From Squalus acanthias (taxonomy: Eukaryota): a DNA stretch of 64,000 nt. The first letter of the stretch is position 1. Each line of letters begins with the position of its first letter. The position numbers and the translations under genes were made by a program. Below are positions 1 to 64,000 of this stretch, piece after piece. The notes beneath the pieces were generated by a model. It ran no database searches and had not been told where the DNA came from. It worked only from the letters and a program-made list of their open reading frames with translations. The DNA lies in contig CM059446.1 in the NCBI GenBank assembly GCA_030390025.1, forward strand, positions 43,276,001-43,340,000, in the 5' to 3' direction.

Positions 1-805
1 CCCTTCCTGGCCCCCATGTTAGCTGATGTTGTTAACGGTTCCCTCTCCTCAGGTACAGTACCCCTCCCCTTTTAATCTGCCGTCATCACGCCTCTCCTCA
101 AAGAACCCACTCTTAACCCCTCTGTCCTTGCAAACTACAGCCCCCATCTCCAGCCTCCCTTTCCTCTCCAAAGTGCGTGAATGTGTTGTCGCCTCCCAAA
201 TCCGAGCCCATCTTTCTCTCAATTCTATGTTTGAATCCCTCCAATCAGTTTTCTGCCCCCGCCACAATATTGAAAAGGCTCTTATCAAAGTCACAAATGT
301 GACTGCGGTAAACTATCGCTCGTCATCCTTCTCGACCTATCTGTAGCCTTCGACACTGTTAACCACACCGTCCTCCTCCAACGCCTCTCCTCCGTTATCC
401 AGCTGGGTGGGACTGGTCTCGCCTGGTTCCAATCTTGTGTATCCAGTCGTAGCCAGAGAATCAATTGCAGTGGCTTTTCTTCCTGCACCGTTGCCTCTGG
501 AATCCCTCAAGGATCCATCCTTTGCCCCCTCCTATTTCACATCTACATGCTGCCTCTCGCCAATATCATCTGAAAACACGACGTCCGGTTCCTCATGTAC
601 ACTGACGACACTCCACTCTACCTCACCATCACCTCTCTCGACCCCTCCACTGTTTCTGATTTGTCACACTGCTTGTCTGACATTCAGTACTGGATGAGCA
701 GAAATTTCCTCCAACTAAATATTGGGATGAGGTCCCCGCCACAAACTCCTTTCCCTAGCCACCGACTCCATCCCTCTCCCCGGCCACTGTCTGAGGCTGA
801 ACAGG
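1..805 (+). mobile_element. L2-clade LINE fragment (RT region, degenerate)
   Basis: Frameshifted RT motifs: PISSLPFLSKV, QSVFCPRHNIEKALIKVTN, LLDLSVAFDTV, and YTDDT (YADD-like). Confidence 0.85.
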
Positions 806-817
806 AGTAGACTCTAA

Positions 818-1549
818 GGGCTCGATTTTGCCAGGCCTGAGGAGGCGGGAATGGAGGCATGTGGGGTGTTAAAATTGCAAAAAATGGCGGGCGGGCCCGA
901 CCCCACCTCCATCCCGCCTCCGAGCAATTTTCCCAAATGCGTGGTTTCTGATCCCGTCTCCAAGAGGCAGGATAGGCCCTTAAGGCCCTTACCAACCACT
1001 TAACTGCCTCTATAATCCCATTTTGAGAGGCCTTTCTGATTTTAACACTTTTCCGACATGATGCACACCTCCTCTGAAACACGACGGTGAAACCTGGCGG
1101 TAGCACACTTGGATTGCTGACTATCAGCTGCAGGTCCATCATTAAGAAGGAGATTTGATCAATCAGCATTCTGGGGGAACTTTTAGCAGTCATAAACATT
1201 GTTGTGGAAGTTTGGAGCCTGGAGTAGTAGTGGTGGTGGTGGTGGTGGTTAAAAAATCTGGGAGCAGACTTAGGTCTCCTGCTGCTCATTTTGCCTCCAG
1301 GTCCCTCTCACAGCAAAGGCCAAAAGCTTCCCAGTCTTTGCAGACCTTAAATGCAGCAGCAATGATGACATCATCAGAGGCGACTTTCAGACTGAAAAAA
1401 CTAATTGGGTCATGGGTTCCCACATGCTGGAACTCAATTGCCCAATTAGGGGAAAATCGAATAATTCTCCCATATCCAATTGGAGTCGGGTGGCTAACAC
1501 GAAAAGTGGATGACACGACCCCAGCCTGCCCCATGACAAAATCGAGCCC
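818..1549. mobile_element. Non-autonomous DNA transposon (PIF/Harbinger-type MITE)
   Basis: Perfect 13-bp TIR gggctcgattttg / caaaatcgagccc; flanks taa / tac (degenerate 3-bp TSD). Related to the element at 32693-33529. Confidence 0.75.
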
Positions 1550-2128
1550 TACACTTCTATTGCAAGCTTGTATTACATCTGCAGTTTCTTTTTGTTATAT
1601 ACTAAATATATATACTAAAACATTTGTATTTAATTTTTAAACATTTTAATGGCTTTAAAGTGGAATTAGCAAAACTGATTTAAATGGAAACTCGACCCAG
1701 TATAAAAGTGAAATACCGATATAGCCTACTCACAAACCAAATTCACTGCTGAATGCCCATCCAGCTCATAATGTTTTCCCTCCTCCCTCCACTCCTCTCT
1801 TGAAGGCAGGGCCCGATGGTAGGGTATAGTTCCACAATGGCTGACAGCCCTCTAATACCTCACCCAGGTCTCCATTTATTGACAGTGAGTCTTGGCAGAT
1901 AATTTGACTAAGGTGCATCAGTTCAATCAATATCCATGCACCTGCTCTTTCCGGCAACAGTCGGAGAAAACTGTAAAGCAATCAAGAGTAGGAACCTTGG
2001 CTGATTTTTTTTTTTTTGTTCCTCACCTGCACATAACCCAGCGATGCTGAGGTAAATTGTAGTGACTCAGCTGCTGTCCTTACTGAGATCAACTAACTCA
2101 GCACCGACCTGAGATCTTGATACACAGA

Positions 2129-3813
2129 GGCCAGAATTTTGCCGGCGCTTTGGAGGCGACAGCGGGCAGGAAACCCGCTGTCAACCCTCCTCCAATCAAT
2201 CTTCCCAAGTGTCGGGTCCCCGATTTGCGCAGAGACCCGACAACTAGCAGCGGGAAGAGGATTATAGCCACTTAACTGCCTGCTAAAGGTAGTTAACAGG
2301 CTCTTTTCTTTTTCAATTTTGACACTTCTACTTCGGGCTTCCCGATGCCCGGACACCACGCCAGGTCACTGTGGCGTGTTGTGAGTCTGCTGCAGAAGTG
2401 GTGTGAAGGATCCAATGGTGCACTGGTGAGTTTCAGAAGTAAGAAAATGTTGGGAAATTCATTTTTAAAGCATATTGGGGGAAATATTTGGTTGCTTTGC
2501 GCCTCCCGTTAGCGCCCTAAGAGGGCGCTAATGGGGTGCAAAGCAACTAGCACCCGGGCGCGACGATGTTTGCGGCGCTCGTGAAATTGACCAGACATTT
2601 TGCGGCAGCGCTAAACACTACCGCCACGATCTCCTGCGCCCGAAGATCGTGACATCGGTCGAGCGTGCAACGCCCCGGTAGTGCCCCGGACCGGATATTG
2701 AGTGGCGCCCCCTGCCTTACCGCCTGCCGCTAGCAACGACAGGTTGAGGGGAACGTTTTGCAGTCGGGAAGGGACTGGGGGAGCGCTATTTAAAGGCGGC
2801 CGCTTCCTGCCTTTTTTTGTCGGCGACATTTTTGCACCACGCATTCTGTGTGAGAGAAAGAGAGAGAGAGACTTCTGGAGAGATTCAACGCTGTGTGAAG
2901 GAATTTGGGGTACTGAGCAGCACTTTGCAGGTTCATTTTGATTTGACCTTCCTTGCATCGATTTAGAAGAGACTGTGGGGGCTGCACTCTGAGCTCTTTC
3001 CCTGGTTGTCTCCATTGTTCTTTCCAGCAGAATTGATGTACAGGTGTCTCCAGGCCGAGATTCAAGGCTGCAATGAGCAGGGTGTGGATGGAGAGCAAGA
3101 TCGACCCTCCCCTTTAAGAACTGGCCGGCGCCAGTGTGTCTGTGTTCCATTGCTGACTGACATCACATGAGCTTCGCCAGCGCTCTGTGGTAGTGCCTCG
3201 CTCCTCGGCGTTAGTGCCTTAAGAGAGGTGTGTAGCGCCTGATTTAGCGCTCCAATTACCTCCAGGGGCGATGGAAGCCAAGTTTGCAGTCGGAGTCGAT
3301 AATTAGCGCCAGGCGCTAAACTTTGCGCCCGGCCGATAATTGCGCCCCAAATGGGGCGTCACCAAATTTCTCCCCCTTAGACTTTTCTGTAGGTAACAAG
3401 TTTTGAATTGTATGTCTAGTCCTACCTCATTGGGAGAACCTCTCACCAGTGACATCGCTTCTGTAACCTCACCTGCAGCTGCCATCTGTTCTAGCCTAAG
3501 GAGGGAGTCACTGGAGAGTCTGGGTGCAAGAGCTTACAGTGATTACACCTCAATGCTGTCAAACACTGAGAAATCAGCTGTCAAAAAAAAATTGTGCATG
3601 ATCCCTTTAAAAGCAAACTGGCAGATGACGCGTCATCAAATGACATTATCTGACCGGCTTCGTCTTAATTGGCCAGCAAGCCCGCAGGGCGGTCTTAACA
3701 AGGCCAATTGACGTAAAATCACTCTGTGGGGCAGATGTCGTTGGGGGCGGGACATGAACCCTGGAAGCCACCTGACCCGCTCCCAAGCCGCATCGATCGA
3801 GAAAATCACGGCC
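2129..3813. mobile_element. Harbinger-type non-autonomous element (outer), with a younger MITE nested inside
   Basis: Ends ggccagaattttg ... gaaaatcacggcc. Segment 3600-3735 is the reverse complement of 20420-20545 in the Myb-carrying element. Confidence 0.6.
2477..3376 (+). mobile_element. GC-rich MITE, family X (PIF/Harbinger-type)
   Basis: TIR gggggaaatatttggt / accaaatttctccccc. Closely similar along its length to 35231-35992; many TTAGCGCC-like subterminal motifs. Confidence 0.85.
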
Positions 3814-4253
3814 AAAGTGTTTGGCTCAGACCCACTCCATCTAGCACATTTATATGTTAAGCCATTGGCGTAACCCTCTTTTAAAAAAAAATTGAACAGG
3901 TTATGTTATGTTCTGCATCTTTTCTACTTTCAACCCGATTTAAGTGCATACAAGTTTTCCAGTAAAGAATCAGCCTAGATCACCTAATTTTAAGTACTTG
4001 GTTGCAACTCAGTCATCTAGAAATGTCAGATTATGCTATAGTTTTGAGAATCTGTGAACATTTCACTTGCAACCTCAATAACTTAAAAAATGCTTGAGTG
4101 TGATTTGTAACCACATTTGGTATGGCCATAATTTGAACCGGCCACATGCTCTTGTACATCTAAGAGATCCATCAATTAAAGGAGAAAACTGCAATTGCTG
4201 GAAATATGAAATAAAATCAGGAAATGAACAATAGGTCTTCCGGTATCTTTAAA

Positions 4254-4691
4254 ATGAGAAGTCGCACAACACCAGGTTATAGTCCAACAGTTTTATTTGA
4301 AATCACGAGCTTTCGGAGCGCTGCTCCTTCGTCAGGTACAGTGAGGGAATACAAATCGGTTACAAAGTATATATAGACAGAGAACAATGTGTCTGCAGAG
4401 ATACAATCCATCAGGGAGGCATTACATCAAAGACACAGCAGAGTACAGCTAAGACAATGAGGTGGGGTCACAGGGGGTCCAACGTGTCAAATGCTGCAGT
4501 CTGCAGTTAAGCTTTTTAATTTTAAAAAAAACTGGAAATCACATCTGTGAACCAGACAACGACGTCAAGTCACGTCCTGTAGCGTGACATGAAACCGAGA
4601 TCCCGGTTGAGGTCGTCCTCATGGGTGCGGAACTTGGCTATCAGTTTCTGCTCGATGATTTTGCGTTGTCGTGTGTCTCAAAGGCCGCCTT
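4254..4691 (-). mobile_element. Penelope-like retroelement, 3' fragment (end of GIY-YIG domain plus 3' UTR with hammerhead motif)
   Basis: Minus-strand translation QGGL*DTRQRKIIEQKLIAKFRTHEDDLNRDLGFMSRY resembles the C-terminus of the PLE GIY-YIG endonuclease. 12-bp TSD ggtatctttaaa at 4242-4253 and 4692-4703. Confidence 0.8.
4303..4339 (-). ncRNA. Minimal type I hammerhead ribozyme motif (PLE-associated)
   Basis: Minus strand: uac CUGACGA a GGAGC agc GCUCC GAAA gc UC gug. Intact core, 5-bp stem II, palindromic AGCU stem III. Confidence 0.7.
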
Positions 4692-5126
4692 GGTATCTTT
4701 AAAGAGAGAAAAAAAAACAGGTTAACATTTTGGGTGTGGACTGTTTGCTAGAACTGGAAATTCAAAGAAAAGCAAGCTTAATAAGACTAAACAAAATGAA
4801 ACAAAACAAAACAGGCCAGGGGGAAGGAACCAACAGGTAGAAGTCAGGAATGCTGACTCTAATCACAGAGAGCAGATAACGAGTAAATAGCCAAACAGGT
4901 TTTTTGAAAAGAGCTGTGAAAACTGATGAATGATACAAAAGCTCATCGCTTTAATAGAACAAAAGGATGTGAAAATCGCTATTGTAAGGCAGTGCATAAG
5001 AAAGGTGCGTAGAAAGAGAAAATATTCTGTTCCCTTCCCCTCCTGACAGTGACTCCCCAACCAGAGGAAATAAATAGTCTTTCCCTTGCACCCTATTAAT
5101 ACCCTTAATAATTAAATAAAAATATT

Positions 5127-5644
5127 GGCCCCAAATTTGTGGTCCGCGGCGAACGAATAGTGCTCGCCATTCATTATGCTTACGACTACACACAGACTTT
5201 TCGTGGGCTTTTGAGCGGCAGCTGACTGTCACGGGAGTCCGATACAGCACGGCGGCCCTCTACAGGGGATCTGGGACCTGTGTGAACAGGGCAAGCAACA
5301 GCATGTCTCTTCAACCAATCAGATTGAAGAATCCTCAGTGAGTTATGCAGTGTCTAAACCAGGAAGTGTAAGTTAGAATATTTAATTCAATGTAAAATCA
5401 TGTGCATAAAGTGAAATAAAGAGAGGGAAAGAAAGATGGGATTGAGAGAGAGATTTAAAAAAAATCTCAAACAATAATTAAAATCTGAAGGAATGAGACT
5501 CCACACTTGTAAAAGTAAATTTTCAGTGCCAGAGAGGTTGTTTGGTGGGTCCCCCAGCAATCGGGAGGTCCAGCGCAGGCTGCTCACCAGCTGTAACTAC
5601 ATAATAAGTGAGCACCACGTTATTCCCACCGCAAAATCCAGGCC
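5127..5644. mobile_element. MITE-like non-autonomous DNA transposon
   Basis: Imperfect TIR ggccccaaatttgtggt / accgcaaaatccaggcc, with the same terminal style as the other Harbinger-type elements. Confidence 0.55.
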
Positions 5645-5887
5645 ACAATAATTATGTATTTATATGCTTAACTTTTAGTGTAGGAGCTTCTTGCTTAAGT
5701 ATTTTGACAATGTTCACCTCTTTGCTATGCAAACTACCCATTATATTATAATTTGTGCAACTGAGAGGTGAAAAAGAAGGCTTTTATAATCATACTAATA
5801 ACTGGAAGAAAGGAGGAAAGTTTTGGAAAGGGAGGAGGAAATAATAAGTACTCTAATTGTAAGTGAAAATCCAACGGTGTTAAAGGA

Positions 5888-6455
5888 ACAACAACAACTT
5901 GCATTTATATAGGGCCTTTAACGTAGTAAAACATCCCAAGGCACTTCACAAGAGTGTAATCAGACAAAGAAATTGACACTGAGCCGAAGAAGGAACCCTT
6001 GGAACAAGTGACCAAAAGCCTGGTCATAGAGGTAGGTTTTAAGGAATGTCTTAAAGAAGGAGAGAGGTGGAAAGGCAGAGAGGTTTACAGAGGGAATTCC
6101 AGAGATTAGGGCCTAGGCAGCTGAAGACACAGGTTGCCAATAGTGGGGCGAAAGAAGTCGAGGATGCGCAAGAGGCCAGAATTAGAGGAACGCTGAGTTC
6201 TCGGAGGGTTGTGGAGCTGGAGGGGGTTACAGAGATAGGGAGGGGCGAGGTCACGGAGGGAATTGAACACAAGGATGGGAATTTTAAATTTGAGGAGCTG
6301 GTGGACTGTGAGTCAGTGTAGGTCAGTGAGCACAGGTGTGATGGGTGAACAGGACTTGGTGCGAGTTAGGGTGCGGGCAGCAGAGTTTTGGATGAGCTCA
6401 AGCTTATGAAGAGTGGAAGATGGGAGGCCGGCCAGGAGAGAATTGAAATAGTAGG
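5888..6455 (-). mobile_element. L2-clade LINE 3' fragment
   Basis: Tail (caa)n-cttgcatttatatag; ORF2 C-terminal motifs LELIQNSAARTLT and GPNLWNSL on the minus strand. Confidence 0.85.
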
Positions 6456-7288
6456 AGCATTGGAGCGGGTGTGCCGTTCTATCCTCTGAAGAACTTGTCA
6501 CTGAAAAAGTTGTTGTTGAAATTCATCAAAACTTTAAATCTGCACACACAGTAAATAATCCAAGATTTTAAAGCATTATAAAATGATTCCATTAAATACA
6601 GATTAGAAAACAAACACCAGTTGAGAATGTCAAGGAGTTTTCTTTAAATGCATATTTTAATCTTTCAATTCTGCAGGGAAAGCTGTGCTCTGTAGATAGT
6701 ATATTTACACTGTCATCAATATTCGTATTGTACAGTATATAAATCATTTATTGTATGTTTTGATCAGTATTACATGCATTATAGTTGGAATTTATCATTG
6801 GTGCAATACCATAACAATGTAAAACCTCATTTTCTGAGAACAATAACATTGGCTTGTGATTGTTAATATCACAGCAGTTTGCCAATACTTCTAATACCCT
6901 CTATAGCTTGCCTCATTTTGATAAATTAACTTTAAATCTCACAAGATTTATTTTTCATCTCCAGTGTAATGCCAATGCCACTGGAGCAATATTTTGGCTG
7001 AACTACATGACTACTTCATCAAATAAACCTTATGATTTAGATTGTTTTGTTGTACTGAGACAGTAGGCAGACATAAAGATACCTCAAGACATCGAAATCT
7101 GACTGAATAATGTAACAATGACTTTTTTAACAATAATTATTTGCTTTCCCCCAACTTCATTCACTCTTAAGTATGCCAGCCCTGATGAATTACTATCTGA
7201 GGCACTGGGTTGATAATTTGGGCTGTTGTCCAAACCAATTAAAAGACTATTGATGTGAACTGTTAAATAAGCTTTGTCTTTTCTTCAG

Positions 7289-7397
7289 GAGTCATGATGA
7301 TGCTGCCACAAAAAAGAAAGTCAATTTGGTATTTGAAAAAATTCAAACCTTAAAATCAAAGAGTGCAGTTAGCGTGGAAGGGCAAAAGGACAAAAAA
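7289..7397 (+). CDS. CGNL1: Cingulin-like protein 1, internal exon A (end of head / start of rod)
   Basis: Acceptor ttttcttcag|G, donor AAA|gtgagt. Translates (g)SHDDAATKKKVNLVFEKIQTLKSKSAVSVEGQKDKK, matching the CGNL1 motif ATKRKVNLVFEKIQTLKS as recalled. 109 bp, ends in phase 0. Confidence 0.93.
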
Positions 7398-8854
7398 GTG
7401 AGTTAATTTTTGTGACATGTTAAGTAATTACCTCTTAATTTTTCACGGTCGATCAAATCTACCTGCCATTTGTTTGTAATATTAACATTTTCTTGCAGAA
7501 GTTACAGAACTTGCATTTATGTAGCCTATTATCATATTCTTTCTGAAGTGCAGCAGTCAATTGTGATAAATGCCCAGTTAATCCGTGTTGGATGAGGGAG
7601 GAATGTTGGGCAGGACACATTCTATTGTATAAAATGTGACTGAAATTGAAGTTTAAATGTGCTTATTATGGCTATGTATCTTAGGTAGACAGTATTGCAT
7701 TTCCCAATTTCTCGCTCAACGTAACAGCCTGAGTACAAACGAATAAATGCCATTTCACATGTAGCAGTAGGTGGTGTTAAGCAAACATCGAAGCTGAAAC
7801 CGGTGACTGCTTGGGACTCCTGTTCCAGAAGAGTTAAAGAGTCACACTTGTAGAAAACCTAAATCTCTACGGTTGATTAATTGATGAACCTTATAATGAA
7901 CTTTTGAGAAACAGCACTAACTGCATGCACCCTGTTGCCATTATAAGGTTCCAGGTGTTTGCCACACAATTATGCCATGATTTGTAACCCAAAATGGCAT
8001 GTCAACCATAGTACAGAGCTTAAAATAGGCTAAAATTCCCAAATACTCTGTACTTATAAAAATATAGGTCAGTTTGAAAAATAAATCTGACTTTTTAATA
8101 TCGCAATTCCTTTTTCAAATATAAAAATCTGTTATAAACATTCTTGAATCATTGATGGCTTTTGTTTCCAACAAGGAACTAGAAGCTAGGTACTGTATGC
8201 TGCCCTGGAATGCAGTCAGACAAAAGATAAGTTTTATTTTTCCAATCCAATGCAGCAGCAGTGCAGGCTGTGGGTACTTGAATTCTTTATACTTGAATGC
8301 ATCTTGCATGAATTGATAAGTGAACCGCTGTACTGTAAAATTTTTAGCAAGCTGTTACGTTGCACTTTCTAACACGGTATGCCATAAATAGTGTGTAACG
8401 GTAGTTACAGTCATTCCCAGGCTGCTGCTTGTGTAATGTAAGGAAGTCAGGTTTAATTCAGTAGAGAAGTGAAAAACAGTTTGAATCCTAAATTCCCAAA
8501 AGATTTCTATTGTTACTGCATCTTTAATTTGCTTGCATTTTTCACTACGATTCCTATCCTATTGCTATTTTGCTCCAATCATGTTACGATACTACTGTTT
8601 AGACACCTGAGCTATTATATGGAGGCAGGAAGATTTTACTAAGAAAGAAAGATTTGCATTTATATTGTAGTTTTACATTGTGGTTTTTGAGGTTGATCCT
8701 TATTTGTGAGTGTGTGTTTTATTGAGGTTATCTTTGCTTTTGTCTCTCATTAGAAACAGTTTCTTTCTAGTTGCATTAGAAGCAGAATTCACACTTCAGG
8801 CCAGTTATACTAACTCTAGTAAATTTGGCTCCATTAGCTATCTTGCATTAGGAT

Positions 8855-9053
8855 TTGGAACGCACTGCCTGATCGGGCGGTGGATACAGATTCAATAGTA
8901 GCCTTCAAAAGGTAATTGGACAAACACTTGAAGGAGAAAAAATTGCAGGGATATGGGGAAAGAGTGGGACTAACTGGATTGCTCTTCGAAAGAGCCAGTG
9001 CAAACTCGATGGGCCGAATGGCCTCCTTCTGTGCTGTACTATTCTATGATTCT
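8855..9053 (+). mobile_element. CR1-clade LINE 3' end
   Basis: WNALP-like start; tail gatgggccgaatggcctccttctgtgctgta...ttctatgattcta. Confidence 0.75.
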
Positions 9054-11670
9054 AGGCCATGGAGGCCTCTTAAAATCCAGTTCCATTCCAAACTGCTCGA
9101 GGTAAAAACATCACATAGCATACACCTGTCACCCGTTTAGGCCCAGTGTTCGATTTCTGAAGGATTAAAGTAATTTTTCTAGCGATTAACATTTTATCGC
9201 ATGTACTGCTTTTGTTTTCTAATTTTATCCCCTTTTTTCTCTCCTCTTCCTCTCTTGAAGGTGTTGACTCCAGGCATGCCAGGTGCCCTCTGGTACCTTG
9301 CCCAAGTGGCCATTTTTCATATAGAAACCTAGATAGTGAATGTTGGCAGTGGGGCGTATCAGAGACAAGTCTGATTCTGTCCCCACCCAAAATTCACAAG
9401 GAGCACTTTGCAGCATGGGTCATAGAATAGTGATCAGCAGCGAGATCCATCCTAGCTCAGGTTACAGAGGCCAATTATGTCTCCTGTACTGCCACCCTAG
9501 CTAAGGTTAGCTAACTCAGCATAGACTGGGAATTGAACCCGAAAGAAGCAATATGTAAACAAAGTTGAGGTATTTCCACCACAATGTGATACTGAATTAA
9601 AGGGACCATTTTACGGTTTAGCTGTACAATACTAGTCATCATATAAATTTCCTGTCAGCAACTTAGAAATGGAAGTACAATTTGCCTTCGTTAATTGCAT
9701 TAAAGATTTTGTAGTCCATTCATGGAACCAGCTTGTATTACAGCTAGACTTGTGCAAAACCAAAATCAAGTCAGTATGCTGTGCTGTTTTTGTCACAGTT
9801 CAGAAATTAACAAAGACAGTCATATGCTTGGATCCAAACTTTGTCTGTATTTGGATCTGGTCTGATCAAATAAGGGCACTGGGAGGGTATTTGGTGGAAA
9901 TGCCATCCCTAGCTGTTACGTACTTCTTATTTGGCTGTTCAGCCTGACATTGCTGGACTTCTGGAAGCACTTCTTCAATTAGTGCACAGATTGGGATGAC
10001 CAAAGGAGACTTGGAACAATGCATGCTGAATATTGCAGCTTTAGGTTTTCTTCTGGACACCAAGGACAAAAAAACAGCAACATAAAATGTTCATGTGCTA
10101 TTCATTGGAAGCAAGTGTTGTCACTCTCAACCTGGCCATCTGGGAAATGTTTTTTTGTCACCTGGGTGTCTGACATGTGAAATTCCATCACCATGTTTGA
10201 GCCTCGAAGCTAATCTACTGAGAATTATACAGAGGTACAGCTACTCTTTGCTTGATATGGAATGTGTGCACTCTTCCCTAAGGATATGCCCCATTTATCT
10301 TGATGCGGAGATGCCGGCGTTGGACTGGGGTGGACAAAAATGAGAAGTCGCACAGGTTGGCAGAGCCAAAGCTAAGGACCCCTAAGCTTGCACAGGGGTA
10401 CTGTTGGAGTTCAACCAGCTAATACCGTGCAGCTTACCAGCACACAGCACTGATAGGCTACCCACCTCTTGTCTAATAAGGGCAACCCTACACATTGGCT
10501 TCCAAGGCTATCTGCAGCCGAGTGGGAGGAATCCTAGCCTCTAGTGAAGGGTCTACTCCTCCAGTTTCCATTAGTGATCCAAGTACTGTGGACCTGGCTG
10601 CCTCTGGTATCAGATTACCAGGTCTGCTACAGAGGGTTGACAGTCCAAAACTTTCAATGGCAGATGTGTCACCATGAAGCCCCTTCAACCTCAAAGAGAC
10701 CCTGCTTACCTTCTTTCCCCTCCACTTCCCCCAAAAGGAGGATAATTGGTCGTTGTATAACAAATTTGAGCTCCGAGCAAGTGGGCAGCAAATACCTAGA
10801 GCTCCTCATGAGTGACATGATTGGCAGCACAACTTGTTATAAAATGTGAGAATGCATTGCCATCATCCTTCTAATCACAACAATGCAAAACATAACTCAT
10901 TGAACTGTGGTTCCATCCTTTAGGGGTGCAGGCCTTCAGCAGCAGCAACTGCTTGCCTCTCTGCAACCCAGTCCTGGATATACATATGTGCATTCTAATA
11001 CTTAGCCTCCAGGTATTATCTTCCAGCAGCAGTTATCCAAAGTTTAAGTTTCCTCATCAGCTATACAACGTACATTTGTTTTCGGTGCGCTGGAAACACT
11101 TGCGCAAGGCAGCTTGCCAACCACTTTTATGTTCTTGATGTTTGCATCCAGTGTCACATACCAAGCTTACTCATCACCAACTGGTTCATCAAGATCTATA
11201 TATGAGGGGTTTGGCAAAGAGGCATGGCTACAGTGGGGCTGACTCCCCCTTCAGGGTAATCAGTGACAGGTCATTGTAGGCCACCACCTCCTTCCCTGCA
11301 GCATTTCCCTTTTTGCCACAAATTCACCTCACAGTTCGGTCCTGGATCTTGCTGGAGGAAGCCCTTGCATTCGATGCCGAGGAGTTTCTGAAGAACACAT
11401 ATCTTATATGCCAGAGGCTTAACTTGCACCTGGACCTTGCTGTCATGGGGCAGGGAATCCCTACCTGGTAAAGAGTTGTGCTAATATTTGTGGATAGTTC
11501 TGATTTTTTTCTAAGCATTTTTCGTGTTGTTGAGTTTCTTTTCTTTTTGTTACTAATTAACAGATACAATCAGAATGGCTCATGTGATATTCTAATGAGT
11601 GTGGTTAGAGGAATTTATAGTTTTGAAACTGAACAAATGTACTTATGTTCATTTAATGCTTGACTTTCAG

Positions 11671-11790
11671 GGTGACATTTCTTCCGAATTCAAAGCACTG
11701 TTGGAGCAAAAAAATGAGCTTGAAAAGAATGCAGTTGAAATGGGAAAGCAAGCAGATCAACTGCAAAAAAAACTGGATGAAGAAACTCTG
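11671..11790 (+). CDS. CGNL1: CGNL1 internal exon B
   Basis: tgactttcag|GGT ... CTG|gtattg. 120 bp; GDISSEFKALLEQKNELEKNAVEMGKQADQLQKKLDEETL (coiled coil, LLEQK motif). Confidence 0.9.
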
Positions 11791-11873
11791 GTATTGTCAG
11801 TAACTTTATGGATTTTTGTTGCATTATTTGAGATGTCAAAGACATTAACTGACAGCTGGCACTTATGTTTCAG

Positions 11874-12022
11874 AAACAGCAGAGTACTAAAGAACAAAAA
11901 GATAGGACCAAAGCTGATCTCAAAAATCTACAGCAAGAAATGGAAAAAAATTTGGACGAAAACAATCGTCTAAGGGAGCAGCTGGCAAAAACTGATAGAG
12001 AGCTTCGAAACCAACTTGAAGA
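11874..12022 (+). CDS. CGNL1: CGNL1 internal exon C
   Basis: ttatgtttcag|AAA ... GA|gtaagt. 149 bp; KQQSTKEQKDRTKADLKNLQQEMEKNLDENNRLREQLAKTDRELRNQLE(E). Phase 2 end fits the phase of the next exon. Confidence 0.9.
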
Positions 12023-13610
12023 GTAAGTAGACAGGTTTGGTTTCTTGAGATTTTTTGAAACCAGAAGAATTTTCCAAGAGAAGAAATATATTTTAAAACA
12101 GCAATTATAAAAGTAATTACCCAGCCATTAAAAAATCACAATGGAACAAAATATTTGTATTCTAGAATGAAACTAAAAAATGTTAATTGTCAAATTATTG
12201 TTCTGCTTAAACATTAACTTAGCACTTGTCATTGACTCAAAGTACAGTATTCTTGTGTAGAGCCTGAAAATGTAGACAGGATAGGAATGAGTACAAACTG
12301 TTCAGCTCTTTCTATGTTTAAGACGGGCAGCTCCATCTACGTCTTGCCCTCGTGTCAAGCCTTACACTTAGAATGTTTTTACACCATGCTTTGCTGCATT
12401 TTGTTTTGTACATTTACAATTCTGATATAAAAAGTGCGGGCTCCTGAGCTTGTCACCAACATCAGTTCTTTGTTTCTGGCTCTGAACAAAGAAATGATTG
12501 GCTTCTCTCTCATCAATCTCTTTCATCATTTTGAATATAGTCCTATCTATTCCTCCTTCATCTTCCTTTTCCAATGAAAACATAACTTGGCTCTATTTGC
12601 TCTTTCTCGGAGATCAATGACCCAAGCTTCAGATTCAGTCTAGTCGATCTTCTTTGTCCCATTTCCTAGGTACAAAGTGTTAATGTTAGTTCATTGGATT
12701 TATTTTTCATGGACATTTATAGAATCTGATGTATATGTCATATCTTCATGCAATTTATTAATTGTCCTGTGATCGCAGGAGTGGGACTTAGAAACTGATG
12801 TGACTTGCATGGATGTTACTAAAAAGATGACTTTTGCGCTCCACCCCTCTACCAACGGTTCAGTTGATAAGTGTCCCATGTGGTGGAAGATTGTAAGTGT
12901 TTCCCTGGTTTCTGCTACAGTTAGTTGGCCTAACAAAGGCAGGAATGATGGTGCTATGGTAGGCCCCAACAAGCCTCCTTGCTAGGGAAAGGAAATATTG
13001 GCCAGGGTTCCCATTGAATGTTTAACCATTTGAGTTATGCAGGAATCGTGCTGGTGCATGTGAGGATAGTGACTCTGCTGTAATGGCAACCATTGTTGAG
13101 TAATACACCAACACTCACTGTTCAGTTTCACACATGAAGAAAGGATACTTGGACAGGATGCTGAAGAGTCACCACTGCCTATGCTACTAGAGAATATTAT
13201 GCAGAAATAATGTTCATTAAAATAAGATGTAAAACCTCCAATATAATTTTAGATACAGAGGGTACTAGCTGAATGAAAGACGATTACAAGCCGCAAATTC
13301 GTTTGAGTGGTTCAGATGATGCCATCTTAATTCTGTGATTGGATTACTGCATTTAATCTTCTTCCAATTATCCAATGTGTCTATTTTTTCCCCTTTTTGG
13401 CCTCCATAGTTTGTATTGTGCTGTTGACTAGTGACATAAAATTACTTGTAACAGCAGGATTTTTAAATAGTGAATTGCAAAACATTTCTCGATTGTTCAT
13501 ATATTTTCCTAAAAGCATGTAATGTGTAACACAGTGATGTAAAGTTGGGGGCGGGGGGGGGGTCGAGGATTGGAAGAAAAAAGATAATGATGAATTTCTC
13601 TTTCTGTCAG

Positions 13611-13752
13611 GTTGGTGCAAGTGAAGATGGAAAAAGAGCAGTATCAGAGTGAAATTAGAGACCTGCAGGACCAGCTCTCAGAAATGCACGACGAGCTCGA
13701 TCGTGCAAAAATCTGTGTTGACAATGAAGAGGAAAAAGAGACTTTGATAATG
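13611..13752 (+). CDS. CGNL1: CGNL1 internal exon D
   Basis: tttctgtcag|G ... ATG|gtaagt. 142 bp; LVQVKMEKEQYQSEIRDLQDQLSEMHDELDRAKICVDNEEEKETLIM, containing the CGNL1 hallmark EIRDLQDQLSEMHDELD. Confidence 0.95.
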
Positions 13753-15359
13753 GTAAGTAGATAAAAATTCAAAGATCAGCCTATTCCTCCCTCTCCGCAC
13801 TCAGTTGTTTGCCAAGTTCCCTTTTCATTTACTGAAATGCTAAAATTTTAAAGGGGAAGGGAAGTCTGGACCTTTTTTTTCTCCCAAGGCTCCTTCCCTT
13901 TGATAGAAGAAAATAATGGTGACACTTCAAATTACTTCACTTTTCTTGCCAACATGGAGATCCTTTGAGTAGGGTCTCCCTCCCTCCCTGTTAGGCCACT
14001 TCAGTAATTGGGAGCTGCCCAAACAATGAGATCACTCTACAAGCTGGGAATGCAGATTTCTCAGCTGGAAGAAAGATTTTCCAGGATTAGGCAGCTCCAG
14101 AACCACACTCGGGCTTGAAGTCGCCCCCACCCCACATTTTTCGCAATAGACCCTCTCCAGTACGCATGGCGATGTTTAATGTAAGACTGTCACTTTCTTC
14201 TCTAAAAAGGGGAAAACTGAATTAAAAAGTACTCCCCTAAACTCTCCTTGCCCCTTTTAAGTATGTTGCACCACTATGCAAACAGTCTATTTGTTGTACT
14301 CTGATCCAAATTGTTAGTAAATTGGATCTTCAGTTTAAGTGGCAACCCTTGTCGTTCCTTCAACATGGAATGCACCATTTATAAAATCCTCTGCAAATCA
14401 GAGTGCTTCCTTTTACGGGTGGCGAAAGTGGTGCAAATTGTGCAAGCAGTCCTGGGTGATACAGGATGGAACTGTAAACATTCTGGATCATCAGCTTTCA
14501 GATGCAATATAATGGTAGAATGGTATGATACAATTGGTGAGCCTCCTCAGTCCGTAGAGGCAAGTAGATTTGATTGGCAGTCGTTCTGTGAGTTGGACAT
14601 TGTGATCAGGAAGCAATCACTAGACTACCTGAAGGATGGAATTTTATTGTTTTAGAAAGAATTACAAAGAAATGTTCCACAGTTCTTTACACAATATTCT
14701 GCATTGAAACAGCTGAAATTACATCTAAATTTATGCTCACTGCCTGCGATGGGCTGGAACAAAAATGTTCATTTTTGCTTATTTTTTGTAACATTTCAAC
14801 ATTTTCCATTTTATTGTTCAAATGCCTTCATGAGTAATGAATAGAAAGGCCAACATAAACAAATGTTTTAACTTCCTTCTTGACATAGTTATCAAGTCAG
14901 ATTTGAGATTCATTTCAATATTTCCATGCACTGTCTTTTGCTTTAATTTTCCTCAGATTTAGTGTTCTCCCTTTCTCTTGCGACAAAATGTCTTCAGCTA
15001 CAAAAGGTGGGACAACCCAGATCACCGACTTCTCTATTACTGTGGCTGTAAAAAAAAAAATTAGAGAATATTTTGTGCTCGATGACTCGGTTGCTGAATT
15101 ATACATAGCCTGATGTGAAGCTGATGGATATAAGCAGGTTATTAAACTTTGACTGTGATCAAAGAGCTGGAGGGTTATGGGGGCAACGTGAGTAAGCTTA
15201 ATATATTCAAAGGCCAGATGAGGCTGGAGATAAATTCCCTCCTGTCATAAGGTCCCCCCCCCCATAAGATATTGGATATATCCCAGCAAAAGCAGTTAAT
15301 ACTATGTTGATTAATATATTTTTTTTAACTCCTATATAATTATTTCTTTTAAGATGCGA

Positions 15360-15690
15360 TTGTATGCTGACCAGGAAAATCCCAGATTCAATTCCAGGCA
15401 GGCCCTGTGCTGTGTTAGGTGATCTCAGCCGGGGTGCTAGAATTGGTGTTGGCACCCTTGGGTTCCCTTCCCTGATCCAATCAAGCAACCTTTGTTAGAA
15501 ATGTGTGTGTACGGATGTTTAATAAGGAGAGGATTGACTGTAATACCCCATGTCGTTGAATATCTGATGATACTCACTTTCTACACTCAAACACAGACAA
15601 TGGCTCCTTGGGCGAGATACTGGAGGCTGTCTGGTGCTCCTGAAACCACATTGTAACACCAGCAATAGAGAAAGTGGGGCAATAATTGGT
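15360..15690 (+). mobile_element. Old SINE-like interspersed repeat (one of about 7 degenerate copies in the window)
   Basis: B-box-like ccagattcaattccagg. Shared blocks recur at about 1780-2120(-), 9230-9545(-), 12960-13190(+), 16060-16300(-), 31380-31960(-) and 43000-43390(-). Confidence 0.5.
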
Positions 15691-17099
15691 CAGAAAAACA
15701 TGGGTTTGGAACCCACAAGGATTAAAATAGATGATTGAATACTCCATGGCACATGATGGTTTCTGGGACTATGACATATATCACCTGTGGAATCCAGCAG
15801 GCCGGAATTGAAGTGTGAGCATTATTATCATGGAATTTTACTCAATTACTTTCAGGGATCTGACATTTTACAGTGTTATTTTCTTTCAGCTGTATTTAGT
15901 TGTCCTGCTCCTTGAATTCAATGGCTTGAGAAAAGTCCATGATAGAACAAATTGTACATGGTCTGTGGAAGGAATAGCTTAATGGACTGAATTCTACAAT
16001 GTTCTATGTTTTTGTAACAGGAGACGAACAGCCGTTATGCTTCCCTCCCCTGCTGTACTTCCCAGCATTCCTCATCCAACATCCAAACACATCGCTTACA
16101 GCAGCGGCCACTAGATAGCAATCAGGAGCAGAAACCCAAGCCAATATTCCCTCCTTAACCCAGATACACTGAGGCCAATTGTACCTCTACAGTCAACCTA
16201 GTTGAGATTATGTAGCACAGCACAAACCAGGGACTGAACCTCAGGACTTTCTGTGTGTATGTCTCAGCTACTCACACTGGATTAAACTCGTTGAGCCTTT
16301 GGGGAAGTCTATTTTTTTAAATCAGTAAGTGTAGATTAACTGCACTCTTGAGTAGAATCCTCTGAAGGAGCTGCAAAATGGAATTTGTGTAAATACTATT
16401 CTGACCCTGATTGTGGATCAAATGAGATATGGGGTGCTAATGCGTAATATTGTTATTTAGCAAAATGCATTTGCAAATTGGGTAGATGAATGATTTAGGA
16501 GCTTAGAGCTGGGCATTAAAAATTGAACACATTTGGCCACAAATGCTATTTGGAGCACGAACATAATTAAATGGCTACAAAGATACTTGTTTTTAAAGTG
16601 AAAATAAGTGTGTTACTAAGCCATACAGATCAGAATGAGCCATATTTTATTCATGGTCTGTGTTGAATTAGTTGTTCTCAGCTGGACTAAATGCTGCTCA
16701 GCAAGGGAGGAGAAAATCTGTGCTTGATTACCATCCCGGGATCCTGCTCGAAAGTTCTTGTTTGTGGACCTTGGGTGATGTTGGACTCAACACTGATGAC
16801 CTCCATATTAAAATAGACCGCTGACACTCGCATAAAAATGGTCTTCTGGGTTAGGTACCAGAGGCCTTCTAGTGCCTGTGGAACCAAACCCCAACAGGAG
16901 TCAGCACCTTCAGGACAGGTGAAAAATTTCGGAGTACTGTTGCAAATGAAGATTAAGGAGGCTAATAAAATCATCAGAATGTTTCTGTTGTGTGTACAGT
17001 ACATATTTTAAATGACTTCTCTCAACACAAAACTGTGTTAATGGTGTTTGTATCAGTGATGTTATTGGCAATGCACGTAAATATTGTGCCTGGTTCCAG

Positions 17100-17312
17100 G
17101 AAATGATTGAGGCAAAGCAGCAGCTGCAAGAGGTGCTGATAGCTAAAGAAGATCAGCAGGAGGTGTTGAGGCGAAGAGAAAGAGAGCTGACAGCACTTCG
17201 AGGTGTCTTGAAGGAGGAGGTGTCAAGCCATGACCAGGAAGCAGAAGATCTTAAAGAACAGCATGAAAAGGAGAAACAGAAACTAAAGAACAGCATTGAA
17301 GATCTAGTGCAG
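17100..17312 (+). CDS. CGNL1: CGNL1 internal exon E
   Basis: tggttccag|GAA ... CAG|gtgagt. 213 bp; EMIEAKQQLQEVLIAKEDQQEVLRRRERELTALRGVLKEEVSSHDQEAEDLKEQHEKEKQKLKNSIEDLVQ (cingulin-family RERELTALKGALKEEV motif). Confidence 0.96.
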
Positions 17313-18624
17313 GTGAGTTAACAATTGGCTTACAAAATCGCCTTTTTTGGAGATATTTTGGACAGGGTAGTGGAACTGATGGGAAAAAAAATCTTTCAAT
17401 TTCCTCCCCCTTTGTGGTATGTATTGCATGAATACAAACCCATATATCCCGCAATGTCCCTGTCAGCTTCAGAACTCCAAAATGTGCCTGTGTATGACTA
17501 CCTGAAATAACATTGTAAAAGAGGCTCACTACATTTTGTAAAGATAAACTTCAGCTTGCAAGCCATAGATTTCTTGTAGTACTTTGTGTTTAATACTTTA
17601 ATGGGTAGCAGATTTTTTTTTTAAGTAATTGCCAGAAATAACACTGGGTTCACTCTTCCTAAGATCAAACTTGCCATGTTGTGGAATGATGCTCATTGTG
17701 GGGCAGCATCCACTTGCTATTTGTTTGCAAACATCTGCGTTTGTCATATTTTAGATACTACATGGGTATTGGTGCAGATGAATATCACATGCTATGATTC
17801 TCTGTCCACTCTCATATTCGCATTAGAAAATGTTTTGGCATATATGCACAATGGTGGAAATGAGTGCAGTAAAATCTTCCTCATATCTATTAATTGTGCA
17901 GATAGACCATTCTCTTAATGAGCGGTGCTCTGAAGCATTTCACTTTCTAAGAAAGAGCTGTAATTGTAAGTGACAAGATGAAAGATATGTTTGTTATGTG
18001 CTACACTTGGCCTGAAAAGTGCCCTATAAGTAGGTCAATGTGGCTGAAGGATGGGGCTATAAATAGAGTAGTTCTTTTCTCTCTGTGGCATTTTAATGTT
18101 CTTGTGTTTGCACAATTAAGTTTCAAGGTTAATTAGTTTAAATTCTTTTACAAGCAAAGAGACATTTTCTTTCATTTACAGTAGAGTAAATTTCAAGTTT
18201 AAACTAATTGCTAAGTCACCTTCCTGGCTGTGTCATTTGAAAGTAGTTTACTTTGGTGTTACAGTTTCAAAATGATCATACTGCTACTGCTGAATGTCAA
18301 ATAAATTCTGGATTTGATTGTAGTTAATTACTCCAAACAAGTGGAGATGCACAATCTCCAAATAGCATTCTCCCCTTTTAAACTTTTGCAGCATGCAGCT
18401 GGTGATTGTGGGGCCTTTTCGAGGGTCAGTGGGCTAAAAGCATTTGTCTTCTGCTCCTCTGATCTCTTTTCACAAACCCTGAAAAGGTTGGATTGCAGTA
18501 GCATTGGGGTGTTCGCGATCAGGTTGTTTATTTTGTTGTTGGCTGTCTGTGGTGCCGTACGGCATGCTGCAGATAGCATACCACCGATGTAAAAAATGTG
18601 TTAAGGTGATTTGATTCTGTTCCA

Positions 18625-19018
18625 CATTGGGTACAGTAGTGTAGTGGTTGTGGTACTCTACTAGTAACCCGGGGTTCAGATCCCAACATGACTAGTCGTA
18701 GAATTGAATTCAATTAATCTGGTCATTGTGGACTAGCAGCAGAAAAAAATGTCCATTTAAAAGCTGCTAAATTGTTGTCAAAAAACACTCGAGTTCACCA
18801 ATGTCCTTAGTAGAAGATGTCTAGTCGAAGGGTAACTATCACCCCTACGCGTGACTCCAGTCACGTGTTACATGGTTAACGCTTTGCCCTCTGAAGTGCC
18901 CTAGTGATTGACTCGGTCATAAAACATAGTGCATAGAAAAAAGCCCACAACCACCTTTTCAACAAGGGTTGGGCAATAAATGTAAGCTTGCCTGCATTGC
19001 CACATACTGAGAACAAAT
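18625..19018 (+). mobile_element. tRNA-derived SINE (degenerate)
   Basis: A-box-like tagtgtagtgg and B-box-like ggttcagatccc. The tail gggcaataaatg...gccacat is related to the minus-strand fragment at 63112-63172. Confidence 0.6.
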
Positions 19019-19481
19019 ATTATGCCACAACTCCTGTTCTAAAGTGTATACAGAATAAAATGCACTATATCCTTTTCATTTTATGGCCCATTACTCTAGT
19101 ATTTTTTTGTATTATATTCACTTTTCGTGTCTGTGGGACACACTTCCAGAAAGTATTATGATTCTGGAAAACTCTCCTGAGTAAGCAGAAGTTGAAATGC
19201 AGAGTTGCTAGCACATGGCGAATTTAGTCACAATACTCGTCAATTTACAATTGAGGCTGGAAATGAATCTGTCTTTGTGCTTGCACAGATTTATTGGTGT
19301 TTGCAATGGACTAAAATTTCATGTCTGTAGTGTGCATGGTACAAAGTTTTGATAAATACAAGGACAATATTATCTTACAGCAGTGTGTATCTAATCAAAC
19401 TGCTGAGGTAACGTTTGCAATGCTAAAGGAAGATCACTGCTCTTTTTGGGAGTGCTGAGCAGATTCCGTTTTATTGGGAAA

Positions 19482-19705
19482 TGTAACAGTGCGGGGTTTA
19501 TCGGAGTTACGCTGCGGGGTGTGGGGTATATCACTGAGGGGTGTGGGGTATATCACTGTTACAGTGAGGGGTGTGGGGTATATCACTGTTACAGTGAGGG
19601 CTGTGGAGTATATCTCTGTTACCGTGCGGGGTGTGGGGTATATCGGAGTTACAGTGAGGAGTGTGGGGTATATTAGTGTTACAGTGAGGGGTGTGGAGTA
19701 TATCG
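19482..19705. repeat. 30-bp minisatellite (about 7 units)
   Basis: Unit tgttacagtgaggggtgtggggtatatcac repeated with substitutions and one shortened unit. Confidence 0.92.
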
Positions 19706-20335
19706 GCAGCACAAGTAGATAAGCTGTGACAAATTGGTGGAACAATACTGCAGCACACAACCGGCTTAATTTGATATCAAATTTCATCCACAGAGGTAGC
19801 ATTTATTCTATAAAGACTGTGACCGGGATTTGCTGCTGCTGCACTCACTGGCCCGCGATTTGCAATCAATTACATGAAAAACCCCATCTTGTGTTTTGTG
19901 TATTGCATGTTTGAAAAGATTACTTTTTGTGGAAGGGAGGCAGATCGTTTATAGCAGAACTTCGAATTTACTAATTGACAAAAAAAAGTTTCGTTCCAAG
20001 ATGAGAACTTACTTGCTAATGTGGACTTTTACATATTTACTCTTCAATGTTGCAACCGTGTTTGCAGACACAAACTGATTAGGTGCAGTTTGGACTCTCC
20101 AAACACTTAATAGTAATAGTCAATTACACTCCAGTGAACTGAGTTTATGTGAAACGACTGTGGATTTTGTTACTGCTTTTCGTTTCCATATGGTGTTGCG
20201 AATTGCTGAAGGCATCAATTTGTAAAAAAAATCTTGAAAGATTACAGCATTACCCCCACACTAATTAGGTACTTAAAGATAGCTTCAAAGAATAGGTGGA
20301 AATGCAAATTCGTGATTTCCTATTTTTGACGCAGC

Positions 20336-23300
20336 GGCCGCGATTTCCCCTACCTCAGCGGCTCCGGTGCGACCGGGGTCGGTGGCAGGTCCCGACCTCG
20401 CTGCTGGCACCAGCCCGCTGTCCAAAGTGATTTTACGTTAATTGGGCTTGTTAAGCCCGCCCAGCGCGTTTGCCGGCCAATTGAAGGAAGCGGGCCTGAT
20501 GACATCACTTGATGACACGTCATCAGCCGGTTTCCTTAAAGGGACCATGCGCAAATTGATTTTGACAGTTGTGCTGTCAGTGTTCTACAGCATTGAGGTG
20601 CTACAAGCACTGTGCAGAGGTGCAGGACTTCACCCAGGCTCTCCCATGACTCTCTCCATATGCTTATGGAGGGAGTCACAGCACACAGGGAGGTTCTCTT
20701 CCCTTCCAATGGGCGGAAGAGACCTCCCCAGGGGATCAACGCAGCCTGGTTGCACATTGCACAGGCGGACACGAGCAGAGATGTCATCAGGAGGACCAGG
20801 CTGCAGTGGCGCCAACCTTTCAATGATGTTGGCTGTAAAGCGCTTTGAGACGTCCGGTGGTCGTGAAAGGCGCTATATAAATGTAAGTCTTATTTATTTA
20901 TTTATCTCAGTAGATCACGAAATGTTACTGCAAAGCCACACTCAACCTCATCCTGCTGTGCCACTCATCACATCCCCATAACTCTGCCTTCCCTACCCTA
21001 CTCCTGCATATCCTTACTCACACCAACTTAGCTTGCACCTCCACCCATCCCTCTCTATCTACATTATCACTTCCCCATCTCACTAGCCACCCATCACACT
21101 CACCCTCGTCCTAGTCCAATCATACCAACGAACAACACACAAGGGTAGGCACTTCTGTGTTTTATCTAATGTTCATGTGAAGTTTCTGTTAATGTGCTGT
21201 CAAACATTGAAATCTTTATTTTCAACACTTTGCGTTCTTGGACAGATTTGTTTGCACCTTTGGAAGTGGCTTAGTGAGTTGCAGTGAATGGTGAGACATA
21301 ACGGTAACCCCCCCCCAATTGTGATGAGTGTGAAAGGAATGGCTTGGGCATTGTAGGGATGCTTTATGGTGTTGGTGTGGAGTGGTGCCAACCTGGTGCA
21401 TCATGTGGCAGCCAGGGGTGTACAGCGTCAAGGGAAGTAAGTCTGGCTATGGTGAGGCCATTCCTGGACTCCGGGGCAGCAATATGGTCGGGTGCTGATG
21501 CCCTGTGTCCTCTGCAGCATCAGTTGATTGCAGAGAAGGTTGGTGATGGTGTTGGTGCTGCTGGTGTGCCTGGTGCTGCTGGTGTTGAGGCTGATCGTGG
21601 TGGGATTCTGAGGACCAAGGTGAGATAGTTTCAAGGGCACCAATGCTGATGTAATAGATGGCAGGTGAACTTGAGATGACCGAAGCGATCTGTCAATGTT
21701 GAGAGAAGTTGTTCCAATGAGGTGACACTGGATACAGAGTTTACTCCAAACACTTGCAACCTGCATAAAGCTCAATCTGTCTTCCAAATGCAGTAAGCAA
21801 CAGCTTCTGAGCTTGGAAACTGAACAGTTATGAGATGGGAGCTTTATAGCACATTTATATAGCATGCTCAGTCACTCAACCAGGAAATACCAAGACTGGT
21901 TCGACGAGAACGACCAGGAGATCCAGGAGCTAATAAGCCGCAAGCGCAAGGCATTCCTGATCTGGAAACAGCAACAGAACTCGAGAGCAAGAAAGCAGCT
22001 CTACAGACGCCTGAAGGCCGAGGTCCAACAAAAAACTCGCGACCTAAAGAACAGATGGTGGGTGGAGAAAGCGCAGGAGATCCAGCAGCTAGCCGACAAC
22101 CACGACGTGCGTGGATTCTTTAGCACAGTCAAGACCGCCTACGGCCCAAGCACCCAAGGTCCTACCCCACTGCGGGCCAAGAACGGAGAGGTAGTCATCA
22201 AGGACAGAGAGACAGTCAGTGCCCACTGGAAGGAGCACTTCGAAGATCTCCTTAACCGAGACTCTGTCTTCGATGCGAGTGTCCTCAACTCCATCCCGCA
22301 GCATGCTACCCGCCACCATCTCAGCACAACCCCAGCCCGGCATGAGGTTGAAAAGGCCATTCGACAACTGAAGAACAACAAGGCCTCGAGCAGATGGAAT
22401 CCCTGCCGAGGCACTAAAGCATGGCAGAGAAGTACTACTGGCGTGAATTCATGAACTAATTTCTCTTATCTGGAAGGAGGAGAGCATGCCAGGGGATCTC
22501 AAAGACGCCGTAATTGTGACCTATCTTCAAGAAAGGTGACAAGTCCGATTGCGGTAATTACAGAGGAGTTTCCCTGCTGTCAGCACAGGGAAAGTCATCG
22601 CAAGAATCCTCCTCAATCGCCTTCTTCCAGTGGCCGAAGAACTCCCAGAGTCGCAATGCGGATTCCGCCCACTAAGGGGCACAATGGACATGATCTTCAC
22701 CGCACGTCAATTACAAGAGAAATGCAGGGAACAACACCAACTGCTGTACATGGCCTTCTTTGATCTCACAAAGGCCTTCGACACTGTCGACTGTGAGGGA
22801 TTATGGAGTGTCCTCCTCAAATTCGGCTGCCCTCAAAAGTTTGTCACCATCCTCCGCCTGCTTCACGACGACATGCAAGCCGTGATCCTAACCAACGGTT
22901 CCACCACAGACCCAATTCACGTACGAACCGGGGTCAAGCAAGGCTGTGTCATTGCACCAACGCTCTTCTCGATCTTCCTTGCTGCAATGCTCCATCTCAC
23001 CCTCAGTAAGCTCCCCACTGGAGTGGAGCTAATTTACAGAACAAACGGGAAACTGTTCAACCTCCGTCACCTCCAGTCCAGATCCAAGGTCGTCCCATCC
23101 TCTGTCGTCAAATTACAGTATGCAGACGACGCTTGCGTCTGCGCTAACTCGGAGGTCGAACTCCAAACCATCGTCAACACCTTCACTGAAGTGTACGAGA
23201 GCGTGGGCCTTACACTAAACATCCGAAAGACAAAGGTCCTCTACCAACCTGCCCCCACCACACAGTACTGCCCCCCGATTATCAAAATCCACAACAAGGC

Positions 23301-24417
23301 CTTGGACAACGTGGACCACTTTCCATACCTCGGGAGCCTACTGTCAACAAGGGCAGACATCGATGACGAAGTCCAACACCGCCTTCAGTGTGCCAGTGCA
23401 GCCTTCAGTCACCTGAGGAAGAGAGTGTTTGAAGACCAGGACCTCAAACCTGGCACTAAGCTCATGGTCTACAGAGCAGCAGTGATACCCGCTCTCCTGT
23501 ATGCCTCAGAGACATGGACCATGTATAGCAGGCACCTCAAAGCACTGGAGAGGTACCACCAACGCTGCCTCCGCAAGATCCTGCAAATCCATTGGCAGGA
23601 TAGGCGCACCAACGTCAGTGTTCTCGCTCAGGCCAACATCCCCAGCATCGAAGCTTTGACCACGCTCGATCAGCTCCGATGGACGGGTCACATTGTCCGC
23701 ATGCCCGATACGAGCTCCAGCACGGCAAGAGAGCCCCAGGTGGGCAGAGGAAACGCTTCAAGGACACCCTCAAAGCCTCCTTGAAAAAGTGTAACATCCC
23801 CACCGACACCTGGGAATCCCTGGCCCAAGACCGCACAAAGTGGAGGAGAAGCATCCGGGAAGGCGCCAAACACCTCGAGTCTCTTCGCCGGGAGCAAGCG
23901 GAAGCCAAGCGCAAGGAGCGCACGTCAACCCAAGCACCCCACGCACCCGCCCCTTCAACCACCGTCTGCCCCACCTGTGACAGAGACTGTAGGTCCCGCA
24001 TTGGACTCATCAGTCACCTGAGAACTCATTTTTAATGTGGAAGCAAGTCATCCTCGGTTCCGAGGGACTGCCTAAGAAGATAGCACATTTGCAGCTGTCA
24101 AGTAAATAGATGATTTCATGGTAACACAACTCCTGACCTGCTTACCTGACGCCCGAGCAGTGTAGACCCCGTGGGCGACCTTGTAAAATTTAAAGATGAG
24201 CTCAAAATACTTTTTAAGTGGCTCTTAACAAGGTCATAATGACTTAAATTGCCACCCCTGCCGCTGCGTGTCGGGTCTGTTCAGCATTGACAGACCCGAC
24301 ATCTGGGAAAGTCGTGTGGCGGCGGGTTGACAGCGGGTTCCCTACCTGCTTCAAAAAAATGTTTTCCCACCAAACGCGCCCACTGACCCCCCCCCCCCCC
24401 CCCGAAAAATTCCCCCC
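20336..24417 (+). mobile_element. PIF/Harbinger-derived element carrying a Myb/SANT-like ORF remnant, interrupted by an RTE LINE
   Basis: Ends ggccgcgatttcccc ... gaaaaattcccccc. ORF 20612-20848 (PRLSHDSLHMLMEGVTAHREVLFP...AAWLHIAQADTSRDVIRRTRLQWRQPFND) fits the Harbinger Myb/SANT (NAIF1/MSANTD-like) pattern. Confidence 0.7.
21857..24079 (+). mobile_element. RTE-clade LINE, 5'-truncated, relatively young
   Basis: ORF pieces of 196, 384 and 118 aa with QCGFR, FFDLTKAFD, GVKQGCVIAP, LQYADD, YLGS and a terminal C2H2 finger CPTCDRDCRSRIGLISHLRTH. Tail ggactgcctaagaaga; 11-bp TSD atagcacattt (21846-21856, 24080-24090). Confidence 0.93.
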
Positions 24418-25191
24418 AACAAAATTTACGTTAGAATAAAGATCTTTTGCATCGTGTAATGTGCTGAGGCAATGAACCTGGCCTTGTTAATCGTAACATA
24501 ATATACTCTTGTCCCTGAAATTATAGGATTTCATGATCTATTAGTTTTTATGTCATTGCAAGATTATGAAGAATAGAAATATATGCTTGCAGTTTTAAAA
24601 AAAAACAATCTGGAGAAAAGGAAGTACAATGAGATTTTATATAGATAGAGTAATTTTCCTACACTGTGGCAGCAGAGTTATAATTGAGGTGGTTAACTTG
24701 CGCTCTCCCCACCCGTTCTTGCTGCACCTCCATTTTCCCCGGGGCCTTCCTTTGGGTAGCCCAGGCGCCTGCCTAAATCAGGTGGGAACCTCATAAATCT
24801 ATGCAAATTGGGGAACTATGACATGCATAGGACCTTGACCCCCCTATTGGGCGGAGTGTGTGTTGTGGATGCTCCAGTCAGTAAAACCTAGTGGGCAAGA
24901 GAAAGAGGCCCGGAAAGGTAAATGTTAAAAGTATTGCTCGTCTGGGCTCCACAAGTATAATGTAGACCACTACTACCCTGGGGTTTGGCTCCCCCCTTCC
25001 CCTCCTACTTTTCAGCTGGCTAGGTCAACCCCTGGGCTGCTCAATATTGTGCTAGCTCGGAACCAGTGAGCGTCAGCAGGACACCCATTTGGGTCATGCA
25101 GCTCGTCAGCGACATATTAATAAGGCTCAGCCCTTGAAATAAACTGAGCCTCCTGTCGGAGGGATTGGGCGGTCATCCCAACTGCTGGTTG

Positions 25192-26135
25192 ACAACAACA
25201 ACTTGTATTTATATAGCGCCTAGTAAAACATCCCAAGGCGCTTCACGGGTGTTATAAGACGAAAATTTGACACCAAGCCACATAAGAAGAAATGAGGGCA
25301 GATAACCAAAAGCTTGGTCAAAGAGGTAGGTTTTAAGGAGCGTCTTAAAGGAGGAAAGAGAGGTTTAGGGAGGGAGTTACAGAGCTTAGGGCCTCGGCAA
25401 CTGAAGGCATGGCCACCGATGGTTGAGCGATTATATGGTGGTGAGGTAGAGCTGGGTGTCGTCAGCGTACATGTGGAAACTGATGCTGTGTTTTTGGATG
25501 ATGTCACCAAGGGGCAGCATGTAGATGAGAATTAGGAGGGGGCCAAGGATAGATCCTTTGGGGACCCCAGAGGTAACGATGCAGGAGCGGGAAGAGAAGT
25601 CATTGCAGGTGATTCTCTGGCTATGATTAGATAGATAAGAATGGAAACAACAACAGAAAACGCTGGAAAAACTCAGCAGGCCAGGCAACATCCGTGGAGA
25701 GAGAAACCGAGTTAAGAATGGAACCAGGCGAGTGCAGTCCCACCCAGCTGGATGATGGTGGAGAGGCGTTGGAGAAGGATGGAGTGGTCAACCTGTGTCA
25801 AAGGCTGCAGACAAGTCAAGAAGGACGAGGAGGGATAGGTTTACCTTTGTCACAGTCACAAAGGATGTCATTTGTGACTTTGATGAGAGCTGTTTCGGTA
25901 CTGTGGCAGGGGCAGAAACCGGATTGGAGGGATTCAAACATGGAGTTCCGGGAAAGATGGGCACGGATTTGGGAGGCGACAACACGCTCAAGGACTTTGG
26001 AGAGGAAAGGGAGGTTGGAGATGGGGCAGTAGTTTGCAAGGACAGAGGGGTCAAGGGTTGTTTTTTTGAGAAGAGGGGTGATGATGGCAGATTTGAAGGA
26101 GAGGGGGACAGTACCTGAGGAGAACGAACTGTCCA
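25192..26135 (-). mobile_element. L2-clade LINE fragment with internal deletion and a 66-bp insertion
   Basis: GVPKGSILGP...HMYADDTQLY, LLDLSAAFDT and PISNLPFLSKVLE on the minus strand. The RT region is joined directly to the 3' tail near 25432. Confidence 0.88.
25647..25712 (-). mobile_element. Short PLE-derived module (sequence downstream of the hammerhead), inserted with a TSD
   Basis: TSD taagaatggaa at 25636-25646 and 25713-25723. The insert is homologous to 58281-58346 and 45792-45855. Confidence 0.8.
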
Positions 26136-27044
26136 ATAGTTTAAAATTTACTCTCGAGTTTCTGGATCATAGAGAACAGCGTCCACTTTCAGGAAGTGCT
26201 GGGAAAAGATTGAGAGAAACTGGTCAATAAAATGCCTCAAATTGGAACGACTTTCATACACTACTATTGGTACATCTTCCATATGGGCACATGCAACTCA
26301 GCTAGTTTAGGAAGGCTTCACACAAGGCTGTGTAAACTTTTTTATGTTTAATAAGATAAAATAATAATAAATGAGAATGTAATGCAATAGCTTTTCCTAA
26401 ACAAAATGAACTGGTTAAGAAGATAACAGTTGGCATTACCTCTAGAATGGATAACAGATGACAGACTGATGCAATTGTTTTCATGCTTAGAACAGGGTTA
26501 CATGAAACTCACAAAAAACTTTATTTGCTACTGTTGTATTCAATTGTTAATGTTCCTGTTTCACACCCACCCCGCCACTCCTTCTATTAGGATAATGGTT
26601 AATAACAAGAATTATAGTAGTGAATGTAAGTAAGTTGAACAAAAGAAATGGTAACAAGAAAGCAGAGAATTTACAATGCCGTTATCAGATGCATCTTTGT
26701 AAACTGAGAAAAGTCTGAGTTGGACAACATAGTATCGGTGAGCATACCAGTGATTTCAGAATAGTTTAATGTGAATTTATTGTTTTAATTTTGTATTTAC
26801 GTCAACGCTTGCGCCTTTCCCATGGTAGATTTTTTCTCACTGAATTTATGTCATATTTGTAAATTTTAACTCAAAAATATATTGTTATTGAATCGTGTGC
26901 TACTTTGGTTACACTGCATTTTCTGAGACACGGCCAAGGAGCTGGTTGGCAGCGCTGTAACACTGTAGGCCCTTTTATATTAGATTGCAGCTGAGTGCAA
27001 GTGTGTGATTGTCCCACTGTTGGTTGCACTTGTAAATGTAAACA

Positions 27045-27735
27045 ACCTAAACAACAACTTGCATTTATATAGTGTCTTTAACTCAGTAAAACGTCCCAAG
27101 GCGCGTCACAGGAGAATTGCCAAACAACATTTGACACCGAGCCACATAAGGAGATATTAGGACAGGTGACCAAAAACTTGGTCAAAGAGGTAGGTTTTAA
27201 GGAGCGTCTTGAAGGAGGCGAGAGAGAGGCGGAGAGGTTTAGGGAGGGAATTACAGAGCTTAAGGCCTAGCCAGCTGAAGGCACGGCCACCAATGGTGGA
27301 GCAATGAAAATCAGGGAGGCACAAAAGGCCAGAATTGTAGAAGCGCAGAGATATCAGAGAGTTGTAGGGCTGGAGGAGGTTACAGAGATAGGGAGGGGTG
27401 AGGCCATGGAGGGATTTGAAAACAAGGATGAGAATTTTAAAGTGGAGGCGTTGCTGGACTGGGAGCCAACGTAGGTCAGCGAGCACAGAGGTGATGGGTG
27501 AACAGGACTTGGTGCGAGTTAGGACACGGGCAGCTGAGTTTTCGATGAGCTCAAGTATACAATGATGCAAGGTGGGAGGCTGGTCAGGAGAGCATTGGAC
27601 TAATCGAGTCTAGAGGTAACCAAGGCATGGATGAGGGTTTCAGCAGCAGATGAGAGCGGAGACAGGGGCGGCGACATGCGGTGTTACGGAAGTGGAAGTA
27701 GGCGGTCTTGGTGATGGAGAGGACATGAGGTCAGA
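27045..27735 (-). mobile_element. L2-clade LINE 3' fragment
   Basis: ORF 27157-27570 LELIENSAARVLTRTK...WLPVQQRLHFKIL...FKTLLKTYLF; (caa)n tail. Confidence 0.88.
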
Positions 27736-27753
27736 GGTCATTGTTCTGATAGC

Positions 27754-28226
27754 CATGATGTGGAGATGCCGGTGTTGGACTGGGGTGGACAAATGTGAGA
27801 AGTCGCACAACACCAGGTTATAGTCCAACAGCTTTATTTGAAATCACAAGCTTTCGGAGCGCTGCTCCTTCGTCAGGTGAAGTGAAGAGATGCATATAGG
27901 CACAGCATATATAGTCAGAGAACACAGCCAGATGATTACAGTTAATCTTTCCAACTGCCCTTTATCACACCTCGGCAGAGAGATAATCACGGCAATCAAA
28001 GGTGTGGATGGTGTCCAAACCGGTCAGTCAGGAAAACATTACATCAAAGACAATGTGGCAGATGCTGGAGTCTGTATGGAAAACAAAAAACTTTTTTTGC
28101 TGGAAATCACAGCAGGTCCGGCCACATCTGTGTAGAGAGAACAAGCCAACGACGACTCGAGTCTGGATGACTCTACGTCAGGTGGGGTTACATGTAGCGT
28201 GACATGAACCCAAGATCCTGGGTAGC
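27754..28226 (-). mobile_element. Penelope-like retroelement 3' end
   Basis: Homologous to 4254-4691 and 10304-10354. 8-bp TSD ctgatagc at 27746-27753 and 28227-28234. Begins in the last codons of the PLE ORF (DLGFMSRY). Confidence 0.8.
27844..27880 (-). ncRNA. Minimal type I hammerhead ribozyme motif (PLE-associated)
   Basis: Minus strand: UCAC CUGACGA a GGAGC agc GCUCC GAAA gc UU GUGA. 4-bp stem I, intact core, palindromic AGCU stem III. Confidence 0.75.
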
Positions 28227-31200
28227 CTGATAGCAGCAGAGACCCACTCTTTTTTCAGGTCTTGCAAACTGCTGCCACATTTGCTGAGTCCACTTCTGGT
28301 CACTAAATGCTTGGAACCTGTTTAATGGGTCAGACTTTTATTCCTCAGTCTGCTTATTTGTACTTGGACACAGTGGTCGGTATAGCGTTGCATTAAGATA
28401 AAAGCACCTTGTCTTAGCTCTGCTCTAACAGCTAGAGGCAATACAGGGCCCTAGAATCCAACATGCACCATACTGTCATGACACACATTGAACCTACTGT
28501 GTATCTACCTACTGGCATGGGTGTGACTTGCAGCAGTAAGTAGATATAATGTATACACAGGCAGGTTATATGGGCCATTATACAGGGACCTTTATATTGG
28601 CGCTCATTGAGTTATGGGAGACCTACGACAGCTGGCCAGCTGCCTTCATTTACGCTACTTAGTTCACTCGCACACTGGAAGCAGAATTGTCTACACTTCT
28701 ATCACTGGTATAAAGTAGCTGGAATCACCATTATAAACACAGGGATCCAACTCCCAGGTACTGGTCTCGAATCCAAATTAAATGAGCTCCAGTATAAAGG
28801 GGCTTTAGCTTGATAATGGGTGCTGGACAACTAGGACGTGGGAAAAGTAACATGTAGTTATCAAGCTATGGGCGTTGTTTGTTGTCTGGAAAAACAATGG
28901 GAGATCGATCAGTGGGTTTATCCTAAAGGTCAATGTTTGTTTGTTCTGTTGAGCTCTTGCACCAATAGATATCGAGAGTAGGGAAGGGGAGAGCGAAGCC
29001 CCAATGAAGTCAATGTACACTAATAGGCAATTAAAAGGAGGTATATTGTTAAAAACCTAAAAACAGTACAAGTATCTGTATACTGCTGGCGGCCGTGATG
29101 ACTTTCAGGTGCCTCTGATGGCTTCGCAATTTTCATTGTTCTCTCGTGATTCCTTTTGCATGAGAACCGGCAGCTTTCAAGTGGGTTACACCCACGTGTT
29201 TGTGCACATTCTAGTGAATGCATAATGCCTGGATGGGGATAGCAGTGATCCCTATGGAATTTCTGCAACGCAGAAGGGGAAAGAACCTGTAAAACTGGCT
29301 GTTCAAACAAAGATTGCTTTCGTTAATGATTTACTCCGTGGCTGTTGATGATAAATAGAAGTAATGACCTTGACTGGGCAGAAGAACAAGTTTTTATAAT
29401 TAAACATTCGTGCCCTGAATTTATAATTAAGGTGACAATTTAGGAAATTTAACTGTAATAAGCGTGAAATTTAAGTGGAATTCTCAGTTTGTGTTAGATT
29501 CTCTACGTATGTATTAACTTCTAATAACTATATGGAGCACTTAGGATTTTTTAAAATAAATTTGCTTATAAACATGGAAAAATACAGCCTTACATTTGCT
29601 TTCCCAATGCCAAATTGGCTGAATTATGTTTGTTGTTAACCTGTTGGGACTTCCCCGAGAACGGTAGAGGTCATTTGGCTTTCCTCGCATTTAGTTTGAA
29701 GGCTGAGATAATTTGTACACATTTGTTTCCTTATTTAATTAAATTCACAACAAAAGTACATACACATCTATATTTGATGAAGCCATTGTACATTTAGATG
29801 TACATATGAATCTACATTTTGCGAAGCCATTGTACATCTTGATTGCACAGTGCTTGTGGGAGGGATGCATTAATATAGCCAGGTTTCTTGGCATGACTGC
29901 TTGTGCTGGGAGCAGTGTGCATCAAGGGGTTGAGGCAGCTAGTTTAGGCTTGGTCTTTCAATAGCTTGTCTTTCACCTCTTGCAAAATATATGTGAGAAA
30001 TCTATGCTGTACTCATTCTGTCCGAATACTAACTTTTCATCCCAATAAGCCTTGCAACAAAATTAATAAATTACTTTTCTCCCATCAGATACTTGGTTGC
30101 TTTGAAATTAGCCTTGTGCAAAATCGTACTGTTTCAGTCCCTGCAAATACTGGTATTACTTTACTGCTATCTCTCATCAGTCTCAGGAATCGTTCTTTAA
30201 AAAAAATGGATGTGCTGGGAATTATTCATTAAATATTTCATCAGCGCCTTTAAAATGTAATCAATTTTCACCAAAATGGAAAAACGATGACTCATCAATC
30301 CTTTCAACACCGAGGAAACTTCAAAACAGAAATTAAAATCTGAATTTTTTTTTTCCATGGCCCACGGCCAATTGTTAGTTTGCTTGGAAACGAAACTGCC
30401 AGTGATCATATCTGCCTCCCTTTAGGCCTCCATTCAGCATCCCCACCTCCACAGAACAATACAGTCGCGAATGGGAATTTGCCAGGGAAGGGGGTTTGAA
30501 CCTGTGTCTCATTACTGCTGTGTTGCAACTGTGCCATTTAGTATTTTGAGTATGGAATTATAAACATAAACATTGAATTGTTTTAGTACTATACTAGATT
30601 TCCCTATGCTTTCTATGGGCCTTCATTGTTTTTGACAAGACTTAGGTTGGTAAACGTGAGAGGCAGTAACTGCATTTGAACACTGATTAGTAAGACTGTT
30701 TCAAAGTGGAAGTACAGCTGACTCTGATTAGTCCAGATTGCAATACTTTCCTCCACAGCCTCACTCCCTTCAGCAATAGAATCCCATATTACCTTGCACC
30801 GTGCAAAGCTGAGATGTTTTTATGCTGCTCTTCAACCACTGGCACCATAGCATGGGTCTTGCGCAGGCGGCAGCAACATCCAAAATAAAGCTAGTGGATT
30901 TTTTTAAGACTGGGTGCCAGGAATACCCGCTTCTTACTGGGTCTTCCTGACCGCTGCCAGCTTTCCTGCGGCTCCTCTGGTGACAGCAATGTGCTTTGAC
31001 GGTGAAGTCCCGGCACACCATTGTTAATTCTGTCATGACGTTGTGACACAGTGTGATGCTATTACTATGCCGTACGTGCACACTCGCCAGAATATCATGG
31101 CCAAACCGTGCAGGTGTGGAATACCCCATCCCCCCCCCCCCTCCCCCCCCCGCGGCAACAGTGCACCCACTCTATTGGAAGACCAACTGCACCCTACAAA

Positions 31201-31509
31201 GGTAAATGCAGGAGAGCGATGTGATTACCTTGTGCTCCCAAGACCCAACTTGCAAAATAAAAGCAGCTTTGGGTAGGACGTAAGCTATTTTGCACACAGG
31301 TTTATTCATATCTTTATCTCCTCCCTTAAATACTTCAAATCTTGCTGCAAGTTGAGTGGTTAATTTTTTAATTCAAGTTTTCCTTACCTTTGGTCCCCTC
31401 CACCAAAAAAACCCTGATGCCCTCCAGGTTAGTGTTCCATGGGTGCTGGCCATTCACTGATACTTTGCCAAGTGGCCATTTTGCCTGTGTGAGCATAGAC
31501 TGCGAGTGG

Positions 31510-31802
31510 TAGAGAGAAAACGGGGAATTATAGACCGGTAAGCCTAACATCGGTAGTGGGGAAAATGCTAGAGTCCATTATAAAAGATATAATAGCAGAG
31601 CACTTGGAAAACAGTGACAGGATCGGACAAAGTCAACATGGATTTACAAAAGGTAAATCATGCTTGACTAATCTACTGGAATTTTTTTGAGGATGTAACT
31701 GGTAGGATAGATAAGGGAGAACCAGTGGATGTGGTGTATTTGGACTTTCAGAAGGCTTTCGATAAGGTCCCGTATAAGAGATTAGCGTGCAAAGTTAAAG
31801 CA
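31510..31802 (+). mobile_element. CR1 LINE internal fragment (N-terminal RT region)
   Basis: GNYRPVSLTSVVGKMLES, QHGFTKGKSCLTNLLEF, VDVVYLDFQKAFDKVP. Confidence 0.85.
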
Positions 31803-32692
31803 GTCAAACATCATTCTATCACTAGCCCACATCCACACATAAATATTCCAGTAACAATCGCTAGATAATGATCAGGAATAGGAAAAGACCTGTTGTGATT
31901 TATTTTCACTCTCTTTAGTCTGAGGGTATTGCAGCCATTTGTAGTGCCTGACTGCTAACTTAGTATAGACCAAAGAAGATTGAAAGGTTTCAATTTTTCA
32001 CAGTTGACTATGGATTCAAACAGAGCATTCACTGCAGAACTTTTGGAAGCTAATGGCCACTGTAGGATAATAAATAATCTTGCACTTTGCTGATACACAA
32101 AAACAATAGGGTTACATTGCTCATAAAGGAACTCTGGTTGACCTCAATGTCAGAATGTTTGGGAAGTTCACTATTTGGTTGGCAAGGCAAAAATTCCTGT
32201 CACAATCTGTTGTAAATACCTGAAGCCATTCTGAAGATGTTTTGGGCTAGTAGTTATGCAATGCATAGACCAGGCCAAGTAATATTTTTTTACAGTAGTA
32301 AATGGATCTTACATTTCAGAACTGCTTAAGTTAGAAGTGGTTCTGTATTAATCCGATGCACTTAATAATGTGGATTGGATCCCTAAACATTGAAGAAACA
32401 AATCGACAATTGTACCCGCGCAAGTTTGCAAACGTGGAGTTGTTTAAAAGTTGCAATTTGCTTCCTGCTCATTGGACCTACCCTGTCCAGCAGAGAGGGA
32501 TCATACAGGAAACTGCATCACTGGCCTATCTGGTTGAACTGAGTCTTCCGCTCAGCCACAACCATATAAAAAGCAGTGGGTGGAGCCTCTATAGGCAGTG
32601 CTTATAATTAGATTGTTTATATTTGCCTTCTGCAGCTGTCGATTTGTTCAACCATTCCCCCACCTCCACCTTTGCCCTCCATCCGCAGACAT

Positions 32693-33529
32693 GGGGCTCG
32701 ATTTTGCCAGTCCTGGGGAGGCGGGTTTAGAAGCGGGTCTGCCAGTAAAATGGCAGAATTTGGGGGCGGGTGCCCAACCCGCCTCCATGCCATCTTGCCA
32801 GGAGGCGGGTAGCCGTCCTGCGCCGGGTCCCGTCTCCTTGGAGGTGGGATGGGATTACAGCCACTTAACTGCCTGTTAACAGGTAGTTAACAGGCAGAAA
32901 ATAGGATTAACCCCTTTTTGCCCTCACAAGTGCAGGCTTCCCGAAGGCTCCAAAACCTGCCAGGGTCACCGAGGCGAGTAGTGGGTCTGCGGGGGTCGGA
33001 GGGGTCCAAAAGTGTGCTGTGGAGGTGAGTGATGGGTGCAAGTGTGGAGAGGTGAGTATCTGAGGTAAGTGCAAAGTGTTAGAAAAAGCGTACTTACCTT
33101 TGTTTCTTCCTGCAGGCTTCAAGAGTTGGGTATGTGGAGAGTCTCACACCTCCGCGGTAGAGATGACAGATGGCTGTTGCATTCTCCAATGCAACAACCA
33201 TCTAATTTCTACAAAAGAAAGAGGTTTGATGAGGTCTTGAATTCAAGAACTCATCAAACTACAGAGAATGTCAGTGTTTGACAGCTTCACAGAGCTGTCA
33301 AATGATGACAATTCATCTGTCAAAAATCTTTGACAGATGAAACGTCATACGTTGACGTTCTCTGTAACCGGCTTTCCCTTAATTGGCCTGCTAAGCCCGC
33401 TGGGCAGGCTCAACAAGGTCAATCAAGGGAAAATAGCGTGGGTTGGCCAGAAGTTGATGGAGGCGGGACTGAAACCTGACAAGTGGGAATCCCACCTCCA
33501 AAAGCTCCCCATTGGCAAAATCCAGCCCC
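32693..33529. mobile_element. Harbinger-type MITE
   Basis: TIR ggggctcgattttgcca / tggcaaaatccagcccc. The 5' part resembles 818-1000. Confidence 0.7.
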
Positions 33530-33559
33530 TAGAGTTAGCTTCTGCAGCTCTAACGCTCC

Positions 33560-34425
33560 ATCTCCTCTCTTGACTCCTTCCCTGCCTTAGTGTTATCAAA
33601 CTGTTTGTCCAACATCCAGTCTTCGATGAGCCGCAATTTCCTCCAGTTAAACATTGGGAAGACTGAAGCCATTGTCTACAGTCCCCACCACAACTCCATA
33701 CTCGTGCCAGTAATACCCCCACCCCACCCAGGATGAGCCAGACTGTTTGCAACCTCGTTCATCGTATTTGACCCTGAAGAGCTTCCAACTCCATATCCTC
33801 TCCATCACAAAGTCTGCCTACTTCTACCTTCGTAACCAACCTGAGCCCATCTGATGCAGAAACCCTCATCCATACCTTTGTCACCTCTAGACGTCACTAT
33901 TCTAATGCTCTCCTGGTTGGCCTTCCATTATCCGCCTTCCATTATCCACCCTCCATAAACCTCAGTTCACCCGAAACTCTGCTGCCCATATCCTGTCCTG
34001 CACCATTTGTCCATCATTTTCGTCCTTCCTGACCTACGTTAGCGCCTGATCCCCCAACACCTCATTTAAAACCCTCACCCTCATGTTTCAACCTCTTCAT
34101 GACCTTGCACTATCTCTGTAACCTCCTCAAGCCCACCCCCCCCCCAACCCCGAATTCTCCGTTCCACTGACACTGTCCTCTCATGCATCTCTACTTCTTT
34201 AACCCCGCTATTGGCAGCCATGCATTCGGCCATCTAGACCCCATGCTCTGGAATTCCCTACATAAACCCCTCCATCTCTTCACCTCCCTTTCATCCTGCA
34301 AAATCCTGCTTAAAACCCACCTCTTTGAGCTCTAGTGTCTCCTGCTTTGGCTTGATGTCCATTTTTTTGATTATAACTCTGTGAAGAACCTTGGGAGGTT
34401 TTTGTAAAGGCACGATATAAATGCA
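33560..34425 (+). mobile_element. Older L2-clade LINE 3' fragment
   Basis: Degenerate ETLIHTFVTSR and LWNSL motifs; tail ...atataaatgca. Confidence 0.7.
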
Positions 34426-34477
34426 TGAGATCTTTTACGTCCACGTACAAGAGCAGACAGGGTCTCGGGTTTAACAT

Positions 34478-35090
34478 CATCCATGCCTTTGTTACCTCTA
34501 GACTTGACTATTCCAACGCACTCCTGGCTGGCCTCCCACATTCCACCCTTCGTAAACTTGAGGTCATCCAAAACTCGGCTGCCCATGTCCTAACTCGCAC
34601 CAAGTCCCGTTCGCCCATCACCCCTGTGCTCACTGGCCTACATTGGCTCCCGGTTAAGCAACGCCTCGATTTCAAAATTCTCATCCTTGTTTTCAAATCC
34701 CTCCATGGCCTCGTCCCCTCCCTATCTCTGTAATCTCCTTCAGCCCCACAACCCCCCACCCCCCCCCCCGAGATATCTGCGCTCCTCTAATTCTGCCCTC
34801 TTCAGCATCCCTGATTATAATTGCTCAACCATTGGTGGCCGTGCCTTCTGTTGCCTAGGCTCTAAGCTCTGGAATTCCCTGCCTAAACCTCTCCGCCTCG
34901 CTATCTCTCTTTCCTCCTTGAAGACGCTCCTTAAAATCTACCTCTTTGACCAAGCTTTTGGTCACCTGACTTAATTTCTCCTTATGTGGCTCAGTGTCAA
35001 ATTTTTTGTCTTAAAATACTCTTGTGAAGCGCCTTGGGACGTTTTACTACATTAAAGGCGCTCTATAAATACAAGTTGTTCTTGTTGTTG
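34478..35090 (+). mobile_element. L2-clade LINE 3' fragment
   Basis: IHAFVTSRLDYSNALLAGLP...LHWLPVKQRLDFKIL; tail tataaatacaagttgttcttgttgttg. Confidence 0.9.
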
Positions 35091-35230
35091 AGAGGCCAAA
35101 GGCAGGGGTTGGTGTTCATACATTATTCCACATTCTTTCTTGTTCCTAATTGGTAGCCTGGGTTCGCAACATTAATAAATATATAAAACGTAGTAATGGC
35201 CTTTGCTGCCTTGCAAGAATATAGCACTAA

Positions 35231-35992
35231 GGGGGAAAAATTCGGTTGCTTTGCGCCTCCCGTTAACGGTGCTAAACACTACCGCCATGATCTCCTGCGC
35301 CCGTAGATCATGACGTCAGTCGAGCGTGCAATGCCCCGGTAGCGCCCCGGACTGGATATTGAGTGGCGCCCCCTGCCTTTCCGCCTGCCGCTAGCAACGA
35401 CAAGTTGAGGGAAGGGACTGGGGGAGCGCTATTTAAAGGCAACCGCTTCTTGCCTTTTTTTGTCGGTGACATTTTTGCACCATGCATTCTGAGAGAGGGA
35501 GAGAGACTTCTGGAGAGATTCAACGCTGTGTGAAGGAGTTTTGGGTACTGAGCAGCACTTTGCAGGTTCATTTTGATTTGACCTTCCTTGCATCGATTTA
35601 GAAGAGACTATGGGGGCTGTACTTTGAGCTCTTACCCTGGGCCTCTCCATTGTTCTTTCCAGCAGATTTGATGTACAGGTCTTTCCAGGCCAAGATTCAA
35701 GGCTGCAATGAGCAGAGTGTGGATGGAGAGCAAGATCGACCCTCTCCTTTAAGAACTGGCCGGCGCCAGTGTGTCTGTGTTCCATTGTTGACAGACATCA
35801 CATGAGCTTCGCCAGCGCTCTGAGTTAGCGCCTTGCTCCTCGGCGTTAGTGCCTTAAGAGAGGTGTGTAGCGCCTGATTTAGCGCTCCAATCACCTCCAG
35901 GGGCGATAAAAGTCAAGTTTGCAGTCGGAGGCGATAATTAGCGCCAGGCGCTAAACTTTGCCCCAAACGGGGCGATACCGAATTTCTCCCCC
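35231..35992 (+). mobile_element. GC-rich MITE, family X (PIF/Harbinger-type)
   Basis: TIR gggggaaaaattcggt / accgaatttctccccc. Flanks taa / aaa. Comparison with the empty paralogous site near 37190 implies a 3-bp TSD. Confidence 0.88.
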
Positions 35993-36751
35993 AAAATGTA
36001 TTAAACTAACACTGGGAAACTGCATGGAAGAGATTTGGTGCCTGGCAAAGAGTCTGACGGGGAAGTTGAGGGAACAAAACTGCGCTTTCTTCTCTTTTCG
36101 GCTCTGGAGCTGCTGCCTCTGAATGTGCTGAGAAGGAATATACCCTTTATGTAGGCGTCAGAGGCAAGTGGCGCTACCTTTACAGTAGGTTTGTCAAAAT
36201 CTCAGGTGGTAGTCCTATAAAGTTAAGTGCATCATAAATTGCATGACTTCTACCACCCAAACTGCATTGAAATCAAGTTGTGGAGGACATGGCTACTGTC
36301 AGCAATTACCATATTGAAAAAGGATTATTCACTGTTTTCTTTGCTTTGAAGTATTATATTCCTCACTTGTGCGAATTATACAAAATTTGAATAGTCCAAA
36401 GGATAAAGAAACTTTATTATATACATAATTTATAAATTTCACTGGAGAAGTTGAGGCACCACCAGAATTGCCCACTTGTAAGGTGCGGCATCTTCTTAAG
36501 AGAAACTGCACTCTGTAAAGCCTGCTCAACCAGTCTCTCATGCATTCCTAGAGTGCCAGTTTGATTTCATTCTAGTAATGTCATCACTGTGTACTTGTTT
36601 TTTCAAAACTGGAATTACTACTATTAATGTTTGTGAGATAAAGACACAGGGGTGGAACTTTGCTTGTAAAAATATGTAGGACATTTGTAAACACAAGCAT
36701 AGCCACCTTGCATTAATTATAGTCCCCGGTGAAGCAGAGATCCTTTTAGGA

Positions 36752-37042
36752 AGAAGAAAGAACTTGCATTTATATAGCGCCTTTCACATCTTCCAGACAT
36801 GCTAAAGCACTTTATAGCCAATTCAGTACTTTTGACGTTTATACACTGTTAGATAAATGTGGCAGCCAGTTTGTGCACAGCAAGATCCTACAAACAGCAG
36901 TGAGCTAAATGAAAGATAATTTGTTTTAATGGTATTGGTTGAAGGATAAATGTTAGCCAGGTCACCACGAGAACGCCCCTACTCTTCAAATAGCGGCGTG
37001 GGATCTTTTACATCCACGTACGAGGGCCTCGGTTTAACATCT
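36752..37042 (-). mobile_element. DeuSINE (SacSINE1-like) 3' part
   Basis: Reverse complement of the 3' part of the SINE at 54320-54695; L2-type tail. Confidence 0.65.
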
Positions 37043-37290
37043 CGAGAGAGAGAGGCCAAAGGCAGGGGATTGGTTATCGTGCATTATTCCACATTCTTTT
37101 TTGTTCCTAATTGGTAGCCTGGGTTTGCAACATTAATAAATATGCAAAACGTAATAATGGCCTATGCTGCCTTGTAAGAATACAGCACCAAATGTATTAA
37201 ACTAACACTGGGAAACTGCATGAAAGAGATTTGGTGCCTTGCCCAGAGTCTGACAGGGAAGTTGAGGGAACAAAACTGTGCTTTCTCCTC
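37001..37290 (+). repeat. Local duplication, copy 2 (uninterrupted) of 34427-34478 + 35090-35230 + 35993-36094
   Basis: Direct alignment by eye: agaggccaaaggcagggg...tgttcctaattggtagcctggg...atgtattaaactaacactgggaaactgcatg...gaagttgagggaacaaaactg is present in both copies. Confidence 0.9.
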
Positions 37291-38332
37291 GATTCTAAAG
37301 CTGCTTGAACTTGTCAAACCGTTGTGACAGCAATTTAGTTTGGATTCTCAAGAGGTGATTCAGTTCTCTAGACCTCGGTGAACATTTTAAAGTGGTTACA
37401 TTTCAATCCCGTTGGTTTATTTTCTGTGTTTTTTTTAAATAAGTGACTTACATATTTATTACACGTGCTTCACTAGTACTAAGTTTTCCTGACCTTTGCA
37501 TTGTGATCAACAACATGCAGAATTGGCCTGTTGACGATCTCTGGGATATCTAGCTTAGTATTCCACAACTGGCCTCACCTCTGACATCAGTGGATTGGCT
37601 CCCAGCTGTATCTAGAGTTAAAATGGAGGTTGCCTGCAGGGAGCATAAAGACAAATCGAAACGCAGTGGCCTAGATATTCATTGATACGCCGGAAGTGCA
37701 TTGCCTGCCATATTGGCTGAAGCATCGGCGTCCAGGACCCACGCCTGAAACAGGCATTCGGCCCACTATTTGCATAACGTTTGTTATTGGGCTGCCCTCG
37801 CGGAGTGCTCCCCGCGGCTCCACAACAGTCCCAAAGACCATTGCCGGACACCTGCTGCACGTCCCCAGGCAACTCGCCGTCGAAGCGGAGATTTCTTTAC
37901 TCTTTTATATTGCCTGGCTTGTGTTGGAAGTAGCTCCCACACTTCTCCTTTAACTCTTCAAACTGTTTTTAAATTTGTACATAATATAATTCCGGTCTAA
38001 TAACTGATGTTTGTTAACCATTTCATACACCCTTCAGATCTCTTCAGATGGTGCTATCCAAATTCAGTCTGCTAATGGCATTAAAAAAAACATTCACTTG
38101 TCGAGAATATTCACTTGATTTGCATTGAAATATTAGCATGAGTGTTTTCTAGTTATCTTTGGATCTTTAAAGAACAAAATACTGCAAATGTTGGAAATCT
38201 GAAACATGAAAAAAGCTAGAAATACAATCAGCATTTGAAAGAACAACCAATCGACATTTCAGGGTTCGTCCCTTTCTTCGGAGCCGATAATCCTCAGCTA
38301 AAGGTCTTAGTAACAGACCAATATTTACAGAC

Positions 38333-39195
38333 CAGGCGATTTAGACAAGTTGGGTGAGTGGGCAAATACATGGCAGATGCAGTATAATTTGGATAAATGT
38401 GAAGTTATCTACTTTGGTAGGAAAAACAGAAAGGCAGAGTATTATTTAAATGGTGATAGATTGGGAAATGTGGATGTACAGAGGGACCTGGGTGTCCTTG
38501 TACACCAGTCACTGAAAGCAAACATGCAGGTGCAGCAAGCAGTTAGGAAGGCAAATGGTATGTTGGCCTTCATTGCAAGAGGATTTGAGTACAGGAGCAA
38601 GGATGCCTTACTACAGTTATACAGGGCCTTGGTGAGACCACACCTGGAGTACTGTGTGCAGTTTTGGTCTCCTTACCTAAGAAAGGATATACTTGCCATA
38701 GAGGGAGCGCAGCGAAGGTTCACCAGACTGATTCCTGGGATGGCAGGACTGTCATATGAGGAGAGATTGGGTCGACTAGGCCTGTATTCACTAGAGTTTA
38801 GAAGAATGAGAGGGGATCTCATTGAAACGTATAAAATTCTGACAGGGCTAGACAGACTAGATGCAGGGAGGATGTTTCCCCTGGCTGGGGGGTCTAGAAC
38901 GAGGGGTCACAGTCTCAGGATACGGGGTAGGACATTTAGGACTGAGATGAGGAGAAATTTCTTCACTCAGAGGGTGGTGAACCTGTGGAATTCTCTACCA
39001 CAGAAGGCTGTGGAGGCCAAGTCACTGAATATATTTACGAAGGAGATAGATTTTGAGACGCAAAAGGCATCAAGGGGTATGGGGAGAGAGCGGGAATATG
39101 GTATTGAGATAGAGGATCAGCCATGATCATATTGAATGGTGGAGCAGGCTTGAAGGGCCGAATGGCCTACTCCTGCTCCTATTTTTCTATGTTTC
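38333..39195 (+). mobile_element. CR1-clade LINE 3' fragment (HER1-like)
   Basis: 258-aa ORF with WQMQYNLDKC, RDLGVLV, LVRPHLEYCVQFWSP and VVNLWNSLP; tail gaagggccgaatggcctactcctgctcctatt. Confidence 0.93.
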
Positions 39196-40099
39196 AATAT
39201 ATCATCACCTTGATAATTCAAAACGACTAACGTGTGAAATGACAGTTGATTGTGAGCCTCAGAATCAGTTTTAAAGGCATATTTGAGGTTCAGTTACCAT
39301 CTCTTTTGTTTAATAAACAGAATATTTTGCCGGTGAATGGGAGTTCCAGGCATTCTTTCATCAGTACAGAAGACCATTATAACTTGGATGGATCCTGCAT
39401 TCTCTTCGGAGGCCTGACATAGCTCACTGTCACTGGTGAAATATTCTCTGGAGGATTTTGCTGGAATATCAAAACATTACTTTTGGCAACAGCTTTGGGT
39501 GGAGACTGTACATGTTGTAGAAGAGGTAGAGAACTGTGGATCTGAAAGTGAAAAATATGGAATCTTGGCAAGGAATATTCACTGAAGAGGTCATCTCTGT
39601 AAAAAAAAAAAAAAAAAACCTGCTTATACTGGTCTCTAATCTTCCTGATATAATGCTGTGTTGAGCATAAAAGGCTGGAATAAATAGCAACTGATACCCT
39701 AATCTTAGTATGGAGTAAAAATCTTTAATCCTCCAGATACTGGTTTTAAACAGAACCCCTCCCTCCAGGAAAGGAATATGAGTTCATCTATTGTTACTTG
39801 CTTATGCAGCTTCTAGCCACTTTTTTAACCATTTGGTTTACCAGTGCCCATACATCATTCGTTTTGATATCAGTTGACAAATTAGCTGATTGGAGAAAGT
39901 GCGTTGCAATGGGAATAAACCAAATTCCCATTAAATTAGTAACTCTGAACTCAATTTGACCCATGTGTAAGTGAGGTCCAAGTCATTGATTCTGATTTTT
40001 TTTTCTCTATCAAACTAAAACATCAAAAAAATCAACAAATATTACAGTAAAATGATTGTAGAGACAGGATTTCATAGTTTTAATCACTGTATTTATTCT

Positions 40100-40822
40100 A
40101 TTCCAGCAGTTACCAAACTGCCTTGTTCTCCTCTCTTCGGGCCTCCCTCGCCTGTCGTGCTCATGTCACGTAACTTTTGCCAACCACATTTCACAACCTG
40201 CCCAAAACCCCCAATAACGCACCACCCTGTAGAATGGCTGCATTCCTATGAAGAAGGCCCTCCTCCTAGTAAAACCCTACCCTCTCCACACTTCACTGTT
40301 TGTCCTGTAGCTCCCTCTTAAACGTTCATCAGACTTGTGTCCCTTGAAACGCACTAATTGCTTCCTTGAACCCTTCCCAATCTCGGCACTGGCCATCCAC
40401 TTCCCTTCCTCAGCTTCTTGCTGGCTGACCTCATCAATCAGTTCCTATTTCCTGATCATCTAGAAGGTCTTCATCTTCTTGTTCAAATCCCTCCATGGCC
40501 TTGCCATATCCTTTTTCTGCAATCTCCTCCAACCACATGTCCTTGCATGGTCACTCTACTCTTTAGATACTGATTTGCTTCTTGTTTCCCATGTCCTCTA
40601 ATCCAACCATTCCTTCAGGCACGTATGACCCAGTCTCTGGAACTCCCCAAATTCCCTCCAGCCCTCACTGTTTTCAAAAGCTGCCTTAAAACTGTTCTTT
40701 TTAACTGTGCTTTCACCTCCCCTCCTTAGCCCCTGTTTTTCCTCTTCTGCTTTGCAGCCACTTTGCTGTAAAGTGCTCTGAGACGTTCTCTACTGAGGAA
40801 CGCTATAGGAATATAAGTTATT
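40100..40822 (+). mobile_element. Very old L2-like fragment
   Basis: Residual ttcaaatccctccatggcc, ctctggaactccc and tail cgctat...tataagtt. Confidence 0.5.
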
Positions 40823-43800
40823 AAAGGTTACGGGAAAAGATATTCTGGAAGCAGAATTATGGGCAGAAGGGTTCTGTCTACTTTACATTTCAAAATCCCT
40901 ATAGACACTTTTACATTGAGAGTGTGCTGTCAGTAGCAGGCATGGTACTCCCACTGTCGCTGGCACACTTTAATATAAAGAACGTGACCCCATGACTCCC
41001 ACAGATGGAGATTTTGTGGGTGTAGTGAGCTTCTATCGAATTTTTGTACATAGCTCTGTGTATCCCTTAAGTTACACAGCACAGTTGTGAAAATGCACAT
41101 TATGTGGGTTTCCATTTAGAAATCAGCCTAAAACAACAGCAGCAGAAGAAAGAAAGGTAAATTGGGGAGAGCATCGCGTGGACATAGTGCTGCTTTCATA
41201 GGACTCGAACAGCAACATTAAAGGAATTCCTGTTCTTCCAAATGAGATTATTATTGTAAACTGTGCTATTGGCCAGGCCAAAAGTACACGATATCTTGAT
41301 CTTACAAGTAAACAGATGACAATGCACTATCACTTGTTACTGATACTCCCTGCAGCTAAATTTACTTTCTTTGAAAAGTAGGAACCATGACAGCATTCTT
41401 ACAGCACAAGTACCCCCATGGCTACCTTCCCTTTATTGTTCTGAATGGCAGCATTTACTATAGGCAAGCATGTTCCTATTGTACACCTGTCTGCATTATG
41501 CTGGGAGATATGTGTCCCATTTGTTCTGGTAGTAAGTGTTTTTATTTTGATCTTGCATAGACTTCAAACATTCAAAGACCTGAGGCATTACTACACTTTA
41601 GAGTTTCTTCGGAGGAATGTATTTGTGTCAACTCCTCATTTTTAATGTTGTTAAAACTCCCTTATCGCAATGAGCAGAATCATAGATCTACACTTTCATG
41701 TGTATTGACGACACTCTCCCACAATAAGCGCTAAATGTGAAAGTGCCTTTGGTCTTTCTTGAAATACACCTGTTGTAACTGAATCGAGATGTAAGCCCTA
41801 TTTCCATTGACCTATATGTTCAGATAATGCTGTGTTTGTATTGATGAATAGTCACAGGTGGCCACGGCCATGCAGTGAGGCATTGCTACTGCCGCTGGCT
41901 GCACAGGGACCCAGATCAAGTGGTGGTTCTCCTCGCACTGCTGAAGGTAAAGTACCAGCAGTGACAAACGTAAGGCACTTTTACCTTTTAGGGTCCATGG
42001 TGATCAGGTACAGGAAGAGTAATGCTAAAATGCCTGCACTTCCAATCTCTCTGGAGGCTAATTGGTTATTGGTCCCAATCCCATGGACCTTGAATTTCTG
42101 CACTCGGGTAGCACATCATTGCTTCTGCATAATGTGTTGCAACACTGAATCACTTCCATGTGTGAAAATGATCATATCGTGACGGCATTATCACAATACA
42201 AGCAAGCGGATGCACTGAACCAGCCCTGTAATTTAGTTGGTCAGTGAGAGAAGTCATTGGCCGACAGATTTCAAAACCTGGGGAAAAAGTGAGTCACGGC
42301 AGCCATCAGCTGTCTGGAGTTACGTCAGTTTACACTGAGATGTACTGTCAACTGTGCAAGGCCTGCCGATAGTTGGCAGCGCTGTGGTCAGCTGAAAGCA
42401 CCTGTAAGCTTCTGCTGCCAATGACTCTACTCTGGATGCCATGTATATCCATTTTGTTTTTGCCGAGGCAGTGTTGAGTTCTTATTCTTTTGGCAGTACT
42501 TCGGTTTTGGCATTGCCGGCCTGAAAGGACCTTTGCTGACATCTGGGGAAGGTCTGCAGCCAAACACTTGGTCACAATCTCAACTCGGAAGCAATGAGTA
42601 GTGTGTTGAAAGCACCAGCCGCCTCAACACTTGGTATAAACACATCAGCAGTTTCTATGTAGATATTGTTATGCAATTACAAGTGTGAAGATGCACAATC
42701 CCTTTTTTGTTACTTTTTTTCTACATTTCCTGTATTTTCTGAGCTCTCTCCCTTTTCATGTAATCATAGAATCCCAACCCCAAGCTGCACAGAAAAGAGG
42801 GGAGGTAAAACTTCTAAAATGGGGAGGAGAGAAAGATTTTTTATTTTAATTTTTTGGGGGGGGGGGGGGTGGATTGAATTTTGGTACTCGAGGTAAGGAA
42901 TGTCAGTGAGGAACTCGACGTATTTTCAGGAACAAGCTCTCCCAGATCAGGCATAGCTTGGCCATTGGCTGAGTGAAGCTTCCTGTTTTCTGCCCCATGA
43001 ATGTATTTTTTTTTAATTCTCTCCTGATTATACCGACTCATGCTGGGATGTGGTTTGACAGGCACAGGCTGACTTTTCAGTACTTCCTTTGTGAGTCTGT
43101 GAGTTCTGACAGGCCATTCAGTCATGTAGGCTAATCACAGCATCAGCAATGAACCCAATACTGTTGTCCCAATGTCCACACAAACAAGCTTCCCACTAAT
43201 AACTTATCATGAGCAGGAAATATGACTAATTTCGTTCCCACCCCCCCCCCCCCCCCCCCCAACCTCTCCTCTCTAGCACAGTGACATTTAGCCCAATTAT
43301 AAATGCCCTTATTAATATCCTGGCAAAGATCAGCGAATTCAGCTCAGTCTGGGATTAAACCCAGGATTTTTCTGGTCATTAAGGTCCAATACTTCATAGT
43401 TTCAATCTTTTGCACGTGTACCTGTTACAGTTAGCATGCTGTTTGACGGTGGGGACCATATATATCTGTTACACACTACGCTGACCACTATAGCATTTAC
43501 AAATATTACCAGTGGTGTCTCCTGTGATCTCAAGGTGCAGCTGAATGGCAAAGGGTAGAAGCTTACTTTTGAGAGATAATAAACTAATGTTGCGGGTGAT
43601 GCTCTTAAAACGGATTTCAGCTTTTTTGGCAGTGAAGTTGAATAAGTGCTTTTTTTTTGTACACTTGTTAGTGGCTTTGGTATGTAATGCAATGGAAAGA
43701 TGAGGCTTGAAGTAACTGCAGAGGGGGGCTCCTTGCCCAGGAACAATTGTAACCATTTAATCTGACAGTGAAGAAGCTGCCATTTTAGATCACTACACAA

Positions 43801-45552
43801 CTGTGTTTTTGGTTCTACCTGATTGGTTTCAAAACTAACCAGGTGACCAGAGTTTCCCATCCCTATTTGATTTGTTACAGGCAAAATGAACCGATAGTCA
43901 CATTGGCCTAGATTAATAACACTTTCATGAAAGTGATCAACCTTTTTGTTGGCTTATCAGCTATTATTTCTCATATTTTGTAGTTTGTAATGGAGCCAGT
44001 TTTGCCCTGTTTGAGCGCGATTACTGTTAGTTCAAAGGGTCTTCGTTGTCCATTTGTTGCTGTGTTTCTAAAGAGTTGATGCACAAGGCAGGTGTGTCAG
44101 TAATATATAATGCGCTGTCAAGAAGCTTTTCTTCCCTAGAAAAATCAGCATGCAGGAGTTTAACTTTCCTTTCAAAAATGTGCCAGTTTACAGAGATGGT
44201 AAGTGTTGTTAATTTTAGATTCAAAAGCCAGATTGGAGTATGATAACATTGGTGAACTACTTTGATCTGAGTCCTTTTAGTATATATTCTTACAATTGAC
44301 ATTTTGACCAGATGGGATCCTCCTTCACCAACTGCATCTGTTGCAAGTCCTATCTAGTTACAATGAGCGGTGAAAGTTTTACTCATGATGAAGGCATGCA
44401 ATGTGGAACCCTGGTGGTTTATGTAATGTTTGTAGTGCAGAAATGTAAGGAAGGATTAGGAGTGAATAATTCTGTAATGAACTGTCAGCCTGCACAACCT
44501 CAAAATGATCAATGAGAAAGTGGCTATTGGTGACAAAAAAAAACTACAATAAAAAATGCAGATAACTCCGATCTTATCTAAGGAACATAGACCCAGAAAT
44601 TCCCTGGCCTCTTCTCCACCGGAAGCGCAGAGGAGTAGGACTCTGGGGCTGCCTACACCAAGGGGTGGTGACCTTATCCCAGATCCTGGGGACATGATCA
44701 TTTAAACAGTCAGGGAAGGTGGCCCATGCTTGCAGTGGTACTGCAGGGGCACCTGTCCTGAACAAGTGCCGGGAAATCGGCGATGCACCGTGCCACTGTG
44801 ATTGGGGGAACCAGAGATCCTTTATGGACTGAAGAGGAAATTTCAAATTTCAAAGAAAATGCTTTGCTGTTCCGAGTTTAAAAGTTGTGGCCATATTAGG
44901 CAATCAACCCCCTCTGAGATCGATTATCATTCCTTCCTCAGCTATTTGGGGCCTTTACTAGGCCCACAACGGAACCCACATCTACTCTCAGCAGGTGTGA
45001 CTTCCATTGAAACTGTCAGGTGGTGTACAGGCTGGGATTCCTGGGAATGATCCCGGTGCTTTCAACAGATTTGTGGAGTCTCACCCACCCCATCTCCCGA
45101 TTTGAAAATTGGGCCGCAGCATGTATGAAACAGAAATCCAGTGGATCTGGGTTCTGTCCCAAATTCTGGCCTCCTAGGGATGAACCACTGTTGCCCTCCT
45201 ACCCCCAGTTATGCCCTACCACGCCACTGGAATTTCAGGGCCATGGTTTCTATGGTAAAGCTCAAAGACTAATATATTCCTTTTAAAAACTCAACACCTT
45301 GCTTTTCCCTCCTCCTTAGCGCAGGATTACTGAGACCCAATGAGACTAACTTGGTCAATACGGTTCAGTGGTGCATTCACCCACTAACCAATTGGAGGAG
45401 CCACTTTGTGTTGTTTTAATGCACTCAATGGGAGTGATTGTGTGTGTGTATTTTGTCTTGAGCAAGAAGTCTCTTTATATTTATATATTACTGTTGAAAT
45501 CTTATTGAAATATTAAAATCTCACAGCTTTTATTACTAAATGATTCTAACAG

Positions 45553-45759
45553 AGCAAAAATGCACTGGAGCAAGAAAAAATTGCAGCCAAACAAGCAAAG
45601 AACACTGCGGAGGATCACGTGAAAAATCTCACGGATGAAAATGAGACCCTGAAGAGAAAAATTGTGCAACTACAGGCTGAAATTGATGAACTCAATCAAA
45701 TCATTTATAAAATGAAGATAGAAGAGAACAGGTTGAAGGATAAACTCACACGTCTGGAG
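45553..45759 (+). CDS. CGNL1: CGNL1 internal exon F
   Basis: ttctaacag|AGC ... GAG|gtaatg. 207 bp; SKNALEQEKIAAKQAKNTAEDHVKNLTDENETLKRKIVQLQAEIDELNQIIYKMKIEENRLKDKLTRLE, heptad coiled coil, phase 0/0. Confidence 0.9.
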
Positions 45760-45782
45760 GTAATGCAGCCGCAAAGACACTG

Positions 45783-45855
45783 TGAAACATTAACTCTGTT
45801 TCTCTCTCCAGATGCTGCCTGACCTGCTGAGTATTTCCAGCATTTTCTGTTTTGA
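45783..45855 (+). mobile_element. Short PLE-derived module (hammerhead 3' half plus tail)
   Basis: gaaacattaactctgtttctctctcca...gatgctgcctgacctgctgagtatttccagcattttctg, homologous to 58273-58346; begins about 24 bp after the exon F donor. Confidence 0.7.
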
Positions 45856-46041
45856 TTGCATTAGTCACTGTTCCTTTCCTGGCAATTCTACTGCTTTGGA
45901 GAAACATAAGCGCCATCTGAAACAGATTCAAACTCGTGTGTCCGAGTTGAGAGTGTCAGCATTCCAATATAGCAACATTATGTCTCATTAAACTTCGATT
46001 CAGAGATAAACTTAAAGACTCTTCCACTATAACTTTTACAG

Positions 46042-46146
46042 CACGAGAAGAAGCAGCTGGAAGCTGCCTTGAGAGAAATTGGAGACCAGGAACAGGACAT
46101 TTCACTCGCAAAAAGAGCCTTGGAGAGCCGGCTGGAAGATGTCCAG
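46042..46146 (+). CDS. CGNL1: CGNL1 internal exon G
   Basis: aacttttacag|CAC ... CAG|gtactt. 105 bp; HEKKQLEAALREIGDQEQDISLAKRALESRLEDVQ. Confidence 0.9.
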
Positions 46147-46994
46147 GTACTTAGCTGAGCTTCAAGCAGTGCACCAATAAATAAAATAAAACCAAGTTAA
46201 AGGAGGACTATTCTTGAGAGTGAATTGCTTTCAATGTAAAGTTATCCCCATAAGCCTTGGCCTTGATATTACGCTGTGGGGTAATAGGTATGGACACTAA
46301 AATAGCAGAGGGAGGCATTCATATCTATTATTCCACTATACAATTACTAGACACTTAAAAAGAAATGTAATTTCTCCATCTGAGAAGAGAAATTCTAATT
46401 TTCCAAGTCTGCGAGCCACCTATTGAAGATCTACCATGTTCAGTCTTTTGGACAGAAAAGAACTATTAAGGCGATTATGTTGATTAGGGCTTCGTATCCT
46501 TCCTGCTCCTGGGTGTGAATCCCAGTGCTAATTACCTGACCATTAGTGAATCTGTAATTGCGTTGACACTGGGATCAGCATCAATGACTGGGAAACATGC
46601 TGATCATAACAAAACCTACCGAATGATTAATGTAATTCAGTGGTCTTTTCTAGCGGGGAGGCCTGACTGGCGGGTATCTAGCAGGCCCCCTTCTGACTCC
46701 AAAATTTGGAATTTCTCCTCTCAAATAGAAATATTTACAGATCGGCTTATCGCACAATGTTTATGGGAAATACTTTAGAATATAAGTATGACTCACCACG
46801 GTATTGCTACCTATTCAAATACAGTAATTGTACTTGTAAAAGCTACTGGTTAATTAGTGACTAGTTTTATGGCACATTTATATTATAGAACTTCTTCCTG
46901 AAGTGGTTCTGCAAAACTAACTCTGAGCAATGTAGGAGCGTTGCTCAGGGAATGCTCCCACATTGGAGCATTCTAGGGAAGAGATAGCAGAGGC

Positions 46995-48490
46995 ATTACT
47001 ACACATGTTTAATAATTCATTAGAAAAAGGTATAGTGCAGAGGACTGGCAGATAGCTAAGTTAATACCTATATTTAAGAAGGGAGATAGAACATGTCCAG
47101 GGAACTATAGACCAGTCAGCTTAACATTGGTGGTAGGAAAAATAATAGAATCCCTACTAAAGGAAAAAATAGAAGAACATCTAGAAGCCAAAAATATAAT
47201 AATGAATAGTCAGCATGGATTTCAAAAGGGAAAGTCTTGCTTGACCAACCTCTTTGAATTTTTTTAAGCGGTAACAGAGAGCATAGTCAAGGGTAATGCA
47301 GTAGATGTAATTTATCTAGATTTTCAAAAGGCCTTCGATAAGGTACCACATAATAGACTAATGAATAAGGTCGGGGACAAGTAGCAGAATGGATAGTTAG
47401 CTGGCTTCAAGACAGAAAGCAGAGAGTAGGGGTAAAGGGTAGCTATTCACAGTGGCAGGAAGTGGGTAGTGGTGTTCCACAAGGATCAGTGCTGGGACCA
47501 CTGTTGTTCACAATTTATATTGACAATTTAAACCTTGGAATCAAAAACAAAATTTCTAAATTTGCGGATGACACCAAATTGGGGGGATAGTCAATACTGA
47601 GCAGGACTGCAACAAATTACAGGAAGATATTAATAAACTTGCAGAATGGGCATATAATTGGCAAATGAAATTCAACGCAGATAAATGTGAGGTATTACGT
47701 TTTGGTAGGAAGAACAGGGAGGTCACATTACTTGGAGGGTGCGAGTCTGGGTGGGGTAGAGGAGCAAAGGGATCTCGGAGTACAAATACACAAATCACTA
47801 CAAGTAGCGACACAGGTTAACAAGGGCATAAAAAAAAAGCAAACCAGGCACTAGGGTTTATTTCTAGAGGGATAGAATTGAAAAGTAGTGAAGTTATGCT
47901 AAACTTGTATCGAACCTTGGTTAGACCACACTTGGAGTACTGCGTACAATTCTGGTCACCATATTATAAAAAGGATATAGAGGCACTGGAGAGTGTACAG
48001 AGAAGATTTACAAGAATGATACCAGAAATGCAAGGGTATACCTATCAGAAAAGGATGAACAGGCTGGGTTTCTTTTCTCTTGAAAAAAGAAGGCTGAGGG
48101 GGTGACCTAATAAAGGTCTTTAAAATTATGAAAGGTTTTGATAGAGTAGATACAGAGAGAGTGTTTCCACTTGTGGGGAAGAGCAAAACTAGAGGCCATT
48201 AATATAAGATAGTCACCAAGAATTCAAATAGGGAATTCAGAAGAAACTTCTTTACCCAGAGAGTGGTGAGAATGTGGAACTCGCTACCACAGGGAGCAGT
48301 TGAGGCAAATAGTATAGATGCATTAAAGAGGAGGCTAGATAAGCATATGAGGGAGAAGGGAATGGAGGGTTATGTTGATTTGGTTAGATGAGGAAAGACG
48401 GGAGGAGGCTCGAGTGGAGCATAAACTCAGGCATGGGCTGTTTGGGCCGAATGGCCTGTTTCTGTGCCGTATATCCTATGTAATCCTATG
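46995..48490 (+). mobile_element. CR1-clade LINE, RT to 3' end, frameshifted
   Basis: GNYRPVSLT, QHGFQKGKSCLTNL, YLDFQKAFDKVPH, GVPQGSVLGP, KFADDTK, LVRPHLEYCVQFWSP; tail gggccgaatggcctgtttctgtg...(atcctatg)2. Confidence 0.93.
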
Positions 48491-48736
48491 AGCTGCATTT
48501 GTCTTAGAACAACTGAGCTTGTGTATGGTTTAAAGTTGCTGTTTGTGACTATTTAGCTGGGGAATGTCCATATAAGACAGTGATCCCAAAACCACTTTGC
48601 TGGATTATACAGAGTAGGCATGAGCACTTCAGTCACCTTAGGTGGCCAAAGGACATGGCTTATTATTAGCAAGAAGCCCGTTTTGTATTTACATTACAGC
48701 CTGGAGTGGCAGAATCCATAACTACCTCTTTTGGTG

Positions 48737-49567
48737 GAGTATTGGGAAAACCAAAGCCATTGTCTTCGGTCACTGCCACAAAGTCTGTTCCCTAGCCACC
48801 GGTTCCATCCCTGTCCCTGGCCACTGTCTAAGGCTGAACCAGACTATTCGCAACCTTGGCGTCCTATTTGACACTGAGCTGAGCTGAGCTTTCGACCTTG
48901 TATTCCTCTCCATCATCAATACCAACATTGCCCGTCTCCGTCCCTGCTTCTGCTCATCCGCTGCTGAAACCCTCATCCATGCCTTGGTTACCTCTAGACT
49001 TGACTATTTCAATGCTCTTCTGGCCGGCCTCCCACCTTGCACCCTCCGTATACTTGAGTTCATCTAAAACTCTGCTGCCCGTTTTCTAATTTGTGCCAAG
49101 TCCCATTCACCCATCAGCCCTGTGCTCGCTGACCTACATTGGCTCCGGGTTGGGCAATGCCTATATTTTAAAATTCTCATCCTTGTTTTCAAATCACTCC
49201 ATGGCCTTGCTCCTCCCTATCTCTCTAACCTCCTCCAGCCCTACAACCCTCCTAGATCTCTGCACTCCTCCGATTCTGGCCTCTTTCACATCTCTGATTT
49301 TAATCACTCCACCATTGGCACCTGTGCCTTCAGCTGCCTAGGACCCAAGCTCTGGAATTCCATCCCTAAACCTTTCCGCCTCTCTACCTCTCTCGCCTCC
49401 TTTAAGACGCTCTTTAAAACCTACCTCGTTGACCAAACTTTTGATCACCTGTCCTAATATCTTCTTATGTGGCTCGGCGTCAAATTGTGTTTGATAACAC
49501 TCCTGTGAAGCACCTTGGGACGTTTTACTATGTTTAAAGCGCTGTATAAATAAAAGTTGTTCTTGTT
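48737..49567 (+). mobile_element. L2-clade LINE 3' fragment
   Basis: IGKTKAIVFG, RNLGVLFD, FKILILVFKSLHGLAPPYL, GPKLWNSIP; L2-type tail. Confidence 0.88.
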
Positions 49568-50734
49568 GGAACCCAAAATAGAGACTCTGGTTTTGGGGCT
49601 GTGTGAGAGAGTCAGGAGACTGGACTCCAAACTGTTGATGTTTATGAGGAGGAAGGGGATCATTGTGCAAGCACAGGACACGTCTGATGCTCAAGCAACG
49701 TTTAAATTTCTAACAAGCGAGCGAAGACGCACAACAGCTGGCCTCATCCCGCCACACCGCCTCTCCAGGGATTTGGAGTAGGACTCGCAGGATCAGTGTT
49801 TGAATAGGCTTTATGCGATTCAATCACGCAACATGGGCTGTCAGCCTGAACTGGAAATTTTAACTTCGGAATGTGGATCAGAGGCTCCAGGCATCACCAA
49901 CAGATGAGAGTTGTACTTTGAGATGGGCGGCACTAACACTGATCTCGTCCAGTGTAAAAGCAGCTTAAAGTACATGTTTTCTTGTAATTCATCTATGACT
50001 AAAGAAAAGTGTTAGCCGTGGAGCAAAGATTTTGTCAAAGGAAGGCAAGATTCACAACAGTGCCCTTATAGATATAATGAAGGAGCACTGAATTAGCTCA
50101 TGGGGATAATGATTACACTGACAACCAATTATGTCACACATCTGTGAGAAATCCTCTCTACGGAGACATTGCCTCCACACACAGACCTCCTCTGTGAGGT
50201 CCACGTACTGTAGTTCTGTCTTGGCTAATGTAACCATTTTGTGGAGTACAGATAGCTTCTCCTGATGCAGCTCTGATGTATCCTGATCTCCCCGACCACC
50301 CTCTCCTGCTCCTCATTGCTCCTTGTCCCAGTCTTCAATCAGTGCACCAAAGTATGCTGAATCCTGAGGTTGACCAGAGAGAACAAGGACTCCTTGTGCA
50401 ATTTTGCATCTTATTTGCTTTTCTGTATGATATTGTCTCTGCAGCTTCAATGCCAGGTTTTATCAGATGCGTTATATCCGCTCTAGTTCGCTAAGTGCGC
50501 AATATTGCATGATGTAGGTTTAATTGGCTATACCCTACTAAAACCCACAACTTGTGGTAATGCGTATAAAAGGCAGTAACACCTACAAGTAATTTCTTTG
50601 TGATGTACAGGTAGCACATAACCCAGCCTTAGTTCAAACATGAGCATATTCTGCATTGGCACTTAATTTGCGCGTGCAATAACTCTTAAAATAATGAGTA
50701 ATTTTAGCTGCTTAATATTTTTCTAATTTTACAG

Positions 50735-50887
50735 AGAAACCTCAACAAGCGATCACAGGAGTATCAGGAGTTAAATGAAAGACTTACAACAGAGACAGTT
50801 CAGAAAGATCTTTTAAAGAAAACAAAGAATGAAATGGAGGATGAGAGAAGGCAATTGGAGAAGACAGTTGAAAAGCTTCAGAAAGAG
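50735..50887 (+). CDS. CGNL1: CGNL1 internal exon H
   Basis: ctaattttacag|AGA ... GAG|gttgga. 153 bp; RNLNKRSQEYQELNERLTTETVQKDLLKKTKNEMEDERRQLEKTVEKLQKE. Confidence 0.92.
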
Positions 50888-51724
50888 GTTGGATCCTGTG
50901 TCAACACTTCAACACATTGCAGACCATTTAGCTAGTATCCAGTGAATGTTACACTTCAATAAGGGGGGGATACCTTTCCACTTCTTAACCCTGATAAAAA
51001 TAACCCAGTCAATAAAGAGTTAACTTAAGAAGTGTGACATTGCTGTAAACCTATCCTCAAGTTATCTTCAGCTCTTCAAAAAAAAGTTAAAAAAATAAAA
51101 TGAGAAGTAAAATTAAATTACAAATTTCTGCTTATTCAAAGGCTATCAAAGAATGAAATTGTAGAGCTAAACTCCTGAATACAATAGTAAGTAATGAAAG
51201 TACATTTTTACACTCTTTTTGGGTGTCCCCACATTACTTCCTTGCTTGGAGGGTGGGAAGGTGACATATCATGTATCATACATGTGCTTGTGGATGCACA
51301 ATAGTGCTCCATATTTTAAAGAAAATCTGAGCGCCCAGTGTGTGTGGCCAATATAACCTGGCTGAAACAATTATGGTGCTCTGGATAATGTCCCTAAGAA
51401 TTGGGACTTTGTGGGTAGAATAAGGGATATGGGTTTTTCCTTGGAAGGAGGGAGGGAAAATCAGTCCCACAGGCTGCTTTCATTCAGCTCCTAGTTGGTA
51501 GTACCGCAGCACTAGCAAAGGCCAGTCTGCTACCAAGTCACCTGACTGTTCCTCTGGAGCCTGGAGAACAAAGAATGGAGAGGGGGGGGAGTTGGTGAAG
51601 AGCCAATTTGCTTGTGGTGTGAAAATGTGCTTGTGCTGTGCCATGCCGTTGAAGGAAGTAAGATCCTGTGATTCTTGCTATTTATGCATATTGGAAGTTT
51701 TAATTTCAAGTCGCAGGGACAAGC

Positions 51725-52150
51725 GACTTCAGTTATATGGAGAGACTGGAGAAGCTGGGATTGTTCTCTTTAGAGCAGAGACGGTTAAGGGGGGATTTAA
51801 GAGAGGTGGTTTAAATTGAGGGGTTTTGATAGAGTAAGTAAGGAGAAACTGTTTCCATTGGCGGGAGGGTCGATAACTAGAGGACACTGGCAAAAGAACC
51901 AGAGAGGAGATGAGGATAAATTTTTTAATGCAGTGAGTTGTTATGATGTAGAATGCAGTGCTTGAAAGGGTGGTGGAACCAGATTTAATAGTAACTTTCA
52001 AAAGGGAATTGGATAAATACTTAAAAAGGAAAAATTTGCAGGGCTATGGGGAAAGAGTGGGGAGTGGAACTAATTGAATAGCTCTTTCAAAGAGCCGGCA
52101 CAGGCACGATGGGTCAAATGGCCTCCTTCTGTACTACTGTAAGATTCTAT
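51725..52150 (+). mobile_element. CR1-clade LINE 3' end
   Basis: GLFSLE-like and KLFPL-like remnants; tail aaatggcctccttctgt...gattctat, which resumes as gattct after the MITE at 52847. Confidence 0.75.
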
Positions 52151-52843
52151 GGGGGAAAAATTGGGTTGCTTTGCGCCTCCCGTTAGCGCCCTAAGAGGGC
52201 GCTAACGGGGCGCAAAGCAACAAGTGCCCAGGCGCGGCGCCGCCAACGCCTCCCGTGAAATTCAGCGGGAGGTTAGCAGCGGCACTAACCGTTAACGCCC
52301 CGTGGCGTTGCGTCGCCGGCGATGACGTCATCGCCGGGCGCAGCGCCCCGGCCGCGATCTTCGGTAGCGCCCCTGACTTACCGCCGGACGCTATGTCCGA
52401 CGGGGTAAGGGGGGCCTACCTGCGGCCGGGGCGGCGCTATTTAAAGGCGAGGTGCCGGGCAGTCATTTTTGTTGCTGGCCGCCTGCCAGCACCTGCCTCC
52501 GCTCCCGTCCCCGACCTCCTTACCCACCCCCCTGCGGAGTGCCGGCTGCGCTCCAGGAGCCCGGCACTTCTCGAGTGCTGGACCAACTTGCCAGCACTCC
52601 CGATCCCCGGGGGCCCAGCTGGGCCCCGGGTCGCGCTGCGCAAGGCCCCTCCCCTTTAAGAAGTGTAGGAAGGCTTGCAATACTGCGGCAAGTAGCGCCG
52701 CTATATTCCCTCGGAGCGCCCCAAGAGGGAGGTGGGGTGCTTCCAGTAGCGCCCCACTTCCCTCTTGGGGCGCAACCACTCAATTTTGGTAGCGCCCCAG
52801 CGAAGTTAGCGCCCCAAAGGGGGCGCGACTCAATTTTTCGCCC
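52151..52843 (+). mobile_element. GC-rich MITE sharing the family X left end but with a different interior
   Basis: Starts gggggaaaaattgggttgctttgcgcctcccgttagcgcc, ends actcaatttttcgccc. Exact 3-bp TSD TAT (52148-52150, 52844-52846). Confidence 0.85.
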
Positions 52844-52958
52844 TATGATTCTGATTCAAGCTTTTTTCTTGGTACATTATTTGGACCGTTTAAAGAAATG
52901 TTTCTTTCTTCTTTTCCCCCTTCCCCCACTTTCATTTTACCGCTGTTACCTTATGCAG

Positions 52959-53129
52959 ATGGCTGAGATGAGTAAGGATTCTCAGAGGTCAAGCCTTGAT
53001 CTGCGGAAGGAGGTTGATGAGTACAAGGAAAAGAATCGCAATCAACTGACTGTCCTGCAGCAGCAACTGAAAACTAAAGCCCTGGAGGCTGAGAAATCTC
53101 AACTAATAACTAAGAAACTGCAGGATGAG
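52959..53129 (+). CDS. CGNL1: CGNL1 internal exon I
   Basis: ccttatgcag|ATG ... GAG|gtaatg. 171 bp; MAEMSKDSQRSSLDLRKEVDEYKEKNRNQLTVLQQQLKTKALEAEKSQLITKKLQDE (DEYKEKNR and LEAEKS motifs). Confidence 0.94.
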
Positions 53130-54319
53130 GTAATGCAAGATAACTATGTTTATTTAACCTTTGACCAAAGGACTTCTAAAGAAAGTTCAATTCAGTGGAA
53201 AGTTGAACAAATTCTTAACTTAACACAGAAACTGCTATTGCATTGGTAAAATGACATTTTAGAAATGTTTATTTGGACCCAAGGTTCATTTTGTAGAATA
53301 AGAGTGGCAGAAAAGTATATTTGCCATTTGCATCATTCTAAACCTTGTAAAAGATTGTTGTGAAATTGTGATAACTTGGACTTCCTAAATATCTTTATAC
53401 AGAAACCATTTGCACCTTCATTGCCACATATATGACATGTGCTTTCAATATTATTAACTACAAAAAAACGATTATTAGCTTTTCTACCTAATCCTCAGAT
53501 TTTTTTTCCCCCATTAAAAAGCTCCTTGATTTGTTGTACGTACTTCAGACAAAACATTTAATAATTTATTTAAGTAGTGTTTCAGAATTTCTAGACTGGT
53601 GGGCTCAGTTGCTTGCAGTATACTCAAAGCTTCTTGCTCTCTGTTAGAGAAAGAAAGAGTACATTAAAGAACAAAACCCTACACGTTCAAGAGTTGGTCA
53701 GCCATAGACAAATACATTTATGAACTTTTGCTCAGCAACCAAAGCATAAACTTGTTCATACACTGTAATCCTAATTGGCAGAGTGAAACTTTTCAGCAAC
53801 AGGCTTACCAGCATTCCTTTGAAAGAACCATTCATTCCACACCTGTTTATGTCCTATTTTATCTGATGATCAACCCTAACCCCATCCTTTGCCAATGCAA
53901 AACTTTTCCAAAAGTGGCATCTCTATTGCCAAAAAATATGTCTTCAAAATGCCAATCATATTGAGACATCACGCTAAACTTTCTCTCCCATTTATTTTAG
54001 CGTGGGCATATACACGTTCCATAAGAATGAATCCCAAAACTGTCAACCGATTTCCCATTGAAAGCACTGGAAATTGTGACCAACAGTTAAAGATTACAAA
54101 AGCCACACTTGGGAACCTGAGGTTTCTTTGTTTCCTTAAAAATTTCCTGTCCTCACCAGTTGGCTTCAGAACAAACTGGTTGCTTTGTGGCATTCTTAAT
54201 TCACAATCTTGTGATGCTAAAAGTGGGTGGTGATTCTCTTTGTGTTTACCATAAGGTTAAAAAAAGTAGCCCCTGGCATTTCTAGAGCATCCTAGTTTCA
54301 CTGAGAAACTGGTCTCTGG

Positions 54320-54697
54320 TGCCAGACTTGGCTCAGTGGTAGCATTCTTGCCTCTGAGTCAGAAGGTTGCATTCCAGTTCCAACCCAGAGACTAGAGCAC
54401 ATCATCTAGGCTGACACTTCAGTGCAGTACTGAGGGAGTGCTGCACTGTCAGAGGTGTGATGTCGTTTTGCTTGAGATGTTAAACTGAGGCCCCTGTCTG
54501 CCTGGTCAGATCCCGTGGCACTTTTGGAAGAGTGTCCCTGCCAACATTAATCTCATTGTTGTTTATGGGACCTTGCTAAATTGGCTACTACATTTCCCTA
54601 CAGTGAGGACATTTCAAAAGTGCTTCATTGTGCTGCGAAGCACGTTGGGATGTCCTGAGATTGTGAAAGGCGCTTTATAAATGCAAGTTTGTTTTTT
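54320..54697 (+). mobile_element. DeuSINE (SacSINE1-like): tRNA head, Deu-domain-like core, L2-type tail
   Basis: A box tggctcagtgg; core ctaggctgacacttcagtgcagtactgagggagtgctgcactgtcagagg; tail gtgaaaggcgctttataaatgcaagtt. Confidence 0.75.
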
Positions 54698-55550
54698 TCT
54701 GCTCTCTTTTTGGCATAAGTGGTGACCTGCTAAACTGAACAAAGAATGCTAGTCATAAAGCTTCATGCTTCTGCCTCGGGAACACTCTCCCAGATAATGC
54801 TGCTACCTGGAGTTCTGTTGTTTAAATATAGGCCTGACCGTTTCTAGCCGAACCAGGATTGCAGAAACACGCTGTTGCCTGATACAGTATAATTTCTCCA
54901 ATCCTTCTCTCTCCCCCAGCAGCCATGTCAAATTTGTGGGATGTCTTATTAAGTAGTTTCTAGTTCCACCCTGTTACATCTGCTAATATGCCATGGAAAA
55001 AAATATCCCGTCTAATCTGGGTTGCACTAATTTGGGAGATGGCAGCTCAATCCTGCTTGCCAGTACTTTAGCACGAATCTTAAGATCACAAGTCAGGAAT
55101 GAGTACATCTGGTAGGAGGTGCATTTTGGGGTATCTCTACATTTCTAATTATCTAGTTAATTCACTGCATCTCAGAATGTGTCAGATGCAATTATATAGG
55201 TTCTACAGCAAACTTTATTGTTACAAATAGTCACAAGGATGTCCAATTTTCAAATTTGACCAAACTTTCTAAAACCTGCTTAAGGGAGGTTGTAATATCG
55301 TGCACTCAATTATTAATCTTCGGAAGGTTGAGGGGGTCTAGGAATTATCACACCTCTACATCACTTGATCCACATTGAGCAGGATATAGTTTCCTCATGG
55401 AATTATGGAAATTCCGAGTGCATGTCTTCCTGTCGGTGTGGATAGAATCTCCTGTAGCGCCAAGAAAACATCTGGTTCTCTCGCTGAAGCTGGTGTACAA
55501 AAAGGCAGTTTTCATGATATTTTTATTTTATGTTGACTCTCCTCCTGTTT

Positions 55551-57598
55551 GAGGGGTGGAGGGGGGTGGGGGAATGGTGGAGGGGGGGGTGGGGGGATGG
55601 TGGAGGGGGGGTGGAGGGGGGTGGGGGAATGGTGGAGGGGGGTGGGGGAATGGTGGAGGGGGGGTGGGGGGATGGTGGAGGGGGGGTGGGGGGATGGTGG
55701 AGGGGGGGTGGGGGGATGGTGGAGGGGGGGGTGGGGGGATGGTGGAGGGGGGGTGGGGGGATGGTGGAGGGGGGGTGGGGGGGGCGGGGGGTGGGGGGAT
55801 GGTGGAGGGGGGGGTGGGGGGGGGGGGGGGTGGGGGGATGGTGGAGGGGGGGGTNNNNNNNNNNNNNNNNNNNNNNNNNNNNNNNNNNNNNNNNNNNNNN
55901 NNNNNNNNNNNNNNNNNNNNNNNNNNNNNNNNNNNNNNNNNNNNNNNNNNNNNNNNNNNNNNNNNNNNNNNNNNNNNNNNNNNNNNNNNNNNNNNNNNNN
56001 NNNNNNNNNNNNNNNNNNNNNNNNNNNNNNNNNNNNNNNNNNNNNNNNNNNNNNNNNNNNNNNNNNNNNNNNNNNNNNNNNNNNNNNNNNNNNNNNNNNN
56101 NNNNNNNNNNNNNNNNNNNNNNNNNNNNNNNNNNNNNNNNNNNNNNNNNNNNNNNNNNNNNNNNNNNNNNNNNNNNNNNNNNNNNNNNNNNNNNNNNNNN
56201 NNNNNNNNNNNNNNNNNNNNNNNNNNNNNNNNNNNNNNNNNNNNNNNNNNNNNNNNNNNNNNNNNNNNNNNNNNNNNNNNNNNNNNNNNNNNNNNNNNNN
56301 NNNNNNNNNNNNNNNNNNNNNNNNNNNNNNNNNNNNNNNNNNNNNNNNNNNNNNNNNNNNNNNNNNNNNNNNNNNNNNNNNNNNNNNNNNNNNNNNNNNN
56401 NNNNNNNNNNNNNNNNNNNNNNNNNNNNNNNNNNNNNNNNNNNNNNNNNNNNNNNGGGGATGGTGGAGGGGGGGTGGGGGGATGGTGGAGGGGGGGTGGG
56501 GGATGGTGGAGGGGGGGGTGGAGGGGGGGTGGGGTGGGGGGGGGGTGGGGGGATGGTGGAGGGGGGGATGGTGGCGGGGGGATGGTGGAGGGGGGATGGT
56601 GGAGGGGGGGTGGGGGGATGGTGGAGGGGGATGGTGGAGGGGGGGATGGTGGAGGGGGGGTGGGGGGATGGTGGAGGGGGGATGGTGGCGGGGGGGTGGG
56701 GGGATGGTGGAGGGGGGGTGGAGGGGGGATGGGGGGATGGTGGGTGGGGGATGGGGGGATGGGGGGCGGGGGGGATGGTGGAGGGGGGGCGGGGGGATGG
56801 TGGAGGGGGGGTGGAGGGATGGTGGAGGGGGGGCGGGGGGATGGTGGAGGGGGGGATGGTGGCGGGGGGGTGGGGGGATGGTGGAGGGGGGGCGGGGGGA
56901 TGGTGGAGGGGGGGAGGGGGGATGGTGGAGGGGGGGCGGGGGATGGTGGAGGGGGGGGAGGGGGATGGTGGAGGGGGGGCGGGGGGATGGTGGAGGGGGG
57001 GCGGGGGGGATGGTGGAGGGGGGATGGTGGAGGGGGGATGGTGGAGGGGGGGATGGTGGCGGGGGGGTGGGGGATGGTGGAGGGGGGGTGGGGGGATGGT
57101 GGAGGGGGGTGGGGGGATGGTGATGGGGGGGTGGGGGGGATGGTGGAGGGGGGCGGGGGGATGGTGGAGGGGGGGTGGGGGGATGGTGGAGGGGGGGTGG
57201 GGGGGATGGTGGAGGGGGGGTGGGGGGGATGGTGGAGGGGGGTGGGGGGGATGGTGGAGGGGGGGTGGGGGGGATGGTGGAGGGGGGGGGTGGGGGGGAT
57301 GGTGGAGGGGGGGATGGTGGAGGGGGGGTGGGGGGGATGGTGGAGGGGGGGTGGGGGGGGGATGGTGGAGGGGGGGTGGGGGGGGGATGTGGAGGGGGGG
57401 CGGGGGGATGGTGGAGGGGGATGGTGGAGGGGGGGTGGGGGATGGTGGAGGGGGGGCGGGGGGGATGGTGGAGGGGGGGCGGGGGGGATGGTGGAGGGGG
57501 GGCGGGGGGGATGGTGGAGGGGGGGTGGGGGGATGGTGGAGGGGGGGGGGTGGGGGGATGGTGGAGGGGGGTGGTGGAGGGGGGGGTGGGGGGATGGG
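55551..57598. repeat. G-rich tandem repeat, unit about 20-22 bp (GGGGGATGGTGGAGGGGGGGT)n
   Basis: Directly visible on both sides of the N gap. Confidence 0.97.
55855..56455. other. Assembly gap (about 600 N)
   Basis: Run of N within the G-rich satellite. Confidence 0.99.
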
Positions 57599-58246
57599 TT
57601 GAGCTCACGTTGGACGCAGGTCGCCAGGCTTCTGTGGAGCCATTATCTTAATGTTGTTGCAGGAAGCTGGCAATCTTCCCTTCCAACTGGGTCTGTTTTG
57701 CTGTGCGCTTTGTTTTGCTTTGTTATAGAAGAGCAAGCAAAAATATCACAGTATCAAATTACGTTGACACTCTCTTAATAGCAAAGCACCTACATCAAGC
57801 TGCAGATGGATGAATTCATACATAAATTCTCAGTAACTGGGTACTGATCCAATCTAGCAGTACTTCTAATGCAGTCTACAAGTACAAAAAAATGATTTTG
57901 AATTATGAGGAGTAGTCTATTGTATTGCTCTACTAATCCTAATACGGAGTTAGACAGTCAAAAATAATCAATTATGGAATAGCTACTATGAAATAGAAAA
58001 AAAAGAGTGAAGGTCGCTCTTGGATTTAACTTGTGTCAAACGGGGTCTAAATCCTTACTGCGCGGCTCTTTTTTGAAAAGCCACGTTGCAGTGCAGCCAT
58101 TAATTCATGCAGTGCAGCTAAATCCTGCAGGACGTTGGGGAAACCCTTACATCCGGGGTTCCCGTCTGGAAGTCCTCCCCCCACCTGCCCACCCCGGTTT
58201 TCTTTGTGGCCCTGAGTAAATATTGGTGCCAACGTTTCAGGTCCAT

Positions 58247-58285
58247 CAGTTCTGATGAAAGGTCATCGACCTGAAACGTTAACTG
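58247..58285 (+). ncRNA. Minimal type I hammerhead ribozyme motif
   Basis: CAGUU CUGAUGA a AGGUC auc GACCU GAAA cg UU AACUG. 5-bp stem I, intact core, 5-bp stem II, palindromic ACGU stem III; predicted cleavage after 58280. Confidence 0.75.
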
Positions 58286-59225
58286 TGTTTCTCACTCTCT
58301 CCACAGAGGCTGCCGGACCTGCTGAGTGTTTCCAGCATTCTCTGTCTTAATTTAATAACTTTGCTTGAAACTCATAACCCTTTTACATATGAATGTGGTC
58401 CCTTTGGTAGTTCAGTTGTTGAATGGATAAAAAGAGTTAAGCTCATCATAATTTAATTATTATCTTCAAAGATCAGGTTTTTTAAACCAAAATCATCATC
58501 ATTAACCAAATTGCCACTGATGTTTTCTGTCAAAAATCTGTTTGTTTGCAATTGTTTCCGAACTTGAAGATGCCCCATAACCAATTTAGTCCCACTGACC
58601 AAGATCATATAACTCATCTGCCATGTATTTACTTCCTTCTATGTAATCTCAGTGTTGGCTCAGATTTTCTCTCTTGCATCCCTCTGCACCAAATTCATGA
58701 AGTGGAATTTGAGCACAATGGACAAGATATGTGGTTGTTTTAAATTCAGTTCAGATATTTAATAAATTTGATGTTTTATATTCTAGTGAGTACTATGGAT
58801 TCAATCAGAAATAATTGCTGGAGATTATGAAGCTGTAATGTTGAATAAAATTGCTTATTGTACTGATCGGTATTGATAAGGTTCCAGTGAAGGCTTGTCA
58901 TGTTACTGCCATCTATTGGCTAGAGGTGGGATCTCTAGTGTTGCGCATCATTTAAAAAAAAATCTCATTTCCTTGTTTTCCCACGCCCAAGCCATTAAAG
59001 AAAACGGGTAGATGACTGGTTTGTGTGCCCCACTTCTCTGCCGTTGCTGCTCTCTGCGTGCTACTAGGGGGTAACCTGAGAGCAGCCCATGGTTGCTTGT
59101 TTGGCAGCTTTTCCCAAAGTGCGAAAACTGTAAAACAGGTGCAACAATTTTGAAATTAGGCCTCGGTATTTTTAAATAGAACAAGAGTATTTTATTTTCT
59201 AACGTAAGACTGCTTAAGACCTCTT

Positions 59226-59788
59226 GGGGTAAAAATTCGATTGCGTTTCGCCCAGTTTTCAAGTGCTAAATCGGCATTCCACATAGCGATTTTTGCGGTG
59301 GTACTTCCCGCGCAAGAAGTGCATATGATAGGCGGCGTCCACCATATTGATTAAAGTGTCCTTGGGTGTCTCTGGCGGCCACCTGAAATGAACGCTGGCT
59401 CATTAAAATATATAACTAGGGGTCGAGCGCTTCAGTTAGGACCCTTTTGGGGAAATTGGTGCCTGGGTGCGTTCAATTCAGTGATTCTTAAGCTCGCCAA
59501 GAAACACATGGCGCGAACACTCAGGAAGCAGGCTGCAGCAGCAGCAGCATTTAAAGGGACACCCACCTCCATTAAGATAAGTCTCTGGATAGTCGTTTTT
59601 GGCTGCTTGAGATTTTTGGCGCCATTCTTTGGCTGAGTTTGGAAAGTCTTTAATATTAACTAGTTGTTGGGAGAGCTGACCTTTGGCTGCAGCTGCACTC
59701 TGTCACTTCACTGGCTGCAGGAGTACTGGGAAAGATGGGAGTCTTGCTGGGAATGCCATTGAGGCTGCCACACCAGGAGGAACAGCAG
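59226..59788 (+). mobile_element. Left end of a Harbinger-type element (truncated)
   Basis: Terminal ggggtaaaaattcg resembles the family X TIR; CpG-rich subterminal region, tttaaaggga box and a following ATG segment. Confidence 0.45.
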
Positions 59789-60930
59789 GGAAATGCGGCC
59801 AACTTGCACACAGGAAAGTCCCACAAACAGCGACGAGATAAACGACCAGTTAATCTGTTTAATGGTTATCCACTTTGGCAGGAAAAATTAAAAAAGGCAA
59901 ATTATTATTTAAATGGAGAGAGATTACAAAAGGCTACAGTTCAGAGGGACCTGGGGGATCCTTGTGCATGAAACACAAAAAGTTAGCATGCAGGTACAGC
60001 AAGTAATCAAAAAGGCAAATGGAATGTTGGCCTTTATTGCAAGGGGGTTGGAGTATAAAAGCAGGGAAGTCTTGCTACAACTGTACAGGGTATTGGTAAG
60101 ACCACACCTTGAGTACTGCGTACAGTTTTGGTCTCCTTATTTAAGGAAGGATATACTTGCATTGGAGGCAGTTCAGAGACGATTCACTCGGTTGATTCCA
60201 GAGATGAGGGGGTTGACTTATGAAGAAAGGTTGGGCCTATACTCATTGGAATTTAGAAGAATGAGAGGTGATCTTATTGAAACATATAAGATACTGAGGG
60301 GGCTCGACAAGGTAGATGCAGAGAGGATGTTTCCCCTCGTGGGGAAATCTAGAACTCGGGGGCATAGTTTCAGAATAAAGGGTCGCTCTTTTAGAACTGA
60401 GATGAGGAGGAATTTCTTCTCTCAGTGGGTCGTAAATCTGTGGAATTCTCTGCCCCAGAGAGCCGTGGAGGCTGGGTCATTAAAGACATTTAAGGTGGAG
60501 CTAGACAGATTTTTGCAAGATAAGGGAGTGAAGGGTTATGGGGAGCGGGCAGGGAAGTGGCTTTGAGCCCAAGATCAGCCATGATCTTATTGAATGGTGG
60601 AGCAGGCTCGAGGGGCCAAGTGGCCTATTCCTGCTCCTATTTCTTATAATCTTATGGTGTCAATTTGAGGGATAAGTGTTCGTCAGGACACAGGGAGAAT
60701 TCCCCTGCTCTTCTTTGAATAGTGCCATGGGATCTTTTATGCCCAGCTGAGAGGGTAGACGGGGCCTTGGGTTAACATCTCATCGAAAGACAGCACCTCT
60801 GACAATGCAGCACTCCCTCATTACTACACTGAAGTGTCAGTCTAGATTATGTGCTCATCTCTCTGAAGTGGGGCTGAACCCACAACCTTCTGGCTCAGAG
60901 GCAAGAATGCTCCCACAGAGCAAAAGCTAA
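59789..60930 (-). mobile_element. DeuSINE (SacSINE1-like) split by a CR1 insertion
   Basis: 59789-59866 and 60657-60930 are consecutive parts of the reverse complement of the SINE at 54320-54697. Confidence 0.7.
59867..60656 (+). mobile_element. CR1-clade LINE 3' fragment
   Basis: 217-aa ORF with ANGMLAFIARG, LVRPHLEYCVQFWSP and VVNLWNSLP; tail gatcagccatgatcttattgaatggtggagcaggctcgagggg; short atggt repeat at both junctions. Confidence 0.93.
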
Positions 60931-61236
60931 CATTTAGGCATACTTATTTGGTTTTCAAAGCTTTATTGTCATAAAAAGTAATTTATGAAATCTAGGGGAA
61001 AAACTTATTTTCTTCACATTTAAATTGACTAATATGGCGATAATCACCAAAATAACTGAAGTTAAAATAATCTACTTTCAAAACATAAAATGCTGTAAAT
61101 ACACGCTAGGTCTGTAAAACTCTGATTAGAGAAACGATAGCCTTGTTGTACATGTCCAGGAATTTCTGTTTTTAGTTGAGCATTTACAATTTTTTTTTAA
61201 TAACCTGTTGGTATGGTCTGGGGTATTTTGGATCAG

Positions 61237-61398
61237 ATGCGGCAATTGCGAGAGGAGTTGGACGACTGTTACCACGAGCGAGATGAAGCAGTTGTGAAGT
61301 GCCAACAACTGAAGCAGAACGTCAGTGACCTAGAGTTCGACCTTGAAAGTAAAACGCATTTAAAAGACGATCGAGTGCGGCAGGTCAAGCAAATGGAG
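61237..61398 (+). CDS. CGNL1: CGNL1 internal exon J
   Basis: ttttggatcag|ATG ... GAG|gtgaac. 162 bp; MRQLREELDDCYHERDEAVVKCQQLKQNVSDLEFDLESKTHLKDDRVRQVKQME (HLKDDR motif). Confidence 0.92.
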
Positions 61399-62048
61399 GT
61401 GAACAAAAATTAGTGATCAAATTTACTTTTTCTTCACATTTTGCTCAGATTTCCATACCGGGAAAATCTGAATGCAGCATGGGTGTACCTGACTCTGCGG
61501 CTAATTTTAAAGCGATCCAACAGGTCACTGCAATCAAAGGTTTCATGGACCTTCCTTAAAAATGTTTTGCCTTCAAAGGGTAACTAAATATTTTTTGGTT
61601 TATTTATTTTTGTTGATGGTAGTTGGAAAAGTGAAACCATGAATAGGTATTGACATTGAAATCCTAGAAAACTGCTTATGATCAAACATAAAATAAAATG
61701 GTTCTAACACTCCTGAATTCATCAACAAATAAAATGTTAACGTCATAAATGTTAACGTAATGCGCCCTTTATATCTTTAGCAGCATGTTGTGCAAATGGA
61801 CTTCCATTAATTGATGAAAAACCTTTGCCTGTTTTTTTTTCAAAAACTAGAAGTCTCTGTGATGTAGTATTCGTTCAGTTATTCCGTACCTCTGTTCTAA
61901 AGAATTTTAAAGCTAGTGTATTTGCACACTAAGAGCCATTACTGAAGCATAATGCATCATACCTGTATAATAGGTGGAAACAGTACTATGAGAACAGTGG
62001 TTGTTATTTGTGAGCCCCTTTCCACTTCAACCTGATTTATGTTTGCAG

Positions 62049-62138
62049 GATAAATTGGCAGAGATGGAGATGGAGGTGGATGAGGAGAGAAGCAATTCAG
62101 ACCTTCTGACAGATCGCATCAGTAGAGACAGAGAACAG
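62049..62138 (+). CDS. CGNL1: CGNL1 internal exon K
   Basis: atgtttgcag|GAT ... CAG|gtaact. 90 bp; DKLAEMEMEVDEERSNSDLLTDRISRDREQ. Confidence 0.93.
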
Positions 62139-62710
62139 GTAACTAAGCCAGTTGTACTGACCTAGATAATAGATTGGGCCTTGTTGAAATAGATTGGTTT
62201 GTTGAAATTGCTGCCCAATCTACAGCATAAGAATTTATCTCTCAAAATGTACAGTTATAATGCCAATCCAGGAAAAAATAAAATATGGACAAAATTAAAT
62301 CAGCGGGATAGCATTTCCCCCACTAACATCTTGACAAAATAACTGACAAAATTTCAGGGCTTTAATGTTGCTTCAGAGGCCTAGAATGCCAACCACTAGA
62401 TTGATTCCCCTCCCCTGTGAACTAAGCAGCACAACTTACATTGTATTTGGGATAATGTGTAGACTTGTCAATCATAAAACCATGGTTTATATTTGTTGTT
62501 ATATTTTGCAGCAGGCATTGTCCGTGTGTGACTTGTTCAATAAATATTTACTGCTATAGCAGGTAGAAGAAAAACAGATCTCCTGCCATTGGCCTCACTC
62601 GTCACGACCCATTTGTTTCTGGAATTTGTAAGCTTCCGCCAGGTTCACCGGCTGCACGGCTCCCCTAATAAATGCATGGAGCCATCAAAAGCTGCTTAAT
62701 TAAAATACTC

Positions 62711-62832
62711 ACATAGGAACATGAGTAGGCCATTCAGCCCCTCGAACCTGTTCCGCCATTCAGTTAGATCATGATTGATCTGGATCTTAACTCCATCTAC
62801 CCGCCTTGGTTCCATAACCCTTAATACCCTTG
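62711..62832 (-). mobile_element. CR1 / HE1-type 3' tail
   Basis: gagtaggccattcagcccctcgaacctgttccgccattc is the reverse complement of the CR1 tail seen at 39120-39180. Confidence 0.75.
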
Positions 62833-64000
62833 GAATGCCATTGTTATGCTGCAAACATGTGGAGAAAAATGGGTCTCTGTATTCTCAGTCTGCTCCGTGT
62901 CCTTGAGAGCAACATTGTGTGAGGCCAAATAAATGGGGGGCGTGGTGCAGGTTGGTCGGTATTGCATTATCCTGAAGCCAGATTTTTATTTGCAGCAGAG
63001 TAAAATAGTATGAACAGCGGAGTCAAACTCCTCAGTTTCAGGTTCAATAGCCTTTTGTTTTTTTAAGTGTCATCTCCGATCAGATCACTTTCGCACTTAA
63101 CCCAAGCTACCTTTTTTTTTTAAATTCATTCACGGGATGTGGGCGTCGCTGGCAAAGCCAGCATTTATTGCTTGGCTGTTGTTTTAAGTCCTCCAGTAAT
63201 AATAGGTTTTATATATATATGTTTGAATAAAGATGGTGTAAACCAGTGTGAATTGGTAAAGAGGATAGCTGTCATTGATGCTATATCAGTTTCAGTTTGT
63301 ACAGTCCACTAGTGATGTAACAGTGAGTTGAAAGCTAAACATTTAGCTCCATTACAGTCTACTGGCAATCTCCATTTTCACTGACTGCTATTGTGTGGGA
63401 AGTTTCTACACATAGAAGTCTCAAAACCAAAAATACTAACTAATTGCACCCATATAATCTGTCTGAAGACTGAATTACTACTTAGCCTACAACATTCGAG
63501 CTGTTTTGTTCCTATATAATATTATTTTGAAATACTATATATCAAAGACAAAACAATTTCTTCACTTGTACAGAATGATCAAATTGGTTGTTTTTTTTTA
63601 AAATAAATTGAAGCCAGCATTTCTCCAACTGATTTCATGCATCATTTAAGAACTGTTCTTTTCTTTGATTAGTTGCCAAATCTCAGAAAAAAACATTCAC
63701 GAGCTACAGAATTTTACATCACGCTTCTGTCATTTGATCTTTCTGGCATGTGATTAAAAGAGTCCTTTTAACCTCCACCACCGATAGGTTTTAAATCGGG
63801 AGATTAAATGAAGGGCTTTTTATTTCTCCTGACTTTGCATGTTGAGAGAATTGATGTTTTTGCTTCACAAAAATAACAATTCCTTTAAAATCGGATTGTA
63901 CTTAATTTCCACTAGATTGTAAATTGAAGATTATTTTCCATCTTGCCTTGTATGAGGATTCAACTTCTCATTAACGGCTGGTGCATTTTCTCCTAATGTT

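What the first reader, a model, noticed from the sequence alone, without database searches (positions are those of the whole stretch)
25636..25723. 66-bp retroposed module whose 5' end coincides with the hammerhead cleavage site
Seen: an L2 copy is interrupted by a short insert flanked by the direct repeat taagaatggaa (25636-46, 25713-23). On the minus strand the insert starts (a)actcggtttctctctccacggatgttgcctggcctgctgag..., homologous to the sequence that immediately follows the predicted cut site GAAACGUU|AACUG at 58280/58281. Nothing from the ribozyme core is included. Inference: the template was the 3' self-cleavage product, reverse transcribed in trans (probably by a PLE RT) and inserted with a TSD. 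That would be fossil evidence that these hammerheads cut in vivo and generate a Pol III-independent SINE-like or retrozyme-like family. Caveat: tta microhomology blurs the junction by 1-3 nt, and random 5' truncation could give the same end once.
Basis: partly seen in the sequence, partly recalled or inferred. Interest (0 to 1): 0.75.

Follow-up and report, generated by a model that had tools for sequence, protein, structure and literature searches.

The report
Tiny Penelope insert at ribozyme site
A real 66-base scrap of a likely Penelope-type jumping gene starts within two bases of the spot where that element's ribozyme is predicted to cut, but it is more likely an ordinary shortened copy than a record of the ribozyme cutting in cells.

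Summary
The insert is real: 66 nt (25647-25712) between two exact 11-nt repeats, absent from a paralogous LINE copy at 397-472. It is the stretch from the predicted hammerhead cut to a shared 3' end (+67 to +70) of a high-copy, likely Penelope-like module. Its 5' end lies between -2 and +2 of the cut, blurred by TTA microhomology. One case is weak: chance 2-7% per truncated copy, likelihood ratio 1.9-4.5. In the window 5 of 8 hammerhead-type copies keep the whole motif; the 3 truncated ones start at -9, at the cut and at +29/+39. The genome-wide test failed technically (most alignments clipped at a 2-nt gap). Best reading (0.55): ordinary 5'-truncated insertion; cleavage-defined end 0.35. It is not a SINE or retrozyme: no ribozyme, no promoter head, no tandem. 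The scan noted a like case in another genome and, elsewhere, copies that mostly start upstream of the motif (AI notes, unchecked).

The parts
25636..25646 (.). Apparent target-site duplication, copy at the element's 3' side; its first 3 nt in element orientation (TTC) also fit the family sequence
   Evidence: table 7
25647..25712 (-). 66-nt insert: module from +2 to +67 after the predicted hammerhead cut
25713..25723 (.). Apparent target-site duplication, copy at the element's 5' side; 25713-25715 (TTA on minus) is the microhomology covering -2..+1
25434..26130 (-). Host LINE RT-coding sequence interrupted by the insert (L2 by recalled motifs)
397..472 (+). Paralogous host LINE copy with the empty site
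58247..58285 (+). Minimal type I hammerhead motif: stem I 5 bp, core, unpaired A, stem II 5 bp, palindromic ACGU; predicted cut 58280|58281
58281..58353 (+). Module copy downstream of the whole hammerhead; 3' end at about +69 after allowing for a 4-nt insertion
58231..58251 (-). Inverted, head-to-head arm of the hammerhead core (10-nt internal deletion) whose outer end is exactly the last base before the cut
45783..45857 (+). Sister short copy that starts at -9 (3' foot of stem II) and ends at about +68: counter-example
28045..28181 (-). Diverged copy with whole degenerate hammerhead, module and tail
38175..38281 (-). Strongly diverged copy with whole hammerhead-like motif, partial module and tail

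Best explanation
The insert is a real 66-nt retrotransposed piece of the terminal module of a hammerhead-bearing, likely Penelope-like element, likely copied from the element's internal reverse-transcription start site and likely ended by ordinary early stopping and joining at a 3-nt TTA microhomology that overlaps the predicted cut. Steps: (shown) a target duplication and an empty paralogous site; 3' ends of 3 short copies at +67 to +70; a tail beyond that in 2 other copies. (Inferred from the Anolis element) the element's endonuclease nicks the target, the nick pairs over about 3 nt with a longer element RNA at the internal start site, and cDNA runs towards the hammerhead. (Inferred) the enzyme stops at or in the folded hammerhead and the second strand is primed where target and cDNA share TTA. 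The product lacks ribozyme, promoter and downstream protein-binding RNA and is predicted to be unable to move again.
For: Window tally: 5 of 8 hammerhead-type copies keep the whole motif; the 3 truncated ones start at -9, -2..+2 and +29/+39, so stops near the fold occur away from the cut. The junction has a 3-nt match that includes 2 bases upstream of the cut, which a cleaved RNA could not supply; under the cleavage model that pattern arises in 3-10% of simulated cases, under truncation in 1.4-5%. Chance that a truncated copy looks cut-compatible is 2.2-7.3%, and 6-20% for at least 1 of 3. In 4 of 4 contig runs the plurality letters of loose ends continue upstream into hammerhead sequence (table 7). 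In Anolis, cleavage-dead mutants insert normally in vitro and no RNA-seq reads ended at the cut (PMC11167929). 5' truncation, 8-10 bp duplications and microhomology 5' joints are described for these elements (PMC3846280, PMC8557442 passages).
Against: The likelihood ratio still favours cleavage, by 1.9-4.5. A second boundary in the same window, the outer end of the inverted arm at 58231, falls exactly on the cut with no match beyond it. One contig in run X8 restarts a second unit at the cut region (table 5c), though over a 4-nt microhomology. R2 shows that a ribozyme-made 5' end also joins by chance microhomology (PMC3774820 abstract), so microhomology does not exclude cleavage. No autonomous ORF for this family was found or tested here, so 'Penelope-like' rests on anatomy. 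The null models assume uniform truncation over 80 positions, which is my choice.
Confidence: 0.55

Rival explanations
1. The template was the 3' product of hammerhead self-cleavage of a longer element RNA. RT started at the internal site, ran off the 5'-OH end at +1, and the second strand was primed on the terminal A; the upstream TT match is chance in an AT-rich target. The matching 5' product may likewise have templated the inverted arm at 58231.
For: 5' end within 2 nt of the cut, no core base; likelihood ratio 1.9-4.5; inverted arm ends exactly at -1; a head-to-tail restart at the cut region in one X8 contig; precedent in R2; the Anolis hammerhead cleaves when its protein is present.
Against: 1 of 3 truncated copies only; sister copy at -9 needs uncleaved RNA; A10.1-U11.1 instead of the conserved G-C and a GUU triplet in the 58252 copy; low in vitro activity of minimal motifs (PMC4209133); 8 of 9 Xenopus dimers did not cleave; in Anolis the shortest active template began at +20, 6 nt upstream of the cut at +26; no pile of loose ends at 45790-45792 among the 24 of 401 rows shown, though the gap artefact makes this uninformative.
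Confidence: 0.35
2. The 5' end marks a splicing branch point, not a cut: TTAAC with its second A at +2 lies about 21 nt before a pyrimidine tract ending in CAG, so RT copying a branched splicing intermediate would stop at +2.
For: The sequence shows TTAAC, a pyrimidine tract and CAG in acceptor order; with an 11-nt duplication the insert starts exactly at +2; these elements are known to keep introns near the hammerhead (PMC4209133). The branch-point consensus and distance are recalled.
Against: No splicing was tested; a lariat still joined to its downstream exon is short-lived (own knowledge); in Drosophila virilis the intron ends upstream of the motif.
Confidence: 0.05
3. The 66-mer is a unit of an independent, self-propagating SINE-like or retrozyme-like family that an autonomous RT mobilises in trans.
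For: The module is very abundant (13,214 to 29,640 contigs laid per run); rare head-to-tail joints exist (tables 5 and 5c).
Against: No hammerhead in the unit, no tandem at this site, no RNA-family head; 5' ends differ among the window's copies; the unit stops at the presumed RT start and lacks the downstream RNA that the Anolis protein needs.
Confidence: 0.05

Closest known systems
5'-truncated insertions of the Poseidon-type Penelope-like element of Anolis carolinensis (PAc; Frangieh et al. 2024, PMC11167929, parts 1-3 of 4 read)
   Same: Minimal hammerhead ending GAAACGU(H); fixed internal 3' start tens of nt downstream of the cut; optional tail to a second start; AT-rich target.
   Different: Cut-to-start distance 67-70 nt here against about 85-92 nt there (computed from their +26 and +111-118); no ORF or activity tested here; they report no role for cleavage and did not, in the text I read, map genomic 5' ends against the cut.
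Minimal hammerheads (min-HHR) of metazoan Penelope-like elements (Cervera and De la Pena 2014, PMC4209133, parts 1-2 of 4 read)
   Same: Core, 5-bp stem I, unpaired base before stem II, palindromic stem III positions, mostly single dispersed motifs, some opposite-strand pairs.
   Different: Stem II 5 bp and closed by A-U in the 58252 copy; the finding itself carries none of the motif.
R2 elements whose HDV-like ribozyme sets the genomic 5' junction (Eickbush et al. 2013, PMC3774820, abstract read)
   Different: In R2 the ribozyme lies downstream of its cut and stays in the insert; here the catalytic core lies upstream and would be lost, so the product is a dead end.
Animal non-LTR retrozymes (Cervera and De la Pena 2020, PMC7229834, passages; Li et al. 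2026, 10.64898/2026.07.22.740005, parts 1-3 of 5 read)
   Same: Non-coding, related to Penelope-like terminal repeats, present in a cartilaginous fish in the preprint.
   Different: Defined as tandem units each with a hammerhead; this insert is a single unit without one.

Membership tests
Endonuclease-positive Penelope-like element insertion | Short target-site duplication (8-10 bp in Adineta) | tested here: met
   11-nt apparent duplication, empty paralogue; PMC3846280 passages
Endonuclease-positive Penelope-like element insertion | Optional 30-40 nt tail beyond a shared 3' end | tested here: met
   3 copies end at +67..+70, 2 run on into a tail; loose 3' ends continue into the same tail in 4 of 4 runs
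Endonuclease-positive Penelope-like element insertion | Inverted head-to-head 5'-truncated copy | tested here: met
   58231-58251 against 58252-58280
Endonuclease-positive Penelope-like element insertion | Module forms the pseudo-LTR of an RT + GIY-YIG ORF | not tested
   No such ORF seen among 32 ORFs of 120 aa or more in the window (by eye; 4 pieces scanned); no genome held; peptide too short to search
Minimal hammerhead of Penelope-like elements | CUGANGA / GAAA / NUH core, 4-5 bp helix I, unpaired base before helix II, palindromic 15.2-16.2 | tested here: met
   58247-58285; features from PMC4209133
Minimal hammerhead of Penelope-like elements | G10.1-C11.1 pair | tested here: not met
   A-U in the 58252 copy; G-C in the degenerate 28180 copy
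Minimal hammerhead of Penelope-like elements | Self-cleavage as a dimer | not testable with these tools
   Needs an assay; monomer MFE fold pairs part of the core (z -1.95)
Ribozyme-defined 5' end (R2-like) | Genomic 5' ends peak at the cut | tested here: inconclusive
   1 of 3 truncated copies in the window; contig overlay clipped at a 2-nt gap
Non-LTR retrozyme | Tandem units, each with a complete hammerhead | tested here: not met
   Single unit, no core; definition
Non-LTR retrozyme | Circular RNA intermediate | not testable with these tools
   No run on record as RNA was listed
SINE | tRNA-, 5S- or 7SL-derived head with Pol III promoter | tested here: not met
   No Rfam match over the insert at E<=1; definition recalled
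SINE | Own lineage of copies with a fixed 5' end | tested here: inconclusive
   5' ends vary among 5 window copies; no genome-wide sequences available

The most novel reading that the evidence does not exclude
Both products of hammerhead self-cleavage are copied into the genome: the 3' product gives dead-end 66-nt inserts that start at the cut (25647-25712), and the 5' product gives inverted arms that end at the cut (58231-58251), as when a protein dimer holds one cut and one uncut RNA. Tens of thousands of copies would then record in vivo activity of minimal Penelope hammerheads, which has not been shown.
Probability: 0.3. Interest if true: 0.7.

Novelty: new member of a known kind. Interest (0 to 1): 0.4.

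Why it matters
Whether the minimal hammerheads of Penelope-like elements cut in living cells is open: they are weak in vitro (PMC4209133), dispensable for insertion in vitro, and no RNA ends were found at the cut in Anolis (PMC11167929). This family is so abundant that one assembly and one histogram of insert ends would settle it; about 50 truncated copies suffice if a quarter start at the cut, about 200 if 15% do. The finding names that test and adds a second (outer ends of inverted arms). On present evidence it is one suggestive example of a known kind of insertion.

Tried and rejected
No genome is held for the window. Pattern scans for more copies found 0 in viral contigs, 3 in metagenomes and 1 in prokaryote genomes; the 3 metagenome loci have unrelated, bacterial-looking flanks, the fourth is titled as a bacterium and was not inspected; 0 phage matches. 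No RNA holder listed. Contig overlay on 45771-45860 (4 of 22 listed runs, 55-100% of each read): the reference lacks 2 nt at 45808, so the largest 5' loose-end piles sit at 45801, 45809 and 45811, and only 24 of 401 rows were shown. The depth rise across the cut looked like a peak but equals the summed depth of gapped alignments in all 4 runs (296k vs 293k, 267k vs 266k, 174k vs 186k, 161k vs 150k), so I rejected it as evidence either way; the ratio of depth before and after the cut (0.83-0.87) is biased and also not used. A weak profile hit at 61075-61135 (E 4e-4) and 7 weaker ones were left out of the tally because their 5' ends cannot be placed. No clear duplication was found around the 45783, 58231-58353, 28180 or 38281 copies. 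The link to an autonomous ORF was left untested. The Anolis paper's supplements gave 0 hits for 4 terms, so its Fig. S2 on genomic coverage, which may bear on 5' ends, was not seen; the preprint's supplements are closed.

Full report
Observation. The 11-mer TAAGAATGGAA stands at 25636-25646 and 25713-25723 with 66 nt between. A paralogous copy of the host element at 397-472 has the site once and lacks the insert. The flanks encode two pieces of a reverse-transcriptase domain, and the duplicated site reads F-H-S-Y in that frame, so the A at the junction belongs to the target. That the host is L2 is recalled from motifs, not tested. On the minus strand the insert matches 58279-58345 (79%, E 3.5e-11), 45790-45862 (87%, E 1.2e-19) and 28099-28141 (82%, E 7e-06). 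The window looks vertebrate; earlier scan notes call the genome shark-like, which I did not test.

The hammerhead. 58247-58285 reads stem I (5 bp), CUGAUGA, an unpaired A, stem II (5 bp), GAAAC, GUU, then AACUG. This fits the minimal motif of Penelope-like elements (PMC4209133, parts 1-2 of 4 read) except that stem II is closed by A-U, not G-C. Rfam has no match. The cut after GUU (58280|58281) follows from hammerhead numbering (own knowledge). Activity is untested.

Junctions. Counting the first base after the cut as +1 (25713 on the minus strand), the insert covers +2 to +67, and the flank matches the element back to -2. The true 5' junction is one of -2, -1, +1, +2. At the other end the family variant seen (table 7) continues to match for 3 nt into the duplication, which looks like primer-template pairing at initiation (inference). 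Three short copies end at +67 to +70; two others run on into a tail of about 30 nt, and loose 3' ends continue into the same tail in 4 of 4 contig runs. The Anolis element starts reverse transcription internally, at +111-118 of its ORF, with the cut at +26, has a tail between two start sites, and needs the first 172 nt of the ORF as RNA (PMC11167929, parts 1-3 of 4 read). I infer that the fixed 3' end here is the first start site, and that the insert was copied from a longer RNA and cannot move again. 'In trans' and 'SINE-like family' are therefore not needed.

Is the 5' end more than chance? Simulating truncation at any of 80 positions with random window targets, the junction looks cut-compatible in 2.2-7.3% of cases depending on microhomology weight and target bias, and in 6-20% for at least 1 of 3 copies. 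For the pattern actually seen (match visible from -2), cleavage beats truncation by a factor of 1.9-4.5. These models are my own and simple. In the window there are 8 placeable hammerhead-type copies in two families: 5 keep the whole motif (58252, 28180, 38281, 27876, 4335) and 3 are truncated, at -9 (45783, the 3' foot of stem II), at the cut (this one) and at +29 or +39 (10354, second family, counted by eye). Eight weaker profile hits were dropped because their ends cannot be placed. The -9 copy needs an uncut RNA and suggests stalling at the fold.

Upstream of the 58252 motif is an inverted copy of the core with a 10-nt deletion, head to head; its outer end is exactly the last base before the cut, and the next base does not match the element. 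Head-to-head arms are normal for these elements (PMC3846280 and PMC8557442, passages), but they usually extend further; an arm ending at the cut is what the 5' cleavage product would give. No duplication flanks this unit, so a later deletion explains it as well. In run X8 one contig restarts a second unit at the cut region, over a 4-nt microhomology; in X13 and X1 single contigs restart just before the core and inside stem II (table 5c; 12 of 21 rows shown).

The genome-wide test. No genome is held and collection scans gave no true copies. I laid 4 of 22 listed contig runs (three organisms by code) on 45771-45860: 13,214, 25,589, 26,306 and 29,640 contigs aligned, so the family is very abundant. 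The reference lacks 2 nt, and the largest 5' loose-end piles fell at 45809 (613, 830, 823, 877 contigs), 45811 and 45801; none at 45790-45792 or 45783 is among the 24 of 401 rows shown. The plurality letters of these loose ends continue upstream into hammerhead sequence in all four runs, most clearly in X8 and X13, at agreement 0.44-0.50, so motif-bearing copies are common; the share that starts at the cut cannot be read. The depth rise across the cut equals the depth of gapped alignments and is an artefact. The decisive test is thus inconclusive.

Mechanism and odds. Ordinary early stopping at the folded hammerhead with joining at TTA: 0.55. End set by self-cleavage: 0.35; R2 is the precedent and shows that microhomology is expected under cleavage too (PMC3774820, abstract); against it stand low in vitro activity, no cleavage in 8 of 9 Xenopus dimers (10.64898/2026.07.22.740005, parts 1-3 of 5 read), and in Anolis normal insertion by cleavage-dead RNA, no RNA ends at the cut, and a shortest active template starting 6 nt upstream of it. 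Stop at a splice branch point at +2: 0.05 (sequence shape only). Independent SINE or retrozyme family: 0.05.

Print and earlier notes. Six searches returned no paper that maps genomic 5' ends of Penelope-like copies against the hammerhead cut; the library lacks most subscription papers, Lunse et al. (PMC5785218) was seen only as a reference and in a review passage (PMC6765202), and Fig. S2 of the Anolis paper could not be seen. PMC7229834 and PMC6155905 were read as passages. Earlier AI notes of this scan report a 63-bp case at the cut in another genome and fungal cases, and another window where nearly all copies start upstream of the motif; these are leads, not support, and single hits are expected when many windows are read.

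Verdict. Observation confirmed; interpretation partly supported. A new member of a known kind, with about a one-in-three chance of being a trace of in vivo cleavage and a cheap test to decide. Interest 0.4.

Noticed in passing
window 58231-58280: Head-to-head inverted hammerhead arm with a 10-nt deletion; outer end exactly at the predicted cut; the 5' strand of stem I overlaps the inversion junction.
   Followed up: partly
window 27750-27885 (-), 4255-4344 (-), 10301-10354 (-): Second hammerhead-bearing family: two 96%-identical copies with the whole motif and one 5'-truncated copy with tail; its cut context has no TTAA, so it is a good control family.
   Followed up: partly
window 45783-45857: The sister copy sits about 22 nt into an apparent intron of a coiled-coil host gene (exon-like stretches near 11600, 45550-45760, 53050); gene not identified.
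   Followed up: no
window 58278-58309 and 45790-45814: The module reads like a splice acceptor: TTAAC, pyrimidine tract, CAG, then ATG in most copies; a second acceptor-like stretch ends at the start of the tail.
   Followed up: no
tables 5 and 5c (reference 45771-45860): Rare head-to-tail module dimers; second units restart just before the core, inside stem II, at the cut region or inside the module.
   Followed up: partly
window 21834-24035 (+): Long LINE copy with an RVT_1 domain (E 4.4e-33) and a C-terminal zinc-finger-like end, RTE-like by recalled motifs.
   Followed up: partly
window 2476-3155, 35271-35790, 52150-52800: A repeat family with GC-rich hairpins (weak microRNA-model hits below gathering score); two copies 93-94% identical.
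   Followed up: no
window 55486-57600: G-rich tandem array around an assembly gap (601 N in the window).
   Followed up: no

What the first reader, a model, noticed from the sequence alone, without database searches (positions are those of the whole stretch)
58231..58346. Intact minimal hammerhead ribozyme, sense to the CGNL1 pre-mRNA, with a built-in antisense clamp
Seen: CAGUU(58247-51)-CUGAUGA-A-AGGUC/auc/GACCU-GAAA-CG-U-U-AACUG(58281-85), which is a complete type I hammerhead core with 5-bp stems I and II and a palindromic ACGU stem III. Directly upstream, aacgtttcaggtc (58231-58243) is the exact reverse complement of gacctgaaacgtt (58268-58280), and catcag/ctgatg forms a second hairpin. 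Known: Penelope-like elements and non-LTR retrozymes carry minimal hammerheads with palindromic stem III that cleave efficiently mainly as dimers, and PLE insertions often have inverted 5' segments. Inference: this motif is transcribed in the sense direction within a CGNL1 intron. The inverted copy would sequester the catalytic core, which may explain why a potentially self-cleaving RNA is tolerated here.
Basis: partly seen in the sequence, partly recalled or inferred. Interest (0 to 1): 0.72.

Follow-up and report, generated by a model that had tools for sequence, protein, structure and literature searches.

The report
Folded-back Penelope hammerhead stub in intron
A 115-base piece of a very abundant shark repeat, likely the tail end of a Penelope-type jumping gene, sits in an intron of CGNL1 and carries an intact self-cutting RNA motif that an adjacent mirror-image copy is predicted to fold shut; the mirror copy is likely an ordinary insertion by-product rather than a safety catch.

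Summary
58247-58285 fits the published minimal-hammerhead descriptor of Penelope-like elements and lies sense in an 8.1-kb CGNL1 intron. The 13-bp and 6-bp complementarities are one inverted arm, 58231-58249, lacking 10 bases. It is predicted to suppress the hammerhead fold about 10^7-fold.

The reading 'tolerated because clamped' is not supported. The motif begins a repeat that drew about 16,000 contigs in each of three whole-genome-sized runs of related species. Other copies also switch strand near this point, and the palindrome centres on the family's commonest 5' end. Inverted 5' copies are a described Penelope insertion signature. A tested minimal hammerhead monomer did not cleave detectably, no second family core lies in the window, and hammerhead cuts in introns need not block splicing. 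Selection on the clamp could not be tested, and no link to a Penelope ORF was shown here.

One oddity remains: the arm ends exactly at the predicted cut site. The scan noted this kind before in the same genome (e1-7790103, e1-7790369). New member of a known kind; interest 0.17.

The parts
58231..58249 (-). Inverted arm: reverse complement of 58252-58280 with 58258-58267 missing. Its last 3 bases (58247-49) are also the first 3 of the direct copy, so only 58231-58246 is extra sequence. Its outer end pairs with 58280, the base 5' of the predicted cut.
58247..58345 (+). Direct, 5'-truncated copy of a high-copy repeat (family 1), likely a Penelope-type pLTR tail
   Evidence: 15,869-18,618 contigs laid per large run; loose ends pile up before 58247-49 and behind 58344-45; 3 further copies in the window
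58247..58285 (+). Minimal type I hammerhead motif (min-HHR)
   Evidence: descriptor from PMC4209133 Fig. S7
58247..58251 (+). Stem I 5' arm (CAGUU)
   Evidence: sequence
58252..58259 (+). [quoted passage not shown]
   Evidence: sequence
58260..58272 (+). Stem II, 5 bp, 3-nt loop, closing pair A10.1-U11.1
58273..58280 (+). GAAA-CG-U-U; loopless palindromic helix III; predicted cleavage after 58280
   Evidence: sequence; cleavage untested
58281..58285 (+). Stem I 3' arm (AACUG; other copies read C at the last position)
53130..61236 (+). Host intron of CGNL1 (cingulin-like 1)

Best explanation
58231-58345 is a short copy of a very abundant shark repeat that carries a minimal hammerhead motif and a 19-base inverted copy of that motif at its 5' end; it is likely a dead, 5'-truncated Penelope-like insertion whose inverted arm likely arose during insertion, and the arm is predicted to fold the motif shut without having been selected to do so. 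Likely steps: (1) reverse transcription from the element's 3' tail stopped at the family's commonest 5' end, 58247 (the end is shown; the mechanism is inferred); (2) the cDNA end folded back on the CAG/CTG at that end, or met a second cDNA there, and copied the core in reverse, losing 10 bases across stem II (geometry shown; mechanism inferred); (3) the insertion became fixed before the split from organisms B, C and D (shown in part); (4) in CGNL1 pre-mRNA it would form a 13-bp or longer hairpin and not cleave (predicted), and a lone min-HHR would barely cleave anyway (literature). It is most likely neutral intronic debris.
For: Exact fit to the published min-HHR descriptor. Summed depth about 10^6 over 58251-58331 against about 4-14 on the unique flanks in three runs (not a copy number). 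Loose ends before 58247/48/49 are the commonest listed (X8: 549/188/220 contigs, agreement 0.34-0.46), so many copies start at stem I, where the palindrome is centred. 9 of 15 listed joint rows are strand switches; 8 of these 9 leave from 58248-58263, at contigs other than the orthologue. Inverted 5'-truncated copies and palindromes at the inverted junction are described for PLEs (PMC8557442, PMC3846280), as are min-HHR pairs on opposite strands (PMC4209133). The orthologue in organism C spans 57900-58276 with its 22 gap letters all outside the arm, so arm and deletion are old (X8 record 25, table 4). Three more window copies have different 5' ends and about the same 3' end; one has an 11-nt target duplication. 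Monomer inactivity (PMC4209133) and protein dependence (PMC11167929).
Against: No link to a Penelope RT/GIY-YIG ORF was shown here: no genome, no hits in three collections. No target-site duplication longer than 5 bases at this insertion. The arms match 19 of 19 while the tail differs from two window copies at 9 of 75 and 10 of 63 aligned bases; the chance of no mismatch is 0.14 at 5% and 0.018 at 10% divergence per arm, though 0.31-0.56 at the 1.5-3% that the orthologues set as a minimum, and the locus was picked for being perfect. In this window the only complete sense motif is the clamped one and both unclamped complete motifs are antisense, the pattern the rival predicts (n=3). Tandem retrozymes are under-represented in Xenopus introns (bioRxiv 10.64898/2026.07.22.740005). 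The arm ends exactly at the cut site, which fold-back alone does not predict.
Confidence: 0.8

Rival explanations
1. Selective filter: sense intronic copies with an intact core are harmful because they cut pre-mRNA, and this one was fixed because its inverted arm silences it.
For: Predicted suppression of the fold by about 10^7 at 37 C and more at 15-25 C; arms perfect at 19 of 19; arm present without gaps in organism C; in-window orientation pattern, n=3; retrozymes avoid Xenopus introns (bioRxiv 2026, passages); a fast ribozyme in an intron can abort splicing (Fong 2009 as cited in PMC2995048).
Against: No detectable monomer cleavage of a tested min-HHR and only low activity as dimers (PMC4209133); no partner core in the window; A10.1-U11.1 instead of G-C; hammerhead cuts in introns allowed splicing (Dye 2006 and Fong 2009 as cited in PMC2995048); strand switches recur at other copies; at 3% flank divergence an unchanged 19-mer is expected about half the time, so sharing with C shows age, not constraint.
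Confidence: 0.08
2. Twin priming on a self-cleaved RNA: the arm is a second cDNA started at the 3' end of the 5' cleavage product (U17), so the insertion records hammerhead cleavage during retrotransposition.
For: The arm's outer base pairs exactly with 58280 and the next base does not pair. The copy at 25653-25715 has an 11-nt target duplication and its 5' junction falls within 2 bases of the cut site, blurred by microhomology. 2 of 15 listed joint rows leave the element at 58280 (sides of only 31-33 letters). The anole PLE protein nicks and extends both target strands (PMC11167929).
Against: One locus, noticed after the fact; AACGTT is itself a palindrome that could favour a turn; 58280/58281 is not among the 24 loose-end rows shown (566 hidden); the other two window copies do not start at the cut; the anole study found no reads ending at the cut and no need for cleavage in vitro.
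Confidence: 0.08
3. A domesticated, switchable intronic ribozyme that regulates CGNL1 splicing or abundance.
For: Intact core, sense orientation, shared by at least organisms A-D in part.
Against: Member of a very high-copy family; no monomer helix III; the hairpin is about 12 kcal/mol more stable than the hammerhead fold (ensemble -41.4 against -29.8), so no plausible switch; no evidence of constraint.
Confidence: 0.03

Closest known systems
Minimal hammerheads (min-HHR) in pLTRs of metazoan Penelope-like elements (Cervera and De la Pena 2014, PMC4209133)
   Same: Fits the Fig. S7 descriptor exactly; extra nucleotide after A9; palindromic 15.2-16.2 with no loop 3; mostly single, dispersed copies; GUU triplet occurs in their table.
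   Different: A10.1-U11.1 instead of the conserved G-C (A-U also occurs in their Latimeria(2) and D. willistoni rows); no shark among their 56 listed motifs; the inverted partner here is a partial, directly abutting copy, whereas they mention opposite-strand pairs about 100-700 bp apart.
Inverted 5'-truncated copies and junction palindromes of EN+ PLE insertions (Arkhipova 2013, PMC3846280; Craig 2021, PMC8557442)
   Same: Head-to-head inverted copy directly at the 5' end, palindrome at the junction, missing TSD in some copies; interpreted as self-priming.
   Different: Only 19 bases, internally deleted, ends at the predicted cleavage site rather than in the tail; no ORF at this locus.
Poseidon element PAc of Anolis carolinensis (Frangieh 2024, PMC11167929)
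   Same: Minimal hammerhead followed by a short tail that ends the insertion.
   Different: PAc is autonomous and was assayed; its hammerhead cleaves only with protein. No sequence comparison to PAc was made here.
Animal non-LTR retrozymes (PMC7229834; bioRxiv 10.64898/2026.07.22.740005)
   Same: Short, non-coding, hammerhead-bearing, PLE-related.
   Different: They are tandem 150-450-bp repeats, mostly with canonical hammerheads; this copy is single and minimal.

Membership tests
min-HHR of metazoan PLEs | Matches the published RNAmotif descriptor (stem I 3-7, CUGANGA plus optional N, stem II 3-7, loop 3-10, GAAANNUH) | tested here: met
   (descriptor); 1 hit in 300 random windows
min-HHR of metazoan PLEs | Extra nucleotide between 9 and 10.1; palindromic 15.2-16.2 | tested here: met
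   A58259; CG 58277-78
min-HHR of metazoan PLEs | Conserved G10.1-C11.1 pair (consensus feature, with exceptions in the source table) | tested here: not met
   A58260-U58272; exceptions. Whether the family consensus has G-C was not visible.
min-HHR of metazoan PLEs | Large genomic family | tested here: met
   897 to 18,618 contigs laid per run in 4 of 4 runs
min-HHR of metazoan PLEs | Covariation of stems I and II across copies | tested here: inconclusive
   No second family-1 core in the window; one search did not show rows for stem positions (24 hidden)
min-HHR of metazoan PLEs | Self-cleavage as dimer or with protein | not testable with these tools
   needs an assay
Penelope-like element (EN+) | Motif lies in a pLTR next to an RT plus GIY-YIG ORF in full-length copies | not testable with these tools
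   No genome; no ORF of that kind noticed beside the copy (not scanned with profiles); no hits. One contig carries 934 further letters upstream of the motif (X7 record 20) but its sequence is not given.
Penelope-like element (EN+) | Strong 5' truncation with a shared 3' end | tested here: met
   4 window copies; loose ends behind 58344-45 in 4 of 4 runs
Penelope-like element (EN+) | Adjacent inverted 5' copy or junction palindrome | tested here: met
   9 of 15 listed joint rows are strand switches
Penelope-like element (EN+) | Target-site duplication (optional) | tested here: inconclusive
   None over 5 bases at this copy; 11 nt at the 25653-25715 copy; empty site not seen
Non-LTR retrozyme | Tandem 150-450-bp units with two or more hammerheads | tested here: not met
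Curated Rfam hammerhead families | Covariance-model match | tested here: not met

The most novel reading that the evidence does not exclude
The inverted arm is a cDNA started at the exact end of the hammerhead's 5' cleavage product, so shark Penelope insertions of this shape are genomic fossils of ribozyme cleavage in vivo and of twin priming on the two cleavage products; with very many copies, the open question of whether PLE hammerheads cut during transposition, and whether clamped copies are favoured in sense introns, becomes a simple genome-wide count.
Probability: 0.1. Interest if true: 0.55.

Novelty: new member of a known kind. Interest (0 to 1): 0.17.

Why it matters
As it stands it matters little: min-HHRs in Penelope repeats were described in 2014 and inverted 5' copies are a standard PLE signature. 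Two things would raise it. If arm ends cluster at the cleavage site across the family, that would be evidence that PLE hammerheads cut in vivo, which the one biochemical study read here could not show (PMC11167929). If clamped copies are enriched among sense intronic insertions, it would show selection against ribozyme-bearing repeats in pre-mRNA. The family's size makes both countable, but this single locus shows neither.

Tried and rejected
Rfam: 0 matches at gathering over the window, 6 irrelevant matches at E 2.8-8.6 over 57600-59000. Exact-pattern scans: 0 hits in metagenome, genome (44) and viral (45) contigs. Sequencing runs: no RNA holder listed on record; X7 is only guessed RNA, and contigs cannot show ends or strand. 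I laid 4 of the 20 listed runs. Presence in organism E is undecided: its flank contigs stop at 58178 and start at 58360. No empty site was seen; a 58181-58317 skip in X8 and X10 (side 37) was set aside because flank contigs of the same runs run into the element. Dimer cofolding of two cores gave an extended duplex, not a recognisable dimeric hammerhead; nearest-neighbour models cannot judge this. ESM Atlas gave only Myosin_tail_1, below its recognition threshold. Paper searches for a shark description of this family or for a clamp or twin-priming reading found none; a search on the 10.1-11.1 pair found none; PMC3365414 had nothing relevant. Look-up of earlier findings by sequence was empty, and one by words. 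Rejected: retrozyme (not tandem), two independent hairpins (one arm), chance motif.

Full report
Observation. Pair by pair, stem I (58247-51 with 58281-85), stem II (58260-64 with 58268-72) and the 13-bp complementarity (58231-43 with 58268-80) are all Watson-Crick. I coded the published min-HHR descriptor (PMC4209133 Fig. S7): it finds this motif and two motifs of a second family on the minus strand at 27876 and 4335, against 1 hit in 300 random first-order Markov windows. Rfam has no hammerhead match. The host is CGNL1: one exon matches a sawshark cingulin-like protein 1 at 94%, 11 tblastn matches lie on + from 7290 to 62141, and the motif is in the intron 53130-61236. That the organism is a shark is inferred from this match.

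Anatomy. The two complementarities are one inverted arm. The reverse complement of 58231-58249 equals 58252-58280 with 58258-58267 removed, and this is the only possible split. The arm's last three bases are also the start of stem I. Helix III has no loop and can form only between two molecules. Pair 10.1-11.1 is A-U; the source paper calls G-C highly conserved but lists A-U exceptions. The fifth stem I pair seems private to this copy. No target duplication over 5 bases flanks the insertion, and it is not in a tandem array.

The family. Three more copies of the tail lie in the window (45783-45857 +, 25653-25715 -, 28098-28139 -); none has a full core. No genome was held, so I laid contigs of 4 of 20 listed runs, from coded organisms B-E, on 57900-58700 at 80% likeness. 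They drew 897, 16,396, 15,869 and 18,618 contigs. In the three large runs summed depth is about 10^6 over the element and 4-14 on unique flank; this is not a copy number. The commonest listed loose ends lie before 58247-58249 and behind 58344-58345. So the element is 58247-58345, and many copies begin at stem I, which is the centre of our palindrome. Of 15 listed joint rows (1 hidden), 9 are strand switches, 8 of them leaving from 58248-58263; 4 go back on the same strand and 2 skip. Some 'to' positions near 58295 probably reflect where this copy differs from the family, so I use these rows only as evidence that inverted junctions recur.

Age. In organism C one contig spans 57900-58276 with 12 substitutions and 22 gap letters, all accounted for at 58005 and 58192, so the arm and its deletion are shared. 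B holds 58261-58691 with 7 differences; C and D hold 58318-58700. The insertion predates splits with about 3-5% flank divergence. Whether the arm has substitutions in C was not shown. E is undecided.

Folding. With stems I and II forced and the core unpaired, the hammerhead fold has probability 0.045-0.073 without the arm and 1e-10 to 6.5e-9 with it at 37 C; the gap widens at 15 and 25 C, and in growing prefixes the arm pairs by 58276, before stem I can close. These are relative figures from a model without tertiary energies. The clamp is a sound prediction.

Is the clamp needed? Probably not. A Schistosoma min-HHR showed no detectable cleavage as a monomer and low activity as dimer or trimer (PMC4209133). 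The anole PLE hammerhead cleaved only with its protein, and no reads ended at its cut site (PMC11167929). No second family-1 core lies in the window. Hammerhead cuts in introns were compatible with splicing, while a faster HDV ribozyme was not (Dye 2006 and Fong 2009, seen only as summarised in PMC2995048). Meanwhile an inverted 5'-truncated copy directly at the 5' end is a listed PLE trait (PMC8557442), with junction palindromes read as self-priming (PMC3846280).

Against my reading. The arms match 19 of 19 while the tail differs from two window copies at 9 of 75 and 10 of 63 bases (counted); no mismatch has probability 0.14 at 5% and 0.018 at 10% per arm, 0.31-0.56 at 1.5-3%. The locus was chosen for being perfect, which weakens this. 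The only complete sense motif in the window is the clamped one, and both unclamped complete motifs are antisense; with three motifs this is weak. Retrozymes avoid introns in Xenopus (bioRxiv 10.64898/2026.07.22.740005). PLE membership rests on motif, truncation and inversion, not on a linked ORF.

An oddity. The arm's outer end pairs with U17, the last base before the predicted cut. The copy at 25653-25715 starts within 2 bases of the cut, with an 11-nt target duplication, and 2 joint rows leave at 58280. This would fit reverse transcription on cleaved RNA. It is post hoc, the site is a 6-base palindrome, and no pile-up there appears among the 24 loose-end rows shown. I give it about 0.1.

Literature seen. 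PMC4209133: parts 1-2 of 4 of the main text and the whole supplement PDF as text. PMC11167929: parts 1-2 of 4. PMC3846280, PMC8557442, PMC6155905, PMC7229834, PMC2995048, PMC3365414 and the 2026 bioRxiv preprint: passages only. Searches found no description of this family in sharks or of a clamp; subscription papers and repeat databases were not searchable, and the preprint's supplement (one chondrichthyan genome) was not seen and may list it. Hammerhead numbering and 'twin priming' are from my own knowledge.

Earlier notes of this scan (unchecked AI notes) report fold-back Penelope hammerhead insertions, intronic copies and an intact element in the same genome. They agree but are not independent support, and I could not check that they concern the same family.

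Verdict. Real, correctly described, and of a known kind: a likely dead Penelope-type stub with a fold-back head. New member of a known kind; interest 0.17.

Noticed in passing
window 27876 and 4335, minus strand: Two complete minimal hammerheads of a second family (CUGACGAA core, 5-bp stem II, palindromic AGCU), both antisense to CGNL1, each followed by a shared tail.
   Followed up: partly
window 25653-25715, minus strand: Family-1 tail inserted in a decayed LINE-like sequence with an 11-nt target duplication; its 5' junction falls within 2 bases of the hammerhead cut site.
   Followed up: partly
window 45783-45857, plus strand: Core-less family-1 tail about 23 bases below a CGNL1 5' splice site (exon ends 45759).
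   Followed up: no
window 28098-28139 and 27876, minus strand: A family-1 tail lies about 220 bases upstream of a family-2 hammerhead on the same strand; nested or composite insertion.
   Followed up: no
window 21834-24035, plus strand: Nearly intact reverse-transcriptase reading frames of a LINE (RTE-like by recall), in several overlapping pieces.
   Followed up: no
window 33312-33341 and 52179-52209: Two other perfect hairpins of 13 bp or more; the second lies at an end shared with other repeats in the window.
   Followed up: no
window 55561-57593: G-rich 22-bp minisatellite with a 601-N assembly gap, about 640 bases upstream of the hammerhead in the same intron.
   Followed up: no
window 57616-57639 and 58299-58322: A 24-base, 75% complementary inverted match to the element's tail 659 bases upstream; possibly a decayed further copy or chance.
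   Followed up: no
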